Shown: piece after piece, positions 1 through 64,000 of the stretch
Layout of the letters: each line of letters starts with the position of its first letter
How positions within the stretch are numbered: position 1 is the stretch's first letter
NCBI GenBank assembly: GCA_026395055.1
Contig: JAPLZK010000002.1
Coordinates: 192,154 to 256,153, forward strand
Length of the DNA stretch: 64,000 bases
Reading direction: 5' to 3'
DNA from: Candidatus Uhrbacteria bacterium
GTDB taxonomy: Bacteria > Patescibacteriota > Patescibacteriia > UBA9934 > GWF2-40-263
Translations under genes and position numbers: made by a program
The notes under the pieces: generated by a model
Database searches by the model: none
Seen by the model: the letters and a program-made list of their open reading frames with translations, nothing else
Told to the model about the DNA's origin: nothing

Positions 1-433
1 AGAATTCGATCAAAAAATTCTCGACCTCGCGCGTGTTACGCGTGTGACTGCCGGTGGAAAGCGCATGTCTTTTCGTTGTGCACTTGTTATTGGTGACCGA
101 AAAGGACGCGTTGGATTCGGAGTTGCAAAAGGTGCAGACGTTCAAATCGCCGTCGATAAAGCTTATCGTCAAGCAAAAAAGAATTTGGTAACCGTGCCAA
201 TGATTCAAGAAACATTGCCACATGCAGTAACTGTAAAGCTTGGTTCTGCAATGGTCATGTTGAAACCAGCTCCAAAAGGTTCAGGACTTAAAGCTGGTGG
301 AGCCATTCGTGTCATTTTGGAGTACGCGGGAGTTCCAAACGCTGTTTCAAAAATTTTGAACTCGAATAATAAAATCAACATCGCTCACGCAACGTTTCTT
401 GCTATCCGAACATTGAGTGATTCCAAAAAATAA
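1..433 (+). CDS. rpsE: 30S ribosomal protein S5, C-terminal part (5' end lies upstream of window)
   Basis: Translation ...GDRKGRVGFGVAKGADVQIAVDKAYRQAKKNL...GAIRVILEYAGVPN matches the S5 C-terminal domain. Position directly before L15 and SecY is canonical. Confidence 0.9.
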   Translation, partial: EFDQKILDLARVTRVTAGGKRMSFRCALVIGDRKGRVGFGVAKGADVQIAVDKAYRQAKKNLVTVPMIQETLPHAVTVKLGSAMVMLKPAPKGSGLKAGGAIRVILEYAGVPNAVSKILNSNNKINIAHATFLAIRTLSDSKK

Positions 434-437
434 TTGT

Positions 438-872
438 ATGTCACTTTCACTTCACACATTGCAACCAAGCAAGCACTCAAAAAAGGACCGAAAATACATC
501 GGTCGTGGTTTGGGTTCTAAAGGAACCTACTCTGGTCGTGGAGTTAAGGGACAAGGTGCACGTTCTGGTGTTTCTGGATTGAAGTTGAAAGGAATGCGCA
601 AAATTATTCTTTCTACACCAAAGTTGCGCGGATTTAAGGCAAAGAATCCAAAGGCTCAAGTTTTGAACCTTGGAGATCTTACAAAATTATTTGTTGGTGG
701 TGGAAGAATTACGCCAAAGCAATTGTTTGCTAAAAAGCTGATTACAGACCCAACAGCTGTTGTTAAAGTTCTTGGAAAGGGAACGGTTACAGAAAAGTTC
801 ACAATCCAAGGATGTCTCGTTTCCGCATCTGCAAAGGAAAAGATCGAAAAAGCTGGCGGATCTGTTGTCTAG
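438..872 (+). CDS. rplO: 50S ribosomal protein L15
   Basis: MSLSLHTLQPSKHSKKDRKYIGRGLGSKGTYSGRGVKGQ... is a Gly/Arg-rich L15 signature. Start taken at the ATG at 438, inside the longer ORF-track frame. Confidence 0.9.
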   Translation: MSLSLHTLQPSKHSKKDRKYIGRGLGSKGTYSGRGVKGQGARSGVSGLKLKGMRKIILSTPKLRGFKAKNPKAQVLNLGDLTKLFVGGGRITPKQLFAKKLITDPTAVVKVLGKGTVTEKFTIQGCLVSASAKEKIEKAGGSVV

Positions 873-890
873 TCTTTCAAAATTTTCTCT

Positions 891-2153
891 ATGAACACTC
901 TTCTTCGTATCTGGAAAACAAAGGAGCTTCGCTATAACCTGCTCTTTGTTCTCCTTATGCTCGTGGTTTTTCGTATTGCGGCGCATATTCCCGCTCCGGG
1001 AATTGATGCGGCAGCGCTTGCGCAAGTGTTCACAAAAAACCAATTCCTTGGGCTTTTGAACGTTTTTTCTGGTGGAACATTGAAAAACTTTTCGATTGTT
1101 GCCATGGGGGTGATGCCATACATCACGGCTTCCATCATTTTTCAGTTGCTTGGAATGATCGTTCCTCATTTTGAGGAAATGCAAAAAGAAGAATCTGGAA
1201 GACAAAAAATCAATCAATGGACACGTTGGCTCACTGTTCCACTCAGTTTGATTCAGTCTTACAGCTTGATCCTTCTTCTTTCGCGCCAAGGTCAATTTTT
1301 CATTGGGGTACAAAGTACAACAATCTTGCTTGCCATGGTCAGCATGACAGCTGGAACAGTGTTTCTTATGTGGCTCGGTGAATTGATTTCTGAAAAGAAT
1401 ATTGGAAACGGTGTGTCCATCATCATTCTTTCTGGAATCGTCGCCGGTCTTCCAACATCGCTCAGTCAATCTCTCGCTGTATATGATCAGAGTCAACTCG
1501 TGACTCTCATCCTCTTTATTGCAGTTGTTGTTGTGACGGTGATCGGAATCGTTGTCATGAATGAAGCGCAACGCAACATTCCTGTGCAATATGCTCGTCA
1601 TATTCAAGGCTCACGCCTTGCCGGAGGATCCAGTTCACACATTCCTGTTCGTTTGAACATGGGTGGGGTGATTCCAATCATTTTCGCTATTTCTATTATC
1701 TTGTTTCCAACGGTTCTCGCGCAATTCTTCTTGAATGCAAAAACGGCATTCCTTCGAACGACTGCAACGCATGTTCTCCAGCTCTTCCAAAATCAACTCT
1801 TCTACGGAATTGCTTACTTCGTCCTTGTCTTCTTGTTTGCCTACTTCTACACAGCAGTGATTTTTCACCCAGAACAAGTCGCAGAAAATATTCAAAAGCA
1901 AGGCGGATTTATTCCAGGAATTCGACCAGGAAAGCATACGGCGGATTATCTCAACTTTGTCACCAACCGTTTGTTGCTCCTTGGAGCAACATTCCTCGCA
2001 GTGATCGCTGTGTTGCCACTCATTGTCCAGCACTTCACAGGTTCACAGAGTCTCGTCATTGGAGGAACATCTGTCCTCATTATCGTCGCGGTTGTGATCG
2101 ATAGCGTGAAGCAGATCGAAGCCCAGTTGACCATGCGAGAGTACGACCTATAA
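891..2153 (+). CDS. secY: Preprotein translocase subunit SecY
   Basis: 420 aa with ~10 TM helices. Order L15-SecY-Adk-Map is conserved. Confidence 0.95.
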   Translation: MNTLLRIWKTKELRYNLLFVLLMLVVFRIAAHIPAPGIDAAALAQVFTKNQFLGLLNVFSGGTLKNFSIVAMGVMPYITASIIFQLLGMIVPHFEEMQKEESGRQKINQWTRWLTVPLSLIQSYSLILLLSRQGQFFIGVQSTTILLAMVSMTAGTVFLMWLGELISEKNIGNGVSIIILSGIVAGLPTSLSQSLAVYDQSQLVTLILFIAVVVVTVIGIVVMNEAQRNIPVQYARHIQGSRLAGGSSSHIPVRLNMGGVIPIIFAISIILFPTVLAQFFLNAKTAFLRTTATHVLQLFQNQLFYGIAYFVLVFLFAYFYTAVIFHPEQVAENIQKQGGFIPGIRPGKHTADYLNFVTNRLLLLGATFLAVIAVLPLIVQHFTGSQSLVIGGTSVLIIVAVVIDSVKQIEAQLTMREYDL

Positions 2154-2162
2154 ATAAAAGAA

Positions 2163-2188
2163 AACAGCCTTTCGAGGCTGTTTTTTTG
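2163..2188 (+). terminator. Rho-independent terminator after secY
   Basis: Hairpin cagcct-ttcg-aggctg followed by tttttttg. Confidence 0.7.
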
Positions 2189-2199
2189 ATGGGACAGCA

Positions 2200-2631
2200 T
2201 TGACACAACGTCGTTTCCTTGCTAAGTTTCATTGGCGTTTCTCAACAGAAGAATGGGGGAAGTTTCACATGGGATCAATCGACCTGGTTCGTAGATTTTG
2301 GCAGGAGCAAGCGACCGTTACAACGCTTTTGTCTCAACAAATCGGGATTGTTGTTTCTGTAACAGATGAAGGTTTTGTCTTTCGAACGCTCTTTCGAAGA
2401 AGAGAGGAAAAGAAATTCGTTGTCGAAAAGATAGATCCTCAGGATGCATCGGGAGACGAATTGTTCCCATGGACCTGGTTTTCAGAGAAAAATCGTCCTC
2501 TTGTTACGCCTGGTGTCACGCTTCATCTCGAGTCTCGTTACGAAGATTCTGTTCGGTACAGAGGTGGTGTGAAGGAGTTCGGAAGGAATCGTCGTAAGAA
2601 ATGCACCTCTTTTAGGATCCTTAAGCCCTGA
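2200..2631 (+). CDS. Hypothetical Arg-rich protein (TTG start in track; first in-frame ATG near 2269)
   Basis: 143-codon ORF inserted between secY and adk and bounded by hairpin terminators on both sides. No recognisable motif, so coding status uncertain. Confidence 0.3.
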   Translation: MTQRRFLAKFHWRFSTEEWGKFHMGSIDLVRRFWQEQATVTTLLSQQIGIVVSVTDEGFVFRTLFRRREEKKFVVEKIDPQDASGDELFPWTWFSEKNRPLVTPGVTLHLESRYEDSVRYRGGVKEFGRNRRKKCTSFRILKP

Positions 2632-2652
2632 TTTGTCATCGGGGCTTTTTTC
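2624..2652 (+). terminator. Rho-independent terminator
   Basis: agccc-tgatttgtcatc-ggggc followed by ttttttct. Confidence 0.6.
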
Positions 2653-2748
2653 TCGCCAAAAATCCGATATTTGCTATACTACCCCTGCATTCATTCCCGT
2701 CCGTCGAGACGGGATGATGGGCTTACTCTTCACATTCAATACAGTATG

Positions 2749-3420
2749 CATCAACTCCAAAACAAGCCCTACAAGGTCATTTTATTTGGACCTCAAGGAA
2801 GCGGAAAAGGAACCCAGGCCCACTTGCTCTCAGAAGAATTCGGAATCCCAACGTTTAGTATGGGGCAGCTTATTCGTGATGAAATCGCGACTGGTTCGGA
2901 TATGGGAAAGCGTTTTGCTCCCATCGTAGAGGAGGGGAAGTTGATTGCGGACATGGACGCTGCTGATTTGTTGAAGCACCGCCTCGCGAATCCGGATGCG
3001 AAGGATGGATACATCCTCGATGGATTTCCACGCGATCGCGCACAGGCGAAGGCGTTTGACTTTGATCGTCCAACACACCTGATCATTATTCACATTCCAC
3101 ATGACGTCTCACTCGAGCGTTTGAAAGGACGATTAACAGACGACAAGACCGGAAAAATTTATAGTACAAAAGATGGACACGTTGCTGGTGAAAAAACACC
3201 GGAAGGCGGAACACTGTTCGTTCGTAAAGACGATGTATCGGAAGCGATTGAAAAACGATTACAAATTTATCAAACGGAAACTTTCGCCGTGATCGATGAA
3301 TACGTGCAAACGGGAATCCCGATTCACCACGTAGACGGTCTCGGTTCTGTCGATGAAGTCCAGAAGCGACTTGTCGGTGCGATCGAAGAGGTTTGTCGTA
3401 TTCCCGCACACTCAGATTAG
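2749..3420 (+). CDS. adk: Adenylate kinase
   Basis: P-loop VILFGPQGSGKGTQA, NMP-binding GQLIRDEI and LID region (long form without Cys4). Start trimmed to MHQLQNKPYKV within the longer track ORF. Confidence 0.9.
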   Translation, partial: HQLQNKPYKVILFGPQGSGKGTQAHLLSEEFGIPTFSMGQLIRDEIATGSDMGKRFAPIVEEGKLIADMDAADLLKHRLANPDAKDGYILDGFPRDRAQAKAFDFDRPTHLIIIHIPHDVSLERLKGRLTDDKTGKIYSTKDGHVAGEKTPEGGTLFVRKDDVSEAIEKRLQIYQTETFAVIDEYVQTGIPIHHVDGLGSVDEVQKRLVGAIEEVCRIPAHSD

Positions 3421-3425
3421 AAATT

Positions 3426-4208
3426 ATGTCTCTCATCAAAACATCCGAAGAAATAAACGCCATGCGCGAAGGTGGCCACATTCTTTCACGCGCGCTTAAA
3501 GCCGCGGTTGATTCAGTTCGTCCTGGCATCACGCTTCGAGAAGTTGATGCAATTGGTGAGGCGAGCATGCGCGCCGAGGGTGCGACGCCATCCTTCTTGC
3601 ATTACAAAACATCGCCGTCAGATACACCGTTTCCAAGTACAATTTGTCTCTCGGTCAATGAAGAGATTGTGCACGGACTCGGAAATCGCGATCGCGTACT
3701 TCTCGAGGGCGATATTCTTGGGCTCGATATTGGATGTTGGTACAAAGGATTGTGTACGGACATGGCCGTCTCTGTGTATGTAGGCGAAAAGCCACCTGAG
3801 AAGATTGTTAAACTTCTTGCTGTTACAAAAGAAGCATTGCTTGCCGGAGTTGCGGCCGCACATGTTGGTGGGGATATTAAAGATATTAGCGCCGCAATCG
3901 AGGCTGTGGTTAAACCACACAAGTACGGAAACGTTCGTGCACTTGTTGGACACGGTGTTGGACATGCGGTGCATGAAAATCCACACGTCCCAAATTTTCT
4001 TTCCCCACAATATCCTTCCATTAAAATCAAAGACGGCATGACGCTTGCTCTTGAGCCTATGTTTGGAATGGGAGGGGATTATCGTGTAGACACAGCAGAT
4101 GACGGTTGGGCTGTTATTATGGCAGATGGATCTATTGGATCGCATTTCGAGGTGACGATTGCCATTACAAAAGAGGGAACAGAAATTTTAACACCATTGC
4201 CCGTTTAA
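3426..4208 (+). CDS. map: Methionine aminopeptidase type I
   Basis: Pita-bread fold motifs and metal ligands in DILGLDIGCWYKGLCTDMA...HGVGHAVHE...ALEPMFG. ATG at 3426. Confidence 0.9.
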   Translation: MSLIKTSEEINAMREGGHILSRALKAAVDSVRPGITLREVDAIGEASMRAEGATPSFLHYKTSPSDTPFPSTICLSVNEEIVHGLGNRDRVLLEGDILGLDIGCWYKGLCTDMAVSVYVGEKPPEKIVKLLAVTKEALLAGVAAAHVGGDIKDISAAIEAVVKPHKYGNVRALVGHGVGHAVHENPHVPNFLSPQYPSIKIKDGMTLALEPMFGMGGDYRVDTADDGWAVIMADGSIGSHFEVTIAITKEGTEILTPLPV

Positions 4209-4217
4209 TAAATATAT

Positions 4218-4574
4218 ATGGAACGAGCGCCGCAAGGAGAACGAAGAGATCAAAAAGAACGCCGTGAGGTCGTTTTTACACCAGCTGTTTTAAATGTTGA
4301 GGAGCCGGATGGTATTCATAATTCGTTTGGAATCATGTTTGATGCCGTAGATGAACCACAGTGTCGATCATATAGATTGGCTATTCGAAAAATTGCCGAT
4401 GCGGAAAAATTACTCCCTTTTCATCAAGGTGGATCGAATGAGAAAATGGGTTGGCAGTATTTTGAATTTTTTGCACAAACAAGTAAGGACGCTGTGCTGG
4501 CTTTGTTTCCAAAAATTCACGAGAAAGCAAAAGAAGAGTTTGATACATTAAAGCGAATGGGATTTTTTGAATAA
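4218..4574 (+). CDS. Hypothetical protein
   Basis: 118-aa ORF tightly packed after map; no motif recognised. Confidence 0.4.
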   Translation: MERAPQGERRDQKERREVVFTPAVLNVEEPDGIHNSFGIMFDAVDEPQCRSYRLAIRKIADAEKLLPFHQGGSNEKMGWQYFEFFAQTSKDAVLALFPKIHEKAKEEFDTLKRMGFFE

Positions 4575-4899
4575 TCGCATGTCTTCTAAATCCAAATTCC
4601 AATCAGACAAATTCAAAAAAGCACGCGGAGGATTTTCGCGCTGGCTTTCGGTGTTTTGCGAGTCGTGTAAAGAACCGATCGTGACATACCAAAAAGATGG
4701 TCCGGGAATTCTGAAGCGCATGTATCTCGACCGGATGGTGAATGTCGACACGCGCAAGTGGCTCAAGTCGAATCTCGAATGTCCCGCTTGCAAAACACTT
4801 CTCGGTGTTCCAATCATGTATAAAAAAGAAGACCGTCCCGCGATTCGATTGTTTGCAGGTGCGGTGGGGAAGAAGATTATTTCGGCGAAAGAACTTTAA
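4567..4899 (+). CDS. Hypothetical zinc-ribbon protein
   Basis: Two CxxC pairs (CESCKEP ... CPACKTL), basic N-terminus. Overlaps the upstream ORF by 8 nt, suggesting translational coupling. Confidence 0.4.
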   Translation: MNNRMSSKSKFQSDKFKKARGGFSRWLSVFCESCKEPIVTYQKDGPGILKRMYLDRMVNVDTRKWLKSNLECPACKTLLGVPIMYKKEDRPAIRLFAGAVGKKIISAKEL

Positions 4900-4901
4900 G
4901 T

Positions 4902-5294
4902 ATGCGCTTACTTGGTATCGACTACGGTCGAAAGAAAATTGGCCTCGCCTTCGGTGATACAGAAACAAAAATTGCTGTTCCTCTTGAAGTTATTTGGAAA
5001 CAAGGAGACGAAGCGATTCGGGATATTGTTTCGATTCTGAAAAAAGAAGATATGGAAGGAATGGTTATTGGAATTCCAAGCGCGGTTGCATCACATCCAA
5101 ACGAGAAGCAGATTGCCATCGTTCGTGCGTTTATTGAGAAGCTCAAAAAACAAACAAGTCTTCCTATTGAAGAAGAAGACGAATCGTTTACGACCGCCGA
5201 GAGTCGAAGACTTATGCACGAGGAAGGAGCAGAAGCTGAAGAAGATGCGCTTGCGGCCATGATCATTCTTCAGTCGTACTTGAATCGTATTTAA
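4902..5294 (+). CDS. ruvX: Putative pre-16S rRNA nuclease / Holliday-junction resolvase-like YqgF
   Basis: MRLLGIDYGRKKIGLAFGD is the hallmark N-terminal YqgF/RuvX motif. Confidence 0.85.
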   Translation: MRLLGIDYGRKKIGLAFGDTETKIAVPLEVIWKQGDEAIRDIVSILKKEDMEGMVIGIPSAVASHPNEKQIAIVRAFIEKLKKQTSLPIEEEDESFTTAESRRLMHEEGAEAEEDALAAMIILQSYLNRI

Positions 5295-5295
5295 T

Positions 5296-6072
5296 ATGTC
5301 TGTGTTGTTCGAGACAACGGCGCTCGTGCTTTCTTGGCGACCGTATCGCGAACATGATCGGTCGTATTCGGCGTTTACGCGGGATCATGGAAAGATCGAA
5401 TTTGTCGCGCGAGGTGGATCGAAACCGCTCGCGAAGTTGACTCCACATCTCGAGACTATGGCGGAAGTTCGACTGCTCCTCGTCGATGGCCGGCAATATT
5501 TCACTGTCGCGGGAACAGATCGAATACGTGCTTTTCGCTCGGTATACGAGAATTTAACGAAGACCACGCTCGTTCAAAATGCCTTCGCCTTCGTGGATCT
5601 TGGAACGAGAACTCACGAACTCGACGAAGATCTCTATGATTTTTTGATGAATTGGCTTGAATTTATTGAAAAAATCCCTGAAATTACGGCCGAACGCGCC
5701 GGATTCCTGCTCGCGACATTTGCCTTGAAATTTCTGTCCCATCTCGGGTATCATCCAGAACTGAGCCATTGTCTTGTGTGTCGCCTTGCGATTCGCGAAG
5801 GGAACTATCGATGGCATGCGCTCAAGGGAGGAGTCGTGTGCGCAACGTGTTTCGACAAAGATCGCGAGCAATGGTTTGCTGCGCGACTCATCGATGACGT
5901 CACGCTCAAGTTGCTGCGCTTCGCCCTTACACAAGAATTCACAGAACAACTTCGTCCACATTTATCTGGAAACACGCTCGCTTCATTTCATGAAACAATC
6001 GAGTCTCTTATCATCGCTCACTTCCCAGTCATTCCCGCTGTCTCCATGCGAGAAGCTTGTAAACATTTGTAA
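5296..6072 (+). CDS. recO: DNA repair protein RecO
   Basis: N-terminal OB fold followed by a C4 zinc motif (CLVC...CATC), ~258 aa. Adjacent to ruvX. Confidence 0.85.
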   Translation: MSVLFETTALVLSWRPYREHDRSYSAFTRDHGKIEFVARGGSKPLAKLTPHLETMAEVRLLLVDGRQYFTVAGTDRIRAFRSVYENLTKTTLVQNAFAFVDLGTRTHELDEDLYDFLMNWLEFIEKIPEITAERAGFLLATFALKFLSHLGYHPELSHCLVCRLAIREGNYRWHALKGGVVCATCFDKDREQWFAARLIDDVTLKLLRFALTQEFTEQLRPHLSGNTLASFHETIESLIIAHFPVIPAVSMREACKHL

Positions 6073-6165
6073 GAAGTAGTCAAGAAGTCGAGGGGTCAAG
6101 TAGTCAAGTCTACTAACTCGTTCGAAAACTCGACTACTCGACTTCTTAACTACTCGACTACTCTT
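6073..6165. repeat. Long imperfect palindrome built from 8-mer repeats, centred on TTCGAA (6121-6126)
   Basis: Left arm has 3-4 copies of (T)AGTCAAG; right arm has 4 copies of the inverse CTCGACTA. Confidence 0.7.
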
Positions 6166-6166
6166 T

Positions 6167-7501
6167 ATGACTTCCACTCTCATCAAATCCATCGGCCAAT
6201 ATGTTGGTCAAGAAGTTCAACTCCAAGGTTGGGCATACAACTTTCGTTCAAGCGGAAAAATTTTCTTTTTGCAATTGCGTGACGGTTCGGCTCGTGTGCA
6301 GATTGTGTATTCGAAAGCGGATGTATCTGAGGAAACATGGAGCGCGCTCGAATCACTTCGTCTCGAGTCGTCTGTTCGTGTATTCGGTCGCGTAAAAGAA
6401 GACGCGCGCGCACCGTCCGGATTCGAACTCGATGGGTTGAGTCTCGAAATCGTCTCGCTCGCCATGGATGAATATCCGATCGGAAAAAAAGATCACGGTC
6501 CAGACTTCTTGCTCGACAATCGTCACTTGTGGTTGCGTTCTGACAAACAGTGGGCAATTCAGCGTGTGCGTGACACGATCATCACCGCAACATACAACTA
6601 CTTTCACGAAAATGATTTCGTAAAATTTGATACACCAATTCTTACACCAACCTCTTGTGAGGGAACAACCGAGCTCTTCGAAATGGATTACTTCGATATG
6701 GGCAAGGGTGAACCAGAGGCCGTGAATACGGGGACTGGTAAAGCATATCTTTCACAGTCAGGACAGTTGTATCTCGAAGCAGGAATTATGTCTCTTGGTC
6801 GCGCGTTCGACTTTGGTCCCGTATTTCGTGCGGAAAAATCAAAAACACGCCGACATCTCACAGAATTTTGGATGATGGATGCCGAAGCGGCGTTCGTTGA
6901 ACATCAGGGTAACATGCAGATTCAAGAAGGATTGATCTGCCGCATCGTTCACGATGTCCTCGCGAATTGCCAACATGAACTCAAGGTTCTCGAACGCGAC
7001 ACAAAGCCGCTCGAAGCGATTCAAGCACCGTTCGTTCACATGACTCACCAAGAAGCGATCGCGAAACTTCGCGAGCTTGGTTCGGACATCGGTGACATGG
7101 ATGATCTCGGTGCCGACGATGAAACGATTCTCACACAACAATTCGATCGTCCAATTTTTATCGAAAAATATCCCGCAGCGGTCAAAGCCTTTTACATGAA
7201 GCGTGATCCATCCAATCCAGAATTCGTTTTGAACAACGACATGCTCGCACCGGAAGGGTACGGCGAAATTATCGGCGGTTCACAACGTGAGGATGATTAC
7301 GAAACACTTCTTGAACGCATGCGAGAGCACAATCTCGCGATCGAACCATTTCAATGGTATCTCGATCTGCGAAAATACGGATCTGTACCACATTCAGGAT
7401 TCGGTTATGGCCTCGAGCGCATCACGGCTTGGATGTGCGGCCTCCAACATATTCGCGAGACAATTCCATTTCCACGTTTGATCAATCGACTGACGCCATA
7501 A
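6167..7501 (+). CDS. asnS: Asparaginyl-tRNA synthetase
   Basis: Class IIb aaRS with N-terminal OB anticodon-binding domain, motifs 1-3 (FRAEKSKTRRHLTEFWMMDAE ... GGSQRE ... GFGYGLERI) and AsnRS-typical KAFYMK. Confidence 0.85.
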   Translation: MTSTLIKSIGQYVGQEVQLQGWAYNFRSSGKIFFLQLRDGSARVQIVYSKADVSEETWSALESLRLESSVRVFGRVKEDARAPSGFELDGLSLEIVSLAMDEYPIGKKDHGPDFLLDNRHLWLRSDKQWAIQRVRDTIITATYNYFHENDFVKFDTPILTPTSCEGTTELFEMDYFDMGKGEPEAVNTGTGKAYLSQSGQLYLEAGIMSLGRAFDFGPVFRAEKSKTRRHLTEFWMMDAEAAFVEHQGNMQIQEGLICRIVHDVLANCQHELKVLERDTKPLEAIQAPFVHMTHQEAIAKLRELGSDIGDMDDLGADDETILTQQFDRPIFIEKYPAAVKAFYMKRDPSNPEFVLNNDMLAPEGYGEIIGGSQREDDYETLLERMREHNLAIEPFQWYLDLRKYGSVPHSGFGYGLERITAWMCGLQHIRETIPFPRLINRLTP

Positions 7502-7600
7502 AAAATAAATTATCCACAAACAGACCCTTGATTTTTGTTTTAAAATGTGTTAGATTCGAATAAAGAGTGTCGATGACTTCATTCAATAACGAATTTATCT

Positions 7601-7867
7601 ATGTTAACAAAAGAAGATTTGGGTCAAATTCGTGAAGTTGTCAGCGATGTAGTTGAGGCTTCCGAAAAACGTGTCACAAAGACAATAATTTTAGCCGTTG
7701 GTGAAATGATTGATCAAAATATCTTGCCACAGTTTGATGAGCTTCATGAAGAGATTAAGGAAATTAAACAAGAAATGCGCGGCATGAATGCAAAAATGGT
7801 CACAAAAGGTGCGCTCGAAGATCGATTAACAGATTTTCGTTTATCGATTGTTGGATCTGCGGTATAG
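7601..7867 (+). CDS. Hypothetical small coiled-coil protein
   Basis: 88-aa ORF with its own terminator downstream. A perfect DnaA-box-like TTATCCACA lies upstream at 7511-7519. Confidence 0.35.
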   Translation: MLTKEDLGQIREVVSDVVEASEKRVTKTIILAVGEMIDQNILPQFDELHEEIKEIKQEMRGMNAKMVTKGALEDRLTDFRLSIVGSAV

Positions 7868-7874
7868 AAGAAGA

Positions 7875-7905
7875 AAACACACCTGTCGGGTGTGTTTTCT
7901 GTTTG
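7875..7905 (+). terminator. Rho-independent terminator
   Basis: acacacc-tgtc-gggtgtgt followed by tttctgtttg. Confidence 0.65.
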
Positions 7906-8071
7906 ACAACCCTTCTCCCCTTTGTCACAATGGTTCCACGTATGCACCGCATTTCTCTTGCAAATAACAATGATGATAACAGCTAATTAAGCTGGTCTTC
8001 TTTGCGCAAGAAAAAACGCCAATGAAACCAGCCAAAGAGCTGGATTTTTTTACGCCTAAGCTCTCCTTTTT

Positions 8072-9385
8072 ATGCAAAATCGAACTCTCGTCAGAGACTT
8101 AAATGACAAACTCGGTCAGACCGTCATTGTTGCGGGTTGGCTTCACCGTTTGCGCGATATGGCCAAATTCGGATTCGCCATCGTGCGCGATCGAAGCGGG
8201 TTGGTTCAGGTTGTTTTGACTGCGGAGCAATTGGAGCAACTGAAAGGTCTACAGGTTGAAACAGTGCTAAAAGTGACGGGTATTGTTGTGGAAAAACGCA
8301 CGAAAGATCCAAATGCACACGAGGTTGAAATTCAGGCAACAACGCTCGAAATTTTGTCTCCTGTTACAGACGTCACGCCCGTTGAAATCAATAATCATGA
8401 TCTTGATGCGCGACTTGAAACCCTTTTGGACAATCGTGTTGTAACTCTGCGTCATCCAAAACAGCGTGCGATTTTCCGCGTGCAAGCGGCATTGGTGCAC
8501 GGATACCGTGCCTATATGGAAAAGCAAGGGTTCACAGAAATCTTTTTTCCTGTGCTTGCGGGGGCGGCATCAGAAGGTGGATCAGAATTTTTTCGCGTGG
8601 ATTATTACGGACGTGATGCGGCGCTCACACAATCAGCGCAGTTGTATAAACAAATCACCATGGGGGTGTATGAAGGTGTGTACGGGGTTTCTTATTCGTT
8701 CCGCGCAGAAAAATTTTCCACTTCGCGCCATTTGACCGAGTTTAACCAATTGGAGTTTGAAGTCGGATTCATTGATAGTATGGAGGAGGTTATGGAGTAT
8801 GTAGAGGGTTCCACACGCGGAATGTTTGCGGCTATTCAGGAAGAGTGTAAAGAAGAGCTGGCATTGCTTAACGTTGTCCTCCCTCCACTTGGAGAAAAAT
8901 TTCCGCGCATTAAATTGATAGATGCACTGCACGTGTATAAGGCGGAAACGGGCATTGATGAAACACACGAGCCAGATTTGTCTCCCGCAGCGGAACGATG
9001 GTTATCAACGGTATGGGCTCCAAAGGTTCATGGGTCCGGATTCGTTTTTGTTACGCATTATCCAGAAACAAAGCGTCCGTTCTATACAAAGCTTGATCCA
9101 GAAGATCCAACATCAACACTCAGTTTTGACTTGATCGGATTTGGAAGTGAAATTGTTTCCGGAGGAATGCGCGTGAATCGTTATGATGAACAGCTTGCAC
9201 GTATTCAGTCAAAAGGTTTGCGTGTAGAAGATTTTGAGGATTATCTCATGATGCATAAATACGGCATCCCACCAGAAGGTGGATTCGGAATGGGATTGCA
9301 ACGTCTGACACAAAATATCTTGGGATTAGCAAATATCAAGGAGGCAACAATTTTTCCTCGCGATGTTCAACGTCTCAGACCATAA
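8072..9385 (+). CDS. aspS: Aspartyl-tRNA synthetase, archaeal/eukaryotic type (short, ~437 aa)
   Basis: Class IIb architecture without the bacterial GAD insertion domain: FRAEKFSTSRHLTEFNQLEFE, GSEIVSGGMR, GGFGMGLQRL. Length and motifs match type-2 AspRS. Confidence 0.8.
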   Translation: MQNRTLVRDLNDKLGQTVIVAGWLHRLRDMAKFGFAIVRDRSGLVQVVLTAEQLEQLKGLQVETVLKVTGIVVEKRTKDPNAHEVEIQATTLEILSPVTDVTPVEINNHDLDARLETLLDNRVVTLRHPKQRAIFRVQAALVHGYRAYMEKQGFTEIFFPVLAGAASEGGSEFFRVDYYGRDAALTQSAQLYKQITMGVYEGVYGVSYSFRAEKFSTSRHLTEFNQLEFEVGFIDSMEEVMEYVEGSTRGMFAAIQEECKEELALLNVVLPPLGEKFPRIKLIDALHVYKAETGIDETHEPDLSPAAERWLSTVWAPKVHGSGFVFVTHYPETKRPFYTKLDPEDPTSTLSFDLIGFGSEIVSGGMRVNRYDEQLARIQSKGLRVEDFEDYLMMHKYGIPPEGGFGMGLQRLTQNILGLANIKEATIFPRDVQRLRP

Positions 9386-9394
9386 ACAGATAAA

Positions 9395-9421
9395 AACCTG
9401 GGGAAAACCCAGGTTTTTTGT
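9395..9421 (+). terminator. Rho-independent terminator after aspS
   Basis: cctggg-gaaaa-cccagg followed by ttttttg. Confidence 0.75.
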
Positions 9422-9504
9422 TTTGCGTGTTCGAGGTGGTTCAGGTAAAATACGCACATAATTCGCGGGGGAGATCCTTCCTTCGTCAGGATGACGCAAA
9501 AAGC

Positions 9505-10197
9505 ATGTTCGAGATAGAATCAGAACAATTCACGGGTCCGCTGGAACTTCTTCTCGAGCTTATCGAAGCGGAATCTTTGTCGATCTCGGAAGTCTCACTT
9601 GCACATGTGACCGAGTCGTATCTTGCGCACATTGAAAAGAACGAACCCCCTGCAGACGAGCTCGCAGATTTTTTGATTGTCGCGACTCGACTTCTTCTTC
9701 TAAAATCCAGACTCCTCCTGCCAGACCCGGTTCTCGAGGAAGAAGATACCTCCGACCTTGCGGCACAGCTCAAAATGTACAAACAGTTCGTGGATCTTTC
9801 CGCACACCTCGAAAAACAATTCAACGCAAAGATCGAATTATTCCCGCGCGAGAAAGCAGATGTCATCAAGATTCTCGAACTCGTGATTCCAGACGGTGTC
9901 TCAACAACTTCGCTTCACGAATCATTCGCCAAGCTCCTCAAGAACTTGGAACCATTTTTCAATCTGAAACAAGTTGCCCTTGAGCGTGTCGTCTCCGTCA
10001 AAGAGCGGTTCGATGAAATTCGCAATGCGATTATGGAACGAGCCCGATTCACATTCAGAGATATTGTGGGAACAGGGAAGTCGAGAGTTGATACCGTTAT
10101 TAGCTTCCTCGCCCTTCTTGAACTCGTAAAGCAGCGCGTCGTTCATGTTGTCCAAGGTGAGTCATTTGAGGATATTGAGATTAAACGCATTGACTAA
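9505..10197 (+). CDS. scpA: Segregation and condensation protein A
   Basis: MFEIESEQFTGPLELLLELIE... is typical of ScpA; followed directly by scpB. Start trimmed to the ATG at 9505. Confidence 0.8.
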   Translation: MFEIESEQFTGPLELLLELIEAESLSISEVSLAHVTESYLAHIEKNEPPADELADFLIVATRLLLLKSRLLLPDPVLEEEDTSDLAAQLKMYKQFVDLSAHLEKQFNAKIELFPREKADVIKILELVIPDGVSTTSLHESFAKLLKNLEPFFNLKQVALERVVSVKERFDEIRNAIMERARFTFRDIVGTGKSRVDTVISFLALLELVKQRVVHVVQGESFEDIEIKRID

Positions 10198-10200
10198 TCT

Positions 10201-10752
10201 ATGCTCACAACAAATATTGAATCCATCCTCTTTGCTGCCGCGAAACCCATTTCTCTTGATCAGCTCAAGAAATATTTTGATGTCTCAAGTGAAGTGATTG
10301 TGGAAGCGGTTGAAGATATTCGTACACGTTATAATCGCGAGACATCCGGTATTCATCTTCTTGAACAAGAAGGGAAGGTTCAGTTTGTAACGAACCCAGA
10401 TGCATCAGAGGATGTCGCGAGCTTTTTGAAAAAAGATGCAACAAGTCCTCTCACCAAACCATCACTTGAGACGCTTACGGTTATTGCGTATCGTGGGCCA
10501 GTGACTCGACCCGAGCTCGAACAAATTCGTGGTGTGAACTGTGGAGTGATCCTTCGAAACTTGATGATTCGAGGATTCATCGAGGAGACGCAGGATCGGA
10601 CGCGGCTGCAACCGGTCTATTCCGTTTCGATGGACTTTATGCGCAAGCTTGGTCTCACGCATCTCGAAGAGTTACCCGAGTACGAATCATTTCATACAAA
10701 TGAATCTATTGACGAATTGCTTAAGACAACCCCAGAAGAACCGGTTGTATGA
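10201..10752 (+). CDS. scpB: Segregation and condensation protein B
   Basis: Tandem winged-helix ScpB signature (ESILFAAAKPISLDQL ... LETLTVIAYRGPVTRPELEQIRGV). Confidence 0.85.
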   Translation: MLTTNIESILFAAAKPISLDQLKKYFDVSSEVIVEAVEDIRTRYNRETSGIHLLEQEGKVQFVTNPDASEDVASFLKKDATSPLTKPSLETLTVIAYRGPVTRPELEQIRGVNCGVILRNLMIRGFIEETQDRTRLQPVYSVSMDFMRKLGLTHLEELPEYESFHTNESIDELLKTTPEEPVV

Positions 10753-11762
10753 TTTTAAAGTTCTTCACGCAAATTATTCTCGCCTCCACGTTATTGCAAT
10801 TGTTTCCTGTTGACGTCAGTGACGTTCAACGTCTTGCAACGCACCCGAGTGAACAAGCGCCATCGCTTTATAATTTTTTTACGCTGCCAAACGCACACTT
10901 ACCTCAGTCGGCTGATGCAGCTCCAACCAAGATTCATCCAAACAGTCTTGGGGTCGTGACCTCTGCGGAGAGTGCGATTGTCGTGGATAGAAAAACAAAA
11001 CAGATTTTATTTCAAAAAAATATAGACACACCGCGTTCCATTGGTTCCATCACAAAGCTTATGACCGCATTTGTCTTCTTGAGCACCAACCCTGATTTAA
11101 ATGCCCCCGCAAAATTACAAGCAGAAGACTTTCGTGCGGGGGGCGTACAGCATGTGGGATTTGGCGACGACGCAACCGTAAAAGATATTTTATATGCAAG
11201 CCTGATTAGTTCTGATAATTCCGCAACGGCATCGCTCGCGCGATTATCCGGCATGAGCATTCAGGATTTTGTAGTGAAGATGAATAAGACCGCCATTTCA
11301 ATGGGAATGGAACGCACACATTTTGAGGATCCAACAGGGTTGTCTCCTCGGAATGAATCGGTCGTTTCTGATCTCGTAAAGATGCTCGATGTTGTCGCAC
11401 AAAATGATATTATCCGAGACGCAACAGAACATGACACCTTTGCCATTACGACCGTGTCCGGGAAAACGTATAATCTAAAAAGCACGGATCAACTTCTTTC
11501 CAGTTTCGTGAATCAACAACCGTATCGTATTGTCGCGGGGAAAACAGGATATCTCCCTGAGGCCGGCTATTGTCTCGGAACCGTTTTGAACCACGACGGC
11601 GCGGGTGACATCATTGTTGTTGTGCTTGGATCAGAGACGAATGCGGATCGTTTTCAGGATATTAAGTCTCTTGCCGTTTGGTCTTATCAAACGTTTAAAT
11701 GGCCAGGTCAACTTTCTTATGTTGCAAAAACTCATGGCGCTGATCCACTTTTTACCGAGTGA
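10749..11762 (+). CDS. dacA: D-alanyl-D-alanine carboxypeptidase (S11, PBP5-like), secreted
   Basis: Signal peptide and the active-site triad SITK (SxxK), SDN (SxN), KTG. ATGA overlap with the scpB stop. Confidence 0.8.
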   Translation: MILKFFTQIILASTLLQLFPVDVSDVQRLATHPSEQAPSLYNFFTLPNAHLPQSADAAPTKIHPNSLGVVTSAESAIVVDRKTKQILFQKNIDTPRSIGSITKLMTAFVFLSTNPDLNAPAKLQAEDFRAGGVQHVGFGDDATVKDILYASLISSDNSATASLARLSGMSIQDFVVKMNKTAISMGMERTHFEDPTGLSPRNESVVSDLVKMLDVVAQNDIIRDATEHDTFAITTVSGKTYNLKSTDQLLSSFVNQQPYRIVAGKTGYLPEAGYCLGTVLNHDGAGDIIVVVLGSETNADRFQDIKSLAVWSYQTFKWPGQLSYVAKTHGADPLFTE

Positions 11763-12210
11763 GCTTGTCATTGCGCTCCTTGCGGCAATGCCTATCGTTG
11801 AATTGCGTGCGGCAATTCCTGTTGGGGTTGGTGTTTACCATATGTCTTCTGTGTCGGCTTATGGTTGGTCCGTTCTTGGGAATTTGATCCCGCTTGTTTT
11901 GCTTTTTCTCTATTTACCAAGACTTATTTCTGCTCTTTCATTTTATTCTCCAAAGATCCATGGGATCTTCGAACGCTATTTTTTTCGATTGTCAAAAAAA
12001 CATGCAGAGGCACTGAATCGTTATGGCTCTTTGTTTCTTTTGGTCTTTGTTGGGATTCCGCACCCAGGAGGGGGAGTATGGACCGCAAGTTTGCTTGCGA
12101 TTTTATTTCGCCTGCATCCAAAGTTTGCGATTCCTGCAATTGCGGGCGGAGTTCTTATCTCAGGTCTGGTCGTTCTTTTTTTGACGGAAGCATCGATAAA
12201 ATTATTTTGA
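11719..12210 (+). CDS. Putative small multidrug export membrane protein (COG2426 / Sm_multidrug_ex-like)
   Basis: Polytopic membrane protein with conserved VGIPHPGGGVWTASLLA. Start uncertain (ATGs at 11605, 11641, 11719, 11734); 5' region overlaps the dacA end. Confidence 0.55.
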   Translation: MLQKLMALIHFLPSELVIALLAAMPIVELRAAIPVGVGVYHMSSVSAYGWSVLGNLIPLVLLFLYLPRLISALSFYSPKIHGIFERYFFRLSKKHAEALNRYGSLFLLVFVGIPHPGGGVWTASLLAILFRLHPKFAIPAIAGGVLISGLVVLFLTEASIKLF

Positions 12211-12212
12211 GT

Positions 12213-13385
12213 ATGCGAATCGCGATCGATGGAGAAACACTGTGTGATGCCGCGGGAGGTGTTGGTGCGGGAATCGAACACTATACATGGGAATTCCTTT
12301 CTGCCCTTGTGCGACAAAAAACGTCGCACGTGTTTCTGATTTCTGTTCCGAATCAACTCACAGAACAACGTGTCCGCACGCTCCTCGAGGGGGCGCAAAG
12401 TGAAGTTGTGATTTTGCGATCTCTTTTGCCACGCGTTTCATTTTTTTCGCACCATCTCTTTCTTCCGCTGCGCTTTAAGCTGAAGGGAGCCGATTTGCTT
12501 TTCAGTCCAAGCGGACAAATTCCTCTTGGATGGTTCGGAAAATCTGTGACGACCATTCACGATGTTGCTATTTATGAACATCCGGAATGGTTTGCTTCTT
12601 TGGGGAATCAACGATTTTCTACGCGTATGGTTGTGCCACGTTCCATTGAACGCGCAGATCGTTTGCTTGCCGTCTCGCAAACAACGGCAGAACGTCTCGT
12701 GCAACTCTTTCCGTCCGTTGCAAGTAAAACAGCGGTTGTCTATGAAGGTGTTTCCGTTCCGGGAGATTTCTCTTACGACATTTCTTCAAAACGTTTTCCA
12801 TTCGATCGAGATGTTGTGTTATTTTTAGGAACCATTGAACCACGCAAAAATCTTCCGTTCGCAATTGAAGCGTTCGATACATTTCTTCGACAACATCCTG
12901 AATGTGTGACAACTGTTCGATTTATTCTTGCGGGAAAAAAAGGATGGGGAACAGAAGAGGTGACGAGACTGGTGGAAGATGTAAATCGCGTGTGGTCCGA
13001 TTTAGAACCAGAGGGCGTGATTCAATTTTTAGGAATGGTGACCGAAGAAGAAAAATGGACACTCCTTGCGCGCGCATCTGTGTTCCTTTTTCCATCGTTC
13101 GACGAAGGGTTCGGATTACCTATTCTTGAAGCGATGGCCGTTGGAACACCTGTTATTGCCTCGAAGGCCGAAGCCCTTGTGGAGATTGGTGGAGATGCGG
13201 TCATGAGTGTAGACGACGTTGAATCGTTCGCCCTTGCGATGGCGCAATGTCTCTTGCTTCCAGAAGGAGTAAAGATGTTGCGACAAGATGGGCTCGACAG
13301 GGCAAAACAATTTACTTGGGAGAAGACGGCAAAGGAAACAGTAAGAATCATAGAATCTCTAGAAAACAAAAAGTCACTGGAATAA
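12213..13385 (+). CDS. Glycosyltransferase family 4 (GT-B fold)
   Basis: MRIAIDGETL... N-terminal domain and the C-terminal EGFGLPILEAMAVGTPVIAS GT1/GT4 signature. ATG at 12213 follows the upstream stop at 12210. Confidence 0.85.
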   Translation: MRIAIDGETLCDAAGGVGAGIEHYTWEFLSALVRQKTSHVFLISVPNQLTEQRVRTLLEGAQSEVVILRSLLPRVSFFSHHLFLPLRFKLKGADLLFSPSGQIPLGWFGKSVTTIHDVAIYEHPEWFASLGNQRFSTRMVVPRSIERADRLLAVSQTTAERLVQLFPSVASKTAVVYEGVSVPGDFSYDISSKRFPFDRDVVLFLGTIEPRKNLPFAIEAFDTFLRQHPECVTTVRFILAGKKGWGTEEVTRLVEDVNRVWSDLEPEGVIQFLGMVTEEEKWTLLARASVFLFPSFDEGFGLPILEAMAVGTPVIASKAEALVEIGGDAVMSVDDVESFALAMAQCLLLPEGVKMLRQDGLDRAKQFTWEKTAKETVRIIESLENKKSLE

Positions 13386-13404
13386 CCCAGTGACTTTTTT
13401 TATA
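13370..13404. terminator. Bidirectional terminator between convergent genes
   Basis: agtcactgg-aataaccc-agtgact flanked by an A-run upstream and a T-run downstream. Confidence 0.7.
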
Positions 13405-13861
13405 ATTTTGTTTGAAGATAGGCGATCAAGACAACCTGTGCCATGAGGGCGTAATACAATGGAACTTCGCCTTTTCGTTTCACAAAGTAATCATGAAAGA
13501 AGAAGTGCATTTTGAAGAACCATTTCAGGAGTGGGGACTTCGTAAGATCGTAAAGACCAACAAGAAGATCAGGTAATACTCCTCCGATGATTCCCCAAGT
13601 GAAGTTGCGAACAGAGATAATGTCTCTTGTGTTTGCAAGCATGAGGACAAAGAAGATGGCGATGATCGCGTCAACAGCAACATAGGCCACGGCCTGTTTA
13701 CGGCGACGTTTGTGTACGCGAAAGTTGTCAGACAAGCCCGTGTCTCCGTGTGGAATCATGTCCACAAGAAAATGTGAAATGAACCCAAAGACAAAAGCCA
13801 TGAGTGGATTACCGGCTGCTTTTGCAAGAACAGCGCCTAACGTCGCGTGAGTGGTCAGTGT
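13400..13861 (-). CDS. Hypothetical membrane protein, possibly YdjM/DUF457-like membrane-bound metal-dependent hydrolase
   Basis: Several TM helices and an SHFLVDMIPHGD His/Asp motif. Start ambiguous (the track ORF runs to 13939). Confidence 0.4.
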   Translation of the reverse strand, partial: TLTTHATLGAVLAKAAGNPLMAFVFGFISHFLVDMIPHGDTGLSDNFRVHKRRRKQAVAYVAVDAIIAIFFVLMLANTRDIISVRNFTWGIIGGVLPDLLVGLYDLTKSPLLKWFFKMHFFFHDYFVKRKGEVPLYYALMAQVVLIAYLQTKL

Positions 13862-14014
13862 CATAGATGGGAGGAGTATAGCATGGATTCGAGGGGACGG
13901 GAAGGGCTGGCGGGTTTCGAAAGCTTTTGAATAAAGCATTTTTATGGGACATTCCTTGACAAAACTCGTTTTCCATGGTAGTTTTTTTCGTTCTCAATCA
14001 CATGGAGGGGACTC

Positions 14015-14515
14015 GTGGCAAACAAATCTGTTCTGTGTTTTGTCTCAGGTGATCGTGCTTACTTCACGACATGTAATCTTGAAGAACAGGCCGGTGATGA
14101 ATGGCGTAAACCTATCACACCTAACTGCAACGATGCAGATGTACCTTACTACCCAAGAAATAAAGATGATTTCCGTGAAGATGGTTTCCCGAAATGGGAA
14201 GTGTCTGTTCTGAAATGGGTGTGTCGAGCGGTACAACTCGAAACGCCGGATGCGCATTGGGGCCCATTCATTTCGATTCACGACATCAATAACGGAATTG
14301 CTCCATGGTTGACCAGCGGTAATTACTGGCAGGACGAGGATGGAAATCCGATCGAGGAAAGTCACCTGGCGAGCCCTGTCGTGATTCATCCTTGGGACTG
14401 GCAGTTATCGACTGAAGTCGTGTCGATCATGGCCGGAACCACGAAGGAAGAATTTCGATACGTGATCGAATCGCTGGGCGGACGTGTTGAGGAGATAGGA
14501 AAACTCGGTGAATAG
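14015..14515 (+). CDS. Hypothetical protein
   Basis: 166-aa ORF, Trp/Asp-rich, no recognised motif. A GGAGGGG sequence lies upstream. Confidence 0.4.
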   Translation: MANKSVLCFVSGDRAYFTTCNLEEQAGDEWRKPITPNCNDADVPYYPRNKDDFREDGFPKWEVSVLKWVCRAVQLETPDAHWGPFISIHDINNGIAPWLTSGNYWQDEDGNPIEESHLASPVVIHPWDWQLSTEVVSIMAGTTKEEFRYVIESLGGRVEEIGKLGE

Positions 14516-14587
14516 AATCGGCTTAACTTGCGCATTGTGTGTGGTGGAACGTTCCATCATCATGATGCGCTCTTTTATTTGGAAAGG

Positions 14588-14616
14588 AGAAACAAAAAAC
14601 CACCACATGCGTGATG
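14588..14616 (-). terminator. Rho-independent terminator (minus strand) of the CCAUCAC/GUGGUGG family
   Basis: On the minus-strand RNA: ccaucac-gcaug-uggugg followed by uuuuuuguuuc. Confidence 0.65.
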
Positions 14617-14617
14617 G

Positions 14618-15073
14618 CTAGCGGGTCGAAGGGGCCTGAGGCAGAGAGTACGCGCCCGTGATGGGGCTGTAACGCAGAGCCTGGATTTGCGTGCAGGAAT
14701 CCGGTGAAAGACCGAGTTCCGAGAAGCCGCGTTTCCAATCGCCGTTCTCGACCTGAACACGGTTGTAGTGTCCGGAAAGGTGCATGAGGTTGCCGCCTTG
14801 CGGATCCTTCCAATAAATTCCGTCCGAGTGCGGTTCGTTGTCGATGGAAGCGCCATGGAGTTCCCAACAGCGATACGGCTTGCCGTTCATATCCATCTGA
14901 ATGACGACCCAATCGGCGCCGAAGCTTTCAGCGTTGCAAGAAGCACAGGAGCGTCCCATGCCAGCACAGCCGACCATGACGAGCATGAGGGAAATCCACG
15001 AACGATTCAATAGATGTCTGAACACGAGAACCTCACGTTCTCGAAGCGTCTGTTGCTTCGATCGAGGAAACAA
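14618..15073 (-). CDS. Hypothetical secreted Cys-containing protein
   Basis: N-terminal signal-peptide-like segment LMLVMVGCAGMG, 151 aa. Confidence 0.4.
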   Translation of the reverse strand: MFPRSKQQTLREREVLVFRHLLNRSWISLMLVMVGCAGMGRSCASCNAESFGADWVVIQMDMNGKPYRCWELHGASIDNEPHSDGIYWKDPQGGNLMHLSGHYNRVQVENGDWKRGFSELGLSPDSCTQIQALRYSPITGAYSLPQAPSTR

Positions 15074-15111
15074 TAGGTGAATGTGTGCATTTTGTCAATA
15101 GATTCCCGCAA

Positions 15112-15146
15112 ACAAAAAACCACCACGTGACGTGATGGATTTTTTG
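15112..15146. terminator. Bidirectional terminator, same hairpin family
   Basis: aaacaaaaaa-ccaccacg-tga-cgtgatgg-attttttgg. Better paired on the minus-strand RNA and follows the minus-strand tRNA. Confidence 0.65.
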
Positions 15147-15221
15147 GTAGCTGGAGAGGGGGTCGAACCCTCGACCTCGGGCTTATGAGTCCCGCGCTCT
15201 AACCAACTGAGCTACCCAGCC
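15145..15221 (-). tRNA. tRNA with CAT anticodon (elongator tRNA-Met or lysidine tRNA-Ile2)
   Basis: Reverse complement folds as a cloverleaf: acceptor GGCTGGG / TCCAGCT, D-arm GCTC-AGTTGGTTA-GAGC, anticodon loop CTCATAA, T-arm GAGGG-TTCGACC-CCCTC, 3' ACCA encoded. C11:G24 is elongator-like. Confidence 0.8.
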
Positions 15222-15348
15222 GTAAAAACTTTCTAAATTGGCGATCTTTCGGCTTGCGCTCCGCGTGCTTCATCGAAGGACGTCTATGTCCATCTCCGTC
15301 GCATGCTCGCGCTGCACCGAAATCTCATCCAATTTAGAAAGTTTTTAC
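15222..15348. repeat. Perfect 20-bp inverted repeat (GTAAAAACTTTCTAAATTGG / CCAATTTAGAAAGTTTTTAC) enclosing an 87-nt GC-rich spacer
   Basis: Arms at 15222-15241 and 15329-15348 are exact reverse complements. The element lies between the two minus-strand tRNAs and abuts the 5' end of the tRNA-CAT gene. Confidence 0.85.
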
Positions 15349-15374
15349 ACTCGCTTTGATTGGATGATTTTCCT

Positions 15375-15459
15375 TGGTGCCGACAGTGGGACTTGAACCC
15401 ACATGAGTTTCCCCACACGATTTTGAGTCGTGCGCGTATACCAGTTCCGCCATGTCGGC
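15375..15459 (-). tRNA. tRNA-Leu (CAA), type II with long variable arm
   Basis: Reverse complement GCCGACA...CACGA-CTCAAAA-TCGTG...GTGGG-TTCAAGT-CCCAC-TGTCGGC-ACCA; anticodon CAA; 85 nt. Confidence 0.85.
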
Positions 15460-15558
15460 CTGTTAAGGTAGCGATAAGATATCAAAATAACGAAAAACTG
15501 TCCAGCTCAGAATCTAAGGTATTGTTGACAGTTCGACCATGATCAGGCATACTTTCGC

Positions 15559-15635
15559 TGCGGGGTAGAGCAGCCTGGCAGCTCGTCGGGCTCATAACCC
15601 GAAGGTCATTGGTTCAAATCCAATCCCCGCAACCA
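15559..15635 (+). tRNA. Initiator tRNA-fMet (CAT)
   Basis: Near-identical to the canonical bacterial initiator. Three consecutive G:C pairs 29-31:39-41 (TCGGG-CTCATAA-CCCGA), A11:U24 in the D-stem, GGTTCAAATCC T-arm, weak U1:A72 end pair, CCA encoded. Confidence 0.85.
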
Positions 15636-15639
15636 AAAA

Positions 15640-15670
15640 TCCATCACCTTGTGTGGTGGTTTTTTGTTTC
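15640..15670 (+). terminator. Rho-independent terminator after tRNA-fMet, same hairpin family
   Basis: ccatcac-cttgt-gtggtgg followed by ttttttgtttc. Confidence 0.7.
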
Positions 15671-15751
15671 TGGTCATGATTGACATAGAATCAAATCCTT
15701 GTTAATCTTCGTTCTTCTTTGATATGAGGGTGGTGTCTTGTCTGGCATAAA

Positions 15752-16657
15752 ATGCTTGATAAAGCATTGGTCTCATTTCTGATGATCAATCGTGTTTTCC
15801 GAGCGATTCGGATGCATAAACAAGGGGTTGTGAGAATGCTGATCACGATCAGTGTGGGGATTGTTTGTCTTGCAGCATGTGTGCTGCTTGATTACGTCAC
15901 GAGTCCTACATACAAGCGATTCAAAGATGAAGAAGTGCCGAGCTCGGTCGGATATCCGGCGGGCTGGAAACTGAAATCACTTTCCGAACAAGTGAAAATT
16001 CTCAAGCGACATTTTCCGCTGCTTGACGTCTCGCATGCGGAAGAACTTGCGATGGCATATCAGCACAACGGAGCATTGGTTCTTCCAGATGGAATGGATG
16101 GACTCGTCGTGATTCCAAAGTACATGGCGGTTGCAAAAGAAGTTGGTTCGGCGGATTGGCCGGCGTATAATCGTGCAATGGCGCTGTTGATCTCTGTCAT
16201 TAAAAAGACACGTACGGATTTTGTTCTGTATGCAGATGGTCTTGGTCCAAACAATGAGCGTCTCTCGAAGAGTGCTCGCCGATTTTACGAGGCACAGAAG
16301 GATGTTCCTGGTGATGTACTCGTCATTCCGGTTCAGACAGGACTTTTCCATCGTGGAAGGTCGTTCCGACGCGCTCGCGCACTATTTGCGCCAAATGAAT
16401 TCGATCTGGATGCGTTCGCGATTGGATGCGTCATTCTCACACACCCGGAACGATTGCGGAATGCAGATGCTCTCTGGATCGATTGCGCCGGAACGGAAAC
16501 GCAAGATCTTGGAAAGATTCTGAGCATGTTCGGTATGGGTTTTTCGAACACCTCCGGTTGGGGTTTTGAGAACAACGAGCTTCGATACGTTTCCTACAAG
16601 TTGCGCGTCGACTTTGCTCACCCGGGATTTGGTCCTGGATCAACGGTTCTGTTTTAG
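15752..16657 (+). CDS. Hypothetical membrane-anchored protein
   Basis: 301-aa ORF with an N-terminal TM helix (MLITISVGIVCLAACVLL); no recognised catalytic motif. Confidence 0.45.
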   Translation: MLDKALVSFLMINRVFRAIRMHKQGVVRMLITISVGIVCLAACVLLDYVTSPTYKRFKDEEVPSSVGYPAGWKLKSLSEQVKILKRHFPLLDVSHAEELAMAYQHNGALVLPDGMDGLVVIPKYMAVAKEVGSADWPAYNRAMALLISVIKKTRTDFVLYADGLGPNNERLSKSARRFYEAQKDVPGDVLVIPVQTGLFHRGRSFRRARALFAPNEFDLDAFAIGCVILTHPERLRNADALWIDCAGTETQDLGKILSMFGMGFSNTSGWGFENNELRYVSYKLRVDFAHPGFGPGSTVLF

Positions 16658-16662
16658 ATCTC

Positions 16663-16702
16663 CTCTTCACCGATCACTTCCCATTGGGAATGATCGGTTT
16701 TT
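16663..16702 (+). terminator. Rho-independent terminator (long hairpin)
   Basis: ccgatca-cttcccattgggaa-tgatcgg followed by ttttttg. Confidence 0.7.
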
Positions 16703-16774
16703 TGTTTGTGTTTATTATTTGTGCAGGAGGGTCTCGACCCTCCCCTACGATCTCTGCTATAATTCCTCCAGCTT

Positions 16775-17548
16775 ATGGCACATATTATTTCGGTCGTAAA
16801 TCAAAAGGGGGGAGTGGGAAAGACAACAACCACTCTGAACCTTGCTGCGTATCTTGCGGAAGCGGGGAAGTTTGTTTTACTCGTAGATCTTGATCCGCAG
16901 GCAAACGCAACGTCCGGAGCAGGTATTGATCATCGCGCGTTGAATGCGGGAGTGTATGAAGCACTTGTTGGATCACATTCTGTAAAGTCTTTGATTCTTC
17001 CAACAGCTCATGAGGGGCTCAAAGTTCTTCCTGCAACAGAGGCACTCGCCGGTGCATCGGTCGAGCTTGTAAATGTGGAAGAGCGTGAACATTATTTGCG
17101 CAAAGCGCTGCTCTCCGTTCGTAATGATTACGATTACATCTTGATCGACAATCCACCATCTCTTGGAATGCTTACATTGAATGGACTTGTTGCATCCGAT
17201 TCGATTCTTATTCCAGTTCAAGCTGAATTCTACGCACTCGAAGGTCTGCGAGATTTGATGAACACGGTGAACTTGGTTCGTGCAAACCTCAAACCAAATT
17301 TGGAAATCATGGGGGCGGTCATTACCATGTACGACTCTCGCACAAAACTTTCAAAAGAAGTTTTGCAAGAATTATATCGTCACTTTCCCGATAAGATTTT
17401 TCGTTCCGTTATTCCGCGAAGCATTCGTCTTGCGGAAGCACCGTCTTTTGGAAAAACGATTCTCGGATATGATCCGCTTAGTAAAGCGGCAAAGTCGTAC
17501 GAACGACTCGCTCATGAATTTATCTTACGTGCCGAAGGCGCTCTTTAA
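16775..17548 (+). CDS. parA: Chromosome partitioning ATPase ParA/Soj
   Basis: Deviant Walker A KGGVGKTTTT plus Walker A' and B; 257 aa. Confidence 0.9.
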   Translation: MAHIISVVNQKGGVGKTTTTLNLAAYLAEAGKFVLLVDLDPQANATSGAGIDHRALNAGVYEALVGSHSVKSLILPTAHEGLKVLPATEALAGASVELVNVEEREHYLRKALLSVRNDYDYILIDNPPSLGMLTLNGLVASDSILIPVQAEFYALEGLRDLMNTVNLVRANLKPNLEIMGAVITMYDSRTKLSKEVLQELYRHFPDKIFRSVIPRSIRLAEAPSFGKTILGYDPLSKAAKSYERLAHEFILRAEGAL

Positions 17549-17557
17549 CCGTCCGTT

Positions 17558-18418
17558 ATGAATCATCCATCTGCTCTTGGAAAAGGACTCGGGTCTTTGA
17601 TCCCACAAAAACAATCCTTAACAGAACGCATTATTCCGTCCGCACGGAAAGAGATTTTAGAGATCCCGCCGAATGATATTAAGGCGAATCCACGTCAGCC
17701 CAGATCACATTTTTCCCAAAGCGAACTCGAAGACTTGATCGCCAGCATCAAAGAACACGGAATCATGCAGCCGCTCGTTGTTACGCGATCGAACGGCGAA
17801 TACGAATTGATTGCCGGTGAACGCCGGCTCCGATCGGCAAGAGCTCTTGGACTCGAGACGGTGCCGGTGATTGTTCGAGAAGCAAACGAGCAACAGAAGC
17901 TCGAACTCGCTCTCATCGAAAACATTCAGCGCCAAGATTTGAATGCGGTGGAAGAAGCGATTGCCTACAAGGCACTCATCGATGAATTTAATTTGAAGCA
18001 AGATGAAGTCGCGCTCAGAGTCGGAAAATCCAGATCGAACGTGGCAAACATTATTCGTCTCCTCGATCTCCCGTCCGATATTCTCGACGCACTCAAAGAA
18101 GGACGTATCTCGAAGTCTCACGCGCGCACATTGCTCGCGGAGACGGACTCAAAGAAACAACATGACCTCTTCGAGCAAATGTTGAATGGGGGAGTGACGG
18201 TGAGACAAACAGAAGCGCGCGTCACAGGAATTACCACGAAGCGTTCTGTGTCTATTGGAAAAGATCCGAATATTGCCGCGCATGAAAAGAAGCTCCGCGA
18301 GATTCTTGGAACCAAAGTTGATATCACGGAGTCGAATGGAAAAGGAAAGATTGAAATTACCTTTTACTCAAGACCGGAACTCATGGACTTACTCGAATTA
18401 TTATCCGAAAAAAAATAG
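17558..18418 (+). CDS. parB: Chromosome partitioning protein ParB/Spo0J
   Basis: ParB box GERRLRSARALG and HTH region; 286 aa directly after parA. Confidence 0.9.
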   Translation: MNHPSALGKGLGSLIPQKQSLTERIIPSARKEILEIPPNDIKANPRQPRSHFSQSELEDLIASIKEHGIMQPLVVTRSNGEYELIAGERRLRSARALGLETVPVIVREANEQQKLELALIENIQRQDLNAVEEAIAYKALIDEFNLKQDEVALRVGKSRSNVANIIRLLDLPSDILDALKEGRISKSHARTLLAETDSKKQHDLFEQMLNGGVTVRQTEARVTGITTKRSVSIGKDPNIAAHEKKLREILGTKVDITESNGKGKIEITFYSRPELMDLLELLSEKK

Positions 18419-18436
18419 CCCTTGGGCTATTTTTTC
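18408..18436. terminator. Bidirectional terminator shared by parB (+) and rel (-)
   Basis: aaaaaaaat-agccc-ttg-ggcta-ttttttc. The rel stop codon lies inside the stem. Confidence 0.6.
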
Positions 18437-19947
18437 TTTTTCGATTCTTTGTCTTTTGGTTTCAACATTCCGCTCAACCAAACGCGTACTCCCGAGTTTG
18501 TGGCGTCTCGGATCTTGCTCTTTGCATGACGCGTCTTCACAAACTTGAGCCAGTCCGGATTTGGGCCTTTGCGATTTTTGTCCGTGATGATATCCACGAT
18601 ATCGCCGGAGTGTAAGGTGATGTCTAGGTTGCGCACAACGTCATTCACTTTTGCCGAGGTGCATTTGTTTCCAATCTGCGAGTGAATGGCATAAGCAAAA
18701 TCGATAGGCGTTGCTCCTTCTGGTAAATCGATCACGTCGCCCTTTGGAGTAAACACGAAGATGCGATCTTTAAACACATCGATCTTCATGATCTCGAGTT
18801 GCTCCATGAAATCTTTCTTGCTCTCCAATTCTTTTTGAATGATCATGAGTTCTTCCATCCAGCGCATGTTTTGAACGTCACGAGAACCGTCTTCTTTGTA
18901 TCTCCAGTGAGCCGCGACTCCATATTCGGAGAGTTCGTGCATTTCGCGCGTTCGGATCTGGAACTCGACGATGGTTTTATCATCCGCAAAGATGGTGGTG
19001 TGGAGCGATTGATAACCGTTTGGTTTTGGTTGGGCGATGTAATCTTTAATGCGCCCCGGAAGCGGACGCCAACGTTGGTGGATCATGCCGAGCACGGCGT
19101 AACATTCTTCTACACTTGAAACAATTACACGAATGGCGATCAGGTCGTAAATTTTTTCAATGTCATCGCCATAGCGCAACATTTTTTTATACAAGCTGTA
19201 TAAACGTTTGACGCGACCATACACTTGAAAGTTCAGAATGCGACTTTGCGCGATCAACTTTTCCGTTTGGTCAATAATACGACTCACCTGTGCTCCGCGC
19301 TCACGAACTTTCACGTCCATGATTTCTTTGACGCGTTCGAATTCTTTTGGAAGGATGTACGCGAACGCACCGTCTTCAAGTTCTCCTTTGATCTCACTCA
19401 TGCCGAGACGTCCCGCGATTGGGGCATAAATTTCGAGTGATTCGCGTGCGATGCGGAGTTGTTTATGCTTTGGTTGTCCGTAGAGCGTTTGAAGATTGTG
19501 TAGTCGATCCGCAAATTTCATGAAGACCACACGAACGTCTGAGGCCATCGCAAGAAACATTTTGCGCATGTTCTCTGCGTAGCGTTCTTCTCCGCGGTAA
19601 TTCACCGCGTGTTTGAGCTTGGTGACGCTTTCTACAAGGGTGGTGATGTCATCGCCAAATTCTGTGCGCATTTCTTCTGAGGTGATACTGGAGTCTTCTA
19701 AGACATCATGAAGCAAGCCGGCAGCGACCACATTTAAGTGCAAACCCATTTCTGCGAGTCGGTAGGCGACCGCGAGTGGATGTGAAATGTAGGGCTGGCC
19801 AGTGAGGCGAACGACCTTTGCATGCGCTTCATTTGCGCGATCAAATGCTTTACGCAACAGGGCGAGATCCGGATTTTGATAATGAGTTTTGACGAGGGTT
19901 TCAAGATCCTCGTACGTGCGTACAGTATCCATAGAGTGCCTTTCCAA
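18427..19947 (-). CDS. rel: Bifunctional (p)ppGpp synthetase/hydrolase, RelA/SpoT family (short form, 506 aa)
   Basis: HD hydrolase motif (HPLAVAYRLAEMGL...LLHDVLEDS), synthetase domain (YIAQPKPNGYQSLHTTI) and TGS domain. Confidence 0.9.
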   Translation of the reverse strand: MERHSMDTVRTYEDLETLVKTHYQNPDLALLRKAFDRANEAHAKVVRLTGQPYISHPLAVAYRLAEMGLHLNVVAAGLLHDVLEDSSITSEEMRTEFGDDITTLVESVTKLKHAVNYRGEERYAENMRKMFLAMASDVRVVFMKFADRLHNLQTLYGQPKHKQLRIARESLEIYAPIAGRLGMSEIKGELEDGAFAYILPKEFERVKEIMDVKVRERGAQVSRIIDQTEKLIAQSRILNFQVYGRVKRLYSLYKKMLRYGDDIEKIYDLIAIRVIVSSVEECYAVLGMIHQRWRPLPGRIKDYIAQPKPNGYQSLHTTIFADDKTIVEFQIRTREMHELSEYGVAAHWRYKEDGSRDVQNMRWMEELMIIQKELESKKDFMEQLEIMKIDVFKDRIFVFTPKGDVIDLPEGATPIDFAYAIHSQIGNKCTSAKVNDVVRNLDITLHSGDIVDIITDKNRKGPNPDWLKFVKTRHAKSKIRDATNSGVRVWLSGMLKPKDKESKKKK

Positions 19948-19982
19948 GATACCCCGTGAATGTATTCATGTAAAGATTTTTT

Positions 19983-21185
19983 TTGGACAAAAGGGATTCT
20001 CTGTGCCAAAATAAAGGAACATTTTACGTATCAACTATGTCCGAACCATTTGATGACGAAAGACCACGTTATGAACGGGGAAAAAAAGCTCCAGACGTTG
20101 TTGTGGTTGAACGAGATATCACTCCTGATGATGAATTAGAAGACGATTTAGATGTGGAAGATGAATACACCTTAGAAAAAAAAGCCGAGATCCTGCGTAA
20201 TGATGAAGAGGCAAGAAGACTTCGTCGTCATGCGGAAATGATCGAAGAAGATCGAGATGCATCGGATGCGCTCCGAGAAGAAATGGATACCCTGTACCCA
20301 TCCGTCCCCCCAGAAGTAGATCAAGGGATCGGTGGGCCCGTTGAGCGTAATACTTGGTGGGCCGCACGAACGTTTGGTGCCATGCGAACAGAAGCGGGAA
20401 TCGTTTCTATTCCAAAATGGTTGGGATACAAAGGAAGCAGCATCTTAACAAGCATAGAAACGTGGGGAAAAGATGCAATGAAAAAAAATTCTCCCTGGAT
20501 CGGAAAGGTTCCTGTTGTTGGGACCTGGCTTTTAAGCGATGTAAAAAAGTCTTGGGAAGAGCGTGACAAAGAAGACAAGAAAAAGAAAGAGGGAGACGAA
20601 AAGAAAAATAAGGGTGATAAAGAAAAAGCAAAGAAGGCGGATGAGAAGAAGAAGAAAGATTCTGAAGCGGCATTGAAAAAGTCTCAAGATGTGGCAGGAA
20701 AAAAAACGCAGGCGCAAGATAAGATTGATGACGGGGTGCGTCAGCGTCATGAATTAGAACTCTCAAACTTCATCATGTCGCCAAAAGAGAAATATGATTT
20801 TCTGAATGGAGATGATGATACAAAAAAAGCGATCTTAGAAAAAGCAGAAGCAGAATATCCCGCCTATCAAGAAAGACAAAAAGAACGTGTACGAGAGGAG
20901 ATGCTTACATATTACATGAGCGTTGAAGAGAAGGATTTCATGAGTAAGCCCGTTGCGTACGATGGGGATTTAAAAACACTTCCGGATGACGAACGGGAGG
21001 TGGTTTTAAAGGAGTTGGCTAAATGGAGAGCAGATCGAGTGGCACTTTTGAATGATGTGGAAAACCAAACACATCTTCCGTGGCGTCAGCAGCTTGCAGA
21101 GGAAAGAAGAACATTTCAAAAACCAAAGGCGCCAGGAGGTGGAGGAAAAGGAAAGGGAAAAGGAAAGGGGGGTGGTCGGTCGTAA
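19983..21185 (+). CDS. Hypothetical highly charged (Lys/Glu-rich) protein with C-terminal Gly-Lys repeat tail
   Basis: 400 aa with KKKKEGDEKKNKGDKEKAKKADEKKKK and C-terminus PKAPGGGGKGKGKGKGGGRS. Start ambiguous (ATG at 19983 or 20036). Confidence 0.5.
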   Translation: MDKRDSLCQNKGTFYVSTMSEPFDDERPRYERGKKAPDVVVVERDITPDDELEDDLDVEDEYTLEKKAEILRNDEEARRLRRHAEMIEEDRDASDALREEMDTLYPSVPPEVDQGIGGPVERNTWWAARTFGAMRTEAGIVSIPKWLGYKGSSILTSIETWGKDAMKKNSPWIGKVPVVGTWLLSDVKKSWEERDKEDKKKKEGDEKKNKGDKEKAKKADEKKKKDSEAALKKSQDVAGKKTQAQDKIDDGVRQRHELELSNFIMSPKEKYDFLNGDDDTKKAILEKAEAEYPAYQERQKERVREEMLTYYMSVEEKDFMSKPVAYDGDLKTLPDDEREVVLKELAKWRADRVALLNDVENQTHLPWRQQLAEERRTFQKPKAPGGGGKGKGKGKGGGRS

Positions 21186-21222
21186 ACAAAAACTCAGGCT
21201 ATTCAGCCTGAGTTTTTTTTGG
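21186..21222. terminator. Bidirectional terminator between the convergent hypothetical gene and topA
   Basis: aaaaactcaggct-attc-agcctgagtttttttt. Confidence 0.75.
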
Positions 21223-23508
21223 CGCGCGTTTGCCAAACTTTTTGACAGGTGCGGCGCGTTTCTTTATGAGAATGTCTACTGCCTCATCGTGCGTAAGTGT
21301 GAGTGGATCTACAAGCTTCCCAAGAGAAGCGTTTGTTTTTCCGTCTGTCACATACGCGCCGAATCTTCCGGTGCGGACGATGATGGGGGTTTTTGTTGTT
21401 GGGTCTTCTCCCAGTTCTGCGAGCGGACGTGCGGAGATTTCTTTGAGAGCAATCAATTCTTCTGCTTGATCGAACGTAATTGACAAAGGATCAAAAGGTT
21501 CTTTCAACGAAGCATACAATTTTCCATCTGTCACGTAGGGGCCAAATCGTCCGACAGCCGCTTTGAGGGTTTTACCTTCTTTGTTCACACCGAGTGTTCT
21601 TGGAAGTTCAAGACACTTGAGTGCTTCTTCAAGCGTAAGCGACTCAATGTTCATCCCCTTTAGAATCGAGGCGCTCTTTGGCTTGTTCACTTTCGCCTTT
21701 TGATCTTCCTTGCTCCAAGGACCGATCTGAACGAACGCGCCGTAGCGGCCGGTCTTTGCAATAATGTCCTGTCCAGAGACAGGATCCTTTCCGAGGATGC
21801 GGTCTGGCATCACGTCATCGCGCGTGAGGGTTTTGTTTTTATCGACAAGGTTTTGATGGAACGGTTTGTAGAATTGCGCGAGCATTGGACCGAATTCCAG
21901 TTTGCCATCCGCAACGTCGTCGAGTTCTCCTTCAAGTTTTGCTGTGAAGGTGTAGTCGACGATTTGCGGGAAGTGCGCGACGAGAAGATCGGATACGATC
22001 ATGGCAATGTCCGTCGGCGCAAGTTTTTTGTTGTCATCTCTTTCGACATAGCCGCGATCGATAATCGTGCTGATCGTCGGTGCGTATGTGGATGGTCGAC
22101 CGATTCCGTATTCTTCGAGAACCTTAACGAGTGTCGCGTCAGAATATCGTGCTGGTGGCTCGGTAAAGTGCTGGATTGGTTCGATGGATTTCGATGCGAC
22201 CGTGTCACCCTGTTTCACATCCGGTAGAAACTTTTCTTTTGTCGCCTGATAGATTTTGGTGTATCCGTCAAAAACGATGCTTGATCCGTTCGCACGGAAA
22301 ATATGCTTCTCAACATCCATATCCACACGCACTTGGTTTACACGTGCGTTCGGCATCTGAGAGGCAATCGTGCGTCGCCAGATGAGATCGTAGAGTTTCC
22401 AGAGGCGTGGTTCGAGGTCTGCTCGAATAGATTCTGGAGTTGTTGCTGGGTCTGTTGGACGAATCGCTTCGTGAGCTTCCTGTGCGCCTTTCTTGTTTGT
22501 TTTATATTTTTTGGATCCAGTTGCGTATTCCTTTCCAAATTCTGATGCGAGGAATAGTTGTGTTTCATCCAGAAATTTATCTGCCAAGTTTACGGAGTCT
22601 GTACGCATGTAGGTAATGCGACCCGTTTCATAGAGTTGCTGCGCGAGCGTCATCGTTTGCTTTGCGCTCATGCCGAGTTTGTTGTTGGCATCAATCTGTA
22701 AGCTTGAAGTGGTAAACGGTTGTGGTGGTGCTTTTGAAACTTCTTTCTTTACAACGTCTACAACCGTGAGTGGTTTGCCTGTGACAGCGTCTACGATTGC
22801 GCGTGCTTGTTTCTCGTTTCTGATTTCGAGTTTGTCACCTGCATCCTCTGAACCTCCGACGGCAATCTTTTGTCCGTTCACTTCGACGAGCTTTGCAGGA
22901 AAATCCATTCCGAGTTTTTCACACACTGCCTCGATCGACCAATACTCTTCGATCTTAAACGCCATGCGTTCGCGTTCGCGCTCTACAACAAGGCGCATCG
23001 CGACGGATTGCACACGACCTGCGGAGAGTCCTCGACGAACTTTGTTCCAAAGAAATGGAGAGAGTTCGTAACCAACCAAACGGTCGAGGATACGGCGAGC
23101 TTGCTGTGCGTCTACGAGGTTCTGGTCGATTGAGCGTGGATTCTCGAGAGCTTTCTCAATGGCAGTCTTTGTAATTTCGTGAAAGGTAATGCGCTTTGCT
23201 TTTGCTGGATCAATCCCGAGAACCTCGGCGACGTGCCAAGAAATCGCTTCTCCTTCTCTATCTTCATCGGACGCGAAGAGGACTTCACTTGCGTCTTTTG
23301 CCGCCTTCTTTAATTCCGTTACATGCGGTTTGCTGTTTGGGGGGACGATGTAGGTTGGCTTGAAATTGTTTTCAACATCAACACCAATTTCTTTTGTCGG
23401 CAAATCACGAACATGACCAAACGAAGAAAGAACGCGATACTCGCGCCCTAAAAATTTGGTGATCGTTTTTGCTTTCGTTGGAGACTCAACAATGATGAGT
23501 TTGTGCAT
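21199..23508 (-). CDS. topA: DNA topoisomerase I
   Basis: TOPRIM MHKLIIVESPTKAKTI, active-site Tyr region, 769 aa, C-terminal basic repeats. Confidence 0.95.
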   Translation of the reverse strand: MHKLIIVESPTKAKTITKFLGREYRVLSSFGHVRDLPTKEIGVDVENNFKPTYIVPPNSKPHVTELKKAAKDASEVLFASDEDREGEAISWHVAEVLGIDPAKAKRITFHEITKTAIEKALENPRSIDQNLVDAQQARRILDRLVGYELSPFLWNKVRRGLSAGRVQSVAMRLVVERERERMAFKIEEYWSIEAVCEKLGMDFPAKLVEVNGQKIAVGGSEDAGDKLEIRNEKQARAIVDAVTGKPLTVVDVVKKEVSKAPPQPFTTSSLQIDANNKLGMSAKQTMTLAQQLYETGRITYMRTDSVNLADKFLDETQLFLASEFGKEYATGSKKYKTNKKGAQEAHEAIRPTDPATTPESIRADLEPRLWKLYDLIWRRTIASQMPNARVNQVRVDMDVEKHIFRANGSSIVFDGYTKIYQATKEKFLPDVKQGDTVASKSIEPIQHFTEPPARYSDATLVKVLEEYGIGRPSTYAPTISTIIDRGYVERDDNKKLAPTDIAMIVSDLLVAHFPQIVDYTFTAKLEGELDDVADGKLEFGPMLAQFYKPFHQNLVDKNKTLTRDDVMPDRILGKDPVSGQDIIAKTGRYGAFVQIGPWSKEDQKAKVNKPKSASILKGMNIESLTLEEALKCLELPRTLGVNKEGKTLKAAVGRFGPYVTDGKLYASLKEPFDPLSITFDQAEELIALKEISARPLAELGEDPTTKTPIIVRTGRFGAYVTDGKTNASLGKLVDPLTLTHDEAVDILIKKRAAPVKKFGKRAPKKTQAE

Positions 23509-23512
23509 GCAT

Positions 23513-23598
23513 TTTTGTCATTGCGAGGAGTTCGACGACGAAGCAATCTTTAGACATATCCTGTTTAGAAAAGATTGCTTCGCTTCCCTCGCAATGAC
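23513..23598. other. 86-bp bipartite imperfect hairpin in the topA-dprA intergenic region
   Basis: cattgcgagg...gaagcaatcttt-(19-nt loop)-aaagattgcttc...cctcgcaatg: a ~10-bp stem plus a 12-bp stem. Confidence 0.6.
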
Positions 23599-23657
23599 AA
23601 TTAGTATTCAATAATGAATTGAAAATACGTGAATCGAACCGTTTCGTCAACTTGTCG

Positions 23658-24812
23658 CTATTTTTGCCGCGTATAATAACGTCCGCCTTCGTGTTTGATA
23701 ATTCCTTTCATCTCAAGCAACGTGAGTGTGCTTCCAAGCGTGTCGATGGGAAGGAGTGTTGCGTGCGCAACTTCGTCTACGTGCACTGGGTCACGTGCGA
23801 GTTGTTCAAGAATGAGACGTTCCGTTTCAGAACGAGGTTGGTATGCAAACACAACCCCTCCCAACCTCCCCTTTGCAGGGGAGGAGTTTGTGCGTGCTTC
23901 TCGAGAAGCCCCTCCTGCAAAGGAGGGGTTGGGGGAGGTTTCGGGCCCAAGCATATCTTCCGTACACGTAACAGGAATCGCGCCCATCTTAATGAGATTA
24001 TTCGGCCCCTCACTCATTTCAGAGTCAATGTCGCCCGGTATTGCGTAAACGTCTCGGCCTCCTTCTAGTGCAGCGCGTGCGGTGATGAGTGAACCAGATT
24101 TTTGTGCGGCCTCGATGACAAGTGTTCCGTGCGCGAGTCCGGCAATGATTCTGTTTCTGAGAGGGAAGTGAAATGGCATAGGGAGAGTGCCCACCGGAAA
24201 TTCTGAAACAATGGCTCCACCATGCGCAAGAATTTGTGAAGCAATGTGCCTGTTGCCTGCAGGATAAATGGATGCAGTATCTACCCCTGAACCCAAAACG
24301 GCAATCGTAGTTCCGCCGTGCGTGAGCGTTGATTCATGCGCGAGCGCATCAATGCCGTACGCAAGTCCGCTCACAATGACGACACCAGATTCTGCAAGAG
24401 ATCCAACAATGCGTCCACCAACACGTAATCCGTATTTACTTGGGTTACGCGTTCCGACAACAGAGATGTGTTTACGAGATGGATCTGGAAGTGTTCCACG
24501 AAAAAACAGAATGGGTGGGGGATCGTAAATTTTTGAAAGGAGTGGGGGGTATTCTGGATCGCGACGCGTAACAGCGGATACATCCGCTTCAAGAAGTTTT
24601 TCTAGTTCTTGGTCTGGACTGATGTGTAAACGCGTTTGTAAAAAATGATTCGCAAGGTTTGCATCAAAGCCGGCTTCCAGTAAATCCATGACCGATGCCG
24701 AAAACGCGCGTTCCATGTTTGGAAACGCGCGGTATAATTTTCCGATACGTGCAGATCCAAAGTTTGGAACGCGCGCAAGAGCTAACCAATATTTTAAATC
24801 TGCTTGTGGCAT
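23658..24812 (-). CDS. dprA: DNA processing protein DprA/Smf (contains an in-frame ~30-aa insertion in the linker)
   Basis: Rossmann-like DprA core (GTRNPSKYG...VSGLAYGIDA...GSGVD) and C-terminal winged-helix-like tail. The linker TSPNPSFAGGASREARTNSSPAKGRLGG is encoded by the palindromic element at 23853-23940. Confidence 0.85.
   Translation of the reverse strand: MPQADLKYWLALARVPNFGSARIGKLYRAFPNMERAFSASVMDLLEAGFDANLANHFLQTRLHISPDQELEKLLEADVSAVTRRDPEYPPLLSKIYDPPPILFFRGTLPDPSRKHISVVGTRNPSKYGLRVGGRIVGSLAESGVVIVSGLAYGIDALAHESTLTHGGTTIAVLGSGVDTASIYPAGNRHIASQILAHGGAIVSEFPVGTLPMPFHFPLRNRIIAGLAHGTLVIEAAQKSGSLITARAALEGGRDVYAIPGDIDSEMSEGPNNLIKMGAIPVTCTEDMLGPETSPNPSFAGGASREARTNSSPAKGRLGGVVFAYQPRSETERLILEQLARDPVHVDEVAHATLLPIDTLGSTLTLLEMKGIIKHEGGRYYTRQK
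23853..23940. repeat. GC-rich palindromic element: two 32-nt inverted arms around a spacer carrying CTTCTCGAGAAG
   Basis: Arm consensus CCCCTCC-TGCAAAGG-AGGGG-TTGG-GGGAGG-TT. Each arm can form its own CCCC/GGGG hairpin. Lies in-frame inside dprA. Confidence 0.8.
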
Positions 24813-24817
24813 GCGTG

Positions 24818-25360
24818 TTAGGACAATGGGTTTGGGGTGGATGTTATTTTTTCGTGAACTTTGACAATTGTTTGGCTTATCATTTCTGGTAATTTCTTCG
24901 CTTCTTCACTTGTCCATTTTTGTAAGACGAACACATCAAGCGGAACATCTGCGTGCGCAGGGCGACCGATTCCAATACGAATGCGTGCGATGGCCGTTCC
25001 TTTTGGAAATGCATCAATGATGGATTGCATGCCGTTGTGTCCGGCTGAAGATCCGCCTTGTTTAAATTTCACATCTCCAAATGGAATGTCTGCGTCATCA
25101 TAAATCACCAAAATATCTGAAGCGTTGCATTTGTGTTTTGCAAGAAATGCTTTGACGGATCTTCCGCTTACATTCATGAACGTTTGTGGTTTCATGAGTG
25201 CGATGTTATCCATCTCTGCAACCTCTGCTTCAAAGGAGGTTTTATTTTTAAACGTCGCGTTTAATTGACGTGCGAGTTCGTCGACAACCAAAAACCCCAC
25301 GTTGTGGCGCGTCTGTTCATATTTCTTTCCAGGATTTCCAAGACCAACAATGAGATGCAT
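24818..25360 (-). CDS. pth: Peptidyl-tRNA hydrolase
   Basis: MHLIVGLGNPGKKYEQTRHNVGF is the canonical Pth N-terminus; 180 aa. Confidence 0.9.
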   Translation of the reverse strand: MHLIVGLGNPGKKYEQTRHNVGFLVVDELARQLNATFKNKTSFEAEVAEMDNIALMKPQTFMNVSGRSVKAFLAKHKCNASDILVIYDDADIPFGDVKFKQGGSSAGHNGMQSIIDAFPKGTAIARIRIGIGRPAHADVPLDVFVLQKWTSEEAKKLPEMISQTIVKVHEKITSTPNPLS

Positions 25361-25495
25361 ATGGGAGGATTATGCCACAGAAGGTCGAAGGATTCAAAAA
25401 TCCAGTGCGTTTGCACTGGATTTTGAAGATCCTTCCTCCTCGATGACTCGTTGTCAGGATAACGTGGCGGAGAGAAAAAATTGTTGATTGCCACG

Positions 25496-26863
25496 TTACT
25501 TTGAAACCGCCGTTGCGATTCTGACTTTGATGTTGATCGGAGTTCCTTTGAAGTCGTGGAGTTCACGCAAGCGGTTCTCGATGAATCGGAGATAACTTGG
25601 GTGAAGAGCGTCTGTGCGCTGAGCTTTGAGCGTAAGATCGAACTTCGGTGGTTTTGTAGAGACTTGTTTGAGCCCCATAACCTTTGGTGGATTTTTTCCT
25701 TTTCCAAGAGAAGGAAGGTGAGTGCGAAGGGCTTCGCGCAAGAAGCCGTCGAGTTCTTTCATGTCGAGTTCGATGCTGCGATTGTGACCAACATCATCAA
25801 TCATTTTGAAGATGGTATTTGTGCGTTGCTTTGTTTTTGCACTCACGAACATGACGGGAGCCCATGTAATGAACGGCAATTCTCCCAAGAGATATTTGCG
25901 ATACTCATTCATGGTTCGAACATCTTTGTCGGGCACGAGATCCCATTTGTTTACGATGATGATGACACCCGCTCCAGAGTCTCCCAAAATTCCGGCAAGA
26001 TGTTTTTCCTGTGACCCGATTGGCTCTGTTGCGTCCAAGACGAGAAGGGAGACGTCCGACTGACGGATCACCCATTCGTTTTTATCGACAGCCATTTTTT
26101 CGAGACCGCCAGATTGATTGATTCTTGCGTGTTTGCGCATTCCGGCTGTGTCGTAGATCAAATAGTTTTTGTCACCAATGTGGAGTAGGACATCGTTTGG
26201 TTCGCGTGTTGTGTGCGCGATTGAGCTTGTAATGAATCGGTCTGTCCCAAGAAGGGCGTTCAACAACGTGGACTTTCCTACGTTTGGTTTTCCGATGACG
26301 GCAACACGTGTCGCATTGAGTTCCTTATAATCAACCGGATGCTTTCCAATTTCATTTAATTTTTCGTATACGAGGTCGAGCAGATCTCCGACTCCAGAAC
26401 CTTGCGTAGCCGATACAGCGATTGGGGCAGGGAGTCCGCGGAGTCTCCAGTCTGGTTGGTGCGCTCGTCTGCGTTCAATGGCTTTTTCTGCTTTATTTCC
26501 GACAACGATAATGGGAGTTTTTGTTTTCCAAAGTTTGCTTGCAAGTTCAAGGTCTGAAGGAAGTGGGGGATTTTTTAAATCAACAACGAACAAAATAATG
26601 TCCGCTTCTTTCATGGCAAGTTCAGACTGAAGCAAAATGTTTTTTTCGATTTCGTCACGTTTGTTTACGTCTAATCCTCCGGTGTCTACAACGCGAATGG
26701 TTTTTCCACGCCACAAACACTCGCCATCATTACGATCACGCGTGGTACCAGCGGTTGCAGATACAAGGGCTTTAGATTGTTCAATCATGCGATTGAACAA
26801 AGTGGATTTACCAACGTTTGTGCGACCAATGAGCGCGACGGTTGGAAGATTATTGGAGGTCAT
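25496..26863 (-). CDS. der: GTPase Der (EngA), double GTP-binding domain
   Basis: Two G-domains (GRTNVGKST...DTGG and GKPNVGKSTLLN...DTAG) plus a KH-like C-terminus. Confidence 0.9.
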   Translation of the reverse strand: MTSNNLPTVALIGRTNVGKSTLFNRMIEQSKALVSATAGTTRDRNDGECLWRGKTIRVVDTGGLDVNKRDEIEKNILLQSELAMKEADIILFVVDLKNPPLPSDLELASKLWKTKTPIIVVGNKAEKAIERRRAHQPDWRLRGLPAPIAVSATQGSGVGDLLDLVYEKLNEIGKHPVDYKELNATRVAVIGKPNVGKSTLLNALLGTDRFITSSIAHTTREPNDVLLHIGDKNYLIYDTAGMRKHARINQSGGLEKMAVDKNEWVIRQSDVSLLVLDATEPIGSQEKHLAGILGDSGAGVIIIVNKWDLVPDKDVRTMNEYRKYLLGELPFITWAPVMFVSAKTKQRTNTIFKMIDDVGHNRSIELDMKELDGFLREALRTHLPSLGKGKNPPKVMGLKQVSTKPPKFDLTLKAQRTDALHPSYLRFIENRLRELHDFKGTPINIKVRIATAVSK

Positions 26864-26884
26864 AGGACTTTGCCTTTGTGTGAT

Positions 26885-28501
26885 TTATTTCATCACGACA
26901 TCCCGGGCACTCTGCCCTAGAATGACCAAAAAGTCAACCTTTGACCCTGTTGGAAGGGGTTTTGGTTCGTCTGGGGTAACCGCGACTTGTTCTGGGATAA
27001 CCTGGTCGTTTTTCATCCAGCCAGAGGCGGAGGCGATATCTGCTTGAAAAAAGGTTTTGAGGGCTTGGAGTTCGTCTGCTTTTGCCCCGTTTGTGAGGTC
27101 ATAAATGACCGTATGGGTATAATCGCGGGTAACTGCGTTACCGACCTTGATGACATTGAATTCTTCATGGGTGATTAAAAGTTGGGATGCTCGCACACCA
27201 AGACCGGTGACCGTTGTTCCGTTTTGGATTTCGACACGAACGACAGGGGCTGTAGGTTTTTGTGTGTGGGTTGGGGCTTCTGCAAGTTTTGTTTGTTCCA
27301 CACCCTTTGGTTCTGATGTGTAAATGTACTGTGCCATTTGTTGAAGGGTGGTCCAGTCGTCGTTTTTTGGGAGAAGCACGTAGGCACCATTCAGCATGGT
27401 GGCGTAAAGCGGAGAGTTGGGAGAATCGTCAATAACATGACTGACAACTTCGTCTGATTTCAAATCTTTAAATTCTTTTGCAAGACGCATGAGTTGCGAG
27501 ACAGAAAGATTGGTGGAAATATTTTTTTGGAGTGTGTCAAAAATACCGGTGATGCGAACGGGGTTTAAAAATGTGGACGCGGAAAAGACTTTGTCTTTTA
27601 CCGCGAGCATAATTTTTTGTTGACGATGAGAGCGTGCAAAGTCTGATCCTTCTCCGTTGTTTCCGTGACGTGATCGAACGAAGGCGAGCGCTGTTTTTCC
27701 GTCCATGTGTGTAACGCCTTCTTTGAAGGTGAGAACCTCAAAACGACAGGCGTAGTCTGGGGGCGGAATGGCTGGACCAGAAGATGTATTTAAAAGATCC
27801 GCGGCCGTTGCGTTCATGGAGGCTTTGCTGTTTCCGCATGTGTCATTTTCTTTTCCAATGATTGGATACGCTGCGTCTGTAAACGCATGGTCAACCGTTA
27901 CATCTACGCCACCAACAGTGTCGATGAGTTCTTGAAATCCACCAAAGTCTACACGCATGTAATATTGGACCGGTTGCTTGATGGTGTTTCCAATAAATTG
28001 TGCGGTGACTTCACCACCCGAACCTGTTTTTTCTGCTTCCGCATAAGCGTTTACATGGTTTACTTTTTGGTATCCATGACCCGGAATAGGAACGGTCATG
28101 TCACGTGGTAACGAAAGAAACGCCAATTTTTTTGTGGAGGGGCGATAACTTGCAAACAAGATTGTGTCCGTGAGCTGTGCGCCTTCGTGTCCCGTTCCAC
28201 CAACACCGGTTAAGAGGAAATTCACACGGTCATCGCTTTCGCCATCCAATGCATCGTCTCCGGGAAGAATGAAATTTCTGATGATGGAAAAAAGAGAAAG
28301 TTCTGTTGCTCCACCATGGCCGTCAGAGGTTGCGCGTACGTGAAAAGAAAAAGCTGCACCAGCGATGGCGAGAATTAAAAAAGAGGCAATAAGTGTTTTG
28401 CGGAAAAAAAGAAACGGTTTTTCGTCCGGTTTCACGAGCTCGTATTTTTCTTTGAGAAAATCGATTTTTGGATGGTCCATATCTAGACACGAGTGTACCA
28501 A
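26885..28501 (-). CDS. LytR-CpsA-Psr (LCP) family cell-envelope phosphotransferase, membrane anchored
   Basis: N-terminal TM helix, LCP core (LLTGVGGTGHEGAQLTDTILFAS...LSLPRD...RVDFGGFQELIDTVGGVDV) and a C-terminal LytR_C-like extension. Confidence 0.8.
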   Translation of the reverse strand: MVHSCLDMDHPKIDFLKEKYELVKPDEKPFLFFRKTLIASFLILAIAGAAFSFHVRATSDGHGGATELSLFSIIRNFILPGDDALDGESDDRVNFLLTGVGGTGHEGAQLTDTILFASYRPSTKKLAFLSLPRDMTVPIPGHGYQKVNHVNAYAEAEKTGSGGEVTAQFIGNTIKQPVQYYMRVDFGGFQELIDTVGGVDVTVDHAFTDAAYPIIGKENDTCGNSKASMNATAADLLNTSSGPAIPPPDYACRFEVLTFKEGVTHMDGKTALAFVRSRHGNNGEGSDFARSHRQQKIMLAVKDKVFSASTFLNPVRITGIFDTLQKNISTNLSVSQLMRLAKEFKDLKSDEVVSHVIDDSPNSPLYATMLNGAYVLLPKNDDWTTLQQMAQYIYTSEPKGVEQTKLAEAPTHTQKPTAPVVRVEIQNGTTVTGLGVRASQLLITHEEFNVIKVGNAVTRDYTHTVIYDLTNGAKADELQALKTFFQADIASASGWMKNDQVIPEQVAVTPDEPKPLPTGSKVDFLVILGQSARDVVMK

Positions 28502-28606
28502 TTTTGTGTTCGATATTCAAGGGCTTGAAATGCAACGATTCTTGTGTTAGTGTCTCACAAAATGTATTGCTTTTGCGCAATGTATTTTCGATGGAGGAGG
28601 TGTCTC

Positions 28607-29296
28607 ATGCTCACATTTCCAGAATTGCGTGGTGCGCAGTTTGGTCACATGAATCTTGATTTGCTTGCACAAGAGTATCGACTCTTACAGGATGAGAATC
28701 TTTTTCCGCGTTTAACAAAGCAGGGGGTTACAACAAATCCGCTTCTTGATCCCCAAACGTGTTTGAGAATGGTTCAAGACGCGCATGCACGGCTCGGAAT
28801 CGATCATTCGTACGGCGGATGGTTTGAGGATCGACGTGTTCTTTGGAAGGATAGCTATTTGGAGAAAGGACAGCATTGGATTCACCTTGGGGTGGATTTT
28901 ACGGTTCCGACCGGAACGTCTGTTGCGGCAACATGGAAGGGGACGGTCGAACATGTCGACGATGACACACCAGAACCTGGTGGATGGGGTCCGCGCGTGA
29001 TCGTTCGCCTGAAAGACGCATCAGACATGATTCTGATCTTCGCTCATCTCGGAAAGATCATCTGCAAAAAAGGAGATCGTCTGAAACCGGGAGATGTTTT
29101 TGCTGAGATTGGTGCGCCGCCAAACAATGGGATGTGGTTTCCGCATCTGCATGTGCAAGCGGTCGATCTGCGTCACTACAAGCGCAATTGGAATGCGCTC
29201 GTTCAAGAATTGGACGGGTATGCAAATCCCTTTGAAGCTTCTCGGGCTGCCACGATCTTTCCGGACCCCATGCGCTACGTGCGCTTGTGGAATTAA
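28607..29296 (+). CDS. M23 family peptidase (LytM-like)
   Basis: HLGVDF...G..V.A and PHLHVQ zinc-ligand motifs. AGGAGG-like RBS before the ATG at 28607. Confidence 0.75.
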   Translation: MLTFPELRGAQFGHMNLDLLAQEYRLLQDENLFPRLTKQGVTTNPLLDPQTCLRMVQDAHARLGIDHSYGGWFEDRRVLWKDSYLEKGQHWIHLGVDFTVPTGTSVAATWKGTVEHVDDDTPEPGGWGPRVIVRLKDASDMILIFAHLGKIICKKGDRLKPGDVFAEIGAPPNNGMWFPHLHVQAVDLRHYKRNWNALVQELDGYANPFEASRAATIFPDPMRYVRLWN

Positions 29297-29298
29297 TC

Positions 29299-29330
29299 TG
29301 ATCGATGCACTCTGCGTCGATTTTTTTTGT
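29299..29330 (+). terminator. Rho-independent terminator
   Basis: atcgatgca-ctc-tgcgtcgat (one G-U pair) followed by ttttttttg. Confidence 0.6.
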
Positions 29331-29398
29331 ATCCATCTCATGCGCATTGACGTCATTCGCCGTTTCTTATAGATTACGCTCTTGCTCTTTTACGTGAG

Positions 29399-29749
29399 GT
29401 GTTCATGGAACTCGACGAACTTGAATTTAATCCACGTCTTGTGGACGAGCTCTTTGATCGAAGATCCAATCAAGAAATCACCGATACGTTTGCCGGCATG
29501 GGGCGATCGGTCGACGGTTCCTTTGATCGATCACGGTTTTCAAACACCGCGATCGCGATTGAGCGTTTGATTGGGCATAAAGATTATCGACGCCCGTCTG
29601 TGTCGGATCTTTCTGCGCCATACGGACGGTTTCGCGGTCGACACATTATTGGAACCGGAACACGAGTTCTCGGTGGAGTGTATCTTGGACACAGACCACG
29701 CGAAGCAATCACGTTGAACGCGGTCGTTGCTACAAGGCTTTATCGATGA
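29399..29749 (+). CDS. Hypothetical protein
   Basis: 116-aa ORF; no motif recognised. Confidence 0.35.
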   Translation: MFMELDELEFNPRLVDELFDRRSNQEITDTFAGMGRSVDGSFDRSRFSNTAIAIERLIGHKDYRRPSVSDLSAPYGRFRGRHIIGTGTRVLGGVYLGHRPREAITLNAVVATRLYR

Positions 29750-30239
29750 TCGATTAAGTCTCATGCGTACAAAACTTCTAAACGGTAAGATGCGGTTTGC
29801 AACGAATCGTGAAGGAGTCATGCATGCCTTTGCGATCGATCTCCCTCAAGCCCTCTTTGACTTCACAAAAGAATGTCTGCCTTACAATGAACTTAGTACG
29901 GCCGAGATCTTTCGTCGTACAAAGATGTTGGCTGACTCTGAACTTGCGCTCGATGTTTACCTTGAGGCAAAGACGGGTGTGTGTCGTCACATGGTTCTGT
30001 TTCTCGTCGGTCTGTTCGAGCTCCTTTCAAAATTGGGCTTGACACAAGGTTCCATGTCTGTGTGTCGGTGCTATATTCCGAACCTGTTTAGTCATGCTTG
30101 GGCACGATTTGAGCAAGAAGGAAGCGAGGCGCTCATCTTGGATCCTGCACAAAACTTCATTGGTTCACTCGAAAACGGGGGAGAAATGGGCAAATTCGTT
30201 TATGATCACGAACTTGCTAAATTTCTTTCCGCACAATAA
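29727..30239 (+). CDS. Transglutaminase-like cysteine protease domain protein
   Basis: Putative Cys-His-Asp core (TGVCRHMVLFL ... SHAWARFE ... ILDPAQN). Start uncertain. Confidence 0.5.
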   Translation: MLQGFIDDRLSLMRTKLLNGKMRFATNREGVMHAFAIDLPQALFDFTKECLPYNELSTAEIFRRTKMLADSELALDVYLEAKTGVCRHMVLFLVGLFELLSKLGLTQGSMSVCRCYIPNLFSHAWARFEQEGSEALILDPAQNFIGSLENGGEMGKFVYDHELAKFLSAQ

Positions 30240-30262
30240 GACCTGTCTGCAACGCATCTCAT

Positions 30263-30290
30263 TTGACCCTTGCTCAGGGTCTTTTTTTGT
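30263..30290 (+). terminator. Rho-independent terminator
   Basis: gaccct-tgctc-agggtc followed by tttttttg. Confidence 0.75.
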
Positions 30291-30361
30291 GATATCCTGA
30301 AGAGGATTTACTGTCCTCTAACATATCAAACCAAGGCGGATGCTTTGGACTGCAAACTATT

Positions 30362-30970
30362 ATGTCAAAAACGTTTCAGAAACTAGAACCGTTCCTTCTC
30401 AAAAAATTTGGACCTGTCGGAGCGTCTGTTGCACTGTTTCTTGTTGAGGTCATTCAGATCATCTTGATCTCATGTGCCATCATCATTCCTATCCGTTATT
30501 TTCTCATCCAACCGTTTTACGTGAAGGGTGCGAGCATGGAACCAAACTTCTATGACTCGGAGTACCTTATTATCGACGAGCTCTCGTATCGTATGCGTGC
30601 GCCGGAACGTGGAGAAATCGTCGTGTTCCGTTATCCGCGTGATCCAAGTGAGTTTTTCATTAAGCGTGTTATTGGACTTCCAGGTGAAACGGTAGAAGTA
30701 AGTGGGGGGCACGTCACCATTTATAATACAGATCATCCAAACGGTGTTCTTCTGACAGAGTCGTACTTAACGGACGTCTCGACAGATGGCATGAAAAAGA
30801 CGACGCTCGGCGCAAAAGAATACTGGGTTATGGGAGACAATCGTCCAGAGAGTATGGATTCAAGAAGTTTTGGGCCTGTGACCATTGACCATTTTATTGG
30901 TCGCGTCTGGGTAAGAGGATTACCACTCACGCGCGTGTCTACATTTCCGGAACCAAAATTTAATTTGTAA
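30362..30970 (+). CDS. lepB: Signal peptidase I
   Basis: Catalytic Ser box VKGASMEPNF, Lys box FIKRVIGLPGE, and GDNRPESMDSR. Confidence 0.85.
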   Translation: MSKTFQKLEPFLLKKFGPVGASVALFLVEVIQIILISCAIIIPIRYFLIQPFYVKGASMEPNFYDSEYLIIDELSYRMRAPERGEIVVFRYPRDPSEFFIKRVIGLPGETVEVSGGHVTIYNTDHPNGVLLTESYLTDVSTDGMKKTTLGAKEYWVMGDNRPESMDSRSFGPVTIDHFIGRVWVRGLPLTRVSTFPEPKFNL

Positions 30971-30992
30971 GATGGTACGCTGAATAACATTT

Positions 30993-32423
30993 ATGCCATT
31001 CAATAAAAAGAAAGAAGCCCCAAAGGCCGCTCCTGCTCCCGCTCCAAAGAAAGTGGAGAAAGCGGTTGATGGAGAAGAAAAAGAAAAGAAAGGTGGAGCA
31101 AAAGCACCACCAGAATTGTTACGCGGATTTCGTGACATTTTGCCAGAGGAACAAGGAAAGTGGAACTTTGTTCGTGACTCTGTTCGTAACCTTGCAGAAG
31201 CTTATAGCTTTGATCGCATTGATCTTCCAATCCTTGAGCGCGCAGATTTATTTCAACGCACCGTTGGAAAACAAACAGATATCATTGAAAAAGAAATGTA
31301 CGCCTTCGTAGATCCATCTGATCGCATGGTTGCGCTTAGACCAGAAGCAACGGCTTCTTGTGCACGTGCGTACATCAACCACGGAATGTTAGACCGCCCT
31401 CAACCGGTAAAGCTTTGGTATGAAGGAGCGATGTTCCGTCATGATCGCCCACAAGCGGGACGTTATCGACAGTTCTACCAAGCGGGGTTTGAGGTGTTTG
31501 GAACACATGAGCCAATCATGGACGCACAACTCATTGTGCTTGGATATCAAATCTTTAAAGATCTTGGATTGAACGTAAAAGTTCAAGTGAACTCCATTGG
31601 AACACCAGAATCTCGCCAAGCGTATTTGGCCGAGCTTACAAGTTACTTCCGCCCACATCGCAACAAATTATCTGAAGACGACAAACGCCGTTTGCAAAAA
31701 AGCCCCCTTCGTTTACTTGATAGTAAAGAAGAAGGCATGAAAGAGTTGCTTGCAGAAGCGCCACAAATTCTGGATTGGTTAGATGATGCTTCAAAAGAGC
31801 ACTTCACAAAGGTTCTCGAGTTTCTTGAGGAGATTCAAGTTCCTTACGTCTTGAACCCGCACCTTGTTCGTGGACTCGAGTATTACACGCACACCGTGTT
31901 TGAGTTCGTTCTTGACAATGACGAACCAGAACGTGCGCAAAATGCGCTCGGAGGAGGTGGTCGTTATAATGGACTCGTTGAACTTATCGGTGGCCGTCCA
32001 ACACCAGCGTGTGGATTCGCGATTGGGATGGATCGTGTGGCAAAGGCGCTTGGAGAAATGGGAATCAACCCACCACAACGTCCTGACCCACAAGTCTTCT
32101 TTGCACAACTCGGAGACGCTGCGCGACGTGTTGGTCTTAAGTTGTATGAAGATTTCCGCATGGCGCAAATTCCCGTTGCGGAGGCATTTGGAAAGAATGC
32201 GCTGAAAGCGCAACTTGAAGCAGCAAATAAACTTGCGGTACAGTACACAATCATCCTTGGACAAAAAGAAGTTTTGGACGGAACCATCATTATTCGTGAT
32301 ATGGAATCCGGTGCCCAAGAAATTGTGGACATCAACAAAATTGTCGCGGTTGTAAAAAAGAAATTGAGTTCTGAAAAAGAAGCACGTGTGGTTGTTCATC
32401 AATCACCGGTTGCGCGAGAATAG
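30993..32423 (+). CDS. hisS: Histidyl-tRNA synthetase with a ~40-aa Lys/Ala/Pro-rich N-terminal extension
   Basis: Class IIa motifs (GFRDILPEE, MFRHDRPQAGRYRQFYQ, GGGRYNGL) plus a C-terminal anticodon-binding domain. Extension is MPFNKKKEAPKAAPAPAPKKVEKAVDGEEKEKKGGAKAPP. Confidence 0.9.
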   Translation: MPFNKKKEAPKAAPAPAPKKVEKAVDGEEKEKKGGAKAPPELLRGFRDILPEEQGKWNFVRDSVRNLAEAYSFDRIDLPILERADLFQRTVGKQTDIIEKEMYAFVDPSDRMVALRPEATASCARAYINHGMLDRPQPVKLWYEGAMFRHDRPQAGRYRQFYQAGFEVFGTHEPIMDAQLIVLGYQIFKDLGLNVKVQVNSIGTPESRQAYLAELTSYFRPHRNKLSEDDKRRLQKSPLRLLDSKEEGMKELLAEAPQILDWLDDASKEHFTKVLEFLEEIQVPYVLNPHLVRGLEYYTHTVFEFVLDNDEPERAQNALGGGGRYNGLVELIGGRPTPACGFAIGMDRVAKALGEMGINPPQRPDPQVFFAQLGDAARRVGLKLYEDFRMAQIPVAEAFGKNALKAQLEAANKLAVQYTIILGQKEVLDGTIIIRDMESGAQEIVDINKIVAVVKKKLSSEKEARVVVHQSPVARE

Positions 32424-32454
32424 GAAGGATCAGCTTTGTGCTTGTTTCTCAATA

Positions 32455-32492
32455 AGCCACAAAACCCACCGTTAATTTGGTGGGTTTTGTGT
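32455..32492 (+). terminator. Rho-independent terminator after hisS
   Basis: aaaacccacc-gttaatt-tggtgggtttt followed by gtgtatc. Confidence 0.7.
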
Positions 32493-32565
32493 ATCTTGAC
32501 TCTTTTCCCATATTCCTGCATAATCTCACCATTATTCGTAAACACTGAAAGGGTGTGAAAAATTT

Positions 32566-32808
32566 GTGGTAGATGTTAAACGTCGCAAAGGTGAAAGTTT
32601 CGAAAGTTTGCTCCGTCGCTACTCTCGCCGTCTCCAACAGTCTGGAAACGCGCTTGAAGCACGTAAACTCCGTTACTACGCGCCGAGCCCAACCAAAAAC
32701 AAGCAAAAAGTTAGTGCGATCCGTCGTCTTGAAATTCGCGATAAGCGTGATTACTTGGCTCGTATCGGACAACTCGTTGACGAACCTCGCACGCAAAAGC
32801 GTCGATAG
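32566..32808 (+). CDS. rpsU: 30S ribosomal protein S21 (GTG start)
   Basis: Basic 80-aa protein VDVKRRKGESFESLLRRYSRRLQQSG...RRLEIRDKRDY resembling S21. Confidence 0.75.
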   Translation: MVDVKRRKGESFESLLRRYSRRLQQSGNALEARKLRYYAPSPTKNKQKVSAIRRLEIRDKRDYLARIGQLVDEPRTQKRR

Positions 32809-32863
32809 TGTAAAATGAGGAGTGGATTTATCCATTCCTCTTTTTCGTTTATAATCATTGTAT

Positions 32864-33631
32864 ATGACACTCCTTGAACAAATCGGCTCCGACGTGAAAG
32901 ATGCTATGCGCGCAAAAGAAGAATCTACGCTCTCAACGCTTCGCATGCTTAAGTCTGCGCTTAAAAATAAAGAGATCGATCTTATTCGTCCACTTACAGA
33001 GGTGGAGGTTTTAGATGTGATTAAATCACAGGCAAAACAATTGAAGGAGGCCATTGATCAATTCGAAGCAGGAGGTCGATCAGACCTGGCGGAATCAAAC
33101 AAGATTGAACTTGAGGTGCTGAAAAAATATATGCCAGCCGAATTGTCGGATGCGGATCTTGAGGCTGTTGTGAAAGACACACTCGCACAATCAGGTGTAA
33201 GCTCGAAAGCGGACATGGGGAAGGCGATGGGCTTTGTCATGAAAGCAGTTGCGGGGCGTGCAGACGGAACACGTGTGAAATCTCTTGTTGAAAAAATGCT
33301 GAGCATGTTTATCTTTGCCGTCCTTGTAAATACCATGGTCGTTTCTTCTGCACATGCAGAAATCGGTACGGTAACGCTTCCCGAATTTGGAACGTATTCG
33401 TACTTGCCTTACCTAGAAATGGGAATTCGTCTTGTGCGTGTCATGTTTTTGTTCGCTGGCTTATTTTCCATTATGGAAATTTTGCGTGGGGGAGTGGAAA
33501 TGACCGTTGGTTCTGTACGTGATGCTGTAAGAGACAAAGCAGAGCATAAAATTATTACAGGATTCATGAATATAGGAGTTGTTGTCGCACTCTTTTGTGT
33601 AACGACTGTTGTGCTTAAACAGTTGGGCTAG
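32864..33631 (+). CDS. yqeY: GatB/YqeY-domain protein read in-frame into a C-terminal pilin-like module (possible fusion or internal start at 33296/33305)
   Basis: Residues 1-147 are a complete YqeY domain. Then comes a signal-peptide-like MFIFAVLVNTMVVSSAHA and a two-helix module GIRLVRVMFLFAGLFSIMEILRGG...HKIITGFMNIGVVVALFCVTTVVL homologous to the N-termini of the next two genes. A TATAAT box sits 10 nt upstream of the ATG. Confidence 0.6.
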   Translation: MTLLEQIGSDVKDAMRAKEESTLSTLRMLKSALKNKEIDLIRPLTEVEVLDVIKSQAKQLKEAIDQFEAGGRSDLAESNKIELEVLKKYMPAELSDADLEAVVKDTLAQSGVSSKADMGKAMGFVMKAVAGRADGTRVKSLVEKMLSMFIFAVLVNTMVVSSAHAEIGTVTLPEFGTYSYLPYLEMGIRLVRVMFLFAGLFSIMEILRGGVEMTVGSVRDAVRDKAEHKIITGFMNIGVVVALFCVTTVVLKQLG

Positions 33632-33655
33632 ACTATCCACATCTTTTCTATTCGA

Positions 33656-33700
33656 TTGATCAAAAATACGATACAATGTTTGTGTCGTATTTTTGATATC
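33656..33700 (+). promoter_or_regulatory. Inverted repeat (TTGATCAAAAATACGA / TCGTATTTTTGATATC) whose loop contains TACAAT, immediately upstream of the surface-protein operon
   Basis: 14-16 bp arms around a 13-nt loop, 3 nt before the ATG at 33703. Operator-like geometry overlapping a -10-like hexamer. Confidence 0.45.
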
Positions 33701-33702
33701 AC

Positions 33703-35613
33703 ATGAAGCGTTTCTTTGACCCAAGAAACAAATCTTTTTCACACGTGACAGCCATACTTGGTATGCTGTTTCTTTGCGTTATTGGACTGTTCGTTGCGCA
33801 ACATGGTGTTCTTGCAGCAACACCATCACCGCTAGACGCTGTTGGAGCAGGGGCGGGTCTTCCACAAACAAGTTTGCCGATCTTGATTGCAAAAATTATC
33901 CGCGCCGTTCTTGGTGTGCTTGGAATCATTACAGTGATTCTTGTGATCTATGCGGGTTGGCTTTACATGAGTGCACAAGGTGATCCCACAAAGGTAGCAA
34001 AATCAAAAAAGATCATCACAAACGCCGTCATTGGTCTTGTCATTATTTTTTCTTCTTATTCCATTGCTTCGTGGATTCTCGGTAAGCTGCTTGATGCGGC
34101 GAATGGTCCGGGCACAATCGTAAGCATTGCCAAAAAATACTCAGAACCACTTGCGGGTTCACTTGGAGCGGGAATTATTGAAAGTCATTACCCAATGCGT
34201 GGCGCAACAGGTGTTCCTCGCAACACAAAAGTATTCGTCACGTTTAAAGAAGCCATTAAGCCACAAACCATCATTGATGGGTATGTATCACCCTGTACGT
34301 ATGTTGTGGCAAATCCACAAACACCCGCACTTTGTTCTACAAAATTAAAGACAGATGCGGTCGCCATGTTTGAAACAGCCAAAGGAGAAACAACCAAACT
34401 CGCAACAGACAAGGTGGTTGTAACGGTGAGTGATGATAAAAAGACCTTCGTCTTCAAACCTGTTTCGTATCTTGGAAATGCCGAAAAGGATACAAATTTT
34501 ACAGTCGCTTTGAAACCAAGTATTCAAAAAGCGGACGGAAGTGCTGCGTTTGCAGGAGTAAACTCGGCTGGATACGGATGGAACTTTACTGTATCAACCA
34601 CGGTTGATTTAACTCCACCAACCATTGTTTCCATCATCCCATCGGTTTCAGAACTTCAACCTCCAGGCGGAACGGTTGTAAATACGCTCAAGAAAAATAT
34701 TTCCGTTGAAATTACGTTCAATGAAGCCATGGATCCAATTGCTACAACGGGAACCTATCAAAAAAACGGAGGAGCAACAAAAAGTTTTCAACGCATTACA
34801 GTGGGTGATGGGAGCCCAGATCCTGTGAACGGATCGTATGATATTAGTAACTCGTATAAAACTGTTGGGTTTACAACAGTAGATGCGTGCGGAAAAGATC
34901 CGTGCGGCGGAACCATTTACTGTTTGCCAGGAGGAAAAACCATTACAGTGACAGCAAAAGCGGCCAGCATTGATGACAGTAATCCGCCACAAGGAATTTT
35001 AACGGGGGTGAATTATGATGGTGTTGTAGATGCTGCAGGAAATTCTCTAGACGGAAATGGAGACAATAAAGCGTGTGGAAGTTCAACAGATAAGGTCGCG
35101 TGTCCTGGTGCGCAAACAAATGACGACTATACATGGAATTTTCATACTTCAAATGACACAGATGATACAGTCCCAAAAATTCAATCGTTGGCACCGGATA
35201 TAAATGAGGGAAGTATTGATGTGTCGAACGATATCACCCTCACATTCAACACATTATTAAAAGCGTCAACCATTAGTTCCAGTAACATTACGCTCACTCC
35301 AGATCCAGCAACGTATATTATGTGGTTCAGTCCATCAAAGACAGACATACCAAATACACTTCCAACGGATATTGCTACTCAATCTGTCATTCACATTTCA
35401 CATCCACCATTTATTTCAAACGCAGAAGGCGGTTCTGGGTATTGGCCACGTGTCACGCAAGAAGTGAAAAGTGCGTATCAAATTTGTATGTTTCCATCTA
35501 TGGGGGACGTTACGAGTTCTGCAAAAGACTGTAATGGAGCAGATCCAGCCAAACCGTATTGTTGTAGCGGATCTCCGTCAGCTTCCGCGTGTGCCGTTCC
35601 ACTTCCAAAGTAA
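33703..35613 (+). CDS. Large surface protein (636 aa) with pilin-like N-terminal membrane module and Big/Ig-like domains
   Basis: N-terminus is signal/TM, then AATPSPLDAVGAG, then two hydrophobic helices separated by GDPTKVAKSKK. Downstream are Big-like signatures (PPTIVSIIPSVSE...ISVEITFNEAMDP) and a Cys-rich C-terminus. Confidence 0.8.
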   Translation: MKRFFDPRNKSFSHVTAILGMLFLCVIGLFVAQHGVLAATPSPLDAVGAGAGLPQTSLPILIAKIIRAVLGVLGIITVILVIYAGWLYMSAQGDPTKVAKSKKIITNAVIGLVIIFSSYSIASWILGKLLDAANGPGTIVSIAKKYSEPLAGSLGAGIIESHYPMRGATGVPRNTKVFVTFKEAIKPQTIIDGYVSPCTYVVANPQTPALCSTKLKTDAVAMFETAKGETTKLATDKVVVTVSDDKKTFVFKPVSYLGNAEKDTNFTVALKPSIQKADGSAAFAGVNSAGYGWNFTVSTTVDLTPPTIVSIIPSVSELQPPGGTVVNTLKKNISVEITFNEAMDPIATTGTYQKNGGATKSFQRITVGDGSPDPVNGSYDISNSYKTVGFTTVDACGKDPCGGTIYCLPGGKTITVTAKAASIDDSNPPQGILTGVNYDGVVDAAGNSLDGNGDNKACGSSTDKVACPGAQTNDDYTWNFHTSNDTDDTVPKIQSLAPDINEGSIDVSNDITLTFNTLLKASTISSSNITLTPDPATYIMWFSPSKTDIPNTLPTDIATQSVIHISHPPFISNAEGGSGYWPRVTQEVKSAYQICMFPSMGDVTSSAKDCNGADPAKPYCCSGSPSASACAVPLPK

Positions 35614-35622
35614 ATTTTTTAC

Positions 35623-38600
35623 ATGAACCTGTATAGATTGTTCAAATCGATTTCCATTCTAGCCGTCCTTGTTTGTACGGGAATCTTTTTTGTCCACCCA
35701 GTCTTTGCAGTAAGTCCCACAGACTCCAATGCATTTTCTTCCTTTGCGGCTAGTGCGGGGTTTGCAGCGGGCCCTTCGGTGATTGTGATCATTGCACGAT
35801 TGATTCGTACATTCATTTCATTTCTGGGAGTGATTGCGGTTATCATCGTCCTTTACGGTGGGTTCATGTACATGACCGCCGGAGGAAATGACGAACGCGT
35901 CAAAAAAGCAAAAAAGATCATTCTGAATGGAATTATTGGTCTTGTTATTGTTCTTTTGTCATTTACGATCGCTCAGTTCATTGTGGGTAAGTTGGTGGCA
36001 GCAACGTCAGAGGCAGATATTTCTGCCTACTGTTTACAAAATCCAACAGATCCAACGTGTAAAAAATCACCTCCGTTTCCACCAGCGGTTCCACCGTTCA
36101 CATTGAATCCACCAACCTCTCTTATTCAATGCGCGGCAGGGATTCGTAATTTGAAATTGGTATTTGTTTTTTCAAAATCTGTAAAAGATGAAAAGGGGAT
36201 TACCGTAAAACAAAATGGCGCAGATGTTCCAGGGACGTTTTCGTTCTCCGGATCTAAAATCATGTTTGTTCCAGACGCAAAATGTGATGCCCCTAATGAC
36301 ACGCTTCATTGTTTTGCAAAAGACTCCACGTTTCATGTAGAGGTTGATTCCACAAAAGTAAAATCCTCAAATGACATCGCACTCACCTGTAAAGTTGTTG
36401 GGGGAGTAAATCCTTGTTCGTTTAATTTTACAACAGGCTCTTCTGTGGACGTGAAACCTCCACAAGAAGTTTCGTTCGTAGATCCAAAAGACGGTGCAAA
36501 AGCCATTTTGGGTTTAAGTAAAGCGCTTCAAGTAAAGACCGTTGATGATTCAGGAGTCGCAAGTGTTGATTTTTTTGCGATTGATGGAAGTGTTCCGATC
36601 AATATATCTTCTACTCCTGTAAATCCAACGGTCGCGAATGGACTCACAACCGCGAACTTCAATGGTGTTTGGGTTCCGGTAGGTCTTGAAACAAACGCAC
36701 CCTATTCCGTTTGGGCAACGGCCACAGACTGTGCAGGGAACACAAAAACTTCTAGCAAAGTTTCTCTCATGTTACGTGCACCAAACTGTGATAACAGTGC
36801 GCAAGATGCCGCGGCTCCGTATGGTGAAACAGGAAGCTGTAAGCCTGGAGAAGCGTGTGATTGTGGTGGATCATCTACAAGTCCATTTTACTGCGGACTT
36901 TGTAAACCTTCTGCATGTACAAACAGTGCGGAATGTTCATCTGGATATTGTATTGCGGGAAAATGTCAGGATGTCGCCGTGATCCAATCGGTTTCTCCAG
37001 ATAACGGTGCAGTAAACAACTTAGTAACCATTACAGGTTCTGGATTCGGAACAGTGCCGGGTACAATTGATTTTCTTGGAACAGAAAAAGAGAATACAAC
37101 AAAGTCGGCCAATGCATATCAGTGTGGAGCAAGCGTTTCGTGGTCACCAAAAGAAATTGTTGTACAGATTCCAGCCGGATCCATCGATGGTCCGTTGAAA
37201 GTAAATATTCCTGCAGTTGGAGCAGATCCCGCACAGTCTGACAGAACAGATGATGCTGTAGGTCCTGCCATGTCTTTGTTTGATGTAAACGCGATTAAGC
37301 GTCCTGGTTTGTGTTCTGTTGCTCCTGTAGCCGCAGAAGTAAATACTCCTATTACCCTTACGGGATTATCGTTTGGATCCACACAAGGTTCTTCTTCTAT
37401 TTATCTTTCGAGTTTTGAAGCAAAAGCAACCAATTGGACTGGAACAGTTCTTGGTGCAACGGTTCCTGGAGTAGAAAGTGGTAAGTATGATGCACAAGTT
37501 TTTACCGGTGATTATTTCTGTTTGAATGCAAGTGGGGTAAAGGTAAACCCAGCTGTCACCTGTTTTTCTAATGATGATTGTACAAAAGTTGATCCTGCAT
37601 ACACGTGTGGAACGTCTTGGTGTTCAGAATCACTAAAGTTTTGTCAGAATAATAGTGCGTGTGGTGTAGGAGAAGGGAAATGTGTGGATGTGCGCGTTGG
37701 ATCAAACACAAAATCTTTCGTTGCCACCAATACACCTTCTGCCTCTAAGCCGGTTATTAAATCCATCGATCCTTCCAGAAAATTGTGTTATTGGTCTGCG
37801 GATCAACTTAAACCTTTGCAAACAAAGCAGGGGCTTTCAGACACAAACTTTAATAGTTTTGTAGATTCATTGAATGGAACAACGATGGGTATTGGATCCT
37901 TGTGTTCTGCAGATACAGATTGTTCAAAAAAGATTTCAGGCGATACGTACAACGGTGTCTGTAAAGAGTATCCAAACACAGGTGGTCCCGGTCAATACAT
38001 TACGATTTACGGGTTAGGGTTTGGAACAGCGAAAGGAACGGTAAAGTTTACAGATGCAAACGAGTATTACGCTCTCGGAGACGTTTCATTTCCAGATGCT
38101 TGTGGAAAAGATTATTGGCATGATGACCACATCATTGTAAAGGTTCCAAAAAGTTACAGCAGTCAAGCGGGGGATCTCACAAATACAAATTACAACGTAA
38201 CTGTATCGACCCAAGGAAATGTTGCTTCTGATCCGGTCGCGTTTCACGTTTATCCGCAGGTTGTTCCGGGACCAAGTATTTGTTCTATTGTTCCAAGTTC
38301 GGGGCCTATTGGAACATCTGTTTCACTCATTGGAGAAAATTTTGGGTTACCTGTAACAAACACGGGGTACAATCTTCAGGCTGTTTTTACAGATAATCAG
38401 CAATCAAAACCTGGAAGTTGGGCAAATACACTTGTTTCAAATATTTTAGTTCCGGCTACGGCAAAGTCTGGTCCGGTTCATCTTGAATTTGGTTCCAACT
38501 CTCTTAATTTTACGGTGGGAAACTGTAAAACAGATTCAAAAATTGTTTGTTCAGCTGGACAAACCTGTTGCGCAAACGGAACGTGCTCGCTGTCGTGTGA

Positions 38601-41600
38601 TGACACGCCAAAAATTTCACACTTTGCTTACAAAGTTTCCACAAGTCCTTTTCCGGTCGCGCCAACGGTGGTGGTGAACTGTTCTGATCCAAAATTTGCA
38701 AAACCTTCTCCATCTCCTTCTCCGCTTTGGAGTAAGCAAGACAATATTTGTGTTACGTCTGCTGTTACGGCTTCCTTTAGTGTTGCCATGGATCCAAATA
38801 CACTCACTGCAACAAACATCAAAATCCAGAAATGTACTTCAGAAGCAAATGGGGTCTGTGCCAATTCGGGATGGCAAGATGTTGTGGGAGCATTTCAGGT
38901 CCCAAGTGCGGTTGCATTTCAATGGGCACCAACACCTCCGGCTGTGCTTGATGCGAATACGTTATATCAGGTCACCATCAAGGGTGCATCCGCTCCAGGT
39001 GGTGGCGTAAAATCAAAGGGAAGTGGATTAACCCTGGGTGTATCCATGGCCCAAGATTTTTCTTGGCAATTCCGTACATCTGCTTCAAATAAAGATTGTG
39101 GCATCGGAAGTGTGGCTGTTTCACCAGCAAATTATCTTGCGACCAATGCGAGTGAAACCATTGGGTATTTATCTCAACTCCTTTCGAATCAAGATAGCTG
39201 TATTGTCTTGTCGTGTAATCCGTACAAGGTTCGTTGGAATTCTGATACATGGAATGCAACATTTGCGCCAAGTCATACACTCACCGTTCCAGATGCTGCG
39301 GCAGATCCAGCACTCGGCTCTTGTTCTGCCTCTGTTTTTCCAGACGCAAACACCATTCCAGGATTCCCAGCACATATTTCTTCTGTCGTTATCAATGATG
39401 GGAAAAACCCGCATGCAACCGGTACAGGAAATTTGAACATTGCTCTCACAAATCCAAAGGTAAGTGATTATTTTCCAAATTGTTCTTCTGCCTGTGGAAA
39501 TGCCATGCCGTGGGTTACGTTTAACGTTGCCATGAATCCTTGGTATTTCAGCAATGCAGGAGCGATTCGTATTTTCAAATGCCAAAATAGTTTATGTGAT
39601 CAAAGTCAGGAAACGTTTCAAAATATTATTTCAGGAATCACGTACGATGCCGCAACTTATAAAGCGAAAATTGGATTAAACACATCACTCACACAAAATA
39701 CGTGGTACCGCATTGTCGTTTCTGGAACAATCAAATCTGGAACGCAGGCACCTCTTTCCAATTCCGGATCCAATTTTGGTACGTCAGAAAATAAATTCTT
39801 CTCCGGAGATTTTTCTTGGAGATTTAAAACAAAAGATTCCGCCATCTCTTGTGTGGTAGACCGTGTTGGGGTTTCTCCAAAAACAGCAACGCTTAACTAT
39901 GTTGGACAACGACAAGAATACAGCGCCACAGCTTTTGGGGCGCCAGATGATTGTTCTGTGACAGGCCAAGCTCTTCAATCAACAGGATGGGGTACATGGG
40001 GAGCAACAGATACTCCAAACAAAATCGGAGCCGCTTCTTATGTTTTGGGGGTGGATCATAAATTGAATGAAATTACAACGTTCATGTTGAATGAAGGTTC
40101 GCTCGCGCTTGCTTCTACGCTTCCAAAAACATGTGCAGCAAATTGTTTGTTTACCGGAAATCCAATCAACGTTGGACAAGCGGTCTGTGGAAACTCGTCT
40201 ATAGAAAACGGTGAATCCTGTGATGATGGCAACACAACAGACGGAGATGGCTGCTCGAGCATCTGTCTTAAAGAAGGAACGGTTGCGCCAACATGTGGAA
40301 ACGGTGCGATGAATACAGGAGAACAGTGTGATGACGGAAATACAATAGACGGCGATGGTTGTTCTTCAAAATGTTTATTTGAAGGAGCAACATCTATCAA
40401 ATCTGTTTGTGGAGATGGTGTTTGGGATCACACGGATAAGAATGGCGGAGAAGCATGTGATGATGGAAATACGAAAAATGGCGACGGTTGTAATTCAAAT
40501 TGTTTGCTTGAAGGTGGGGTCGCTGCCTACTCAAGCGCACGTTGTGGCGATGGTTCCGTTGGTGTTGGAGAAACGTGTGATGACGGAAACACTGTGGACG
40601 GTGATGGTTGTTCCTCTATTTGTCTGAATGAAGGAACCGTAAAGGGAACAGATGCCACAAAAGCTCAGTGTGGAAATGGTGTTACAAACGTTGGAGAAGA
40701 TTCCGGATGTGATCTTGGCGTTGGATCTGTTGCTCCAGGCTGTTCCACAAAATGTTTGAAACTGGGTTCAAGTCCAAGTTATCCTTCGCCATCTATCTGT
40801 GGAAACGGAGGGGCTTTGGAAACAGGGGAACAATGTGAAGCTGCGGCAGGTGCATCTTATGTAGCGGGTCCTTACGGAGTTGCAGAAGTTTCTCCTGGTG
40901 CTTCAGTTGAGGTGGAAAAGGATATCACAAAAGCAACATTCGGTTATGCGATTTCAAATGTTTCTGCAACAGTAGGTGGAAAAACAGGAGTGGGTGAATT
41001 TAAGTTGCTTTGTTCTTGTGAGGCAGACAACCAGTGCGGAACAAAATCTGGAGATCCAACAAAGACGCTTGGTTGCGGTGCTTCAAAGTGCTGTTATGAA
41101 CGTCCGGCTATTACCGCATCCGCACCGGGGGATAATGCAACAGGCGTTTGTCGTAATACCGCGATCTCGTTTACGTTTGATCAAGAAATGGATGCGAATA
41201 GTTTTGGGTCCGTTGATTTGGATGGAGATGGAAAAATCTCTACCGCAGAGACAGATCCAAATTTGCAGCTCGAGTTGATTACCATGAAATCCGCATTGGG
41301 AGTTGATGAAAATGTAACAGCGGCAAATTGTCCGTATTATGCTCAACCGGTCGGATTCTTACATGCAAAGAATTTGCTTGTATCTGCTTGGAATTGGATT
41401 AAGGGCTTGTTTGGTCAACCCGCGATGGCAAACGCCACAACACAATGTTACGTTCCAACAACGTATGAACAAGATCCAGCAACGCACCAAGTGTATCTCA
41501 GATATACAGAGCGTTTGTTGCCACTCGCGAAATATAAATTAACCGTGAAAACAAAAAACGGAAATGCAAAAGGAATCTTGAGTAAAAATCAGGTCAGTAT

Positions 41601-44600
41601 TTGTCTCGGAGACAATGGAACGGCTTGTCAGTCTGTTTCACAAACAAATACGTTTACGACCGGATCGGATATTTGTTTGCTGGATGTTGCGCAGACAACA
41701 GATGAGGGAATCACACCAGCACCACCTTCATATCTTTCAACAAGTCCTGGGTATTATTCAAAAACAAACGAAACGCACAATTTTAGTGTGAAGCCTCTTT
41801 CGTATCGAAAAAATACAGGTTTGTTGGAAGAAATTACATCCATTCCGAATGTGTATTCCTGGACATGGAGTTGGGGGGCTCCTGTGAAAGATACGGGAAC
41901 AAATGTTGATATTTTGGGAACGATTGCAGTAAGCACAACAAGCAACTCGCAATATAAAGCGCTTGGAAAAAATGGTTCTGGCGATGTTATTGCAACAGCA
42001 ACCATTACATCAGATGCGGTAAGCAAGGTTTCTACAACCGGATCCGGAGTTTCCGGTCATGTCTCAGAAGTTGCCTTCTTGTGTGAAAACCCATGGCCAG
42101 ATTTGGCACACGGTGTTCCGTTTGTGGAAACGGGGGCTAACACAAACTTCTCTCTCTTTTATTGTCGCGACATTGGAAAACCCGGAGAAGGAAAAATGCT
42201 TCCTGTACTTGCGCTTCCTCCAACAGACGCAACACCAGATCAAAAGATTATTAACACAAACGTGTTGAAGGAGTTAGTGTTCCATGTTGAAGGAACGAAA
42301 GACTCTATTGGGGTGCGCGTGCTCTCGAATCCAAAATATTTGTCTCCATTGGCATGGTTTCAATCTCAAGGATTTACGGGAACGCCAAAAACAACAACAC
42401 TTGATGGGTACGAAGCTGTTCAGACAGGTACAACCATTTATGCGGCCGCGGCAAATAGAAATGGTTCAAATCTCTACTCAAACATTTACGTTGTTTCATT
42501 TAACTCAGATGCAGGAAAAGATGCACAAGATATTTTTGATCTCGTGCTCAAAAATTTCCACTTGAATGCGAATGACACAGGTGCTACGGGTGTTTCACAT
42601 GTTGGTTTGTGTATGAGTGGAAACGCCTATACGCCAATTGCAGGCCCATTCGTCGCGTGTTCATGGGACGGAGATTGTTTGAATCAATGTAAACCAGAAG
42701 GAAAATGTTCTGTAACAGGAACCGTCTGTGATCCTAAACTAGGAAATACAGAATGTGCCGCAGATCCAAATGCGTTCTGTGATGCGGATAAACAAAAATT
42801 GATTCGTGACACCAAGCGTTTGACGGATATGACAAGCATGGTCGCTACGTTTGAAAAATATGGATCTTCACACGGTCATTGTTCCGTTACAAAAAATCAA
42901 ACATGTTCCACGAATGCACAGTGTTCCGGAACAGAAACGTGTGTTCCAGGTTATCCAACGGTGCAATCCGGTACATTTATTCCATCCATGAGTAACAGTA
43001 TTTGGCCTTCATGGAACAGTACGCTCGGAAATGCGGTGGGTGGAGCACTTCCAACAGATCCGCTTAACCAATACTGGGCACAATGTAAAAACGTAGGAGC
43101 AGGTTATGACTCTGCAACGTGTTGGAACAGTACACAAGGAAAATTTGTGTGTCCGGATGGTTCGCATGTGTACGGATATCAAAACCAGGGCGGAGAAGAT
43201 TACACATTATCTACAGAACTTGAATACGGTGCAGTTGCTTGGGTGAATAAGATTGATCAATCCGCATCAGACCATGCAACCATTCAAGCGTCGTATGGCT
43301 TAAACAAATCGCCAGCTGGATTGTTAGATGGATTTACGATCGCTCCACAATATTGCAACGCAACCACGTTTGGAAGTTCAACCATTTGTGGAGATGGTGT
43401 GAAGGGGGTTGGAGAAGCGTGTGAAAAAGGAGAAGTTAAATCTATTGCGTGCGCGGCAGGCGCTGGGTTTATTAACGTGACATGTAAGAGTGATTGTTCG
43501 GATTTCCAAGATGAAGCTGCGGCAAAAGCTGCGGGAGCAACCTGTAAACCATTCGCTTGTGGAAATGGAGTAAAAGATCCAGGAGAAACGTGTGATGACG
43601 GTGCATTAAACGGTACGTACGGACACTGTGGGGCAAACTGTACCCTTGCAAACGCATTTTCTTGTGGTGACGGTTACCTTGCCGGAAACGAACAGTGTGA
43701 TTGTGGAACGCCAACAAACTTCTCAACGCTTGCCGGAGCAAGCTGGGCAAAATCGAATAATCACTGCGATACCTATAATGGTGGATATTCCGCGACCGGA
43801 AAAAACTGTACGGTTGACTGCAAGCTTCCAGGACCAATGTGTAGCGACGCGATTGTGAACGACTCTTCTGAAGTTTGCGATAAGAGTACAGAAACGTATG
43901 CGGGAGCATTGAATGCGGATGGAACAAAGTGTAACGCATCATCTGGATGTGCAGTTGCCGCGTGTACAAAATCTAAAATTTGTACAGCGGGAACAAATAT
44001 TGGATCGACCTGTACAACTGACCTAAATTGTCCGACAGATGCAGCGGATGTTTGCGCATCAGATACTTGTGTGGCAAAAAAATGTTCCGCAAGTGGGAAG
44101 GCATGCGGAACAAATGCAGACTGTGTGGGTAAATGTTCCGTTAGCGGAAAGCTTTGTGGAACGACAGCAGATTGTGCGGGGAAATGTTCTGCTGAGCTAT
44201 ACGATCTAACCAGAACGCGCACGTGTCAGAATTATGGCACTTCACCCGTCTCTCAAGCGTGCTCATGGATAACGAATGCAAATAGTGGATGGGGAGACTG
44301 TGCAGGTGGTCCACAACAATGTGGAAATGGGAAAAAGGAAGGAGCAGAAGAGTGTGATGATGGAAATAGTTCAGATAATGATTCTTGTACAAACGCTTGT
44401 AAGTTGAATGTTTGCGGTGACAACAAAGTAAACGTCGGAATCGAATCCTGTGATAGTGGTGGAGCAAACGGAACCGTTTGTAACGCAGCATACGGTGCAA
44501 GCTGTAACTTCTGTAATAAATTCTGTCAGTACAAAACACAATCTGGTCCGTATTGTGGAGATGGAGTGATAAATGGAAATGAGTATTGTGATGGAAATGA

Positions 44601-45633
44601 TATTCCACGTCAGTGCTTCAAAGCGGATTCGGCAAAGTGTGCGGGTGGAACAAATGCGGCAGGTAAGGCGAGCAACGGAAAAGTTTGTGATCAATCGAAT
44701 CCATGTGGAGGTGATGCAAAGTGTGGTGATCAATCAAACCCGCAAGTTGCGGGAACCTGTTCAAAACAAGATGAAGGGAAAGTTGGTGGTCAATTAGGAT
44801 TTGAATGTTCCATCAGTCACACCTATTGCCGACCAAAAGGAACGTGTTGGGACGGAACGAATCCGGATGTTGCGAACGTTTGTACATCGAGTGCAGATTG
44901 TCCAAACGGCGGATCATGCGTGAATGATTCTGGATGTTATGGTGGGTACGGTGATTGTGTTCCAGCTCCAAAAGCATTTACTGGTTGTGATGCGGGGTAT
45001 ACGTGCCGTTTGGTTGGATCTTGTAATGGCGGAGACTCAAACGGGGAAAATGGAAAATTATGTACGACAGGAGGGCTTGGTTGGGAGTATTATCCAGATA
45101 ATAATAAAAATTATTGCGATCACACGTACACAAATGGAGTTGATACTGGTTCTGGAACCTGTCAGGTTCCGGTCTGTGGACCAAATTGCGGAAGCACCTG
45201 TCCAACCGCCTTCCAAAAAGTTTCTCTGCAAGTCCAAGGAAATGTAGCTGAGTCACAACCATCAAGTAATATTAATTTATATAGTTTCCAAAACGCTGCC
45301 GGTCAATCGCCAGATAGAGCAAGTATTCTTTTGCCTGCATGTCGCGTTGGGTCTAGTATCACAGCCGATATTGCAACCGGAAGTGCGCTTCTGAATACGG
45401 GGAATAACGCACAAATAATCGCGGCAACAAAAATAGATGCCAATGGAAAATATGTAAATGCTCAAACACAGACAGATATATTTGGTATCGGAAACGGAAT
45501 TAAACTGCCACTCCCAACCAAGTTTATCTGTCATGATGTTCCATTCTCTCTTCCGTTCAATGTAACACTCAATCCTCCGGCAGCATCGTCCGTTTCAATG
45601 AAGAACTTCGAGTTTACCTATTGTCCGCTTTAA
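35623..45633 (+). CDS. Giant surface protein (3336 aa): pilin-like N-module, Big/Ig-like and IPT/TIG domains, Myxococcus-type Cys-rich repeats
   Basis: Uninterrupted 10 kb ORF starting 9 nt after the previous stop. N-module matches the upstream paralog. IPT/TIG-like segments (IQSVSPDNGAVNNLVTITGSGFG; PSICSIVPSSGPIGTSVSLIGENFG) and more than 12 repeats of CG(N/D)Gx4-6GExCDDGNxxDGDGCSxxC. Confidence 0.85.
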   Translation: MNLYRLFKSISILAVLVCTGIFFVHPVFAVSPTDSNAFSSFAASAGFAAGPSVIVIIARLIRTFISFLGVIAVIIVLYGGFMYMTAGGNDERVKKAKKIILNGIIGLVIVLLSFTIAQFIVGKLVAATSEADISAYCLQNPTDPTCKKSPPFPPAVPPFTLNPPTSLIQCAAGIRNLKLVFVFSKSVKDEKGITVKQNGADVPGTFSFSGSKIMFVPDAKCDAPNDTLHCFAKDSTFHVEVDSTKVKSSNDIALTCKVVGGVNPCSFNFTTGSSVDVKPPQEVSFVDPKDGAKAILGLSKALQVKTVDDSGVASVDFFAIDGSVPINISSTPVNPTVANGLTTANFNGVWVPVGLETNAPYSVWATATDCAGNTKTSSKVSLMLRAPNCDNSAQDAAAPYGETGSCKPGEACDCGGSSTSPFYCGLCKPSACTNSAECSSGYCIAGKCQDVAVIQSVSPDNGAVNNLVTITGSGFGTVPGTIDFLGTEKENTTKSANAYQCGASVSWSPKEIVVQIPAGSIDGPLKVNIPAVGADPAQSDRTDDAVGPAMSLFDVNAIKRPGLCSVAPVAAEVNTPITLTGLSFGSTQGSSSIYLSSFEAKATNWTGTVLGATVPGVESGKYDAQVFTGDYFCLNASGVKVNPAVTCFSNDDCTKVDPAYTCGTSWCSESLKFCQNNSACGVGEGKCVDVRVGSNTKSFVATNTPSASKPVIKSIDPSRKLCYWSADQLKPLQTKQGLSDTNFNSFVDSLNGTTMGIGSLCSADTDCSKKISGDTYNGVCKEYPNTGGPGQYITIYGLGFGTAKGTVKFTDANEYYALGDVSFPDACGKDYWHDDHIIVKVPKSYSSQAGDLTNTNYNVTVSTQGNVASDPVAFHVYPQVVPGPSICSIVPSSGPIGTSVSLIGENFGLPVTNTGYNLQAVFTDNQQSKPGSWANTLVSNILVPATAKSGPVHLEFGSNSLNFTVGNCKTDSKIVCSAGQTCCANGTCSLSCDDTPKISHFAYKVSTSPFPVAPTVVVNCSDPKFAKPSPSPSPLWSKQDNICVTSAVTASFSVAMDPNTLTATNIKIQKCTSEANGVCANSGWQDVVGAFQVPSAVAFQWAPTPPAVLDANTLYQVTIKGASAPGGGVKSKGSGLTLGVSMAQDFSWQFRTSASNKDCGIGSVAVSPANYLATNASETIGYLSQLLSNQDSCIVLSCNPYKVRWNSDTWNATFAPSHTLTVPDAAADPALGSCSASVFPDANTIPGFPAHISSVVINDGKNPHATGTGNLNIALTNPKVSDYFPNCSSACGNAMPWVTFNVAMNPWYFSNAGAIRIFKCQNSLCDQSQETFQNIISGITYDAATYKAKIGLNTSLTQNTWYRIVVSGTIKSGTQAPLSNSGSNFGTSENKFFSGDFSWRFKTKDSAISCVVDRVGVSPKTATLNYVGQRQEYSATAFGAPDDCSVTGQALQSTGWGTWGATDTPNKIGAASYVLGVDHKLNEITTFMLNEGSLALASTLPKTCAANCLFTGNPINVGQAVCGNSSIENGESCDDGNTTDGDGCSSICLKEGTVAPTCGNGAMNTGEQCDDGNTIDGDGCSSKCLFEGATSIKSVCGDGVWDHTDKNGGEACDDGNTKNGDGCNSNCLLEGGVAAYSSARCGDGSVGVGETCDDGNTVDGDGCSSICLNEGTVKGTDATKAQCGNGVTNVGEDSGCDLGVGSVAPGCSTKCLKLGSSPSYPSPSICGNGGALETGEQCEAAAGASYVAGPYGVAEVSPGASVEVEKDITKATFGYAISNVSATVGGKTGVGEFKLLCSCEADNQCGTKSGDPTKTLGCGASKCCYERPAITASAPGDNATGVCRNTAISFTFDQEMDANSFGSVDLDGDGKISTAETDPNLQLELITMKSALGVDENVTAANCPYYAQPVGFLHAKNLLVSAWNWIKGLFGQPAMANATTQCYVPTTYEQDPATHQVYLRYTERLLPLAKYKLTVKTKNGNAKGILSKNQVSICLGDNGTACQSVSQTNTFTTGSDICLLDVAQTTDEGITPAPPSYLSTSPGYYSKTNETHNFSVKPLSYRKNTGLLEEITSIPNVYSWTWSWGAPVKDTGTNVDILGTIAVSTTSNSQYKALGKNGSGDVIATATITSDAVSKVSTTGSGVSGHVSEVAFLCENPWPDLAHGVPFVETGANTNFSLFYCRDIGKPGEGKMLPVLALPPTDATPDQKIINTNVLKELVFHVEGTKDSIGVRVLSNPKYLSPLAWFQSQGFTGTPKTTTLDGYEAVQTGTTIYAAAANRNGSNLYSNIYVVSFNSDAGKDAQDIFDLVLKNFHLNANDTGATGVSHVGLCMSGNAYTPIAGPFVACSWDGDCLNQCKPEGKCSVTGTVCDPKLGNTECAADPNAFCDADKQKLIRDTKRLTDMTSMVATFEKYGSSHGHCSVTKNQTCSTNAQCSGTETCVPGYPTVQSGTFIPSMSNSIWPSWNSTLGNAVGGALPTDPLNQYWAQCKNVGAGYDSATCWNSTQGKFVCPDGSHVYGYQNQGGEDYTLSTELEYGAVAWVNKIDQSASDHATIQASYGLNKSPAGLLDGFTIAPQYCNATTFGSSTICGDGVKGVGEACEKGEVKSIACAAGAGFINVTCKSDCSDFQDEAAAKAAGATCKPFACGNGVKDPGETCDDGALNGTYGHCGANCTLANAFSCGDGYLAGNEQCDCGTPTNFSTLAGASWAKSNNHCDTYNGGYSATGKNCTVDCKLPGPMCSDAIVNDSSEVCDKSTETYAGALNADGTKCNASSGCAVAACTKSKICTAGTNIGSTCTTDLNCPTDAADVCASDTCVAKKCSASGKACGTNADCVGKCSVSGKLCGTTADCAGKCSAELYDLTRTRTCQNYGTSPVSQACSWITNANSGWGDCAGGPQQCGNGKKEGAEECDDGNSSDNDSCTNACKLNVCGDNKVNVGIESCDSGGANGTVCNAAYGASCNFCNKFCQYKTQSGPYCGDGVINGNEYCDGNDIPRQCFKADSAKCAGGTNAAGKASNGKVCDQSNPCGGDAKCGDQSNPQVAGTCSKQDEGKVGGQLGFECSISHTYCRPKGTCWDGTNPDVANVCTSSADCPNGGSCVNDSGCYGGYGDCVPAPKAFTGCDAGYTCRLVGSCNGGDSNGENGKLCTTGGLGWEYYPDNNKNYCDHTYTNGVDTGSGTCQVPVCGPNCGSTCPTAFQKVSLQVQGNVAESQPSSNINLYSFQNAAGQSPDRASILLPACRVGSSITADIATGSALLNTGNNAQIIAATKIDANGKYVNAQTQTDIFGIGNGIKLPLPTKFICHDVPFSLPFNVTLNPPAASSVSMKNFEFTYCPL
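40180..40860 (+). repeat. Tandem array of ~6 degenerate ~110-120-bp coding repeats (Cys-rich CGNG...CDDGN...DGCS modules)
   Basis: Repeated tgtgga(a/g)a(c/t)gg...tgtgatga(t/c)gg(a/c)aa...ga(c/t)gg(t/c)tg(t/c)tc units read in the sequence. Confidence 0.75.
43380..44620 (+). repeat. Second, more dispersed array of the same Cys-rich module (at least 6 copies)
   Basis: CGDGVKGVGEACEKGE, CGNGVKDPGETCDDG, CGDGYLAGNEQCDCG, CGNGKKEGAEECDDGNSSDNDSC, CGDNKVNVGIESCDSG, CGDGVINGNEYCDGND. Confidence 0.7.
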
Positions 45634-45642
45634 ACGAATCGT

Positions 45643-46428
45643 ATGGATTTCGGTGATCATCCCGCACAGCCAAGACGCATCTCAAGAAAACTCGTCCTCA
45701 TTATTCTTGGGGGAATTGTTTTGGCTGGTGGGATCTTCTGGGGAGTTTTTTCCCTGATCCATCAGAATGCTCCGTTGACGACTTCAAGTTCTTCTTTATC
45801 AAACGTCTTTGGGAACTCTGCGCAAACTTCATCTGATCCGTGTGTGCAAACTTCGGACGCAAGTGTCTGTAAGATTACAAAAGCAAAAGATCTTGCAATC
45901 TCTTCCAAAAAACCTGATGCTTGTGACGTTCTCAAAGATGCAGATAAAAATGATTGTTACTGGAGTGTTGCGCGCGTAGCAAATGACGCCTCGATATGTG
46001 GAAAAATAGCTGATAAAGATATTTCCGCGCGTTGCTCGACGGAATTAAGTGCATCCGCGGCTTTTTCCGCGTCAGATGGAACGTTGTGTGATAAAATAGG
46101 GGACGTAAATGTGAAATCAAACTGTCAGAAGGTAATCACTTCAACAAAGGATCTCGTTTGCGCAAGCACAGATACAGATTGTCTGTTTACACGAGTGCTC
46201 GCAGCGGCAAATCAGGCACAAGATTCAGATGTCTGTAATGTTCTTGACCCAAAGCGTGAAGCGGATTGTAGAGCGCAGGTTCTTGTGAACGACCCAGATC
46301 ATGATGGTCTTGATTCCACCCAAGAAATCGTCTTGTATCACACAGATCCGCATAATGCAGATACGGATGGTGATGGGTACTCCGATGGTTCGGAAGTGAA
46401 TTCGGGACACGATCCTTTGAAAAAGTAA
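45643..46428 (+). CDS. Membrane-anchored Cys-rich protein with C-terminal TSP3/dockerin-like Ca-binding repeat pair
   Basis: N-terminal TM (LVLIILGGIVLAGGIFWGVF), 16 Cys in the ectodomain, C-terminus DPDHDGLDSTQEIVLYHTDPHNADTDGDGYSDGSEVNSGHDP. Confidence 0.7.
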   Translation: MDFGDHPAQPRRISRKLVLIILGGIVLAGGIFWGVFSLIHQNAPLTTSSSSLSNVFGNSAQTSSDPCVQTSDASVCKITKAKDLAISSKKPDACDVLKDADKNDCYWSVARVANDASICGKIADKDISARCSTELSASAAFSASDGTLCDKIGDVNVKSNCQKVITSTKDLVCASTDTDCLFTRVLAAANQAQDSDVCNVLDPKREADCRAQVLVNDPDHDGLDSTQEIVLYHTDPHNADTDGDGYSDGSEVNSGHDPLKK

Positions 46429-46476
46429 TTATTCTACACGCCTTGCCTTTCGGCAGGCAGGTAATCGCCATTCAAT

Positions 46477-47112
46477 ATGTTTGATGAAATTTCAAAAGAA
46501 CCAGAGGATGTGTTCGCACAAACGGACGCTGCAGCGCCGCAAATGACGCCACCAACCATGAACGCACCTCAACCTACCGTTGCGCCAGCGCCTGCAATGG
46601 CCGCCGCGTCTGCTCCGGTTATCGTGTCAGCATCTGAAAAAAGACCGTTTCCATGGAAACTTGTCGTTCTTTTTGTGGCGATTGTTGTTGTTGTTGGACT
46701 CGCGTTTTTCCTTAGCATGAAAATTCTCAACTCTCGTACGCCTGTTACGCCATCCGCACCTGTTGAAACTGCACAGCCTGCGACACAGGTTCCAACTCCA
46801 GAAGTTCCCGCTGTTGCACCCACAACAACACCTGTTGATCAAACTGCGCCAGCCCCAACTCCTGTTGTCGATCAAACACTCGATTCAGATAAAGATGGTC
46901 TGACGGATGTTCGCGAAGCACAACTCGGAACCAATCCAAATAATCCAGATACAGATGGAGACGGCTTGTTTGATAAGGAAGAGGTGGATGTTTACCACAC
47001 AAATCCATTAAATCCAGATACAGACGGAGATGGATTCAAAGATGGTGATGAAGTTAAGAAAGGATATAATCCAAATGGCCCAGGAAAACTTCTTCAAATT
47101 CCTCAAAAATAA
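46477..47112 (+). CDS. Single-pass membrane protein with Pro/Thr-rich linker and two DxDxDG Ca-binding repeat pairs
   Basis: TM LVVLFVAIVVVVGLAFFL, linker PVTPSAPVETAQPATQVPTPEVPAVAPTTTP, then DSDKDGLTDVREAQLGTNPNNPDTDGDGLFDKEEVDVYHTNPLNPDTDGDGFKDGDEV. Confidence 0.7.
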   Translation: MFDEISKEPEDVFAQTDAAAPQMTPPTMNAPQPTVAPAPAMAAASAPVIVSASEKRPFPWKLVVLFVAIVVVVGLAFFLSMKILNSRTPVTPSAPVETAQPATQVPTPEVPAVAPTTTPVDQTAPAPTPVVDQTLDSDKDGLTDVREAQLGTNPNNPDTDGDGLFDKEEVDVYHTNPLNPDTDGDGFKDGDEVKKGYNPNGPGKLLQIPQK

Positions 47113-47114
47113 GT

Positions 47115-48113
47115 ATGGCGGACCAGATGCTCCAACAACCCGTGACGCAAACGTCAACGCAAAACACACCTGATCAAGTGCGTGTGTTTGCGATGCCAGC
47201 ACGTTATCGTCACGGTGCGGTTGTGAATATGGTTGAACCCGTAAAAGCATCTGCCCCAACAGCCATTGTTCAGCCACCCGTTCCGCCAAAAGTTCTCGCG
47301 CCCATTCCGTCTGCACTTCCACAAAAACAACAGCCTTCACAGACAAAAAAAGGGTTATTGGTTGCTGGAGTCATTGTTCTTATTGCTCTTGGAATTGGCG
47401 GTTATCTTTTGTGGCGTAGTGTACAAAAAAATAAAGAAGCGATTCCTGTGGAACAACCTTCGCAAACGCAAACAACTTCTGAGACTCCGGCAATAACCCC
47501 AGCCACACCCGTTACAACACCTGTGACAACAGGAACGGTTCCATCAACAAATCCATTCCCGTCCGCGGTAACGCCTGGAGTAGATACGGATTCAGACGGT
47601 CTGACGGATATTGAAGAAACAATTGTCTACGGAACCAATCCAAATTTACCCGACACAGATGGTGACGGGTTCCTAGACGGAAATGAAGTTTTTCACGGAT
47701 ATAATCCAAACGGAACAGCTCCTGGGACACTTGAACTTGCCGGACTCGCACAAATGCTGAAGATCGACGGAATTCAGATGTTGTACCCAATGAAATGGAC
47801 CGTTCTCCCCGCATCTTCAGGAACAGGATCTGTTGTTTCAACAACAACAGGTGAAAGTGTTACGGTGAGTATTCTTGCAAAAGATGCATCGCTTTCTCTT
47901 TCCGATTGGTATCAACAATCCGGAAAAGCAGGAGCTCCCTCTAGCTCGAAGAGCAGAAAAGGGTACCCAATGCTCGTGGATAAAAACCAGTTGGGTGTGT
48001 ATTTAGATCTTGGAACACAGGTGGTGAGTCTGATTTATGACACGTCCACAAAAGCAACCATAGATTATCTTCAGACATTTCAAATGATGGTGAATAGTGT
48101 AGAAAAAATATGA
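47115..48113 (+). CDS. Single-pass membrane protein with Pro/Thr-rich linker, DxDxDG repeat pair and C-terminal beta-rich domain
   Basis: TM LLVAGVIVLIALGIGGYLLW, then DTDSDGLTDIEETIVYGTNPNLPDTDGDGFLDGNEVFHGYNPNG. Paralogous to the two preceding genes. Confidence 0.7.
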   Translation: MADQMLQQPVTQTSTQNTPDQVRVFAMPARYRHGAVVNMVEPVKASAPTAIVQPPVPPKVLAPIPSALPQKQQPSQTKKGLLVAGVIVLIALGIGGYLLWRSVQKNKEAIPVEQPSQTQTTSETPAITPATPVTTPVTTGTVPSTNPFPSAVTPGVDTDSDGLTDIEETIVYGTNPNLPDTDGDGFLDGNEVFHGYNPNGTAPGTLELAGLAQMLKIDGIQMLYPMKWTVLPASSGTGSVVSTTTGESVTVSILAKDASLSLSDWYQQSGKAGAPSSSKSRKGYPMLVDKNQLGVYLDLGTQVVSLIYDTSTKATIDYLQTFQMMVNSVEKI

Positions 48114-48547
48114 TTCAAATTGAACTGAATCAAGAGCTGTTGAAAGGGGGAATGCGGTTTCCGGAAGCGCGCTTGATTCAGATTGCAAAAGAAGTCTCAA
48201 GTGCCTTGAAGTTAAAGCGCAAGCACAATATTTCCGCCGCGTTTGTGTCGGAAAAGGAGATGAAGAAGCTCAACTTGCATCACAGAGGAAAGAATTCTGT
48301 GACGGATGTTTTATCATTCACACTCAATAACGAAGATTATTTTGGCGAGATCTTGTTCAGTTACGAACAGGCAAAGCGTCAGGCAAAAGAAATGAAGCAT
48401 TCGGTTCGTGATGAGATCACGTTCCTTACGGTTCATGGGCTGCTTCATGTGTTCGGGTTTGATCATGAAAAACCGCTCGATGCAAAAAAGATGTTTCCCT
48501 TGCAGACAAAAATTTTACTCAAGCTTGGTGTGGATCCCCGAATATGA
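48110..48547 (+). CDS. ybeY: Endoribonuclease YbeY (rRNA maturation factor)
   Basis: Zinc motif HGLLHVFGFDHE. ATGA overlap with the upstream gene. Confidence 0.85.
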   Translation: MIQIELNQELLKGGMRFPEARLIQIAKEVSSALKLKRKHNISAAFVSEKEMKKLNLHHRGKNSVTDVLSFTLNNEDYFGEILFSYEQAKRQAKEMKHSVRDEITFLTVHGLLHVFGFDHEKPLDAKKMFPLQTKILLKLGVDPRI

Positions 48548-48912
48548 TTGCTTGGAAGCAGCTGCAAAAAAGTTTTGGGTATGCAACAAACGGCCTCTCG
48601 ACCGTTTTTCGATCTGAGCAAAGCTTCCGTTTGCAATCAATTGTTGCGCTGTGTGTTGTCGTACTCGCCATGTATTTTCGTATTCCACATCTTGAATTCA
48701 TCATTCTGTTGCTCTTGATTGCGGCTGTATTGATTCTCGAACTCGTGAACAGTATCTTTGAACGCATGCTTGACGCCTTTAAACCAAGACTTCACCCAAT
48801 CGTAAAGGAAGCCAAAGACATGATGGCCGCAGCGGTTCTTCTCATGTCGTTGTTTGCCTTCGTTATTGGGATCTTGATTTTTCTGCCATACGTTCGTTTG
48901 CTGTTTTTGTAA
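48544..48912 (+). CDS. dgkA: Diacylglycerol/undecaprenol kinase
   Basis: Three-TM 122-aa protein with ELVNSIFE (ELxNSAIE motif). ATGA overlap with ybeY. Confidence 0.75.
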   Translation: MIAWKQLQKSFGYATNGLSTVFRSEQSFRLQSIVALCVVVLAMYFRIPHLEFIILLLLIAAVLILELVNSIFERMLDAFKPRLHPIVKEAKDMMAAAVLLMSLFAFVIGILIFLPYVRLLFL

Positions 48913-48982
48913 GTTCCGAGCTATAATTTTGGTATTCAAATCGCTCGCCACGCACTATTTACTACTCGCTACTCTTTCCCTT

Positions 48983-50242
48983 ATGTCCGAAGAAGTATTC
49001 ACTGGTCTCGATATTGGCTCTTGCGCTGTGCGTGTTGCTGTTGGAAAACTCGTTCCATCAGCGGACGGCAAAGAACAAATTCATATCGTGGGCGCAGTGG
49101 AAGTTCCCTCATCTGGTATCAATAAAGGAACCGTCACCAATCTGGAAGACGCGGTTTCTTCTGTTTCAAGAGCGCTTGAACAAGCGGAACGCATCACGGG
49201 ACTCCCTTTGAATAAAGCTTGGGTAGGGATCAGCGGAAGTCACATCATCTCCCAAGAATCTCGAGGAGTCATTGGGGTTGGACGTTCGGATGGAGAGATT
49301 CGTGAAGAAGATGTCGAGCGCTCCATTGAAGCAGCTCGAACCGTTGCAACGCCAACTAACTACGAAATCATTCACGTCATCCCAAAAAGTTTTATTGTGG
49401 ACGGTCAACGGGGAATTAAAGATCCCGTTGGAATGAATGGAATTCGGCTGGAGGTCGACGCGCTCATCATTCAGGGGCTCGGCTCACAAATTAAAAATAT
49501 TACAAAGGCCGTTTATAGAACAGGATTAGATATCGAAGACTTAGTGTTCTCGATACTTGCCACAGCAGAAGCGGTCATCTCGGAGCGTCAGAAAGAGCTC
49601 GGGGTTTGTGTTGTAAACATCGGCGCTTCGACGACGAGTCTCGTTGTGTTCGAAGAAGGGGATATCCTTCACACTGCTGTGTTGCCGATTGGGTCGGATC
49701 ATATTACGTCGGATATTGCCATTGGACTTCGAACATCTATCGATGTTGCGGAGCAGATGAAGTTGCGACATGCAACCTGTTTGCCCGAGGAGGTCGGAAA
49801 GAAAGACGAGATCAACCTTGCGGAACTCGGTGCGCCAGAGGAAGAATGGGTTGGTCGAAGATTTGTGGCCGACATTACAGAGGCGCGCGTTTCCGAGATT
49901 TTCGAACTTGTAGATCGTGAACTTCAGAAGGTGGATCGCTCAGGAATGCTTCCTGCCGGAGTTGTTCTTACGGGGTCTGGCGCGAAGCTTGTCGGAATGC
50001 TGGAGGCGGGGAAGGCAACGCTTCGTTTGCCAATCTCTCTTGGAACACCAATCGGCGTATCGTCTGTGATTGATCGGATCAATGATCCTGGAATGAGCAC
50101 CGCAATTGGACTTGTTCTCTGGGGAAAACATATCAGAGGAGCTCATCAAGACAAAGGGTTTGGACAGATTATGTCGAAGATCGGAGGACTGGAGAAGGTT
50201 GGAAGTGGATTCATGAAGATGTTGAAGCAATTGAAGCCATAA
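48983..50242 (+). CDS. ftsA: Cell division protein FtsA
   Basis: Actin-like ATPase (GLDIGSCAVRVAV ... VVNIGASTTSLVVF ... GSDHITSDIA). Start trimmed to MSEEVFTGLDIG. Confidence 0.85.
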   Translation: MSEEVFTGLDIGSCAVRVAVGKLVPSADGKEQIHIVGAVEVPSSGINKGTVTNLEDAVSSVSRALEQAERITGLPLNKAWVGISGSHIISQESRGVIGVGRSDGEIREEDVERSIEAARTVATPTNYEIIHVIPKSFIVDGQRGIKDPVGMNGIRLEVDALIIQGLGSQIKNITKAVYRTGLDIEDLVFSILATAEAVISERQKELGVCVVNIGASTTSLVVFEEGDILHTAVLPIGSDHITSDIAIGLRTSIDVAEQMKLRHATCLPEEVGKKDEINLAELGAPEEEWVGRRFVADITEARVSEIFELVDRELQKVDRSGMLPAGVVLTGSGAKLVGMLEAGKATLRLPISLGTPIGVSSVIDRINDPGMSTAIGLVLWGKHIRGAHQDKGFGQIMSKIGGLEKVGSGFMKMLKQLKP

Positions 50243-50454
50243 GTGCAAATAATTTGAGTGAAACAAAACATGTCTCTTCGGCATGTTTTTCTTTTTTTGG
50301 CCAGTTTATCTATCCACAGTTGCGATTTTGTTTTCTTGACTTCCCCTTTGACGATGTTACAGTGTCATTACAATTTTTGTGCGCAAACAAAGGAAAAGTG
50401 AACAATAATAGTGTTCATCTTCGCACAAAACTTATTCGATTGAATACGAAATAT

Positions 50455-51789
50455 ATGGCACAAGTGAAACCTGACATCGAAACGTTTGCTAAGATTAAAG
50501 TTGTGGGAATTGGTGGGGGCGGAAGCGCTGCTATTAATCGCATGATCTCTGACAACATCAAGGGTGTTGAATTTATTGTTATCAATACAGACGTTCAAGC
50601 ATTGAACCAAAACTTGGCAGCAACAAAAATCGCAATTGGAAAAACCATTACACGCGGTCTTGGTGCGGGAATGAATCCAGAAGTTGGAGCACGCGCCGCG
50701 GAAGAAACACAAAATGAAATCCGTGAAGCGCTCATGGGTTCTGATATGGTGTTCCTTACGTGTGGACTCGGAGGCGGAACCGGAACGGGTGCAATCCCAG
50801 AAGTTGCAAAACTTGCAAAGGACATTGGTGCACTTACAGTTGCAGTTGTCACAAAGCCGTTTACGTTCGAAGGTGCACAACGTCGTCGCATTGCAGATGA
50901 AGGTTTTGAGAAGGTTATGAAGTATGTTGATGCGATCATCACCATTCCAAACGATCGAGTTCTCCAGATTATCGACAAAAAGACTTCTCTCATGGATGCG
51001 TTTAAAGTTGTTGACGATGTTCTTCGTCAGGGTGTGCAGGGAATTGCCGAACTTATTACCGTTCCTGGACTCATCAACGTTGACTATGCCGATGTAAAGG
51101 CCATCATGGAATCAAGCGGTTCAGCCCTCATGGGAATCGGTCGAGCGAGCGGTGAGAACCGAGCGGTGGAAGCGGCAAAGCAAGCAATTGCAAGTCCTTT
51201 GCTTGAACTCTCCATCGATGGTGCACGCGGAATCTTGTTTACCATTACGGGTGGAAGCGATCTTGGAATGCATGAGGTTGCAGAGGCGGCCAAGATCATT
51301 ACAAGCTCAGCAGATGAAGACGCGAAAGTGATCTTTGGAGCAAACATCGACGATTCTCTTGGAGACGAAATTCGTATCGCCGTCGTTGCCACAGGATTTG
51401 ATTCTCGTGAACGCCGCACAACGTCACCAGGTGTTGTAGAGGTACAAGCACAGGGAACTTGGGCGCCAAACACCTTCTTGCGTGTGCGTGAAGAAGAAAG
51501 CCTTCCGCGTCCAGCTCCACGTCCAAAAGTAAATTTTCAATCTCCCGCAAAACCAATGATGGAAACTCCGCGTCCTCAAATGGAGATGCGTAGAGAAACA
51601 TATAATCCGCCAACACCCATCATGGCGCCTTCCCCCGCTCCAGCACCAGCTCCCATGCCCATGATGATGCAACAGCAGGAAGCTCCGGTGCGCATTGCGC
51701 CAAGACCGATGCCTGTTATGCAATCACCGCAGCAGTCTCAAGAAGACGAGATTGAGATTCCTGCATTTATCAGAAAGAAAATGATCTAA
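50455..51789 (+). CDS. ftsZ: Cell division protein FtsZ
   Basis: Tubulin signature GGGTGTG, VKIKVVGIGGGGSAAINRM, and a Pro-rich C-terminal tail with conserved C-terminal peptide IEIPAFIRKK. ATG at 50455. Confidence 0.95.
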   Translation: MAQVKPDIETFAKIKVVGIGGGGSAAINRMISDNIKGVEFIVINTDVQALNQNLAATKIAIGKTITRGLGAGMNPEVGARAAEETQNEIREALMGSDMVFLTCGLGGGTGTGAIPEVAKLAKDIGALTVAVVTKPFTFEGAQRRRIADEGFEKVMKYVDAIITIPNDRVLQIIDKKTSLMDAFKVVDDVLRQGVQGIAELITVPGLINVDYADVKAIMESSGSALMGIGRASGENRAVEAAKQAIASPLLELSIDGARGILFTITGGSDLGMHEVAEAAKIITSSADEDAKVIFGANIDDSLGDEIRIAVVATGFDSRERRTTSPGVVEVQAQGTWAPNTFLRVREEESLPRPAPRPKVNFQSPAKPMMETPRPQMEMRRETYNPPTPIMAPSPAPAPAPMPMMMQQQEAPVRIAPRPMPVMQSPQQSQEDEIEIPAFIRKKMI

Positions 51790-51849
51790 TCAAAAAACAC
51801 TCGTACATTCGTGCGGGTGTTTTCGTTTTCGGGTATACTATTGTTCGCT

Positions 51850-52329
51850 ATGTACTGTCCCGTTTGTAACCACAAAGACTCAAAAGTCATCGATTCTCGC
51901 ATGTCTACGGATGGCGCAAGTGTGCGCAGACGCAGAGAATGCGAAAAATGCGGATTCCGATTTTCCACCCTAGAAGAGTTGGAGCTTTTAGATTTAACGG
52001 TTGTGAAACGTGATGGTCGAAGAGAGACGTATTCTCGAGAAAAGATGATTCGCGGACTAGAACGCGCGCTCCAGAAACGTCCATATACAGACCAAGCCTT
52101 TCAAAGTCTTGTGCACAGAATTGAGCGTAACATTCAAAAAAAGACACACGGACAAATCACCACCGCCGAGCTTGGAGATATTGTCATGAACCAACTCAAG
52201 TCGTTTGATAAGGTTGCTTACATCCGATTCGCGTCTGTCTACAGATCTTTTGAAGATGTAAAAACATTCGAGCGAGAATTAAATAAACTCATCGGCACCA
52301 AGAAAACGCCTTCAAAGAAAAAACGCTAA
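51850..52329 (+). CDS. nrdR: Transcriptional repressor NrdR
   Basis: MYCPVCNHKDSKVIDSR...CEKCGFRFST zinc ribbon plus an ATP-cone. Confidence 0.9.
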   Translation: MYCPVCNHKDSKVIDSRMSTDGASVRRRRECEKCGFRFSTLEELELLDLTVVKRDGRRETYSREKMIRGLERALQKRPYTDQAFQSLVHRIERNIQKKTHGQITTAELGDIVMNQLKSFDKVAYIRFASVYRSFEDVKTFERELNKLIGTKKTPSKKKR

Positions 52330-52330
52330 T

Positions 52331-53530
52331 ATGAAAACCACTCGCCTTGTCGTCGTGTGTATTGTCCTCAGTCTTTTGTGTGGAGGAATTGGTGCGTGGG
52401 TTGTTGGAAGTGTGTATCCAAACATTCTTGCGCAATCAAAGGTTGGAGATAAAGTGGATCCAAAAAGCGCAACCAAGATCGTGAACTTAATCGAAGAAGA
52501 ACGCGCGACCATTCATGTTGTGGATGAAGTTACGCCAGCGGTCGTCAGCGTCATTGCTCGAAAATCACGTGCAGATGTTGTGAAGTTGTATCAGGATCAA
52601 TCATCACCATCTGATTTGGTTTTTTCAGACCCATCACTGAGTGAAGTAGAAGCAAAACAAATGGTTGACGTTTCAAGCGGCACCGGATTTTTTGTGGCGC
52701 AAGACGGATTAATTCTCACAAATCGCCACGTGATTGATGTTCCGGGTGCTTTGTTGTTTGTGGTAACGAATGAAGGAAAAGAACTGCCGGCAAAACTTAT
52801 TGATACGGATGCCGTTCTCGATATTGCTCTGTTGCGAGTTGAGGGAACAGGTTATCCTGTTGCAACGCTTGCGGACTCTGAACAGATTCGTATTGGGCAA
52901 ACGGTTATTGCCATCGGAAATACGCTTTCCGAATTTCGTAACACGGTTACAAAAGGAGTTGTGTCTGGAATTAACAGACGTGTCACAGCGGGATTTGCGG
53001 TAAGTGGATCGGAAGTTATTGAAAAAGCGATTCAAACAGATGCGGCGATTAATCCAGGAAACTCTGGTGGTCCACTCATCAATTTGGTCGGAGAAGTTAT
53101 TGGGGTGAATACGGCCGTGAGCTTTGATGGCCAAGCGGTCGCGTTTGCGATCCCGATCAATCAAGTGAAGCGCGCGATTGAAGACGTCAAATCCATTGGA
53201 CACATTGCGCGACCATGGCTTGGTGTTCATTACGTCCTTGTGACCGGAGAAACAGCAACGCCAAAATTTGCGTTCGGTACAAAATTAGTAAAAGGGGATG
53301 CTGTTGCAGACGCGGCAGTCTCGAAAGGTGGCCCTGCAGATGTGGCTGGTTTGAAAGCGGGAGATGTTCTCATTGCCGTTGATGGAACGGCGTTTGCCCA
53401 AGGAAAGGCATTGGCCGAATTGGTCACTCCTCATCGCGCAGGAGATAAAATAAAGATCCAATACATTCGAGACGGAAATCTTTTTGATACAATAGTCACG
53501 CTCGGCGACGCAGAACAAATTCAAAAATAA
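52331..53530 (+). CDS. htrA: HtrA/DegP-family serine protease with PDZ domain
   Basis: Trypsin-like catalytic triad context (LTNRHVID ... DIALLRV ... GNSGGPLIN) plus a C-terminal PDZ domain. Confidence 0.85.
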   Translation: MKTTRLVVVCIVLSLLCGGIGAWVVGSVYPNILAQSKVGDKVDPKSATKIVNLIEEERATIHVVDEVTPAVVSVIARKSRADVVKLYQDQSSPSDLVFSDPSLSEVEAKQMVDVSSGTGFFVAQDGLILTNRHVIDVPGALLFVVTNEGKELPAKLIDTDAVLDIALLRVEGTGYPVATLADSEQIRIGQTVIAIGNTLSEFRNTVTKGVVSGINRRVTAGFAVSGSEVIEKAIQTDAAINPGNSGGPLINLVGEVIGVNTAVSFDGQAVAFAIPINQVKRAIEDVKSIGHIARPWLGVHYVLVTGETATPKFAFGTKLVKGDAVADAAVSKGGPADVAGLKAGDVLIAVDGTAFAQGKALAELVTPHRAGDKIKIQYIRDGNLFDTIVTLGDAEQIQK

Positions 53531-53538
53531 GTACATGT

Positions 53539-54936
53539 ATGAAACGCACAAAAATTGTTTGCACCATTGGTCCAGCCTCTGACAAAGAATCCACACTCAC
53601 CTCCATGATGAAAGCAGGAATGGATGTTGCTCGTTTGAATTTTTCACACGGGACACACGCCGGTCATGCAAAGCTGTTACGTCTGGTTCGAAAGACCGCA
53701 AAGAAATTGAATAAGCCAATTGCCGTGATCGGGGATCTTCAAGGTCCAAAAATTCGTTTAGGTGTTTTGCCGGATGCAGGTGTTTCCGTTCCGACAGGAT
53801 CCATGGTCGTTCTTTCTACAGCATCCACAACGTATAAAGCAGGATTCATTCCTGTCACCTACACAAATCTCCACAAGGATGTAAAAGTCGGAAATCGTAT
53901 TTTGATTGATGATGGTCTTCTTGAAGGAGAGGTGACACAGGTTTCCGGAAAGAATATTCACATGAAAATGAAAAATGGCGGAACGGTAACGTCTCATAAA
54001 GGAATGAACTTTCCCGATTCAACGCTCAAGGTTTCGTCTCTTACAGAGAAAGACCGAGACGATGTGAAGTTTGGTGTTCTACAAGAAGTAGATTGGATGG
54101 CACTTTCGTTTGTGACGTCCGCGGCCGACGTAAGGCTTCTTCGAAAACTCATCAAAGCTGCCGCAAAGCCAGGACAGGTTCTTCCTCGCATTATCGTGAA
54201 GATTGAAAAACATGAGGCGATCGAGAATTTTGATGAGATCATGAAGGCGACAGATGCGGTCATGGTTGCACGTGGTGATCTTGGTGTCGAGATTCCCGCA
54301 GAAGAAGTTCCAGTTCGTCAAAAAGAAATGATTGAGAAATGTCGCAACGCAGGAAAGCCTGTTGTCGTTGCAACACAAATGCTTGACTCCATGATTCGCA
54401 ATCCTCGCCCAACACGTGCGGAAGTTTCGGACGTAGCAAACGCGGTGTTTGATCACGCAGATGGTGTTATGCTTTCGGGTGAGTCTGCGTCGGGGAAGTA
54501 CCCACTCGCTGCGGTAAAAATGATGGCACAAATTGTGGTAGAAGCAGAAGGATCAAAGTTTGATGATGTTCCGTTGTCTGTAGAGCCACCAGCAGATCAA
54601 CCAGCATCGGTTGCACATGCAATCAAATTACTTGCGATGCAAGGCTCTATCGACGGCGTGCTCGTCTCACAAGAACTCGCACCATGGTCGGAAACCGTTT
54701 TGCGATCTCATCCAGAGATTCCATTGTTTCTTGCCGTGCCAAATAAACAACTTGAACAACAAACAGTCTTGCGTTGGAGTGCGATGCCGTTTGTCCTTAA
54801 GCACGCGAATGAGAAAACATTTTTGAAGCGAGCGCTCCTTGAACTCAAGAAAAAGAAATGGACCAAGAAGGGAATGAAGCTTGCGGTGATTATGGGTGGA
54901 TCCCACGGAGAAGGATTTGACCATGTGGTCGTTTAA
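53539..54936 (+). CDS. pyk: Pyruvate kinase
   Basis: MKRTKIVCTIGPAS...ARLNFSHG...MVARGDLGVEIP...; 465 aa. Confidence 0.9.
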   Translation: MKRTKIVCTIGPASDKESTLTSMMKAGMDVARLNFSHGTHAGHAKLLRLVRKTAKKLNKPIAVIGDLQGPKIRLGVLPDAGVSVPTGSMVVLSTASTTYKAGFIPVTYTNLHKDVKVGNRILIDDGLLEGEVTQVSGKNIHMKMKNGGTVTSHKGMNFPDSTLKVSSLTEKDRDDVKFGVLQEVDWMALSFVTSAADVRLLRKLIKAAAKPGQVLPRIIVKIEKHEAIENFDEIMKATDAVMVARGDLGVEIPAEEVPVRQKEMIEKCRNAGKPVVVATQMLDSMIRNPRPTRAEVSDVANAVFDHADGVMLSGESASGKYPLAAVKMMAQIVVEAEGSKFDDVPLSVEPPADQPASVAHAIKLLAMQGSIDGVLVSQELAPWSETVLRSHPEIPLFLAVPNKQLEQQTVLRWSAMPFVLKHANEKTFLKRALLELKKKKWTKKGMKLAVIMGGSHGEGFDHVVV

Positions 54937-54945
54937 CGGTAAGAC

Positions 54946-54977
54946 AAAGAGGAAGCGTCATGCTTCCTCTTTTTTGT
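54946..54977 (+). terminator. Rho-independent terminator after pyk
   Basis: agaggaagc-gtcat-gcttcctct followed by tttttg. Confidence 0.75.
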
Positions 54978-54985
54978 TTCCAAGC

Positions 54986-55018
54986 TCTCCCCCTGCAAAG
55001 GGGGAGTTGGAGGGGGTT
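54986..55018 (+). repeat. Second copy of the GC-rich hairpin element found in dprA (CTCCCCC-TGCAAAGG-GGGAG-TTGG-AGGGGG-TT)
   Basis: Aligns position by position with the right arm of the dprA palindrome (23909-23940), with compensatory changes that preserve the CCCC/GGGG stem. It ends 3 nt before the ATG at 55022 and supplies the GGAGGGGG Shine-Dalgarno. Confidence 0.7.
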
Positions 55019-55021
55019 CCC

Positions 55022-55291
55022 ATGTATCGCATACATTCGCTCATTCTTCTTCTGCTCGCATCTTGCGCGGCAAACGTGATTCAGACACGTGATCGATCGG
55101 TCGTGTGTAAACGAGATGGGCGTATTGAGCTTAGCTCTGTGATTGACCCACAGGTCTACATCTTGGTTTTTACACGCGAGCATTATGAGTTGCGGCTCGT
55201 GGATTCGCACCGTGCGGTTGCAAAATATGACCAATGTTACATGGAAATTTTTCCACCACCTACGTTTGTGGAACACCCTGACACTCGATAA
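55022..55291 (+). CDS. Small putative lipoprotein
   Basis: MYRIHSLILLLLASCAAN has a lipobox-like LASC; 89 aa. Confidence 0.45.
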   Translation: MYRIHSLILLLLASCAANVIQTRDRSVVCKRDGRIELSSVIDPQVYILVFTREHYELRLVDSHRAVAKYDQCYMEIFPPPTFVEHPDTR

Positions 55292-55394
55292 CATCGAGTG
55301 TTTTTCATTGACAATCTTTCGAAAATCGACTAGGATCATCAATCCTCAGCGTTGGGGATACAGGCGCACAATTCCAACAATTGGAGGTGAATTC

Positions 55395-55916
55395 ATGCGT
55401 ACGTTCCTTTTGATCCTTTCTCTTTGCTGCCTCGCGGCGTGCGAGCAAACCATAAATGCGGACGGATCACCGCTTCCGCCTCTTGTAAAGTGCAAACCCA
55501 CGTGGGATCAGCGCGCGCTCACAAATTGGCGTCAGCGTGAGTGTACGAGTGGACCAAACAAAGACCAGTGTGTGCCCATGGGGCGCACGACAATCCTGGT
55601 CGAGTTTGTTCATGACGGCTGCCGTTCCTTCAAAGAGACGATTGACTATCAAGCTTCGCTCATTCAGGGGTATTCTCCGAATCATGCGTTCGTCTTGGTG
55701 ACCGCATCGTCAGACGCGCTCACGCGCAGTTTGTTCGATCATGGAATGTACATTGGCGCTCCGTGTCGTGCGTTCTTTTTCGACGATACTATGAAGCCAG
55801 ATCGCAAGCTTCCAAACGAAGATCAATGGTTCGTTGAGTTGTGCAAAGACGCAACGTCCGTATCTCAATTCGAGTGCGGAAGTCAGTTGGCAGACAAACG
55901 GTTGTACACGCCATGA
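55395..55916 (+). CDS. Putative lipoprotein, paralog A of a tandem pair
   Basis: MRTFLLILSLCCLAACEQ lipobox. Shares KPTW...C.PMGRTTILVEFVH(D/N)GCR...LIQGY...SDALTR.L(F/Y)D...PCR.FF..D...PNEDQ.FVELCKD.TSV..EC.SQL..K.LY.P with the next gene. AGGTG RBS. Confidence 0.6.
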   Translation: MRTFLLILSLCCLAACEQTINADGSPLPPLVKCKPTWDQRALTNWRQRECTSGPNKDQCVPMGRTTILVEFVHDGCRSFKETIDYQASLIQGYSPNHAFVLVTASSDALTRSLFDHGMYIGAPCRAFFFDDTMKPDRKLPNEDQWFVELCKDATSVSQFECGSQLADKRLYTP

Positions 55917-55936
55917 TGCGTGTAAGGGGGATGTAC

Positions 55937-56512
55937 ATGTTTCTGCGATGCGCACTCATGTTGTTCTTGCTCATTCCGTGTGCGTGCAGGCGTCCTGTTC
56001 AGGGATTGCTCTCTCATGCGCACGCGTGTGAATCGAATACGTGCCTTCCAACACCCGAGCCGCAACCTCCCCCACCGCCCGCAACGATCAAAAGCAAACC
56101 TACGTGGGCAACGCGTACGTTTAATAGTTGGTTACAGGTGACGTGTCCGCGTGACGGGAGTAAATGTTTGCCGATGGGGCGTACGACAATCCTTGTGGAG
56201 TTTGTTCACAACGGGTGTCGTGAGTTCCAACATCAGATCGACAACCAATCCGAACTGATTCAGGGATACGCCGCAGAACACAATTTCCTGATTGTCACTG
56301 CCGCTTCGGACGCACTCACACGAGCGCTGTATGATTCCGATCGTGTCTTTGAACCGCCTTGTCGTGTTTTTTTCTACAACGACCTGCCAAAAGCGGATCA
56401 GCAGATTCCAAACGAAGATCAGCAGTTCGTTGAACTGTGTAAGGACGATACGTCTGTCACAGATGGCGAATGTCGCTCGCAGCTGAACGCGAAGAAACTT
56501 TACGCACCCTAG
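55937..56512 (+). CDS. Putative lipoprotein, paralog B (tandem duplicate)
   Basis: MFLRCALMLFLLIPCAC signal, then a Pro-rich PEPQPPPPPA stretch. About 55% identical to paralog A over ~140 aa by eye. Start at 55931 or 55937. Confidence 0.6.
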   Translation: MFLRCALMLFLLIPCACRRPVQGLLSHAHACESNTCLPTPEPQPPPPPATIKSKPTWATRTFNSWLQVTCPRDGSKCLPMGRTTILVEFVHNGCREFQHQIDNQSELIQGYAAEHNFLIVTAASDALTRALYDSDRVFEPPCRVFFYNDLPKADQQIPNEDQQFVELCKDDTSVTDGECRSQLNAKKLYAP

Positions 56513-56542
56513 CCGCCTTTACAAAGAGGCGGTTTTTTTGTT
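56513..56542 (+). terminator. Rho-independent terminator
   Basis: gccgcc-tttacaaaga-ggcggt followed by ttttttg. Confidence 0.75.
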
Positions 56543-56590
56543 ACCGTCTACGTAGACTCTCATGACGATCTACAAAGAGGGGAGGGTGTC

Positions 56591-57232
56591 ATGGCGACGA
56601 TCATTCAGCTCTTTGTAAAGCAGCTGATTCCACCACGCATCAAGTTGTTTGATGTGCGTGATGCAACTTCGGCCGCATGGGGCAAGCATCTCGGTCAAAA
56701 ACTTCCGTTGGTTCATGTCTATCATGGAGAGTTCGGAGATTTGGCGCGAGACATGGACGCAATTGTTGTTCCAACGAACAGTGTTGGTTCTCTTGCAAAA
56801 GAATTTGTTGATTACTTCGGTGATCCAATTCTTGAACGGCGTCTTCGTTCCATTGTACGTAGTCGGTATTCTGGCAAGCTGCTCATGGGGCAGGCGGTAC
56901 TGATTGCAACCAACAGTCCGCAATTTCCGTATCTGATCTGCACGCCGTTCGTGCGTTCAGATGGCATTTGTGGCAACGAGCCTACGAATGCGTATGTCAT
57001 CATGCGTGCAATCCTGGAACTTTGGCGATACGGTCGATACAAACGTCGAGTCGTCCGTCGTCTTGTGAAATCCATTGCTGTTCCGTTTCTGGCTCCAGAG
57101 ACGGGAATGTTTCCATTCGACATGATTGCAAAGGAACAGCTGAGGGCTCTTTCAGAATTTTACACAACCTGCTCAGAGTCACAGCGCAGACACGCACACC
57201 TTTCCCTCGTGCCAGATCTTGGCAAAGCCTGA
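56591..57232 (+). CDS. Macro-domain (ADP-ribose binding/processing) protein, paralog A
   Basis: LVHVYHGEFGDLARDMDAIVVPTNSVGSLAKEF resembles the macro-domain N-terminal motif (GDIT...[11 protein letters not shown]). GGGGAGGG RBS before the ATG. Confidence 0.55.
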   Translation: MATIIQLFVKQLIPPRIKLFDVRDATSAAWGKHLGQKLPLVHVYHGEFGDLARDMDAIVVPTNSVGSLAKEFVDYFGDPILERRLRSIVRSRYSGKLLMGQAVLIATNSPQFPYLICTPFVRSDGICGNEPTNAYVIMRAILELWRYGRYKRRVVRRLVKSIAVPFLAPETGMFPFDMIAKEQLRALSEFYTTCSESQRRHAHLSLVPDLGKA

Positions 57233-57256
57233 CCCGATCTTCTCGGGTTTTTTTAT
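57233..57256 (+). terminator. Rho-independent terminator (CCCGA-TCTTCT-TCGGG + T-run)
   Basis: Hairpin immediately after the stop. Near-identical copy after paralog B. Confidence 0.75.
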
Positions 57257-57338
57257 TTTGTTCAGTACGGGTACCCTTTACGCAAAGACAACTTTTTGTT
57301 ACTGTCTTCTCGCGTTTATTCGCAACAAAGGAGATCTT

Positions 57339-58001
57339 ATGCTTCGCTCTGCTTCTGGTGTGCCAGGTTTCCCAACAATTGTTTTCTTCGATCTTCAACC
57401 GAGTCTGTGTGCCGCTTGGAGTAAGCTCCTTGCGACCGAGCAGATAGAAAACGTACGTATTCATTGTGGAAGATTTCTGGATCTTTCCGCCGATGCAATT
57501 GTGAGTCCTGCGAACAGTTATGGATTCATGGACGGCGGCATTGATCGTTCGTACTCAGATTTTTTTGGATGGGATCTTCAAAAGATTCTGCAAAAAGAAA
57601 TTGAACTGAAACATCATGGAGAGCTCCTTGTTGGGCAGGCGGAGATGATTGCTACATCAAATGCATCGTTTCCATATCTGATTGCGGCACCGACCATGCG
57701 TGTCCCAATGGTTCTGGGTCCCATAACCGTGAATCCATACCTTGCTATGCGCGCCGTGCTTCTGCTTTGGAAACACGGAATGCACAACGGAAGGAGAGTT
57801 TGCGAGTTCGTTCAATCGATCGCGGTTCCTGGGTTTGCAACCGGAATTGGTCGCGTTCCTCCGGACGTTTGCGCGCGTCAGCAATTCCAGGCTGTGCGTG
57901 AGATGCGTATCTCGCCTTCGTACCCAAACTCCTGGCATGATGCACAGACCAAGCATCAACTTCTCTACACGGATCTTACGTACGATCTTCAGCAGGACTA
58001 G
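57339..58001 (+). CDS. Macro-domain protein, paralog B (tandem duplicate)
   Basis: IHCGRFLDLSADAIVSPANSYGFMDGGIDRSYSDFFG fits the macro-domain motif better than paralog A ([22 protein letters not shown]). AAGGAG RBS 7 nt before the ATG at 57339. Confidence 0.65.
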   Translation: MLRSASGVPGFPTIVFFDLQPSLCAAWSKLLATEQIENVRIHCGRFLDLSADAIVSPANSYGFMDGGIDRSYSDFFGWDLQKILQKEIELKHHGELLVGQAEMIATSNASFPYLIAAPTMRVPMVLGPITVNPYLAMRAVLLLWKHGMHNGRRVCEFVQSIAVPGFATGIGRVPPDVCARQQFQAVREMRISPSYPNSWHDAQTKHQLLYTDLTYDLQQD

Positions 58002-58025
58002 CCCGATCTCTTCGGGTTTTTTGTT
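58002..58025 (+). terminator. Rho-independent terminator (CCCGA-TCTCT-TCGGG + T-run), duplicate of 57233-57256
   Basis: Same stem as the terminator after paralog A. Confidence 0.75.
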
Positions 58026-58083
58026 TGCAACGATTCGTTTAAGTCTGCGATATACCTCTGTTAAGTATTCTAATTTTTGTTTT

Positions 58084-58626
58084 ATGAACAAAACACAAGT
58101 ATTTCGTACGGCGGTCGGTATTGCGGCAACAGCGTCCATGCTCATGACAGGAACAGCGTTTGCTGCTCCAAAGGACATGAAGGTTCCGGGTCGCCCAGTT
58201 ATGCATGTACAAACAAAGGGAGTATCTGAAGATCATCTCGTTGGAAAAATTGCTGCTGTAAATGGTTCGGGCTTTACGGTCACTCGTTTAGCCATGAAGA
58301 AAGATGCACCTACGACAGCTTCCTCTGTTCATACAACGGATTCCACAAAATTCATGAAAGACGGAAAAGCAGCAACACTCGCAGATGTTGCAACGGGTCA
58401 AATGGTTGTCGTCTCAGGAACAATTGATAAAGCGACGTCCGTCATGGCGGCAACAAGTGTAAAAATCACATCAGGAAAACCTATGTCAGATGTTATACTT
58501 AAGAAAGACACACTTAAGAATCCTGTCTTGAAGACAAAAATGAAACCTGGTGTCATGAAGGCAAAAGGGGATGACGTGAAAGGAAAGGGAGTAAACAAAG
58601 AAAAGACCGCTCCTGTTCAGAAGTAA
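58084..58626 (+). CDS. Hypothetical secreted protein
   Basis: Signal peptide MNKTQVFRTAVGIAATASMLMTGTAFAAP; Lys-rich; 180 aa. Confidence 0.5.
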   Translation: MNKTQVFRTAVGIAATASMLMTGTAFAAPKDMKVPGRPVMHVQTKGVSEDHLVGKIAAVNGSGFTVTRLAMKKDAPTTASSVHTTDSTKFMKDGKAATLADVATGQMVVVSGTIDKATSVMAATSVKITSGKPMSDVILKKDTLKNPVLKTKMKPGVMKAKGDDVKGKGVNKEKTAPVQK

Positions 58627-58630
58627 GATA

Positions 58631-58664
58631 AAAAACACAGCCCTATGAGGCTGTGTTTTTTTTG
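58631..58664 (+). terminator. Rho-independent terminator
   Basis: acacagcc-ctatga-ggctgtgt followed by tttttttg. Confidence 0.75.
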
Positions 58665-58678
58665 AACAAATCTTTGGC

Positions 58679-58756
58679 TGGCGGACCGGACGGGATTCGA
58701 ACCCGCGATCTTCTCCGTGACAGGGAGACGTGTTAACCGGGCTACACCACCAGTCC
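58679..58756 (-). tRNA. tRNA-Asp (GTC)
   Basis: Reverse complement GGACTGG-TG-GTGTAGCC...TCTCC-CTGTCAC-GGAGA...GCGGG-TTCGAAT-CCCGT-CCGGTCC-G-CCA; anticodon GUC. Confidence 0.85.
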
Positions 58757-58789
58757 AACAGCCACAGATTTGTTCCGAAATGTGACGAA

Positions 58790-58818
58790 ATAATAGCATG
58801 GGGCTTGTTCGAATGCAA
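58790..58818 (-). promoter_or_regulatory. Sigma70-like promoter for tRNA-Asp (minus strand): TTGCAT-17 nt-TATTAT
   Basis: Minus-strand reading ttgcat tcgaacaagccccatgc tattat, about 33 nt upstream of the tRNA 5' end. Confidence 0.5.
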
Positions 58819-58832
58819 GGGGTTCCTCTCCC

Positions 58833-58860
58833 CCTAAAACCCTAGGATTGCCTAGGGTTT
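58833..58860. terminator. Bidirectional terminator after the minus-strand pseudouridine synthase gene
   Basis: aaaaccctagg-attgc-ctagggtttatttg. Confidence 0.65.
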
Positions 58861-59647
58861 ATTTGCCGGCTTGTCTATTTCGCGCGAGTTTCTTTTTTTT
58901 GTTTGCTGTCCAGGGTTTTTGTTTTGCGTGGGTTTCTTGGACCGTGATTCCTGCCGCTTTCTTTAATTCATCAATTTCTGATTCCATGAGTGGGCGCCAG
59001 TTGCCAACAGGATAGGTGGAAATCATTTTGAGTGTGAGGATTCGGGAGCGCATGAGTGTTTCAACTTCGTACCCAAGAGCCATACACATACGACGAATCA
59101 AATCTTGTTTTGATTCAGAAAGAATGATGGCGAATCGGCGAGGATCAAGTTGACGTGCTTTTGTTGGTTTGGTCATTCCATCTTTTAGCTGGATGCCGTT
59201 TTGTAATTTAATGATGTCTCCGCGAGGGATTGGCTTGTCTACTTCAACCACAAACTCTTGGTCGAGGGTGTATTTTGGTAATGACAATCGTTTAGAAAAA
59301 AAGGAATCGTTTGTGAGGATGAGGAGACCTTCATCACGCGTACTCATTTCTCCGACGGGAAAAAATGCTTGTTTCAAATCAACAAGGTCGTAAATGTTGT
59401 GTTCCACTTTTTTGTTTAAAGAAATTCCTGCTGGTTTATTCATGAGCAAATAAACGCGACTTGTGCTCTTTTGTCCTCGGTCTCGTCCGTTGACGCGAAC
59501 CGTGTCTTCGTCCCCAACTCTGTCTCCAAGTTTTGCAGGTTTGTTATTCAAAAAAACATTACCAGACGCAATTAAACGGTCCGCTTCACGGCGTGAGCAG
59601 TAATGCTGATCAGCAAGATATTTGTTAATGCGGACTGGTTCGGACAT
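58859..59647 (-). CDS. rluB: RNA pseudouridine synthase, RsuA/RluB family (S4 domain + PseudoU_synth_2)
   Basis: S4 domain RINKYLADQHYCSRREADRLIASGNV and catalytic region LLMNKPAGISLN...RDEGLLILTND. Start trimmed to MSEPVRINKY. Confidence 0.8.
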   Translation of the reverse strand: MSEPVRINKYLADQHYCSRREADRLIASGNVFLNNKPAKLGDRVGDEDTVRVNGRDRGQKSTSRVYLLMNKPAGISLNKKVEHNIYDLVDLKQAFFPVGEMSTRDEGLLILTNDSFFSKRLSLPKYTLDQEFVVEVDKPIPRGDIIKLQNGIQLKDGMTKPTKARQLDPRRFAIILSESKQDLIRRMCMALGYEVETLMRSRILTLKMISTYPVGNWRPLMESEIDELKKAAGITVQETHAKQKPWTANKKKKLARNRQAGK

Positions 59648-59742
59648 ATGCGTGTGAGGATAGTCGATAAAAGGGATTTTGGCAACAGAAAATATCTCAC
59701 AAAAAAAGATGTTCGATTTTGTCGAACATCCGTAAGAGGAGT

Positions 59743-60660
59743 CTAGTCTAGATTTACTTCCCATTGACGCTCGGCACCAGATGGTGCGTGCACTTCGGGC
59801 TGGGGGGGTCTTGGGATGGTCAGTGCTTCCAAAGTTGGTTTCACGGGCGCAATGGGCGCTTGAGGAGCAACCGTGGCTTGTTCTGCGGGAGGAGCAATGA
59901 TCTGTGTTTCCGGAGGGGGAGTCGCGACCTCGGGAGAATTGATTGTATCCGTATTGCTCACAGTGTCCGGTGTATTGTTGGTCACTGGTGCAGAGGGTTG
60001 TGCTTTCGGTTGTGCAGCAACAGCTCGCGGCTTCTTGCTGAAGTGTTGCATACCGCCAAGGATCGCCACAGATGCAAGGACAATCAGTGCGACCAAGCGG
60101 AGCGGATGGCTTTGTTTGGGAGCGCTCGGCGGAATTGGTGGAGGTGTGATGGGTGTGGCTGCGACCGCAGGCGCTTTGCTTGCAGATGCAACGGTTGCGA
60201 TCGGAGTTCCTGCGCCAGCAGCCGGAGTGCTTGGTAGTGGCACAAGACCGGCAGGCTTCACAATCGAAAGGGTTGCGGCGGGTGTGGGGGCGGTAATCGG
60301 AGTCGCCGCAGACTTCGTTTCGACAACAGGTGTCATCGCAGCCACAGTTACCGTTTCTTCTTCTCGGGTCGTGGGATCGTCTCTTTTTTCAACAGCAAGC
60401 GGAAAAGCACCGGCTGCACTGAATCCGTCTCGAGAGGTGAACTTCAGGACCGCGCGATGGTTCGCCTTTTCGTCCACAGACTCGATTTCAAGCAGATGCC
60501 TTTCGAAGATGATCGAGCCCTCAACGAGCGAAATCATCAGGTATTTGTCTCCAACGACCGCAAGAGGTTTCTTTTGGTTGTCCAGCCCTTCAATGACGAA
60601 TTCGGCCTCAAAGGCACGGTTCGGTTTTGGGTCCGGGGAAAAAAAGAATGTCCTTGGCAT
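59743..60660 (-). CDS. Hypothetical membrane protein with Pro/Ala/Thr-rich region
   Basis: ~95-aa N-terminal globular domain, long P/A/T-rich low-complexity linker, and one TM helix (LRLVALIVLASVAILGG). Confidence 0.45.
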   Translation of the reverse strand: MPRTFFFSPDPKPNRAFEAEFVIEGLDNQKKPLAVVGDKYLMISLVEGSIIFERHLLEIESVDEKANHRAVLKFTSRDGFSAAGAFPLAVEKRDDPTTREEETVTVAAMTPVVETKSAATPITAPTPAATLSIVKPAGLVPLPSTPAAGAGTPIATVASASKAPAVAATPITPPPIPPSAPKQSHPLRLVALIVLASVAILGGMQHFSKKPRAVAAQPKAQPSAPVTNNTPDTVSNTDTINSPEVATPPPETQIIAPPAEQATVAPQAPIAPVKPTLEALTIPRPPQPEVHAPSGAERQWEVNLD

Positions 60661-60796
60661 GGAAGCCTCCCTTGTAGCACTGTGTTTCGCGACGCCTTTC
60701 GACGCGAAGTCCGAAATCAGATGGACGCGTTAAACTATCACGAAAACGACGCAAAGTCAAGGTGCGTTGCTTGTGAGAGAGTAAGAAGGGAAAACA

Positions 60797-60830
60797 AAAA
60801 CCACCTGTTTCCAGGTGGTTTATTTTTATT
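60797..60830. terminator. Bidirectional terminator after rplT
   Basis: aaaaaccacctg-tttc-caggtggtttattttt. Confidence 0.7.
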
Positions 60831-61170
60831 TTGCTTTTTCTACAACCTTTGCAAACACGGATGGGTGGTCTTTTGCAAGTGTTGAAAGGATCTTTCGATC
60901 CAATGCAATGTTTGCCTTTTTAACCATGTCCATGAATTTGCTGTAGCTGAGGTCGAATGTTCGTACGCCCGCGTTGATGCGAACTTGGAAAAGACGACGA
61001 AATGCACGCTTCTTGTTGCGACGATCGCGATACGCGTTAACACCTGCCTTCAAAAAAGCAGGGCGCGCAAGCTTAATGCTTGATTTGCGCTTCCACATCA
61101 TCCCTTTAACTTTTTTCAGCAAGTTTTTGCGGCGCTTAACATGCTGGGTTCCACGTTTTACTCGAGGCAT
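60826..61170 (-). CDS. rplT: 50S ribosomal protein L20
   Basis: MPRVKRGTQHVKRRKNLLKKVKG... is a canonical L20. Confidence 0.9.
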   Translation of the reverse strand: MPRVKRGTQHVKRRKNLLKKVKGMMWKRKSSIKLARPAFLKAGVNAYRDRRNKKRAFRRLFQVRINAGVRTFDLSYSKFMDMVKKANIALDRKILSTLAKDHPSVFAKVVEKAK

Positions 61171-61197
61171 AGAATTTTGATAGGTCCAGTTCAGCGA

Positions 61198-61395
61198 TTA
61201 TTTCTGTTTCTGGATTAACATCTTCACGGTTTTTGTATAAGACTCAGAAAGACTGACATCACGGCGTTTTTTACGGGTGATTTTTCCTGGATCGCGGGTA
61301 TTAAAATGATCTTGCCCTGCATAGCGCTTCATCACTTTTCCGGTTTTTGTTACTTTGAGGCGCTTTGCAGTCGCCTGGTGTGTTTTGGTTTTCAT
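61198..61395 (-). CDS. rpmI: 50S ribosomal protein L35
   Basis: MKTKTHQATAKRLKVTKTGKVMKR... is basic, 65 aa, and sits between infC and rplT. Confidence 0.85.
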   Translation of the reverse strand: MKTKTHQATAKRLKVTKTGKVMKRYAGQDHFNTRDPGKITRKKRRDVSLSESYTKTVKMLIQKQK

Positions 61396-61483
61396 AGGAA
61401 AGTCTCCGGAAGTATATAAGAATAGGGGGAAGGCGTCAAGGCTTGTGGGGATGCTCCTTGTGGGTATCCGTCAGGCAGAATTA

Positions 61484-62035
61484 CTAGGCTTTTGTGACAA
61501 TGGCTGTTATTTTTCCACCTTGGTAGGTTACAGCCTGTTCAATACGGAGGTTGTATTTAGCTTTAAGGCTCTCGACAAAACGGGTAATAACCGCTTCCGC
61601 CACGTCTCTGTGGGCTTTTTCACGGCCACGCAAGGGAAGTTCTACGTTTACCTTGTCTCCACGATCAAGAAATTTACCAGCCTGTGCCAAGCGTACATCA
61701 AAGTCGTGGGCTCCAATACGGAATGTAAGGCGAATCCCTTTTGTTTCCACTTCTTTTGATTGGGCCTTCTGTTTACGAGCTTCTTTTTCTTTTTGATATT
61801 TAAATGCTCCGTAATCAAGGATTTTACAAACAGGAGGTTCTGCTTTTGGAGAAACCTCAACTAAATCAAGCTCTTTGGCTCTTGCAATGACAATAGCGTC
61901 CTCGGTTTTGAGGATTCCGAGTGGTTTTCCTTCGTCATCAACAACCCGAACTTCTGGGGCGGTGATTTTTTCATTCATCCGAAATTTTTGGACGTGAAGG
62001 TTAGATTGTCTGGCTCTGTGGCGGTGAATACGCAT
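61484..62035 (-). CDS. infC: Translation initiation factor IF-3
   Basis: ITAPEVRVVDDEGKPLGI...ELDLVEVSPKAEPPVCKILDYGAFKYQ is the IF3 N-domain/linker; IF3-C domain follows. Start set at the in-frame ATG (MRIHRH...) at 62035; the track ORF extends to 62200. Confidence 0.8.
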   Translation of the reverse strand: MRIHRHRARQSNLHVQKFRMNEKITAPEVRVVDDEGKPLGILKTEDAIVIARAKELDLVEVSPKAEPPVCKILDYGAFKYQKEKEARKQKAQSKEVETKGIRLTFRIGAHDFDVRLAQAGKFLDRGDKVNVELPLRGREKAHRDVAEAVITRFVESLKAKYNLRIEQAVTYQGGKITAIVTKA

Positions 62036-62097
62036 AGTTGTCGCTAGTTTAATCGGAATGCTGGAATTAATCAAGCAATCCGCTATACTTCCTGTGT

Positions 62098-62538
62098 ATG
62101 CCGAGTTTAGCCACCAATAAAAAAGCCGGGTTTGACTATGAACTTCAAGAACAATTTGAAGCAGGCTTGGTATTGCTTGGTTGGGAAGTGAAGTCGGCAA
62201 AGGCGGGACATGTCCAATTAAAGGGTTCTTTTTTGCATATTCAGAACGGAGAACTTTGGCTCAAGAACGCGTTTATCAGTCCTTACAAACCAGCAGGGAA
62301 TCAGGAAGTAAAGTCGGATCGTGACAGAAAAGTTTTGGTGCACAAGCGAGAGTTGAAACGGTTGATGGGAAAAAAACTGACAGAAGGGTTAACACTCGTC
62401 CCACTTCGCATCTACACAAAAGGAAATTTGGTAAAGCTTGTGTTTGCCGTTGCAAAAGGAAAAAAGAAATATGAAAAACGTGAAGCAATAAAAAAGCGCG
62501 ATGTAGACAGACAAATGAAAGAACACATGCGAGATTAA
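62098..62538 (+). CDS. smpB: SsrA-binding protein SmpB
   Basis: KKAGFDYELQEQFEAGLVLLGWEVKS...GSFLHIQNGELWLKN is a SmpB signature with a basic C-terminal tail. Confidence 0.9.
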   Translation: MPSLATNKKAGFDYELQEQFEAGLVLLGWEVKSAKAGHVQLKGSFLHIQNGELWLKNAFISPYKPAGNQEVKSDRDRKVLVHKRELKRLMGKKLTEGLTLVPLRIYTKGNLVKLVFAVAKGKKKYEKREAIKKRDVDRQMKEHMRD

Positions 62539-62571
62539 AAAAGCACCCGAGGTTATCGAGTGCAAGGAAAG

Positions 62572-63645
62572 TCAGAGTTTCACAGGCCAGGATCGATCGG
62601 ATCCAGACGGCGCGTGGTAAGTGTCGTCAGGTTCGGTCTTTTTTGTTCTGCCCTTTTTCTCTTCCGTTGAGGGTTTGACGAGGATTGGCTCGTCGGGAAC
62701 GTCTCGACAAGGGCCGTTTGTGATGTCGAAGCAAGAATTCGTTTTGTAGCCGTGTCCAGGGTTGAATGCTGCGACCGCATCTTTGATTGCGGCCCACCCA
62801 CCCTTCTTCGGCTCCATCTCAAGGACGAACAATCCGGCTCCCTTGTAGAACCGTGCTGCCGTTTCTGTGAACTTCTTTACGCTCGCAGCGTCCGTCTGTT
62901 CGCCGTAGGTGCGACCAATTGGAATCAGGCGGCACCGCGATTTTGGATACCGCGCACGAATACTGTCGAATTGGTCTTGGGCGTAGGAAAGAGCGTTCTG
63001 CGGTTGCATGATCACCCTTTTCCCGTTCTCGAACGCTTCGAATTGCATCCAGTACGCCTGAGGCAAGAAGTAATCGGAGTACTGGAAGGCAATGCCCCAC
63101 AGCTTCTTGTTCAGATTCATGAGGTGCGGAAACGTTGACGACATCAGGATTTTGTCTGAGCGCGCGTCCACCTCTTTGCGCAGGAGACGGAAGACCATCT
63201 CCCACTTTTCCGTACTGACTCCAAACAGTCCAAGGTCATCGATGATCATGCCGTCGGCCCCCATGTCGAGGGTGCGTGCGGCGAGTCGAACGGATTCTGT
63301 GATGGACGTATCATTTGTCAGGCGGGCGGTGTAGTAGGAATAGACGCGCATGCCCTCTGCATGAAACGCGTCCACCAAATCCTCTGAAAAGCAGGGAACC
63401 CACTTTCCGTTCACGACCGTGCCCCAACTTCCGCCGTCGTGACTTTTGATCATGACGTACGCGAAGCCTTTGACTTTGATCTCGTTTGCGTACTTGCGTG
63501 CTGCCTCTTTGCTTGCGGCCGGCAGAACCGAGCCTTTGAATGTGAAAATCCCCATTCCCTCCATTTGCGCCGGCAACTGATTTGCAAAAGCGGCCGTCGA
63601 AAGGAAGAGAGAAAACAGACACAGTGTAAAAAGGACATGTTTCAT
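62572..63645 (-). CDS. Hypothetical secreted protein, possible TIM-barrel glycoside-hydrolase-like fold
   Basis: Signal peptide MKHVLFTLCLFSLFLSTAAFA. AGGAGG RBS before the ATG at 63645. The longer track ORF to 63747 lacks an RBS. Confidence 0.5.
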   Translation of the reverse strand: MKHVLFTLCLFSLFLSTAAFANQLPAQMEGMGIFTFKGSVLPAASKEAARKYANEIKVKGFAYVMIKSHDGGSWGTVVNGKWVPCFSEDLVDAFHAEGMRVYSYYTARLTNDTSITESVRLAARTLDMGADGMIIDDLGLFGVSTEKWEMVFRLLRKEVDARSDKILMSSTFPHLMNLNKKLWGIAFQYSDYFLPQAYWMQFEAFENGKRVIMQPQNALSYAQDQFDSIRARYPKSRCRLIPIGRTYGEQTDAASVKKFTETAARFYKGAGLFVLEMEPKKGGWAAIKDAVAAFNPGHGYKTNSCFDITNGPCRDVPDEPILVKPSTEEKKGRTKKTEPDDTYHAPSGSDRSWPVKL

Positions 63646-63765
63646 TGAGCAGTACCTCCTGTTGTTTGTGGTCAAGAAACGTCTAAAGATACCTGGAAAA
63701 ATGCTGTTTGTCAATGGTTTACGCACGGGAAACAAAAAACCGCACAAATGGTGCGGAGAGGGTGC

Positions 63766-64000
63766 TTATCGAAGGGTTTCAAGGACGAGAGGTTCGAGTT
63801 CAGTCCAGGATCGGACGATTTGCTCGCCTTGCATGCGGTCGGCATACGTATGAAGCTCTCGATCCGATGGGTTGAAGACGTAGCGGTGCGTTACGATCCC
63901 TTGCATGGAGACCAGGATTTCTGCCCGGTCATCAATGAAGTGCGTAATTCCAAGCGCCTTGCAGATCCCAGCTTTTTCCGGACGTCGCAGGCAAAACCTG
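63766..64000 (-). CDS. Partial ORF (C-terminal 77 codons; start lies beyond window end), possibly HAD-like hydrolase
   Basis: Minus-strand translation ...GICKALGITHFIDDRAEILVSMQGIVTHRYVFNPSDRELHTYADRMQGEQIVRSWTELEPLVLETLR ends at the TAA at 63766-63768. Confidence 0.3.
   Translation of the reverse strand, partial: RFCLRRPEKAGICKALGITHFIDDRAEILVSMQGIVTHRYVFNPSDRELHTYADRMQGEQIVRSWTELEPLVLETLR

Follow-up and report, generated by a model that had tools for sequence, protein, structure and literature searches.

CPR (Patescibacteria), which account for a large and mostly uncultured part of the bacteria, are presumed to live in attachment to other cells. In the sole genetic study (Saccharibacteria; Wang et al. 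2023, PMC10633639), the T4SS and VirB2-like pilins were essential for epibiotic growth, and no T4SS adhesin emerged from a survey that covered ~3,000 genomes of Patescibacteria (PMC12102498). The window analysed here, a stretch of 64,000 bases from a Candidatus Uhrbacteria bacterium, uncultured and ultra-small, raises the question of what a single protein of 3336 aa, encoded at 35623..45633 (+), does in such a cell.

The giant gene begins with ATG, its translation contains no internal stops, and its 10,011 bases amount to 15.6% of the window, matching the ~16% given for this single 10 kb ORF in an earlier note on this DNA. Its GC content is close to that of its neighbours. One Logan contig (run SRR20698644) matches window positions 30282-53017 at 99.991% with 0 gaps and encodes an identical giant protein; this contig probably has the same read source as the window assembly. 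Apart from the general risk carried by repeat-rich metagenomic genes, nothing specific speaks for a chimeric or collapsed-repeat assembly, or for a pseudogene with chance read-through. Against these stand the identical locus in the second assembly, the existence of 32 or more full-length orthologs (3.2-3.6 kaa) that are collinear and come from many samples, and the degeneracy of the repeats at the DNA level (unit copies are 60-80% identical), an argument that the earlier note had already made and that is upheld here. Thus, the chance of an artefact is practically negligible, assembly error and collapsed repeats being ruled out by the gapless second assembly and the many collinear orthologs, and the gene is confirmed as real and intact. 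The NCBI entry identical to the giant carries the automatic name 'MAG: IPT/TIG domain-containing protein [Candidatus Uhrbacteria bacterium]', and no paper was found in the literature on the giant's architecture or on the five-gene cassette to which it belongs. The parts of the protein are the following, with the supporting evidence in brackets.

35623..35709, +: predicted Sec signal peptide, aa 1-29, with cleavage predicted between …HPVFA and VSP (hydrophobic aa 3-33; collinear with small-pilin leaders)
35776..35997, +: VirB2-like pilin module, PF18895 T4SS_pilin, aa 52-125 (profile, hydropathy, loop charge, small-pilin alignment)
36100..36777, +: two Ig-like beta-sandwich domains, aa ~160-385 (BLASTP to the upstream paralog; weak Big_3_2 and Big_7 matches)
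36778..36972, +: short Cys-rich linker, aa 386-450 (aa 401-500 contain 9 Cys, most kept in orthologs)
36979..38517, +: four IPT/TIG domains, aa 453-965 (PF01833 matches)
38620..40182, +: stalk of Big_5-type and unassigned beta-rich domains, aa 1000-1520 (Big_5 matches, one below the curated cut-off)
40186..40902, +: Cys-repeat array 1, six TIGR02232/DUF4215 units, aa 1522-1760 (profiles, motif listing)
41101..41622, +: Big_5 domain, aa 1827-~2000, with an EF-hand-like DxDxDG loop at aa 1861-1876 (Big_5 match)
42040..43386, +: core module without Pfam match, aa 2140-2588 (segment scan, family search, AlphaFold2)
43387..44652, +: Cys-repeat array 2, seven variant units in two groups (profiles, motif listing)
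44653..45234, +: lineage-specific Cys-rich expansion, aa ~3011-3204 (alignment gap fraction 0.43-0.85)
45235..45630, +: conserved C-terminal domain, ending …FTYCP (ortholog alignment)

The profile search on the whole giant matches TIGR02232 myxo_disulf_rpt (E 2.6e-41, 139.1 bits vs cut-off 20.8, 5 stretches), TIG PF01833 (E 5.6e-15, 55.5 bits vs 20.9, 4 stretches), Big_5 PF13205 (E 5.8e-10, 40.3 bits vs 23.6), and DUF4215 PF13948 (E 3.8e-10, 40.3 bits vs 27, 5 stretches). Such a search against Pfam/TIGRFAM had been proposed as a check in the earlier note; with TIG and TIGR02232 above their curated cut-offs, it agrees, together with the Cys counts, with the domain grammar read there (TIG, Big_5/SbsA-type Ig, two groups of TIGR02232/DUF4215 units, and a Cys-dense C-terminal third), and the description of the protein as a surface giant stands. 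The segment scan gives coordinates for two TIG matches, aa 453-533 and 884-958; the remaining two stretches, reported without coordinates, were placed from the sequence at ~aa 556-650 and 710-880, and the ortholog alignment shows a variable insert in the third TIG domain (~aa 701-800). In the same scan, Big_5 exceeds its 23.6 cut-off at ~aa 1040-1150 (E 3.1e-5, 25.1 bits) and at aa 1827-1862 (E 2.1e-6, 28.8 bits), and falls below it at ~aa 1297-1380 (E 0.0035, 18.5 bits). DUF4215 has 4 stretches in aa 1520-1830 (77.8 bits) and 3 in aa 2600-3336, and the EF-hand_5 match in the Big_5 region at aa 1827-~2000 (E 0.0029) lies below its own cut-off. No enzyme or toxin domain was matched by Pfam and NCBIfam profiles, Rhs-type domains are absent, which rejects an Rhs-type toxin carrier, and a PDB sequence search with the whole giant returned nothing significant.

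As for the anchor, hydropathy yields three hydrophobic segments in the entire protein (aa 3-33, 49-88, and 95-128), all of them N-terminal. The pilin module consists of two hydrophobic helices with a basic loop between them, AGGNDERVKKAK, in which the loop carries 4 K/R. PF18895 T4SS_pilin scores 43.4 bits on aa 1-140 and 32.3 bits on the whole giant (cut-off 26.6). The module is 50-63% identical to free-standing Patescibacteria pilins of 113-173 aa, two of which were looked up and both lie within tandem pilin arrays. These small pilins are collinear with it over their whole length and end at '…AATS', the exact start of the giant's ectodomain. Taken together, the comparisons show residues 1-~130 to be a complete VirB2-like pilin of the conjugation type (leader, helix, basic loop, helix). 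At 3336 aa, the giant as a whole lies outside the size of a pilin alone (about 100-170 aa). Identity of the module across orthologs equals 0.68 vs ~0.45 protein-wide, the top stretch of the N-terminal half. The earlier note had not mentioned this module. Other ways of anchoring or export were rejected: LPXTG anchoring, with no such motif, a C-terminus reading …NFEFTYCPL and no hydrophobic segment after aa 128; lipoprotein anchoring, with the sole leader Cys set in LVC, a poor lipobox; and RTX/T1SS export, with neither RTX nor a T1SS signal present. Whole-protein and segment scans also gave no match to N_methyl PF07963 (class III signal peptide motif) and 0 Pfam matches to SLH, LysM, and CWB.

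The Cys repeats form 13 'CG[DN]G…E.C' units according to the motif listing, in three groups of 6, 4, and 3. Units start at aa 1522, 1558, 1596, 1641, 1683, and 1726 in array 1, and at aa 2589, 2646, 2681, and 2740, then 2900, 2931, and 2978 in array 2, whose two groups are split by a lineage-specific Cys-rich insert. The 'over 12' repeats announced earlier thus become 13 on this loose count, of which only 5 to 7 exceed a profile threshold individually. One array 1 unit aligns to pappalysin-2 (8sl1) aa 878-913 with all four Cys (E 3.4e-4). The AlphaFold2 model of aa 1515-1830 is of low confidence (pLDDT 61.3, pTM 0.33) and shows units almost without regular secondary structure.

The giant has 183 Cys in total, 182 of them in the ectodomain. 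When aa 2301-3200 are counted in blocks of 100 aa, most blocks contain 8-14 Cys, the two exceptions being blocks with 4 and 6. Across orthologs the ectodomain count ranges from 162 to 194 and is even in 31/32 (P of at least 31/32 by chance ~8e-9), which is consistent with an extracellular fibre whose Cys are all paired in disulfides. Of the 183 Cys, 147 are each conserved in 90% or more of the orthologs, and the non-conserved ones are concentrated in the expansion at aa ~3011-3204. The best-conserved blocks of the protein are aa 2651-2700 and 2901-3000 (identity 0.60-0.70).

The suggestion in the earlier note that tandem DNA repeats make this gene a copy-number hotspot does not hold. Tandem Repeats Finder reports no tandem repeats in the array DNA, and the unit copies have the divergence given above. 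A column-by-column inspection, made for array 1 (aa 1522-1760), finds each Cys of its six units either invariant or shared by no fewer than 90% of 22 orthologs, whose identity is only 35-71%. In the 32-ortholog alignment, the array regions have ~0% gaps, and segment lengths are almost constant from ortholog to ortholog. A copy-number hotspot is therefore rejected, and the number of repeat units, as far as the alignment indicates, is fixed and old.

Between the stalk and array 2 lies a module of ~480 aa (aa 2140-2625) for which the segment scan gives no Pfam match. The family search gives 1244 representatives at E<=1e-3, of which 1099 reach E<=1e-10, the count referring to clusters at 50% identity (>1,000); among full-length representatives with this core module, 84/87 also carry the pilin module. 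The AlphaFold2 model (mean pLDDT 84.4, pTM 0.86) contains a Mog1/PsbP-like alpha-beta sandwich at ~aa 2214-2314, superposable as alpha-beta-alpha with weak Foldseek agreement, and a long basic helix at ~aa 2389-2416. The best fold matches of the module are non-enzymatic binding proteins, and the fold search found no solved-structure analogue for the Cys-stabilised part; of the modelled core, ~300 aa are without one. Like the pilin module, the core module is absent from the earlier note.

The membrane-distal end is the part that differs most between relatives. The segment at aa 3000-3200 comprises 200 aa in the window giant vs ~90 aa in most orthologs. Most orthologs have a ~250-aa VWA-like domain (DxTxS, 'VFVTDLTGSM') inserted in the C-terminal domain, which is visible in those aligned orthologs that are more distant, with Pfam VWA listed for a subset. 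In this alignment it is absent from the window giant, P0002, and P0006-P0007, and P0003-P0005 also have a short C-terminus of ~136 aa. This clade-wide absence was not part of the earlier description. Compared with relatives, the giant is 63/42/37% identical, the envelope protease HtrA 71/52/47%, and FtsA 95/81/77%; its divergence is thus similar to that of HtrA and larger than that of FtsA.

The giant is the second gene of a five-gene cassette, the other members of which are as follows.

33703..35613, +: upstream paralog, 636 aa, with a VirB2-like pilin module followed by two Big_5 domains and a tail rich in Cys (Pfam, BLASTP)
45643..46428, +: cassette gene 3, 261 aa, single-pass (TM aa 13-40), with a Cys-rich ectodomain and a TSP3 repeat
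46477..47112, +: cassette gene 4, 211 aa, single-pass (TM aa 55-87), with a Pro/Thr-rich linker and three TSP3 repeats (Ca-binding-type)
47115..48113, +: cassette gene 5, 332 aa, single-pass (TM aa 76-104), with TSP3 repeats and an unassigned C-terminal domain of ~130 aa

The order is thus pilin-Big_5 paralog, giant, and three TSP3 membrane proteins. BLASTP aligns the giant to the upstream paralog over the pilin module and first domain (E 8e-21), the giant's first Ig-like domain being paralogous to the first Big_5 of the upstream protein. Cassette gene 4 matches TSP3_bac at E 1.5e-20; a PDB sequence search with the 636-aa paralog and the 332-aa product returned nothing significant, and Pfam detected no chaperone-like gene in the cassette. 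From the spacing of the genes (9, 9, 48, and 2 nt, then a 4-nt overlap of gene 5 with ybeY) we infer an operon; promoter and terminator scans over 32.4-52.3 kb gave counts at or below shuffled expectation. With its gene order unchanged, the cassette lies between SPase I-HisRS-YqeY and YbeY-DAGK-FtsA-FtsZ in 7/7 relatives examined, down to 26-28% identity, and the 636-aa paralog is located 5' of the giant in 6/7 (five of the seven related loci, L003-L007, are readable and come from named distinct assemblies). Its neighbours include envelope genes (LCP ligase, M23 peptidase, and signal peptidase I), and each contig examined has one giant copy. Neither the cassette nor its fixed chromosomal position figured in the earlier note.

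On balance, we lean towards reading the giant as a modular VirB2-type pilin with the role of a very large fibre or adhesin on the cell surface, probably a core fibre for contact with other cells, and the ~3,200 residues beyond the pilin are modules typical of extracellular proteins. The leader would direct Sec export and then be cleaved, and the helical hairpin would insert in the membrane in the way usual for VirB2, the basic loop lying on the cytoplasmic side, which would leave the whole C-terminal extension outside the cell. There, it would fold as a long stalk cross-braced by ~91 disulfides, possibly stabilised further by calcium because of the EF-hand-like loop and the TSP3 repeats of the partner proteins; with the low-confidence model of the Cys array (pLDDT 61), rigidity of this stalk is putative. 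The pilin-Big_5 paralog and the three single-pass TSP3 proteins may act with the giant at the membrane, and the membrane-distal end (core module, conserved Cys units, and C-terminal domain) may contact a partner (host) cell or polymer. Uhrbacteria, Falkowbacteria, Komeilibacteria, and Kerfeldbacteria share this architecture and chromosomal position, which suggests a core, vertically inherited envelope organelle, and the cassette product is accordingly read here as neither an accessory nor a mobile adhesin. For all family members, localisation, disulfides, calcium binding, and adhesion are predicted properties.

The same pilin module also admits a bolder reading, in which it is a working pilin that T4SS machinery extracts and polymerises with the small array pilins, so that a VirB2-type pilus would carry the ectodomain, either at its tip or at scattered points of its length. 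The giant would then be a T4SS counterpart to the modular type IV pilins of Streptococcus sanguinis. In known VirB2/TraA pili the C-terminus faces outward, and a C-terminal extension is thus topologically possible; the identity and collinearity with free-standing pilins of tandem arrays, as well as conservation of the module far beyond the need of a passive anchor, point the same way. VirB2-like pilins and T4SS are also widespread in Patescibacteria, for which no T4SS adhesin is reported (PMC12102498), and in the single genetic study T4SS together with the pilin genes of its cluster was essential for epibiotic growth (PMC10633639). However, no VirB4, VirB6, or other T4SS family was found among ORFs of at least 145 aa across the 64-kb window, and no T4SS family was found in the 10-kb flanks of the seven related loci; ABY1 T4SS loci are reported beside comF/recG/radA (PMC12102498), unlike the position of this cassette. 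A packed helical filament, moreover, cannot take a 3,200-aa extension on every subunit, so the giant would at best be a rare subunit. This pilus-borne display is rather unlikely, and it is unlikely, too, that the giant and the 636-aa paralog are working VirB2-type subunits loaded into, or nucleating, a conjugation-type pilus of ABY1-class CPR. If they were, they would define a previously undescribed 'decorated' T4SS-type filament in which a subunit trails a disulfide-locked adhesive stalk of ~3,200 residues, the giant would be the missing adhesin of Patescibacteria T4SS, and the cassette beside ftsA/ftsZ a core organelle locus for host contact.

Several observations count against the preferred reading. 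No ligand-binding site was identified in the giant, and its clade has lost the VWA-like domain, otherwise the clearest adhesive tip. Host-specific adhesins are usually variable in domain content, and the fixed architecture, moderate divergence, and ftsA/ftsZ adjacency are atypical of them; these features fit a structural envelope role equally. Rather than attach the cell to a partner, the giant and its cassette partners would then build a permanent S-layer-like or spacer structure, a coat or scaffold that serves the integrity, shape, or division of the cell, as the single copy per examined contig, the fixed core-genome position over deep divergence, the nearly invariant architecture and segment lengths, and the envelope genes nearby would suggest. 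We consider this decidedly unlikely, however: the anchor is one membrane hairpin, S-layer-type lattice and cell-wall-binding domains (SLH, LysM, CWB) are absent, most orthologs have a VWA-like domain, and the membrane-distal part is the most variable, as expected for a binding tip. Very improbable is a secreted effector or enzyme carrier with a catalytic or toxic module, e.g., for host cell wall degradation, hidden in the unannotated regions. The ~470 aa of the core region (aa 2150-2620) without Pfam match and the ~300 aa of modelled core without solved-structure analogue leave room for such a module, but no hydrolase, peptidase, nuclease, or toxin family is matched (Pfam, NCBIfam), the best fold matches of the core are to non-enzymatic binding proteins, and Rhs/YD and polymorphic-toxin features are absent.

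With the surface fibre or adhesin as the preferred reading, the locus becomes a concrete candidate link between VirB2-like pilin/T4SS and cell contact in CPR. Three features make it tractable as well: a giant adhesin-type ectodomain is joined to a complete VirB2-like pilin; the gene occurs once in each contig examined, at the same place in the chromosome in several candidate phyla; and its ~480-aa module, found in >1,000 sequence clusters, is undescribed in domain databases. By ortholog comparison, the giant gene is stable, old, and vertically inherited rather than a copy-number hotspot, and the locus is useful as a syntenic marker. The giant and its cassette are targets for metaproteomics, cryo-ET, and recombinant binding work.

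Among known systems, tandem VirB2-like pilin arrays of Patescibacteria have been described (PMC12102498, PMC10633639). With VirB2/TrbC pilins (PF18895) the giant shares the leader, two hydrophobic helices, basic loop, and GGFxWMTAGGN motif. In contrast to them, it is ~25 times longer, has a C-terminal ectodomain of 3,200 aa, lies neither in a pilin array nor beside T4SS genes (in the window and related loci), and forms a pair with one 636-aa paralog within a conserved cassette of its own. The four-Cys unit CG[DN]G…GE.CDDGN…DGC…C is common to the Myxococcus repeat (TIGR02232/DUF4215), pappalysin-1/-2 (8sl1, 7ufg, 8a7d), and the giant; pappalysins, however, are eukaryotic metalloproteases with one such unit, whereas the giant has 13, several with long inserts.

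Streptococcus sanguinis PilB/PilC fuse a type IV pilin module to a vWA or lectin module. The giant and most of its orthologs, with their VWA-like module, resemble these modular type IV pilins in combining pilin and adhesive modules, a likeness of design only: PilB/PilC are type IV pilins with a class III signal peptide, whereas the giant has an unrelated VirB2-like hairpin, no N_methyl match, and an extension ~ten times larger. Giant Ig-repeat adhesins elsewhere are either LPXTG-anchored (MSCRAMM-type) or T1SS-exported (RTX/Bap-type). A long Ig-like stalk, a distal binding region, and calcium-binding elements (putative in the giant) are shared with them; in contrast, the giant lacks LPXTG, a C-terminal TM, RTX, and a T1SS signal, is anchored N-terminally, and has repeats that are not near-identical and an extreme Cys content.

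Pam pili of Saccharimonadia and Microgenomatia (bioRxiv 10.64898/2026.03.03.709456) are likewise a surface system with Ig-like folds and implicated host contact, specific to CPR. Their filaments, however, consist of small Sec-secreted pilins assembled by donor-strand exchange with PapD-like chaperones and have no VirB2-like module, which rules out identity with the giant. Also comparable are the Cys-rich CPR giants, e.g., of Peribacteria (PMC4736985), and the giant membrane proteins of Vampirococcus (PMC8080830), likewise very large, predicted to be extracellular, and similar to Myxococcus Cys-rich repeats and pappalysin, with a proposed role in attachment. Those proteins are described as strain-variable and with other domain sets, e.g., FG-GAP, WD40, and PKD (PMC4736985, PMC8080830), whereas the giant keeps the same architecture, number of units, and locus throughout a deep lineage and has a VirB2-like pilin as its anchor.

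The reading frame at 35623-45633 (+) opens with ATG and runs stop-free for 3336 residues, so the intact long ORF described in the earlier note stands, together with its domain content. According to the whole-protein Pfam search, the giant carries TIG (E 5.6e-15, four stretches), Big-like domains (Big_5, E 5.8e-10) and DUF4215 (E 3.8e-10, five stretches), and the proposed match to the TIGR02232 myxo_disulf_rpt consensus is recovered with NCBIfam (E 2.6e-41, score 139 bits, cut-off 20.8). Motif listing gives 13 CG[DN]G…E.C units, in agreement with the more than 12 claimed, grouped as six at aa 1522-1726, four at 2589-2740 and three at 2900-2978. The protein has 183 cysteines in total, and its C-terminal third is indeed Cys-dense, with mostly 8-14 Cys per 100 aa over aa 2301-3200 and two blocks having 4 and 6. 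Domains were placed by scanning ten overlapping segments.

Domains of the giant (residue positions; segment scan unless stated)
aa 453-533 and 884-958: TIG
~aa 556-650 and ~710-880: TIG, two more stretches, reported without coordinates and placed from the sequence
~aa 1040-1150: Big_5
~aa 1297-1380: Big_5, below the curated cut-off
~aa 1827-1862: Big_5
aa 1520-1830: DUF4215, four stretches
aa 2600-3336: DUF4215, three stretches

Tandem Repeats Finder reported no tandem DNA array in the giant, and copies of the unit are 60-80% identical at the DNA level. The independent Logan assembly of run SRR20698644 agrees with window positions 30282-53017 at 99.991% identity, gap-free and with an identical protein; its contig probably shares source reads with the window assembly. 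We regard an artefactual ORF as extremely unlikely. The giant is already deposited and automatically named in NCBI (‘MAG: IPT/TIG domain-containing protein [Candidatus Uhrbacteria bacterium]’, 339-kb contig), and precomputed Pfam matches give the same domains; this much is known.

As for the N-terminus, PF18895 (T4SS_pilin) matches aa 57-120; the score is 43.4 bits when the segment is scanned by itself and 32.3 bits within the whole protein, the cut-off being 26.6. Hydrophobic segments are found at aa 3-33, 49-88 and 95-128 and nowhere else, the latter two being joined by the loop AGGNDERVKKAK with four K/R. A search with aa 30-135 as query found 97 proteins, and a precomputed PF18895 match is present in all except 2; nearly all are stand-alone proteins of 113-173 aa, a few are named ‘pilin’ by NCBI, and identities to the query range over 36-67% (50-63% in the best 30). 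Both stand-alone pilins that were looked up belong to tandem pilin-gene arrays with five or six members.

PF18895 pilin arrays in the two loci
L050 8788-11372: small tandem genes, five to six per array
L052 10001-12530: small tandem genes, ~7 kb from dnaA/dnaN, adjoining unannotated 452- and 519-aa genes

Such arrays are the VirB2-like ones known from Patescibacteria (PMC12102498), and they include one 247-aa member. In the sole genetic study, predicted pilin genes within the T4SS cluster were essential (PMC10633639). Aligned with whole small pilins, the giant is collinear from the leader on, and the small pilins stop at ‘…AATS’, precisely the point at which the ectodomain of the giant starts. 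Thus, the giant is a full VirB2-like pilin with a C-terminal extension of ~3,200 residues. Its pilin module (aa 51-100, identity 0.68 vs ~0.45 overall) ranks with the best-conserved blocks of the family.

The whole-giant search yielded 98 relatives, ~60 of them full-length (3.0-3.9 kaa, 26-63% identity), and those with names belong to Uhrbacteria or ‘Patescibacteria group’. In an alignment of 32 full-length orthologs the proteins are collinear throughout, the Cys-unit regions are essentially gapless, and variation falls at aa 701-800, 2801-2850 and 3001-3200. Segment lengths are near-constant, and among 22 orthologs sharing 35-71% identity each Cys of array 1 (the six units from aa 1522) is invariant or kept in no fewer than 90%. 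The number of units is therefore fixed and of old date, contrary to the copy-number hotspot suggested in the earlier note, an idea more exotic than the finding itself. The ectodomain Cys count is even in 31 of the 32 orthologs (range 162-194, 182 in the giant; chance probability of at least 31 even counts ~8e-9), and 147 of the 183 cysteines are kept in at least 90% of orthologs. Full extracellular disulfide pairing, with cysteines gained and lost pairwise, would produce such even counts.

More distant aligned orthologs have a ~250-aa VWA-like domain (VFVTDLTGSM, DxTxS motif) inserted into the conserved C-terminal domain, the site being compared in orthologs P0010, P0016, P0027, P0034 and P0041.

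giant aa ~3262-3290, window ~45406-45492: site of the VWA-like insert

From the window's clade the insert is cleanly absent: in the alignment the window protein, P0002, P0006 and P0007 do not have it, and P0003-P0005 have the same short C-terminus of ~136 aa. The Cys-rich segment before the site is ~2 times as long in the window protein.

No Pfam match was found at aa 2150-2620, where residues are well conserved. When 1.84 billion cluster representatives were searched by phmmer with this core module (aa 2140-2625), 1244 matched at E<=1e-3, of which 1099 reached E<=1e-10. Full-length matches mostly occupy about positions 2000-2600 of 2-4-kaa proteins, and many shorter ones look like fragments. 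The pilin module lies inside the first 200 residues in 84 of the 87 new core-bearing representatives of at least 2500 aa. For ~300 of the core residues, among them a long basic helix (~aa 2389-2416) and a part stabilised by Cys, no convincing solved analogue was found. The AlphaFold2 model of the array-1 region (aa 1515-1830) is of low confidence (pLDDT 61, pTM 0.33), its units being nearly without regular secondary structure. By sequence, a single Cys unit finds relatives in both pappalysin-2 (8sl1, aa 878-913, E 3.4e-4) and pappalysin-1 (E 0.011), with all four Cys aligned, so a solved structure of a homologous unit exists.

The window itself is ordinary CPR chromosomal DNA, with genes for SecY, Adk, Map, RecO, two class-II aaRS, ScpA/B, ParA/B, RelA/SpoT, TopA, DprA, Pth, Der, an LCP protein, an M23 peptidase, SPase I, HisRS, YqeY, YbeY, DAGK, FtsA, FtsZ, NrdR, HtrA, pyruvate kinase and IF-3, as well as four tRNAs; no T4SS gene was found among the ORFs of at least 145 aa scanned across its 64 kb. 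Several of these loci, and ten ORFs of 166-400 aa with no Pfam match at E<=1e-3, are listed below.

Other features of the window
6167-7501 (+) and 8072-9385 (+): class-II aminoacyl-tRNA synthetase paralogs (444 and 437 aa, 570-nt gap), both with tRNA-synt_2 and OB anticodon domains, presumably an AspRS/AsnRS-type pair
15145-15635: tRNA cluster, tRNA-Leu(CAA) flanked by two tRNA-Met(CAT) genes, one on each strand
18427-19947 (-): full RelA/SpoT homolog (HD, RelA_SpoT, TGS), in a reduced genome
50254-51789 (+): FtsZ ORF, 511 aa from the mechanical start TTG 50254
57219-58001 (+): Macro-domain protein, in a reduced genome
58679-58756: tRNA-Asp
ORFs without a Pfam match:
13400-13939 (-)
14015-14515
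15752-16657
19983-21185
29727-30239
55143-55916
55841-56512
56591-57232
59743-60660 (-)
62572-63747 (-)

Some of these ten overlap with other ORFs and may be spurious. As for FtsZ, the shorter start is more likely, since the tubulin domain is reached only at aa 80, Logan places the start of the gene at ~50455 (444 aa), and a terminator-like hairpin (50265-50289) falls within the long version.

The GC content of the giant (0.43-0.45) is near its neighbours' value. Directly upstream, after a gap of 9 nt, is the gene of a 636-aa paralog composed of a pilin module, two Big_5 domains and a Cys-rich tail; the three genes that follow the giant immediately downstream encode single-pass membrane proteins bearing TSP3 repeats (261, 211 and 332 aa), the last gene overlapping ybeY by 4 nt. 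The order SPase I-HisRS-(S21)-YqeY-[pilin-Big_5]-[giant]-[TSP3]-[TSP3]-[~330-390 aa]-YbeY-DAGK-FtsA-FtsZ was found in all 7 related contigs examined, including those with giants at 26-28% identity and one Kerfeldbacteria genome. Flanks vary slightly: other genes replace SPase I-HisRS at two related loci, YqeY is missing at one, and the Kerfeldbacteria locus lacks the upstream paralog and has a 503-aa Big_7 protein after the giant. Promoter and terminator scans around the cassette were uninformative and overall not above chance. Two observations concern the upstream flank.

L002 (closest relative, giant 63% identical) 1-6670: type IV pilus set (PilC/T2SSF, N_methyl pilins, PilM, 945-aa beta-propeller protein) directly upstream of S21-YqeY and the cassette, replacing SPase I-HisRS
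window 32817-32840 (+): terminator-like hairpin (10-bp stem and T-run) just after the small S21-like gene (Logan call ~32566-32808), which would split that gene from YqeY and the cassette

Among the species genomes of GTDB, a scan gave 42 loci in Uhrbacteria, Falkowbacteria, Komeilibacteria and other Patescibacteria. About 20 GTDB MAG records encoding a CPR-type pilin-giant are titled ‘uncultured Gammaproteobacteria bacterium’ (TPA_asm, binchicken/SRP co-assemblies; loci L016-L018, L020-L022, L025-L027, L029, L030, L032, L039, L040, L044, L045 and L047), probably placeholder mislabels.

Identity (%) of window proteins to counterparts in related loci L002, L003 and L004
giant: 63, 42, 37
HtrA: 71, 52, 47
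YbeY: 88, 53, 50
FtsA: 95, 81, 77

Judging from these identities, the giant's evolution resembles that of an envelope protein and not of a hypervariable one.

The giant has a complete VirB2-like pilin module at its N-terminus and no further membrane segment; an ectodomain of adhesin-type modules with paired cysteines follows, and both partner set and locus are conserved. Export would proceed via Sec, and a VirB2-type hairpin topology would leave the C-terminal 3,200 residues extracellular. The stalk would be disulfide-locked and perhaps calcium-stabilised, with a putative binding region at the distal end, and the giant may serve in contact with partner cells. By a rough estimate from ~12 beta-sandwich domains and 13 small units, such a fibre would measure about 50-100 nm. 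We favour this general model with modest confidence. The pilin module would either only anchor the fibre or be built into a T4SS-type pilus. High identity to the array pilins and strong conservation of the module speak for the pilus; the lack of T4SS genes at this position, and the steric burden that 3,200 extra residues would place on a packed filament, speak against it and leave it doubtful. A purely structural role in the envelope, consistent with the fixed architecture and the position beside division genes, seems less probable still. No enzyme fold appeared in the core module, and a hidden enzyme or toxin is very unlikely.

Compared with known systems, large Cys-rich extracellular CPR proteins with weak similarity to Myxococcus repeats and pappalysin (PMC4736985) and giant surface proteins in Vampirococcus (PMC8080830) are published, as are VirB2-like pilins and pilin arrays of Patescibacteria (PMC12102498, PMC10633639, PMC12857230). 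In the searchable literature we found no description of a VirB2-like pilin fused to a giant ectodomain, of the five-gene cassette and its fixed position, or of the core module. Pam is another CPR pilus, and a different one (bioRxiv 10.64898/2026.03.03.709456). The T4SS survey of Patescibacteria states that no adhesin was detected (PMC12102498); the finding, solid and suggestive on sequence grounds, offers a testable link between CPR pilins and adhesion.

Follow-up and report, generated by a model that had tools for sequence, protein, structure and literature searches.

Three genes of a Candidatus Uhrbacteria bacterium, called A, B and C here, follow one another on the plus strand, behind the gene of a giant surface protein and ahead of ybeY, dgkA, ftsA and ftsZ. 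Their features within the window, that is, the whole 64 kb stretch of DNA analysed, and those of their neighbours are as follows.

33703..35613, plus strand: 636-aa protein with T4SS_pilin and Big_5 domains (Pfam), upstream of the giant gene
35623..45633, plus strand: giant surface protein, 3336 aa (Pfam, TIGR02232 and reading of the sequence)
45643..46428, plus strand: protein A, 261 aa (exact outer ORF boundaries)
45685..45765, plus strand: predicted TM helix of A, residues 15-41 (AF2 helix 15-41; best hydrophobic 19-mer from residue 17)
45841..46278, plus strand: predicted all-alpha repeat ectodomain of A, residues 67-212 (AF2 and 18-homologue alignment)
46291..46425, plus strand: tandem TSP3/EF-hand-like loops of A, DPDHDG.. 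and DTDGDG.. (PF18884, 31.1 bits)
46477..47112, plus strand: protein B, 211 aa (exact outer ORF boundaries)
46477..46515, plus strand: putative cytoplasmic N-terminal motifs of B, MFD start and EPEDVF (comparison of B-position proteins)
46657..46719, plus strand: predicted TM of B, about residues 61-81 (Kyte-Doolittle 19-mer maximum of 3.15 at residue 62)
46882..47085, plus strand: three TSP3 loops of B, DSDKDG, DTDGDG and DTDGDG, period 22-23 (PF18884, 73.1 bits)
47115..48113, plus strand: protein C, 332 aa (exact outer ORF boundaries; stop overlaps the ybeY start)
47184..47216, plus strand: putative cytoplasmic peptide motif of C, residues 24-34 (42-homologue alignment)
47343..47426, plus strand: predicted TM helix of C, residues 77-104 (AF2 helix, pLDDT about 90)
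47583..47720, plus strand: tandem TSP3 loops of C, DTDSDG.. and DTDGDG.. (PF18884, 34.8 bits)
47742..48110, plus strand: predicted PsbP-like alpha/beta domain of C, residues 210-332 (AF2 pLDDT >90, Foldseek)
48110..51789, plus strand: ybeY, dgkA, ftsA and ftsZ, directly 3' of C

The giant protein carries a VirB2-like T4SS_pilin membrane hairpin at its N-terminus, together with TIG and Big_5 domains and Cys-rich acidic repeats; its Pfam matches are T4SS_pilin, TIG, DUF4215 and Big_5, and the Cys-rich acidic repeats match TIGR02232 myxo_disulf_rpt with 139 bits. The 636-aa protein has T4SS_pilin and Big_5 as its only Pfam matches. For A and C the choice of start codon is backed by invariant N-termini in the family alignments (MDF.. 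for A, M1 for C), and the MFD start of B recurs at other loci. Between the stop of the giant gene and the start of A there are 9 nt, the first-pass annotation having placed the trio directly downstream of the giant protein; B and C are 2 nt apart, and C overlaps ybeY by 4 nt. A promoter and terminator scan of positions 33000-52500 found nothing above shuffle expectation and no excess of terminator-like sites, and is therefore uninformative on operon limits. Envelope genes encoding LCP, M23 peptidase and signal peptidase proteins also lie near the trio within the window.

Each of the three proteins has one strongly hydrophobic 19-mer (about residues 17-37 in A, 61-81 in B and 80-100 in C) and DxDxDG loops on the C-terminal side of it, so that the description of the trio as single-pass membrane proteins with such loops holds. 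Among related proteins the TSP3 repeats always stand C-terminal of the single TM and never N-terminal. K and R are enriched upstream against downstream of the TM in C (3.43 versus 1.23, 86 family members) and, as a weak bias, on the N-terminal side in B (2.51 versus 1.81) and A (2.53 versus 2.06); the conserved paired Cys of A also count toward an ectodomain outside the cell. Judged by the TM side, the K/R bias and the Cys of A, the three proteins are most likely N-in/C-out, with the TSP3 repeats outside the membrane.

The loops are at residues 217 and 240 in A, 136, 158 and 181 in B, and 157 and 180 in C, that is, two, three and two copies and not the one or two reported earlier. In the six-frame translation of the window the pattern D.D.DG..D occurs 6 times, against 0.007 expected from composition, and all 6 occurrences are inside A, B and C; for the shorter D.D.DG the count is 8 where 0.22 would be expected, with 7 in the trio and one in the giant protein. 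A chance origin of the DxDxDG loops in A, B and C is thus excluded. All three proteins score above the Pfam gathering cut-off of 25 bits for PF18884 TSP3_bac, B in three stretches. The repeat unit recurs every 22-23 residues and reads D-[TS]-D-x-D-G-[LFY]-x-D-x-x-E ... [TY]-[ND]-P. At related loci, 184 of the 208 intervals between successive loops measure 22 (122) or 23 (62) residues. Conservation over 389 units of these loci is 100% for D1, D3, D5 and G6, 87% for D9 and 97% for E12, so that the ligand positions 1, 3, 5, 9 and 12 stand at 100, 100, 100, 87 and 97%. Judged from their sequences, the repeats are bacterial TSP3 (PF18884) with EF-hand-like DxDxDGxxDxxE loops. As the ligand positions are conserved and the loops match the structures of Bap and OmpA-TSP3, we infer that they bind Ca2+.

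Other calcium-binding families fit less well. Neither eukaryotic TSP_3 (PF02412) nor Dockerin_1 (PF00404), the two profiles proposed for checking these loops, matches A, B or C at E<=1; Cys is missing altogether from B and C and from the repeats of A, so the intra-repeat Cys/disulfide framework of PF02412 is absent. EF-hand_6, a canonical EF-hand profile, touches C alone (E 0.49; 10.7 bits, cut-off 25), and in structure the loops resemble the Bap loop pair rather than calmodulin-type hands. The loops carry a hydrophobic residue at position 7, as in TSP3_bac, whereas EF-hand and dockerin loops have it at position 8. Of the two kinds of calcium loop suggested by the first-pass annotation, the TSP3 type, in its bacterial form, is supported and the dockerin type is not. 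That annotation had also named two findings that would speak against it, a lack of similarity to any Ca-binding repeat profile and repeats placed in the cytoplasm; since a curated calcium-repeat family is matched above cut-off in all three proteins and the evidence favours repeats outside, strongly by K/R bias in C and weakly in A and B, neither overturns it.

Outside the loops the three proteins differ. Protein A has a short, predicted cytoplasmic N-terminus (MDFGDxP, conserved within the closer A relatives), the TM, a Cys-paired helical-repeat ectodomain, two TSP3 loops and a conserved GHDPLKK end. Its 12 Cys stand in six pairs, 10 of the 12 being invariant and 2 nearly invariant among 18 homologues. 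AF2 models the ectodomain as helical hairpins (pLDDT about 80-85), for which a PDB fold search returned no fold match, only designed helical repeats at E>1. The Cys-paired helical repeat is present in 685 cluster representatives, and a Pfam model covered it in none of ten sampled. In the model A would thus be a stalk of six-disulfide type, to go by the Cys pairing, with the TSP3 module at its tip. The modelled TSP3 pair superposes on Bap 7c7r_A/7c7u_A with an rmsd of 0.9 A over 44-45 columns at 49-50% identity (Foldseek), and the A profile finds Bap in the PDB with E 2.6e-4.

Protein B consists of predicted cytoplasmic MFD...PEDVF motifs, the TM, a linker rich in Pro, Thr and Ala, three TSP3 loops and a GPGKL end, so that its sole addition to the TSP3 loops is the Pro/Thr linker, a tether. 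A start of the form MF[DEGN] is found in 51 of 66 B-position proteins and in 0 of 289 neighbouring housekeeping proteins, and the motif [DEQ][DE][IMLV][FL] in 58 of 63 B-position proteins. Searched against the PDB with phmmer, B matches Bap 7c7u_A (E 1.6e-4) and the OmpA-family protein 5wtl_A (E 0.027).

Protein C has a predicted cytoplasmic VFAMPARYRHG motif, the TM, a Pro/Thr linker, two TSP3 loops and a PsbP-like C-terminal domain. The ectodomains thus agree with the earlier description as Pro/Thr-rich or Cys-rich, the latter applying to A and the former to the linkers of B and C. In 42 homologues F25, M27, P28 and Y31 of the C motif are invariant and R32 and G34 nearly so; the wider pattern [IV]-x-[VT]-[MI]-P-x-x-[FY] stands 19-69 residues ahead of the TM in 64 of 68 complete C-position proteins, and of the four that lack it, three still have the I-x-x-M-P core. 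Simple mimicry of the FtsZ C-terminal peptide by this motif was considered and is not supported, because the FtsZ tails at all loci (EIPAFIRKKMM) have a different Pro-to-aromatic spacing. The FtsA strand IIHVIPKSF resembles the motif too, which we treat as coincidence. The region G155-P198 with the loops is almost wholly invariant in the same 42 homologues. AF2 models the TSP3 region of C with a confidence of only about 50-80. For the C-terminal domain, PsbP and CyanoP structures take all of the first 16 places in the Foldseek ranking of the PDB (E from 6e-5 to 1.5e-3, TM(target) 0.42-0.55, probability 1.0), among them PsbP 1v2b_A (E 6.2e-5, TM(target) 0.50) and CyanoP 2xb3 (TM 0.55), and Tsi3 was also found. 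The C family profile matches 2xb3_A weakly (E 0.14), Pfam PsbP gives zero matches in C, and PF27998 is annotated on two C-family members. The domain is thus predicted, on its model, to have a PsbP-type alpha/beta sandwich fold.

The trio had been called paralogous. This stands for the TSP3 tandem, in which BLASTP aligns 42-69 residues at 45-70% identity; outside it BLASTP aligns nothing, and full-length paralogy was rejected. By sequence comparison, A, B and C are three different conserved families that share the TSP3 module and the topology and nothing else. The separate families, the PsbP-like domain of C and the cytoplasmic motifs were not mentioned in the first-pass annotation.

As far as each contig reaches, upstream or downstream, the order giant VirB2-anchored protein, one or two small TSP3 proteins, C-type protein, ybeY, dgkA, ftsA, ftsZ is preserved. 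The comparison covers about 80 loci of Patescibacteria at species level, among them Uhr-, Magasanik-, Kerfeld- and Falkowbacteria, and includes C proteins with identities as low as 23-30%. At loci with a readable upstream flank (L052, L066 and L080), the block of 636-aa protein, giant protein and TSP3 proteins lies between yqeY and ybeY. At none of the sampled loci does the trio stand apart from the giant gene or from the ftsA-ftsZ side, so an association with the giant protein and one with FtsA and FtsZ are not separable by synteny. The conserved order also takes in unrelated housekeeping genes (hisS, yqeY, ybeY, dgkA, ftsA and ftsZ), and may therefore reflect inertia in small genomes. Elsewhere in CPR genomes, bitopic TSP3 proteins of similar build are encoded with no giant gene alongside (L083 and L085).

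As the trio always adjoins the giant surface-protein gene, a role as accessory or anchor set of the giant protein is the likeliest. The fuller reading that we prefer, to which we would give not quite an even chance, is that A, B and C are Ca-stabilised, membrane-proximal accessory or anchor subunits of that protein, the partnership itself being argued from two things, synteny and analogy. Ca2+ would fill the acidic loops and make the TSP3 tandem compact and rigid, as in Bap and the OmpA-type TSP3 proteins; the TSP3 module, the solenoid of A and the PsbP-like domain of C might then let the three proteins assemble together at the membrane and also join the base of the two VirB2-hairpin-anchored proteins of 636 and 3336 aa. 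They could act there as Ca-dependent accessory or anchoring subunits, for which Myxococcus TraA/TraB would be the architectural precedent, and the cytoplasmic peptides of B and C may couple the assembly to some cytoplasmic partner.

The strongest rival, though in our view rather unlikely, is that A, B and C are generic Ca2+-binding envelope proteins of the wall zone, which would act independently of the giant protein, stabilise or space the envelope (peptidoglycan, S-layer or anionic polymers) and adjoin the giant gene for historical reasons. TSP3 tandems similar to the A pair are fused to OmpA (P0138) and to a YkuD L,D-transpeptidase (P0139), both peptidoglycan-directed, the latter in an ordinary housekeeping context; other CPR bitopic proteins at unrelated loci have a TSP3 pair straight after the TM, a similar spacing or stabilising role has been proposed for TSP3 linkers in OmpA-family proteins, and the envelope genes near the trio would fit as well. 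However, A, B and C have no recognisable wall-binding domain, three families are kept together straight after the giant gene over deep divergence, and conserved cytoplasmic peptides would be unexpected in passive wall spacers.

These peptides bear on another alternative, which we regard as improbable, namely that the trio, or at least C, links FtsA/FtsZ to the envelope as divisome-associated bitopic proteins, a lineage-specific counterpart of FtsQ/L/B or of FtsN type. FtsA-family proteins recognise their bitopic partners through short N-terminal peptides of the latter (FtsN with FtsA, PilN with PilM), and both the C motif and the MFD and EDIF motifs of B are conserved and on the predicted cytoplasmic side; moreover, every locus that reaches downstream has a C-type gene immediately ahead of ybeY-dgkA-ftsA-ftsZ, and in this window C overlaps ybeY as described above. 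That adjacency carries little weight, because ybeY and dgkA, which are unrelated to division, lie between C and ftsA. Profiles of POTRA, FtsQ, DivIC, FtsL and FtsN have no match at threshold in A, B or C (the TM region of C matches TIGR02223 ftsN with no more than E 0.04 and 13.5 bits, the cut-off being 107.65), and the different spacing of the FtsZ tail also speaks against a division role.

An extension of the accessory reading, to which we attach just as little likelihood, would make the trio a lineage-specific transmembrane coupling device, in which the peptides of B (MFD/EDIF) and C (I-x-V-M-P-x-x-F/Y) bind a cytoplasmic machine, most plausibly FtsA/FtsZ, while the Ca-loaded TSP3 repeats hold the base of the giant protein; if so, placement or assembly of the giant structure would be coordinated with cell division or intracellular state. 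Least likely of all is the cohesin-dockerin partnership proposed at first, with the tandem loops as dockerin modules plugging into cohesins of the giant protein: two tandem segments of a 22-23 residue loop and short helix resemble a duplicated F-hand, and there are giant Omnitrophota proteins that combine dockerin with TSP3 repeats (bioRxiv 10.1101/2023.11.21.568195), but, besides the unmatched dockerin profile and the loop register, Pfam finds no cohesin domain in the giant or the 636-aa protein.

On the prevailing view CPR/Patescibacteria live attached to other cells. As a possible basis for the anchoring and assembly of their very large surface proteins, the locus gives a conserved parts list of two VirB2-hairpin-anchored surface proteins and three Ca-loop bitopic proteins with putative cytoplasmic handles, in which the bacterial TSP3 tandem appears as a portable membrane-proximal module of these bacteria. 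Should the partnership with the giant protein prove false, the trio would be one more set of TSP3-repeat envelope proteins. Literature searches covering TSP3 in CPR, PF18884, PF18895 and Uhrbacteria together with large or Cys-rich proteins or pilins yielded no account of this module. The TSP3 repeat itself is known; the locus adds an uncatalogued Cys-paired helical repeat, that of A, and the predicted PsbP-like ectodomain family of C.

Among known systems, dockerin (PF00404) shares two tandem Ca-loop segments of about 22 residues and differs in loop register. The PsbP/CyanoP fold (also Tsi3) is resembled by residues 210-332 of C in the alpha/beta sandwich of the AF2 model, although the C domain has about 120 residues against 150-190, about 10-18% identity and no photosystem context. 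With the PF18884 TSP3_bac repeats of the OmpA-family protein 5WTL the trio shares the repeat, its period and a sequence match to 5wtl_A, but those carriers are OmpA-linked outer-membrane proteins, whereas A, B and C are predicted type-II bitopic proteins of the CPR cytoplasmic membrane without OmpA. Their repeats also lack the intra-repeat Cys of the OmpA-family case, for which, to go by the title of Dai et al. 2017, calcium binding is reportedly disulfide-dependent.

EF-hands 2/3 of Bap region B (PDB 7C7R/7C7U) are close to the modelled A pair in structure (the 0.9 A given above), and sequence hits to Bap have E 1.6e-4 to 3.7e-4. Experiments show that the Bap pair acts outside the cell as a Ca2+ switch or sensor (PMC7785521). 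Bap is a huge staphylococcal surface protein with a signal peptide, whose region B self-assembles in amyloid-like fashion under the control of the pair (PMC7785521); A, B and C have no counterpart of this amyloid-like region.

The best NCBIfam partial matches of the DxDxDG region are with Myxococcus CglD/MtsD, Ca-binding accessory proteins of adhesion that are TSP3/COMP-like (for CglD, E 3.6e-8 in B and 2.3e-5 in C), though at scores far under the family cut-off (31.7 against 400 bits) and with no VWA/integrin-like domain in the trio. CglD supports a surface adhesion machine in a Ca-dependent manner (bioRxiv 10.1101/2023.10.19.562135) and, unlike A, B and C, is an outer-membrane lipoprotein with 12 loops.

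The traAB operon of Myxococcus xanthus encodes the outer-membrane-exchange pair of TraA, a surface receptor with a Cys-rich stalk, and, downstream of it, TraB, a TSP3 plus OmpA protein; the two form a 1:1 complex in which TraB anchors TraA at the envelope (PMC12045341; PMC6372800). TraB is an outer-membrane beta-barrel with a wall-binding OmpA domain, whereas A, B and C are predicted to be bitopic in the cytoplasmic membrane, with no OmpA match or beta-barrel, and there are three TSP3 partners here against one. The TraA repeats belong to TIGR04201, and TraA also has PA14 and MYXO-CTERM parts (PMC3325183); the giant protein differs in its repeats (TIGR02232, TIG and Big_5) and in its VirB2-like N-terminal anchor. 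An equation of its Cys repeats with those of TraA was accordingly rejected, and the analogy is architectural only, homology being confined to the TSP3 repeats. The likeness lies in that architecture: a giant Cys-rich-repeat protein is followed 9 nt on by TSP3 genes, and the arrangement is conserved.

The interval 45643-48113 of the window contains exactly three ORFs, the adjacent genes A, B and C:

45643-46428, + strand, A, 261 aa
46477-47112, + strand, B, 211 aa
47115-48113, + strand, C, 332 aa

Each protein has a single strongly hydrophobic segment (residues ~17-37 in A, ~61-81 in B and ~80-100 in C) and all the DxDxDG loops lie C-terminal of it, at 217 and 240 in A, 136, 158 and 181 in B, and 157 and 180 in C. 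The first-pass annotation had counted one or two loops per protein; there are two in A, three in B and two in C. Its Pro/Thr-rich or Cys-rich ectodomains are indeed present: the 12 Cys of A form six C-x(6-11)-C pairs, and B and C are Cys-free with Pro/Thr/Ala-rich linkers, B consisting of a tail, the TM segment, a linker, the three loops and little else. A six-frame translation of the whole window contains the pattern D.D.DG..D 6 times (0.007 expected), always in frame within A, B and C, and D.D.DG 8 times (0.22 expected), of which seven fall in the trio and one in the giant protein, a 3336-aa surface protein encoded just upstream (35623-45633). From these counts and the positions of ORFs and loops, the loops are real and far above chance.

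Using Pfam, we could assign the loops of all three proteins to PF18884, the bacterial TSP3 repeat, with scores of 31.1 (A), 73.1 (B) and 34.8 bits (C), above the gathering score of 25 bits; the earlier call of a TSP3-like Ca-binding repeat is thereby supported. The two profiles proposed at first, dockerin (PF00404) and eukaryotic TSP_3 (PF02412), gave no match at E<=1 in A, B or C, so that the dockerin-like reading is not retained, and the best EF-hand_6 match in the same search had an E-value of just 0.49. In NCBIfam, the Myxococcus TSP3 proteins CglD and MtsD were matched over the loops, partially and far below threshold. Against solved structures, B matched the B domain of staphylococcal Bap (7c7u_A, E 1.6e-4) and an OmpA-family TSP3 protein (5wtl_A, E 0.027), and the A-family profile also matched Bap (E 2.6e-4). 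The tandem of A in the AF2 model (pLDDT 86-90) superposes on the Bap loop pair with an rmsd of 0.9 A over 44-45 columns at 49-50% identity, and in Bap this DxDxDG pair has been shown by experiment to act as an extracellular Ca2+ switch (PMC7785521). The 389 repeat units taken from related loci all have D, D, D and G at positions 1, 3, 5 and 6; position 9 is D in 87% of them and position 12 is E in 97%, with 22 or 23 residues from loop to loop. The PF18884 membership, the Bap and 5wtl matches and the kept ligand positions make the predicted Ca2+ binding well grounded by homology. As the TSP3 repeat is an already catalogued family, the core of the finding is the correct recognition of something known.

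No signal-peptide-like N-terminal segment was found in A, B or C, the sole hydrophobic stretch of B and C lying inside the protein, after 60-80 residues, and that of A close to the N-terminus. The number of K/R per 15 residues on the N-terminal versus the C-terminal side of the TM segment is 3.43 versus 1.23 for C, 2.51 versus 1.81 for B and 2.53 versus 2.06 for A. Together with the paired Cys of A and the fact that TSP3 loops never precede the TM segment across related loci, this bias strongly supports a predicted N-in/C-out orientation for C and moderately supports it for A and B, in agreement with the cytoplasmic N-terminus, single TM helix and ectodomain first proposed, and argues against a cytoplasmic location of the repeats.

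The three proteins had also been described as paralogous, which holds for the TSP3 tandem and not for the remaining length: in BLASTP comparisons only the tandem aligns (A/B 45% identity over 69 residues, B/C 70% over 50, A/C 50% over 42), and A, B and C are separate families with one module in common. The C family has more than 1384 matches, the best 120 of which are mostly near full-length (about 320-400 aa) and include few named members, from Candidatus Uhrbacteria or Patescibacteria. Aligned over 42 members, the family is conserved in three places: a cytoplasmic peptide in which F25, M27, P28 and Y31 are invariant and R32 and G34 almost invariant; the TSP3 tandem (G155-P198); and a C-terminal domain whose motifs include TTGE and DYLQTFQMM. 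This domain (residues 210-332) is modelled by AF2 with pLDDT >90, and its top 16 PDB matches in Foldseek are all PsbP/CyanoP (E 6e-5 to 1.5e-3, TM 0.42-0.55), Tsi3 ranking after them. The C-family profile matched CyanoP 2xb3 weakly (E 0.14) and Pfam PsbP had no match in C; the likeness of the modelled domain to PsbP is at the level of the fold only. PF27998 appears in the precomputed annotation of two C-family members (P0038 and P0079).

The A family diverges faster than the C family, with 17 near full-length matches in a word search; the positional orthologue in the related locus L001 has 26% identity and keeps 12 Cys. The family alignment has an invariant N-terminal MDF (MDFxDxP in the close family), ten invariant and two nearly invariant Cys, and an invariant DPLKK end. 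In the AF2 model the ectodomain consists of stacked helical hairpins (pLDDT about 80-85), for which a PDB fold search gave no counterpart. The repeat region lies at:

45841-46278, + strand, Cys-paired helical repeat region, A residues 67-212

This uncatalogued repeat reads roughly C..I....D.CY..VA....D...C, recurs about every 27-30 residues, and is present in 685 cluster representatives, a single protein having as many as 10 matched stretches (examples P0149-P0293). It had a Pfam model in 0 of 10 sampled proteins and is not described in the literature searched.

On the cytoplasmic side, short motifs were recognised by comparison of loci L001-L082:

47184-47216, + strand, cytoplasmic motif of C
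46477-46515, + strand, cytoplasmic motifs of B

Of the 68 complete proteins at the position of C, 64 carry [IV]-x-[VT]-[MI]-P-x-x-[FY], placed 19-69 residues upstream of the TM segment (for example IHVMPKEF, IFTMPEAYRHG and IHVIPDQFYGAALK), and three of the other four retain an I-x-x-M-P core. At the position of B, 51 of 66 proteins start with MF[DEGN], against 0 of 289 neighbouring housekeeping proteins, and an acidic-acidic-[IMLV]-[FL] motif (EDIF type) is found in 58 of 63. Short peptides of this kind, conserved on the cytoplasmic side of bitopic proteins, imply a putative intracellular partner. Across loci the C-terminal peptide of FtsZ, EIPAFIRKKM[MI], hardly varies; mimicry of it by the C motif is not supported, as EIPAFIRKKMM is spaced differently at all loci. 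A strand of FtsA, IIHVIPKSF (near 49400-49430), resembles the C motif.

The window is core chromosome. Its upstream genes encode SecY, two class II aaRS, RelA/SpoT, topoisomerase I, DprA, Der, LCP, M23 peptidase, signal peptidase I, HisRS and YqeY, followed by a 636-aa protein (33703-35613), the giant protein, A, B and C, and then by YbeY, DgkA, FtsA, FtsZ, NrdR, HtrA and pyruvate kinase. The trio does lie directly downstream of the giant gene, as first noted, with gaps of 9 nt (giant-A), 48 nt (A-B) and 2 nt (B-C) and overlaps of 4 nt for both C/ybeY and ybeY/dgkA; a scan for promoters and terminators found none beyond the level of shuffled sequence. The 636-aa and giant proteins both have an N-terminal T4SS_pilin (VirB2-like) membrane hairpin, VirB2-like pilins being abundant in CPR genomes (bioRxiv 10.1101/2025.01.22.634366), and the giant protein also has TIG, Big_5 and Cys-rich acidic repeats (DUF4215/TIGR02232, 139 bits). 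Its one canonical EF-hand-like loop, DLDGDGKISTAE then TDPN (41215-41250, residues ~1865-1876), is the sole DxDxDG outside the trio and directly follows the Big_5 match (1827-1862). The listed ORFs of ftsA (48929-50242) and ftsZ (50254-51789) begin at upstream TTG codons; the true starts are probably internal Met codons, at about nt 48983 (MSEEVFTGLDIG) and 50455 (MAQVKPDIE). The two aaRS genes, of the Asp/Asn/Lys type (6167-7501 and 8072-9385, same strand, about 570 nt apart), encode proteins of 444 and 437 aa, both with tRNA-synt_2 and an OB fold.

The closest related locus is that of Candidatus Uhrbacteria bacterium RIFCSPLOWO2_01_FULL_47_17 (C identity 74%), and two further C homologues (41% and 47%) lie in the neighbourhood giant, TSP3, TSP3, C, YbeY, DgkA, FtsA, FtsZ, NrdR, HtrA, PK. 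We then considered 80 loci from species-representative genomes, whose ORFs were searched with the proteins of the window: the order giant, one or two small TSP3 genes, C-type, YbeY, DgkA, FtsA, FtsZ is kept wherever the stored contig is long enough, in Uhr-, Magasanik-, Kerfeld- and Falkowbacteria and unclassified Patescibacteria, down to a C identity of 23-30%. Giant homologues range from about 900 to >3600 aa, and some lineages have two genes for three or two C-type paralogues with PsbP-like domains. In one set of lineages (L022, L027-L030, L032, L033, L036, L038, L042, L045, L047), two larger genes (about 350-410 and 440-475 aa) replace the trio; at several of these loci both match the C-terminal domain of C, as would be expected if the module had undergone duplication and domain shuffling. 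At L052, L066 and L080, whose upstream flank can be seen, yqeY and ybeY flank the block of 636-aa, giant and TSP3 genes. In Firmicutes, yqeY lies in the wider neighbourhood of ybeY-dgkA, and a single inserted module of five genes would fit this arrangement. At no sampled locus does the trio stand apart from the giant gene or ybeY-ftsAZ, and synteny therefore cannot tell with which neighbour it works. Many GTDB representatives titled "uncultured Gammaproteobacteria bacterium" (TPA_asm; L005, L007, L009, L011, L015 and others) have a block of the Uhrbacteria type, with the giant pilin-domain protein, the TSP3 genes and ybeY-dgkA-ftsAZ, and these titles are almost certainly wrong taxonomic labels.

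It is thus established that A, B and C are conserved membrane proteins of three different families, each with a single TM segment, and that they stay together behind a giant surface protein with a VirB2-like anchor; their TSP3 loops, with intact Ca ligands and C-terminal of the TM segment, are most likely outside the membrane. The most economical mechanism would be a Ca2+-rigidified membrane-proximal complex at the base of the giant protein: Ca2+ loading would fold and rigidify the tandem, as in Bap, OmpA-TSP3 and thrombospondin, and the acidic TSP3 module, the solenoid of A and the PsbP-like domain of C may drive assembly of a complex that holds or organises this base. A role of the trio in docking or anchoring the giant protein is an inference. 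A generic role as Ca-binding proteins of the wall zone, which we consider rather unlikely, is supported by the fusion of TSP3 tandems to OmpA or YkuD domains and by TSP3 bitopic proteins in unrelated CPR loci. In one such locus (L083, 10001-13418), P0145 (328 aa), a distinct CPR protein with a TSP3 pair directly after the TM segment, is followed by an 807-aa coiled-coil protein, with T4SS genes (PrgI, TraC-like, VirB4-like) about 6-9 kb away; TSP3 bitopic proteins are therefore not confined to the giant-gene locus. A link of the trio to the divisome, supported by the adjoining ftsAZ and the cytoplasmic peptides, appears improbable, and a true cohesin-dockerin system is disfavoured by the profile tests.

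The conserved five-gene surface module of this Patescibacteria lineage, the Cys-helical-repeat + TSP3 and TSP3 + PsbP-like architectures on type-II membrane proteins and the cytoplasmic motifs of trio-type proteins are not described in the literature searched. For the proposed complex of trio and giant protein, the closest precedent, by an architectural resemblance only, is Myxococcus traAB: the receptor TraA has a Cys-rich stalk, the adjacently encoded TraB has TSP3 repeats and an OmpA domain, and in the 1:1 complex of the two it is TraB that ties TraA to the wall (PMC12045341; PMC6372800; PMC3325183). Unlike TraB, however, A, B and C have neither an OmpA domain nor a beta-barrel, the Cys repeats of the giant protein belong to another family than those of TraA, the anchors differ, and there are three partners instead of one. 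CglD offers a further precedent, in which a TSP3/COMP-like module gives Ca-dependent support to a surface machine (bioRxiv 10.1101/2023.10.19.562135).

What the first reader, a model, noticed from the sequence alone, without database searches (positions are those of the whole stretch)
55395..58025. Back-to-back tandem duplications: two paralogous lipoproteins, then two paralogous macro-domain proteins with duplicated terminators
The two lipoprotein genes (55395-55916, 55937-56512) share a distinctive core of unknown function: PMGRTTILVEFVH[DN]GCR, SDALTR, PNEDQxFVELCKD. They are immediately followed by two macro-domain genes (56591-57232, 57339-58001). The macro genes end in near-identical terminators, CCCGATCTTCTCGGGTTTTTT and CCCGATCTCTTCGGGTTTTTT, so the duplication included the terminator.

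Macro domains remove or read ADP-ribose. Tandem arrays of small paralogs next to them resemble immunity-gene arrays of polymorphic-toxin or ADP-ribosyltransferase systems. They could alternatively be a lineage-specific ADP-ribosylation regulatory module. No toxin or ADP-ribosyltransferase gene is visible in the window.
Basis: partly seen in the sequence, partly recalled or inferred. Interest (0 to 1): 0.6.

Follow-up and report, generated by a model that had tools for sequence, protein, structure and literature searches.

The report
Duplicated lipoprotein and macro-domain gene cassettes
In a Candidatus Uhrbacteria genome, the gap between the pyruvate kinase gene and a tRNA-Asp gene holds separately transcribed cassettes: two cysteine-rich lipoproteins that probably have a thioredoxin-like fold, one intact macro-domain enzyme and one degenerate, strongly basic copy of it; this looks like ordinary gene duplication and divergence, not a toxin-immunity system.

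Summary
All four ORFs, both paralogies (57% and 37% identity) and the near-identical terminators are at the stated coordinates.

The immunity or ADP-ribosylation-module interpretation is not supported.

- **Organism and neighbourhood:** the window is a Ca. Uhrbacteria (CPR) chromosome segment of housekeeping genes. No ART, sirtuin or toxin domain appeared among the ~46 ORFs scanned against Pfam.
- **macro2:** an intact Macro2-type macrodomain, like yeast YMR087W.
- **macro1:** its in-lineage paralog (NJ bootstrap 99-100%). It lost four residues of the Gly-rich ADP-ribose loop and degraded the second loop. It went from acidic (family median pI 5.8) to basic (pI 9.2-9.8). It is still under purifying selection (dN/dS 0.10-0.17).
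- **Duplicated unit:** it seems to include a 5' element as well as the terminator. macro2 lies next to macro1 only in this genome.
- **Lipoproteins:** a tiny family with no Pfam match and six invariant cysteines in the mature domain of the core family. Fold and profile evidence points, at marginal significance, to a thioredoxin-like fold with CxxF in place of CxxC. The array holds 0, 1, 2 or 3 copies in relatives.
- **Coupling:** lipoproteins and macro1 occur without each other and have their own terminators, so no functional coupling is indicated.

Interest is modest.

The parts
55022..55291 (+). Small third lipoprotein (89 aa, MYRIHSLILLLLASC...); a separate cassette upstream of the finding
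   Evidence: ORF and lipobox read from the sequence. Homologs at 46-47% identity at the same position in L019 and L027. No Pfam hit.
55280..55302 (+). Hairpin plus T-run: terminator-like site after the small lipoprotein gene
55308..55336 (+). Sigma-70-like promoter TTGACA-17-TAGGAT for the lipo1-lipo2 operon
   Evidence: 10 of 12 consensus matches. Conserved upstream of lipo1 orthologs in L001-L006, L009/L010, L014, L016 and L017.
55395..55916 (+). lipo1: type-1 Cys-rich lipoprotein (173 aa, lipobox LAAC); probable divergent thioredoxin-like fold
55937..56512 (+). lipo2: type-2 paralog (191 aa, Pro-rich linker), 20 nt after lipo1 with no terminator between them. Identical to NCBI hypothetical protein NTX72_02185.
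56511..56549 (+). Terminator hairpin after lipo2 (56511-56534) followed by 5' element TTTTTGTTACCGTCT (56535-56549) upstream of macro1
   Evidence: Hairpin plus element are conserved upstream of macro1 in all relatives, including those without lipoproteins.
56591..57232 (+). macro1: degenerate, basic macro-fold paralog (213 aa, pI 9.7). Identical to NCBI hypothetical protein NTX72_02190.
57233..57253 (+). Terminator 1, CCCGATCTTCTCGGGTTTTTT
57293..57307 (+). Second copy of the 5' element, TTTTTGTTACTGTCT, 46 nt upstream of macro2
57339..58001 (+). macro2: intact Macro2-type (YMR087W-like) macrodomain (220 aa). NCBI annotates it as 'macro domain-containing protein'.
58002..58022 (+). Terminator 2, CCCGATCTCTTCGGGTTTTTT
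58084..58626 (+). Protein with a hydrophobic N-terminus and a DUF5666 domain (180 aa); found only in this genome at this locus
   Evidence: Pfam DUF5666, E=3.7e-7. No homolog in any related locus.
58630..58661 (.). Bidirectional hairpin between the cassettes and tRNA-Asp
   Evidence: A hairpin at the same position in all relatives.
58679..58756 (-). tRNA-Asp(GTC): conserved right-hand border of the variable interval

Best explanation
The interval between the pyruvate kinase gene and tRNA-Asp is a small variable region in one narrow clade of Ca. Uhrbacteria. It is filled with separately transcribed cassettes, and I see no indication that they form one system.

1. **lipo1-lipo2 operon.** It encodes membrane-anchored, disulfide-rich extracytoplasmic proteins. 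They most likely have a divergent thioredoxin-like fold. An invariant Cys76 sits where the nucleophilic Cys of the CxxC motif would be, but the motif reads C-x-x-F. A second invariant Cys124 follows the putative cis-Pro. I infer an envelope thiol-redox or folding-related or binding role.
2. **macro2.** It is an intact Macro2-type macrodomain. I infer that it hydrolyses a soluble ADP-ribose derivative such as ADP-ribose-1''-phosphate in the cytoplasm.
3. **macro1.** It is an old paralog of macro2 that arose within this lineage, most likely by tandem duplication of the whole unit (5' element, ORF, terminator). The upstream copy then lost the Gly-rich ADP-ribose loop, remodelled the cleft and gained about 13 net positive charges. 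It has been kept under purifying selection at this position. I infer that it no longer binds ADP-ribose in the canonical way and now binds a polyanion, probably nucleic acid.

macro2 was then lost from the locus in most relatives. The direct repeats that flank it give an easy route to deletion.

**Shown:** paralogy, motif loss, charge shift, selection, synteny and copy-number variation.
**Inferred:** the biochemical activities, the thioredoxin-type redox role, and the direction of gain or loss of macro2.
For: **Organism and context.** macro2, macro1 and lipo2 are identical to proteins of a 339-kb Ca. Uhrbacteria MAG contig. The neighbours are FtsA, FtsZ, NrdR, HtrA and PK on one side, and RluB, L20 and IF3 on the other.

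**macro2.**
- Pfam Macro 34.8 bits, above the cut-off of 22.
- 3636 homologs, at about 50-54% identity in many phyla.
- The only PDB sequence hit is yeast YMR087W (1njr). Asn59 and Asp69 align with its Asn80 and Asp90.
- YMR087W is the only studied member of the Macro2-type clade. It is an Appr-1''-p phosphatase with no de-MARylating activity (PMC6397177).

**macro1.**
- All 10 ortholog clusters have the two Uhrbacterial macro2 proteins as their top BLAST hits among 120 family members.
- NJ bootstrap for the macro1 + Uhrbacterial macro2 clade is 99%. It is 100% when the basal syntenic form from L027 is added.
- A 4-residue deletion removes DGGx. Loop 2 changes from GTGVG to APETG. The Asn of PANS is not conserved.
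- pI is 9.15-9.81 in all 10 clusters and 9.76 in L027. The median of 120 macro2-family proteins is 5.85, and none exceeds 9.
- dN/dS is 0.10-0.17.

**Duplicated unit.** Repeats are collinear in the 5' flank, the ORF and the terminator, with spacing of 745-769 nt. The flank matches are significant.

**Independence of the cassettes.** Shown by synteny in 15 or more loci and by terminators after each unit.

**Lipoproteins.**
- Only 13 clusters at 90% identity, and 3 strong plus 3 weak clusters among 1.84 billion representatives.
- The AlphaFold2 model has pLDDT 81.9 with beta-alpha-beta-alpha-beta-beta-alpha order.
- Nearly all of the listed top-50 Foldseek PDB hits for two independent models are thioredoxin-fold domains.
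- hhalign against three thioredoxins gives P=0.014. The register is Glu70=Asp26, Cys76=Cys32 and Phe79=Cys35.
Against: - **Parsimony.** macro2 is absent next to macro1 in every sampled relative (L001 group, L008, L011, L012/L013, L027). The window's macro1 is nested inside the macro1 tree. An ancestral tandem therefore needs at least 3-4 independent losses, against one gain.
- **macro2 in another context.** The only close macro2 ortholog (L007, 79% nt identity) lies elsewhere, and homology stops at the ends of the ORF.
- **Thioredoxin fold.** No Foldseek hit reaches E<=1e-3. TM-scores are 0.3-0.48. The hhalign probability is low, and HMM searches of PDB and Pfam find nothing.
- **macro1.** No structure model was made, and nucleic-acid binding rests only on charge and motif loss.
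- **Scope.** Only 64 kb of the genome could be inspected for partners.
- **Methods.** dS is saturated, so the dN/dS values are approximate. The tree is NJ, not ML.
Confidence: 0.55

Rival explanations
1. The adjacency is secondary. macro1 and macro2 are old paralogs, but macro2 (perhaps together with the DUF5666 gene) was inserted next to macro1 only in this genome's lineage, in the variable spot beside tRNA-Asp. The similar flanks would then come from recombination at, or conversion of, the terminator and 5' element, not from inheritance from the original duplication.
For: - One gain is more parsimonious than 3-4 or more losses.
- macro2 lies in an unrelated context in L007, and homology is limited to the ORF.
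- The DUF5666 gene is also unique to the window at this locus.
- The PK to tRNA-Asp interval clearly gains and loses cassettes.
Against: - It needs chance or homology-driven placement of a paralog right beside its sister gene.
- It does not by itself explain the collinear 5' element plus terminator that match macro1's flanks.
- No integrase, transposase or attachment-site-type repeats were seen.
- GC and GC3 of macro1 and macro2 are the same, 0.495/0.467 and 0.496/0.466.
Confidence: 0.25
2. One reading: the tandem small paralogs are immunity proteins, and the macro proteins are antidotes or regulators, of an ADP-ribosyltransferase or polymorphic-toxin system encoded elsewhere.
For: - Lipoprotein copy number varies from 0 to 3 between close relatives. 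The genes sit in a variable interval, and lipo GC3 (0.55-0.58) is higher than that of neighbouring genes (0.37-0.41).
- Macro domains do serve as antitoxins in DarTG-type systems (general knowledge; PMC9967889 was listed).
- One Macro2-type homolog (P0020) lies near PAAR and Imm6 genes.
Against: - No toxin, ART, sirtuin, Rhs or PAAR domain in the ~46 ORFs scanned.
- No PADLOC match.
- The lipoproteins are exported, while the macro proteins have no signal-like N-terminus.
- Lipoproteins and macro1 occur independently.
- Transcription units are separate.
- Purifying selection is strong.
- macro1 lacks the ADP-ribose loops.
- Contexts of Macro2-type homologs in other bacteria show no recurring partner.
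Confidence: 0.06
3. macro1 and macro2 act as a pair: a non-catalytic partner or sensor (macro1) that regulates or targets the active hydrolase (macro2). This would resemble the tandem reader and eraser macro domains of eukaryotic PARP9.
For: - The two are adjacent in this genome and share flanking elements that might be co-regulatory.
- There is precedent for eraser and reader macro paralogs in PARP9 (abstract of bioRxiv 10.64898/2026.08.12.744356, listed).
Against: macro1 persists alone in almost every relative, and macro2 stands alone in L007. Neither gene therefore needs the other at the locus. macro1 also lacks the loops that a reader would need.
Confidence: 0.08

Closest known systems
Macro2-type macrodomains (yeast YMR087W, PDB 1njr; Pfam PF01661 / PF14519)
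   Same: macro2 passes the Pfam Macro threshold and nearly reaches that of Macro_2 (26.0 bits against 27). Its only PDB sequence match is YMR087W. It keeps the P-x-N-S-x-G-x-x-x-G-G-x-D loop, with Asn59 and Asp69 aligned to YMR087W Asn80 and Asp90, and it keeps the second T-G-x-G loop.
   Different: It is a single-domain bacterial protein of 220 aa and lacks the C-terminal helical domain that I recall in the 284-aa yeast protein. The position I recall as YMR087W His145 aligns to Ala. No activity has been tested. macro1 shares the fold by homology only. It lacks the Gly-rich loop and is basic.
Degenerate, non-ADP-ribose-binding macro domains (coronavirus SUD-M/Mac3-like, macroH2A-type non-binders)
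   Same: Like these, macro1 keeps a macro-type sequence scaffold but has lost the canonical ADP-ribose contacts. SUD-M-like domains bind G-quadruplex nucleic acid (PMC6397177). That fits macro1's shift to pI of about 9.7.
   Different: There is no specific sequence relationship. macro1 arose independently, from a Macro2-type gene within Uhrbacteria. Nucleic-acid binding is only inferred.
Thioredoxin-fold extracytoplasmic proteins (DsbD-gamma, TlpA/ResA-like lipoproteins, PDI non-catalytic domains)
   Same: The predicted topology matches. The best Foldseek hits are the PDIr non-catalytic domain, DsbD-gamma, QSOX and ERdj5 Trx4. The VEF-x3-C segment aligns in register with thioredoxin's VDFWAEWC. 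Both groups are membrane-anchored outside the cytoplasm.
   Different: The family has CxxF instead of CxxC, plus an extra N-terminal beta-hairpin and two further disulfide-forming Cys pairs. Neither single sequences nor the family profile match any Pfam, NCBIfam or PDB sequence model. The family is confined to a few CPR lineages.
Polymorphic-toxin immunity gene arrays and DarTG-type macro antitoxins
   Same: Small paralogs in tandem whose number varies between strains, with a macro domain gene nearby.
   Different: There is no adjacent toxin and no defence-model hit. The proteins belong to different cell compartments. They occur independently of each other and evolve conservatively.

Membership tests
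Macro domain superfamily (PF01661) | Profile match above the curated threshold | tested here: met
   macro2 scores 34.8 bits against a cut-off of 22. macro1 scores only 14.8 bits, below threshold, and enters by homology to macro2 (E=3e-37) and to PHROG 2613 (7e-18).
Macro domain superfamily (PF01661) | Gly-rich loop 1 (N-x6-G-G-x-D) and loop 2 (G-x-G) that hold ADP-ribose | tested here: not met
   This result is for macro1. A 4-residue deletion removes DGGx. Loop 2 reads APETG. The Asn is replaced by S or T in orthologs. macro2 keeps both loops intact: NSYGFMDGGID and ATGIG.
Macro2-type clade (YMR087W-like Appr-1''-p phosphatases) | Closest characterised relative is YMR087W, with equivalents of its Asn80 and Asp90 | tested here: met
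   1njr is the only PDB sequence hit, E=1.7e-6. N59 aligns to N80 and D69 to D90. That these residues are catalytic is recalled from Kumaran et al. 2005, which is not held in the library.
Macro2-type clade (YMR087W-like Appr-1''-p phosphatases) | Hydrolysis of ADP-ribose-1''-phosphate and lack of de-MARylation | not testable with these tools
   This needs an enzyme assay. The property of the clade is taken from PMC6397177.
Bacterial lipoproteins | N-terminal signal peptide ending in a lipobox, [LVI][ASTVI][GAS]C | tested here: met
   lipo1 has LAAC. Cys16 is invariant in 15 family members, mostly as L-x-[AG]-C. The window's lipo2 has the atypical LIPCAC, so that copy on its own is inconclusive.
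Thioredoxin-fold superfamily | beta-alpha-beta-alpha-beta-beta-alpha core topology and structural similarity to known members | tested here: inconclusive
Thioredoxin-type thiol-disulfide oxidoreductases | CxxC active site | tested here: not met
   The motif is C76-R-S/E-F79. Only the first Cys is present. A second invariant Cys124 follows the putative cis-Pro123.
Toxin-immunity or anti-phage defence module | Adjacent toxin or effector gene (ART, Rhs, PAAR, sirtuin), or a match to known defence models | tested here: not met
   PADLOC gives no hits. Pfam scans of about 46 ORFs across the 64 kb show housekeeping and surface proteins only. The rest of the genome could not be searched.
Tandem duplication of a whole transcription unit | Collinear similarity of the 5' flank, the ORF and the 3' flank, with constant spacing | tested here: met
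   Repeats D9, D2/D10 and D3 have spacings of 758, 745/892 and 769 nt. The 5' element reached its score in 1 of 2000 shuffles, and the terminator in 0 of 2000. The age and place of the duplication remain open; see the rival explanations.

The most novel reading that the evidence does not exclude
The macro1 lineage would be a previously undescribed class of bacterial macro-fold proteins. It has given up ADP-ribose binding (Gly-loop deletion, remodelled cleft) and, through a charge reversal of about 13 units, become a nucleic-acid (RNA or tRNA) binding protein. It is fixed beside tRNA-Asp, RluB and ribosomal-protein genes. This would be a bacterial counterpart of the coronavirus SUD-M/Mac3 domains, with an evolutionary intermediate (L027) still observable. 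In parallel, the lipoproteins would be a new monothiol (CxxF plus a resolving Cys after the cis-Pro) thioredoxin-like redox family of the CPR cell envelope.
Probability: 0.2. Interest if true: 0.5.

Novelty: new variant of a known kind. Interest (0 to 1): 0.3.

Why it matters
The locus gives a clean natural example of how a macrodomain enzyme is turned into something else. The intact parent type (macro2), an intermediate (L027) and the derived form (macro1) can all be compared within one narrow bacterial clade. It also adds an uncharacterised, probably thioredoxin-like lipoprotein family to the poorly known cell envelope of CPR bacteria. Finally, it removes a false lead: there is no evidence here for a toxin-immunity or ADP-ribosylation conflict system.

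Full report
**1. What is in the sequence**

- lipo1 (55395-55916) and lipo2 (55937-56512) are 57% identical, E=4e-59, and share the quoted motifs.
- macro1 (56591-57232) and macro2 (57339-58001) are 37% identical, E=3e-37.
- Each macro gene is followed directly after its stop codon by a hairpin and T-run, CCCGATCTTCTCGGGTTTTTT and CCCGATCTCTTCGGGTTTTTT. These are the only two matches to that stem pattern in 64 kb, against 0.03 expected. None of 2000 shuffles reached their alignment score.

**2. Organism and neighbourhood**

macro2, macro1 and lipo2 are identical to proteins of a 339,370-nt contig of a Candidatus Uhrbacteria MAG (locus tags NTX72_02185/02190). NCBI calls them 'hypothetical protein' and 'macro domain-containing protein'.

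The window is ordinary chromosome. It encodes SecY, Adk, Map, RecO, two class II aaRS, ScpAB, ParAB, RelA/SpoT, TopA, DprA, Pth, HisRS, FtsA, FtsZ, NrdR, HtrA and pyruvate kinase upstream, and tRNA-Asp, RluB, L20 and IF3 downstream. About 46 ORFs were scanned against Pfam; a few larger ORFs and most small ones were not. No ADP-ribosyltransferase, sirtuin, Rhs/PAAR or other toxin domain was found. PADLOC has no match to the five proteins of the locus.

**3. The macro pair**

macro2 is a normal member of a very large family.
- It passes Pfam Macro (34.8 bits against 22) and nearly reaches Macro_2.
- It has 3636 homologs, at about 50-54% identity in Proteobacteria, Chloroflexi, Planctomycetes and others.
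- It matches PHROG 2613 (3.7e-49). Relatives occur in 32 viral contigs, almost all at 35-45% identity.
- Its only PDB sequence match is yeast YMR087W (1njr). Asn59 and Asp69 align with Asn80 and Asp90 of that protein.
- YMR087W is described as the only studied member of the 'Macro2-type' clade, an ADP-ribose-1''-phosphate phosphatase without de-MARylating activity (PMC6397177). That Asn80 and Asp90 are the proposed catalytic residues is my recollection of Kumaran et al. 2005, which I could not retrieve.
- The contexts of three homologs in other phyla share no partner gene.

macro1 is different.
- It scores below Pfam's threshold (14.8 bits). Its profile finds no macrodomain in the PDB.
- Its family has only 10 clusters, and all that carry names are Uhrbacteria. 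Only 2 of 185,579 species-level genomes carry it.
- In the alignment, the whole macro1 clade has a 4-residue deletion that removes 'DGGx' from PANSxGFMDGGxD.
- The second loop has changed from G-T-G-V-G to A-P-E-T-G. The Asn is not conserved. APTMRVPMILG is replaced by a new invariant block, TPFVRSDGxxGNEPTNAY.
- All ten clusters have pI 9.15-9.81 (net charge +5 to +10). In 120 macro2-family proteins the median pI is 5.85 and none exceeds 9.
- The gene is nevertheless under purifying selection, dN/dS 0.10-0.17 against five orthologs. dS is saturated, so these values are approximate.

**4. Origin of the macro pair**

- Every macro1 ortholog has the two Uhrbacterial macro2 proteins (P0014 from the window, and P0015 at 79%) as its top hits among 120 family members.
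- In an NJ tree the macro1 + Uhrbacterial macro2 clade has 99% bootstrap, with a long stem leading to macro1.
- A more distant relative, L027, has a 210-aa protein at the same position next to tRNA-Asp. It is equally similar to macro1 (39%) and macro2 (38%). It already has the 4-residue deletion and a pI of 9.76, but keeps a macro2-like second loop and C-terminal region. It branches at the base of macro1 (100%) and halves the stem.

macro1 is therefore an old, neofunctionalised duplicate that arose within this lineage.

In the window the two units share more than the terminator. A 15-nt element, TTTTTGTTACYGTCT, lies 56 and 46 nt upstream of the two start codons. These are its only two exact copies in the window, and 1 of 2000 shuffles reached the alignment score. 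The repeats in the 5' flank, the ORF and the 3' flank are collinear, with spacing of 745-769 nt. Both the upstream hairpin plus element and the terminator stem are conserved in all macro1 orthologs. Constraint can therefore explain why they survived while synonymous sites became saturated (third-position identity 31%).

There is evidence against a simple reading.
- macro2 is absent between macro1 and tRNA-Asp in all sampled relatives: the L001 group, L008, L011, L012/L013 and L027.
- The window's macro1 is nested within the macro1 tree.
- The only close macro2 ortholog (L007) lies in a different context, with homology confined to the ORF.

Either macro2 was lost several times, which the flanking direct repeats would make easy, or it was placed beside macro1 secondarily. 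I rate these about 0.55 and 0.25.

**5. The lipoproteins**

- The family is tiny: 13 clusters at 90% identity. Among 1.84 billion representatives it has three strong and three weak clusters.
- There are no Pfam, NCBIfam, PHROG or PADLOC hits and no viral relatives.
- The 15 core-family sequences share an N-terminal signal sequence ending in a lipobox Cys, plus six further invariant cysteines.
- Two subtypes exist: type 1 with 'VKCKPTW' and a short linker, and type 2 with 'IK[SG]KPTW' and a Pro-rich linker.
- With three distant relatives added, the AlphaFold2 model rose from pLDDT 61 to 81.9 (pTM 0.73). Its secondary-structure order fits a thioredoxin fold preceded by a beta-hairpin.
- Nearly all of the listed top-50 Foldseek PDB hits for both models are thioredoxin-fold domains: the PDIr non-catalytic domain, DsbD-gamma, QSOX, ERdj5, thioredoxins and Ost6L. 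None reaches E<=1e-3, and TM-scores are low.
This puts Glu70 on Asp26, Cys76 on Cys32 and Phe79 on Cys35.

I read this as a probable divergent thioredoxin-like fold, at about 0.65-0.7. The site would be monothiol, C-x-x-F, with a second invariant Cys124 just after the putative cis-Pro123. The function is inferred only.

**6. Are the two pairs one system?**

The evidence says no.
- **Transcription signals.** They divide the locus into units: PK with its terminator; the small lipoprotein with a terminator; a conserved TTGACA-17-TAGGAT promoter followed by lipo1-lipo2 and a terminator; macro1 with a terminator; macro2 with a terminator; DUF5666 with a bidirectional hairpin; then tRNA-Asp.
- **Relatives.** The content of the PK to tRNA-Asp interval varies:
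  - lipo1-lipo2-macro1 in the L001 group and L009/L010;
  - macro1 alone in L008 and L012/L015;
  - the small lipoprotein plus one type-2 lipoprotein, and no macro gene, in L019;
  - one type-1 lipoprotein plus macro1 on the P0007 contig;
  - three tandem lipoproteins plus the intermediate macro gene, together with five unrelated genes, in L027.
- **Compartment.** The lipoproteins are extracytoplasmic. The macro proteins have no hydrophobic signal-like N-terminus.
- **Selection.** The lipoproteins evolve under purifying selection, dN/dS 0.07-0.17.
- **Composition.** Their GC3 (0.55-0.58) is higher than that of the neighbours (0.37-0.41). That fits an accessory cassette.

**7. Comparison with known systems, and verdict**

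- macro2 is a new member of the known Macro2-type clade.
- macro1 is a new degenerate variant. Its nearest analogues in kind, not in descent, are non-binding or nucleic-acid-binding macro domains such as SUD-M.
- The lipoproteins are an undescribed family that probably belongs to the thioredoxin-fold superfamily but fails the CxxC test.
- None of the defining features of a toxin-immunity or defence module was met.

The finding is real but mostly ordinary: duplication and divergence of cassettes in a variable interval next to a tRNA gene. The degenerate basic macro paralog, with an observable intermediate, is the most interesting part. Interest 0.3; novelty 'new variant of a known kind'.

Noticed in passing
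window 55022-55291 (+); L019 4491-4727; L027 999-1265: A third, unrelated small lipoprotein gene (89 aa, lipobox LLASC, three Cys in the mature part) lies between PK and lipo1 and has its own terminator. Homologs at 46-47% identity occur at the same position in only some relatives.
   Followed up: partly
window 58084-58626 (+): A DUF5666 protein with a hydrophobic N-terminus lies between macro2 and tRNA-Asp. It has no counterpart in any related locus, so it is a second insertion specific to this lineage.
   Followed up: partly
L027 1378-4310: In one relative the same PK to tRNA-Asp interval also holds a Phage_30_3-like gene, a Trp-repressor/HTH gene, an AstE/AspA-like gene and two unknown ORFs. 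The interval acts as a small hotspot for gene gain.
   Followed up: no
L027 6303-6935: A 210-aa macro protein is intermediate between macro1 and macro2. It has the loop-1 deletion and a high pI, but its loop 2 and C-terminus are macro2-like. It is a natural intermediate of the neofunctionalisation.
   Followed up: yes
window 55332-55346: An inverted repeat, AGGATCATCAATCCT, overlaps the -10 element of the lipo1 promoter. It is conserved in the L001 group but not in L009/L010.
   Followed up: partly
window-wide, e.g. 54970, 56534, 58017: TTTTTTGTT is over-represented (15 copies against 3.8 expected). At least three copies (54970, 56534, 58017) form the tail of terminator hairpins. This may be a lineage-typical terminator tail.
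   Followed up: partly
window 6167-7501 and 8072-9385 (+): Two neighbouring class II aminoacyl-tRNA synthetase genes have the same domain layout (OB anticodon-binding domain plus tRNA-synt_2). They are presumably AspRS and AsnRS, or two AspRS-type paralogs.
   Followed up: no
window 33703-48113 (+): A run of surface-protein genes. A 636-aa and a 3336-aa protein both start with a T4SS-pilin-like segment followed by Big_5 (and, in the larger one, TIG) domains. Three proteins with bacterial TSP3 repeats follow.
   Followed up: no
window 15145-15635: A tRNA cluster with two tRNA-Met(CAT) genes on opposite strands, flanking a tRNA-Leu(CAA).
   Followed up: no
L026 205-714: A distant homolog of the lipoprotein family (P0147, E=1e-5, lipobox VAGC) is followed by a UvrD/PcrA-like helicase N-terminus (read by eye from the translation), not by a paralog or a macro gene.
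   Followed up: partly
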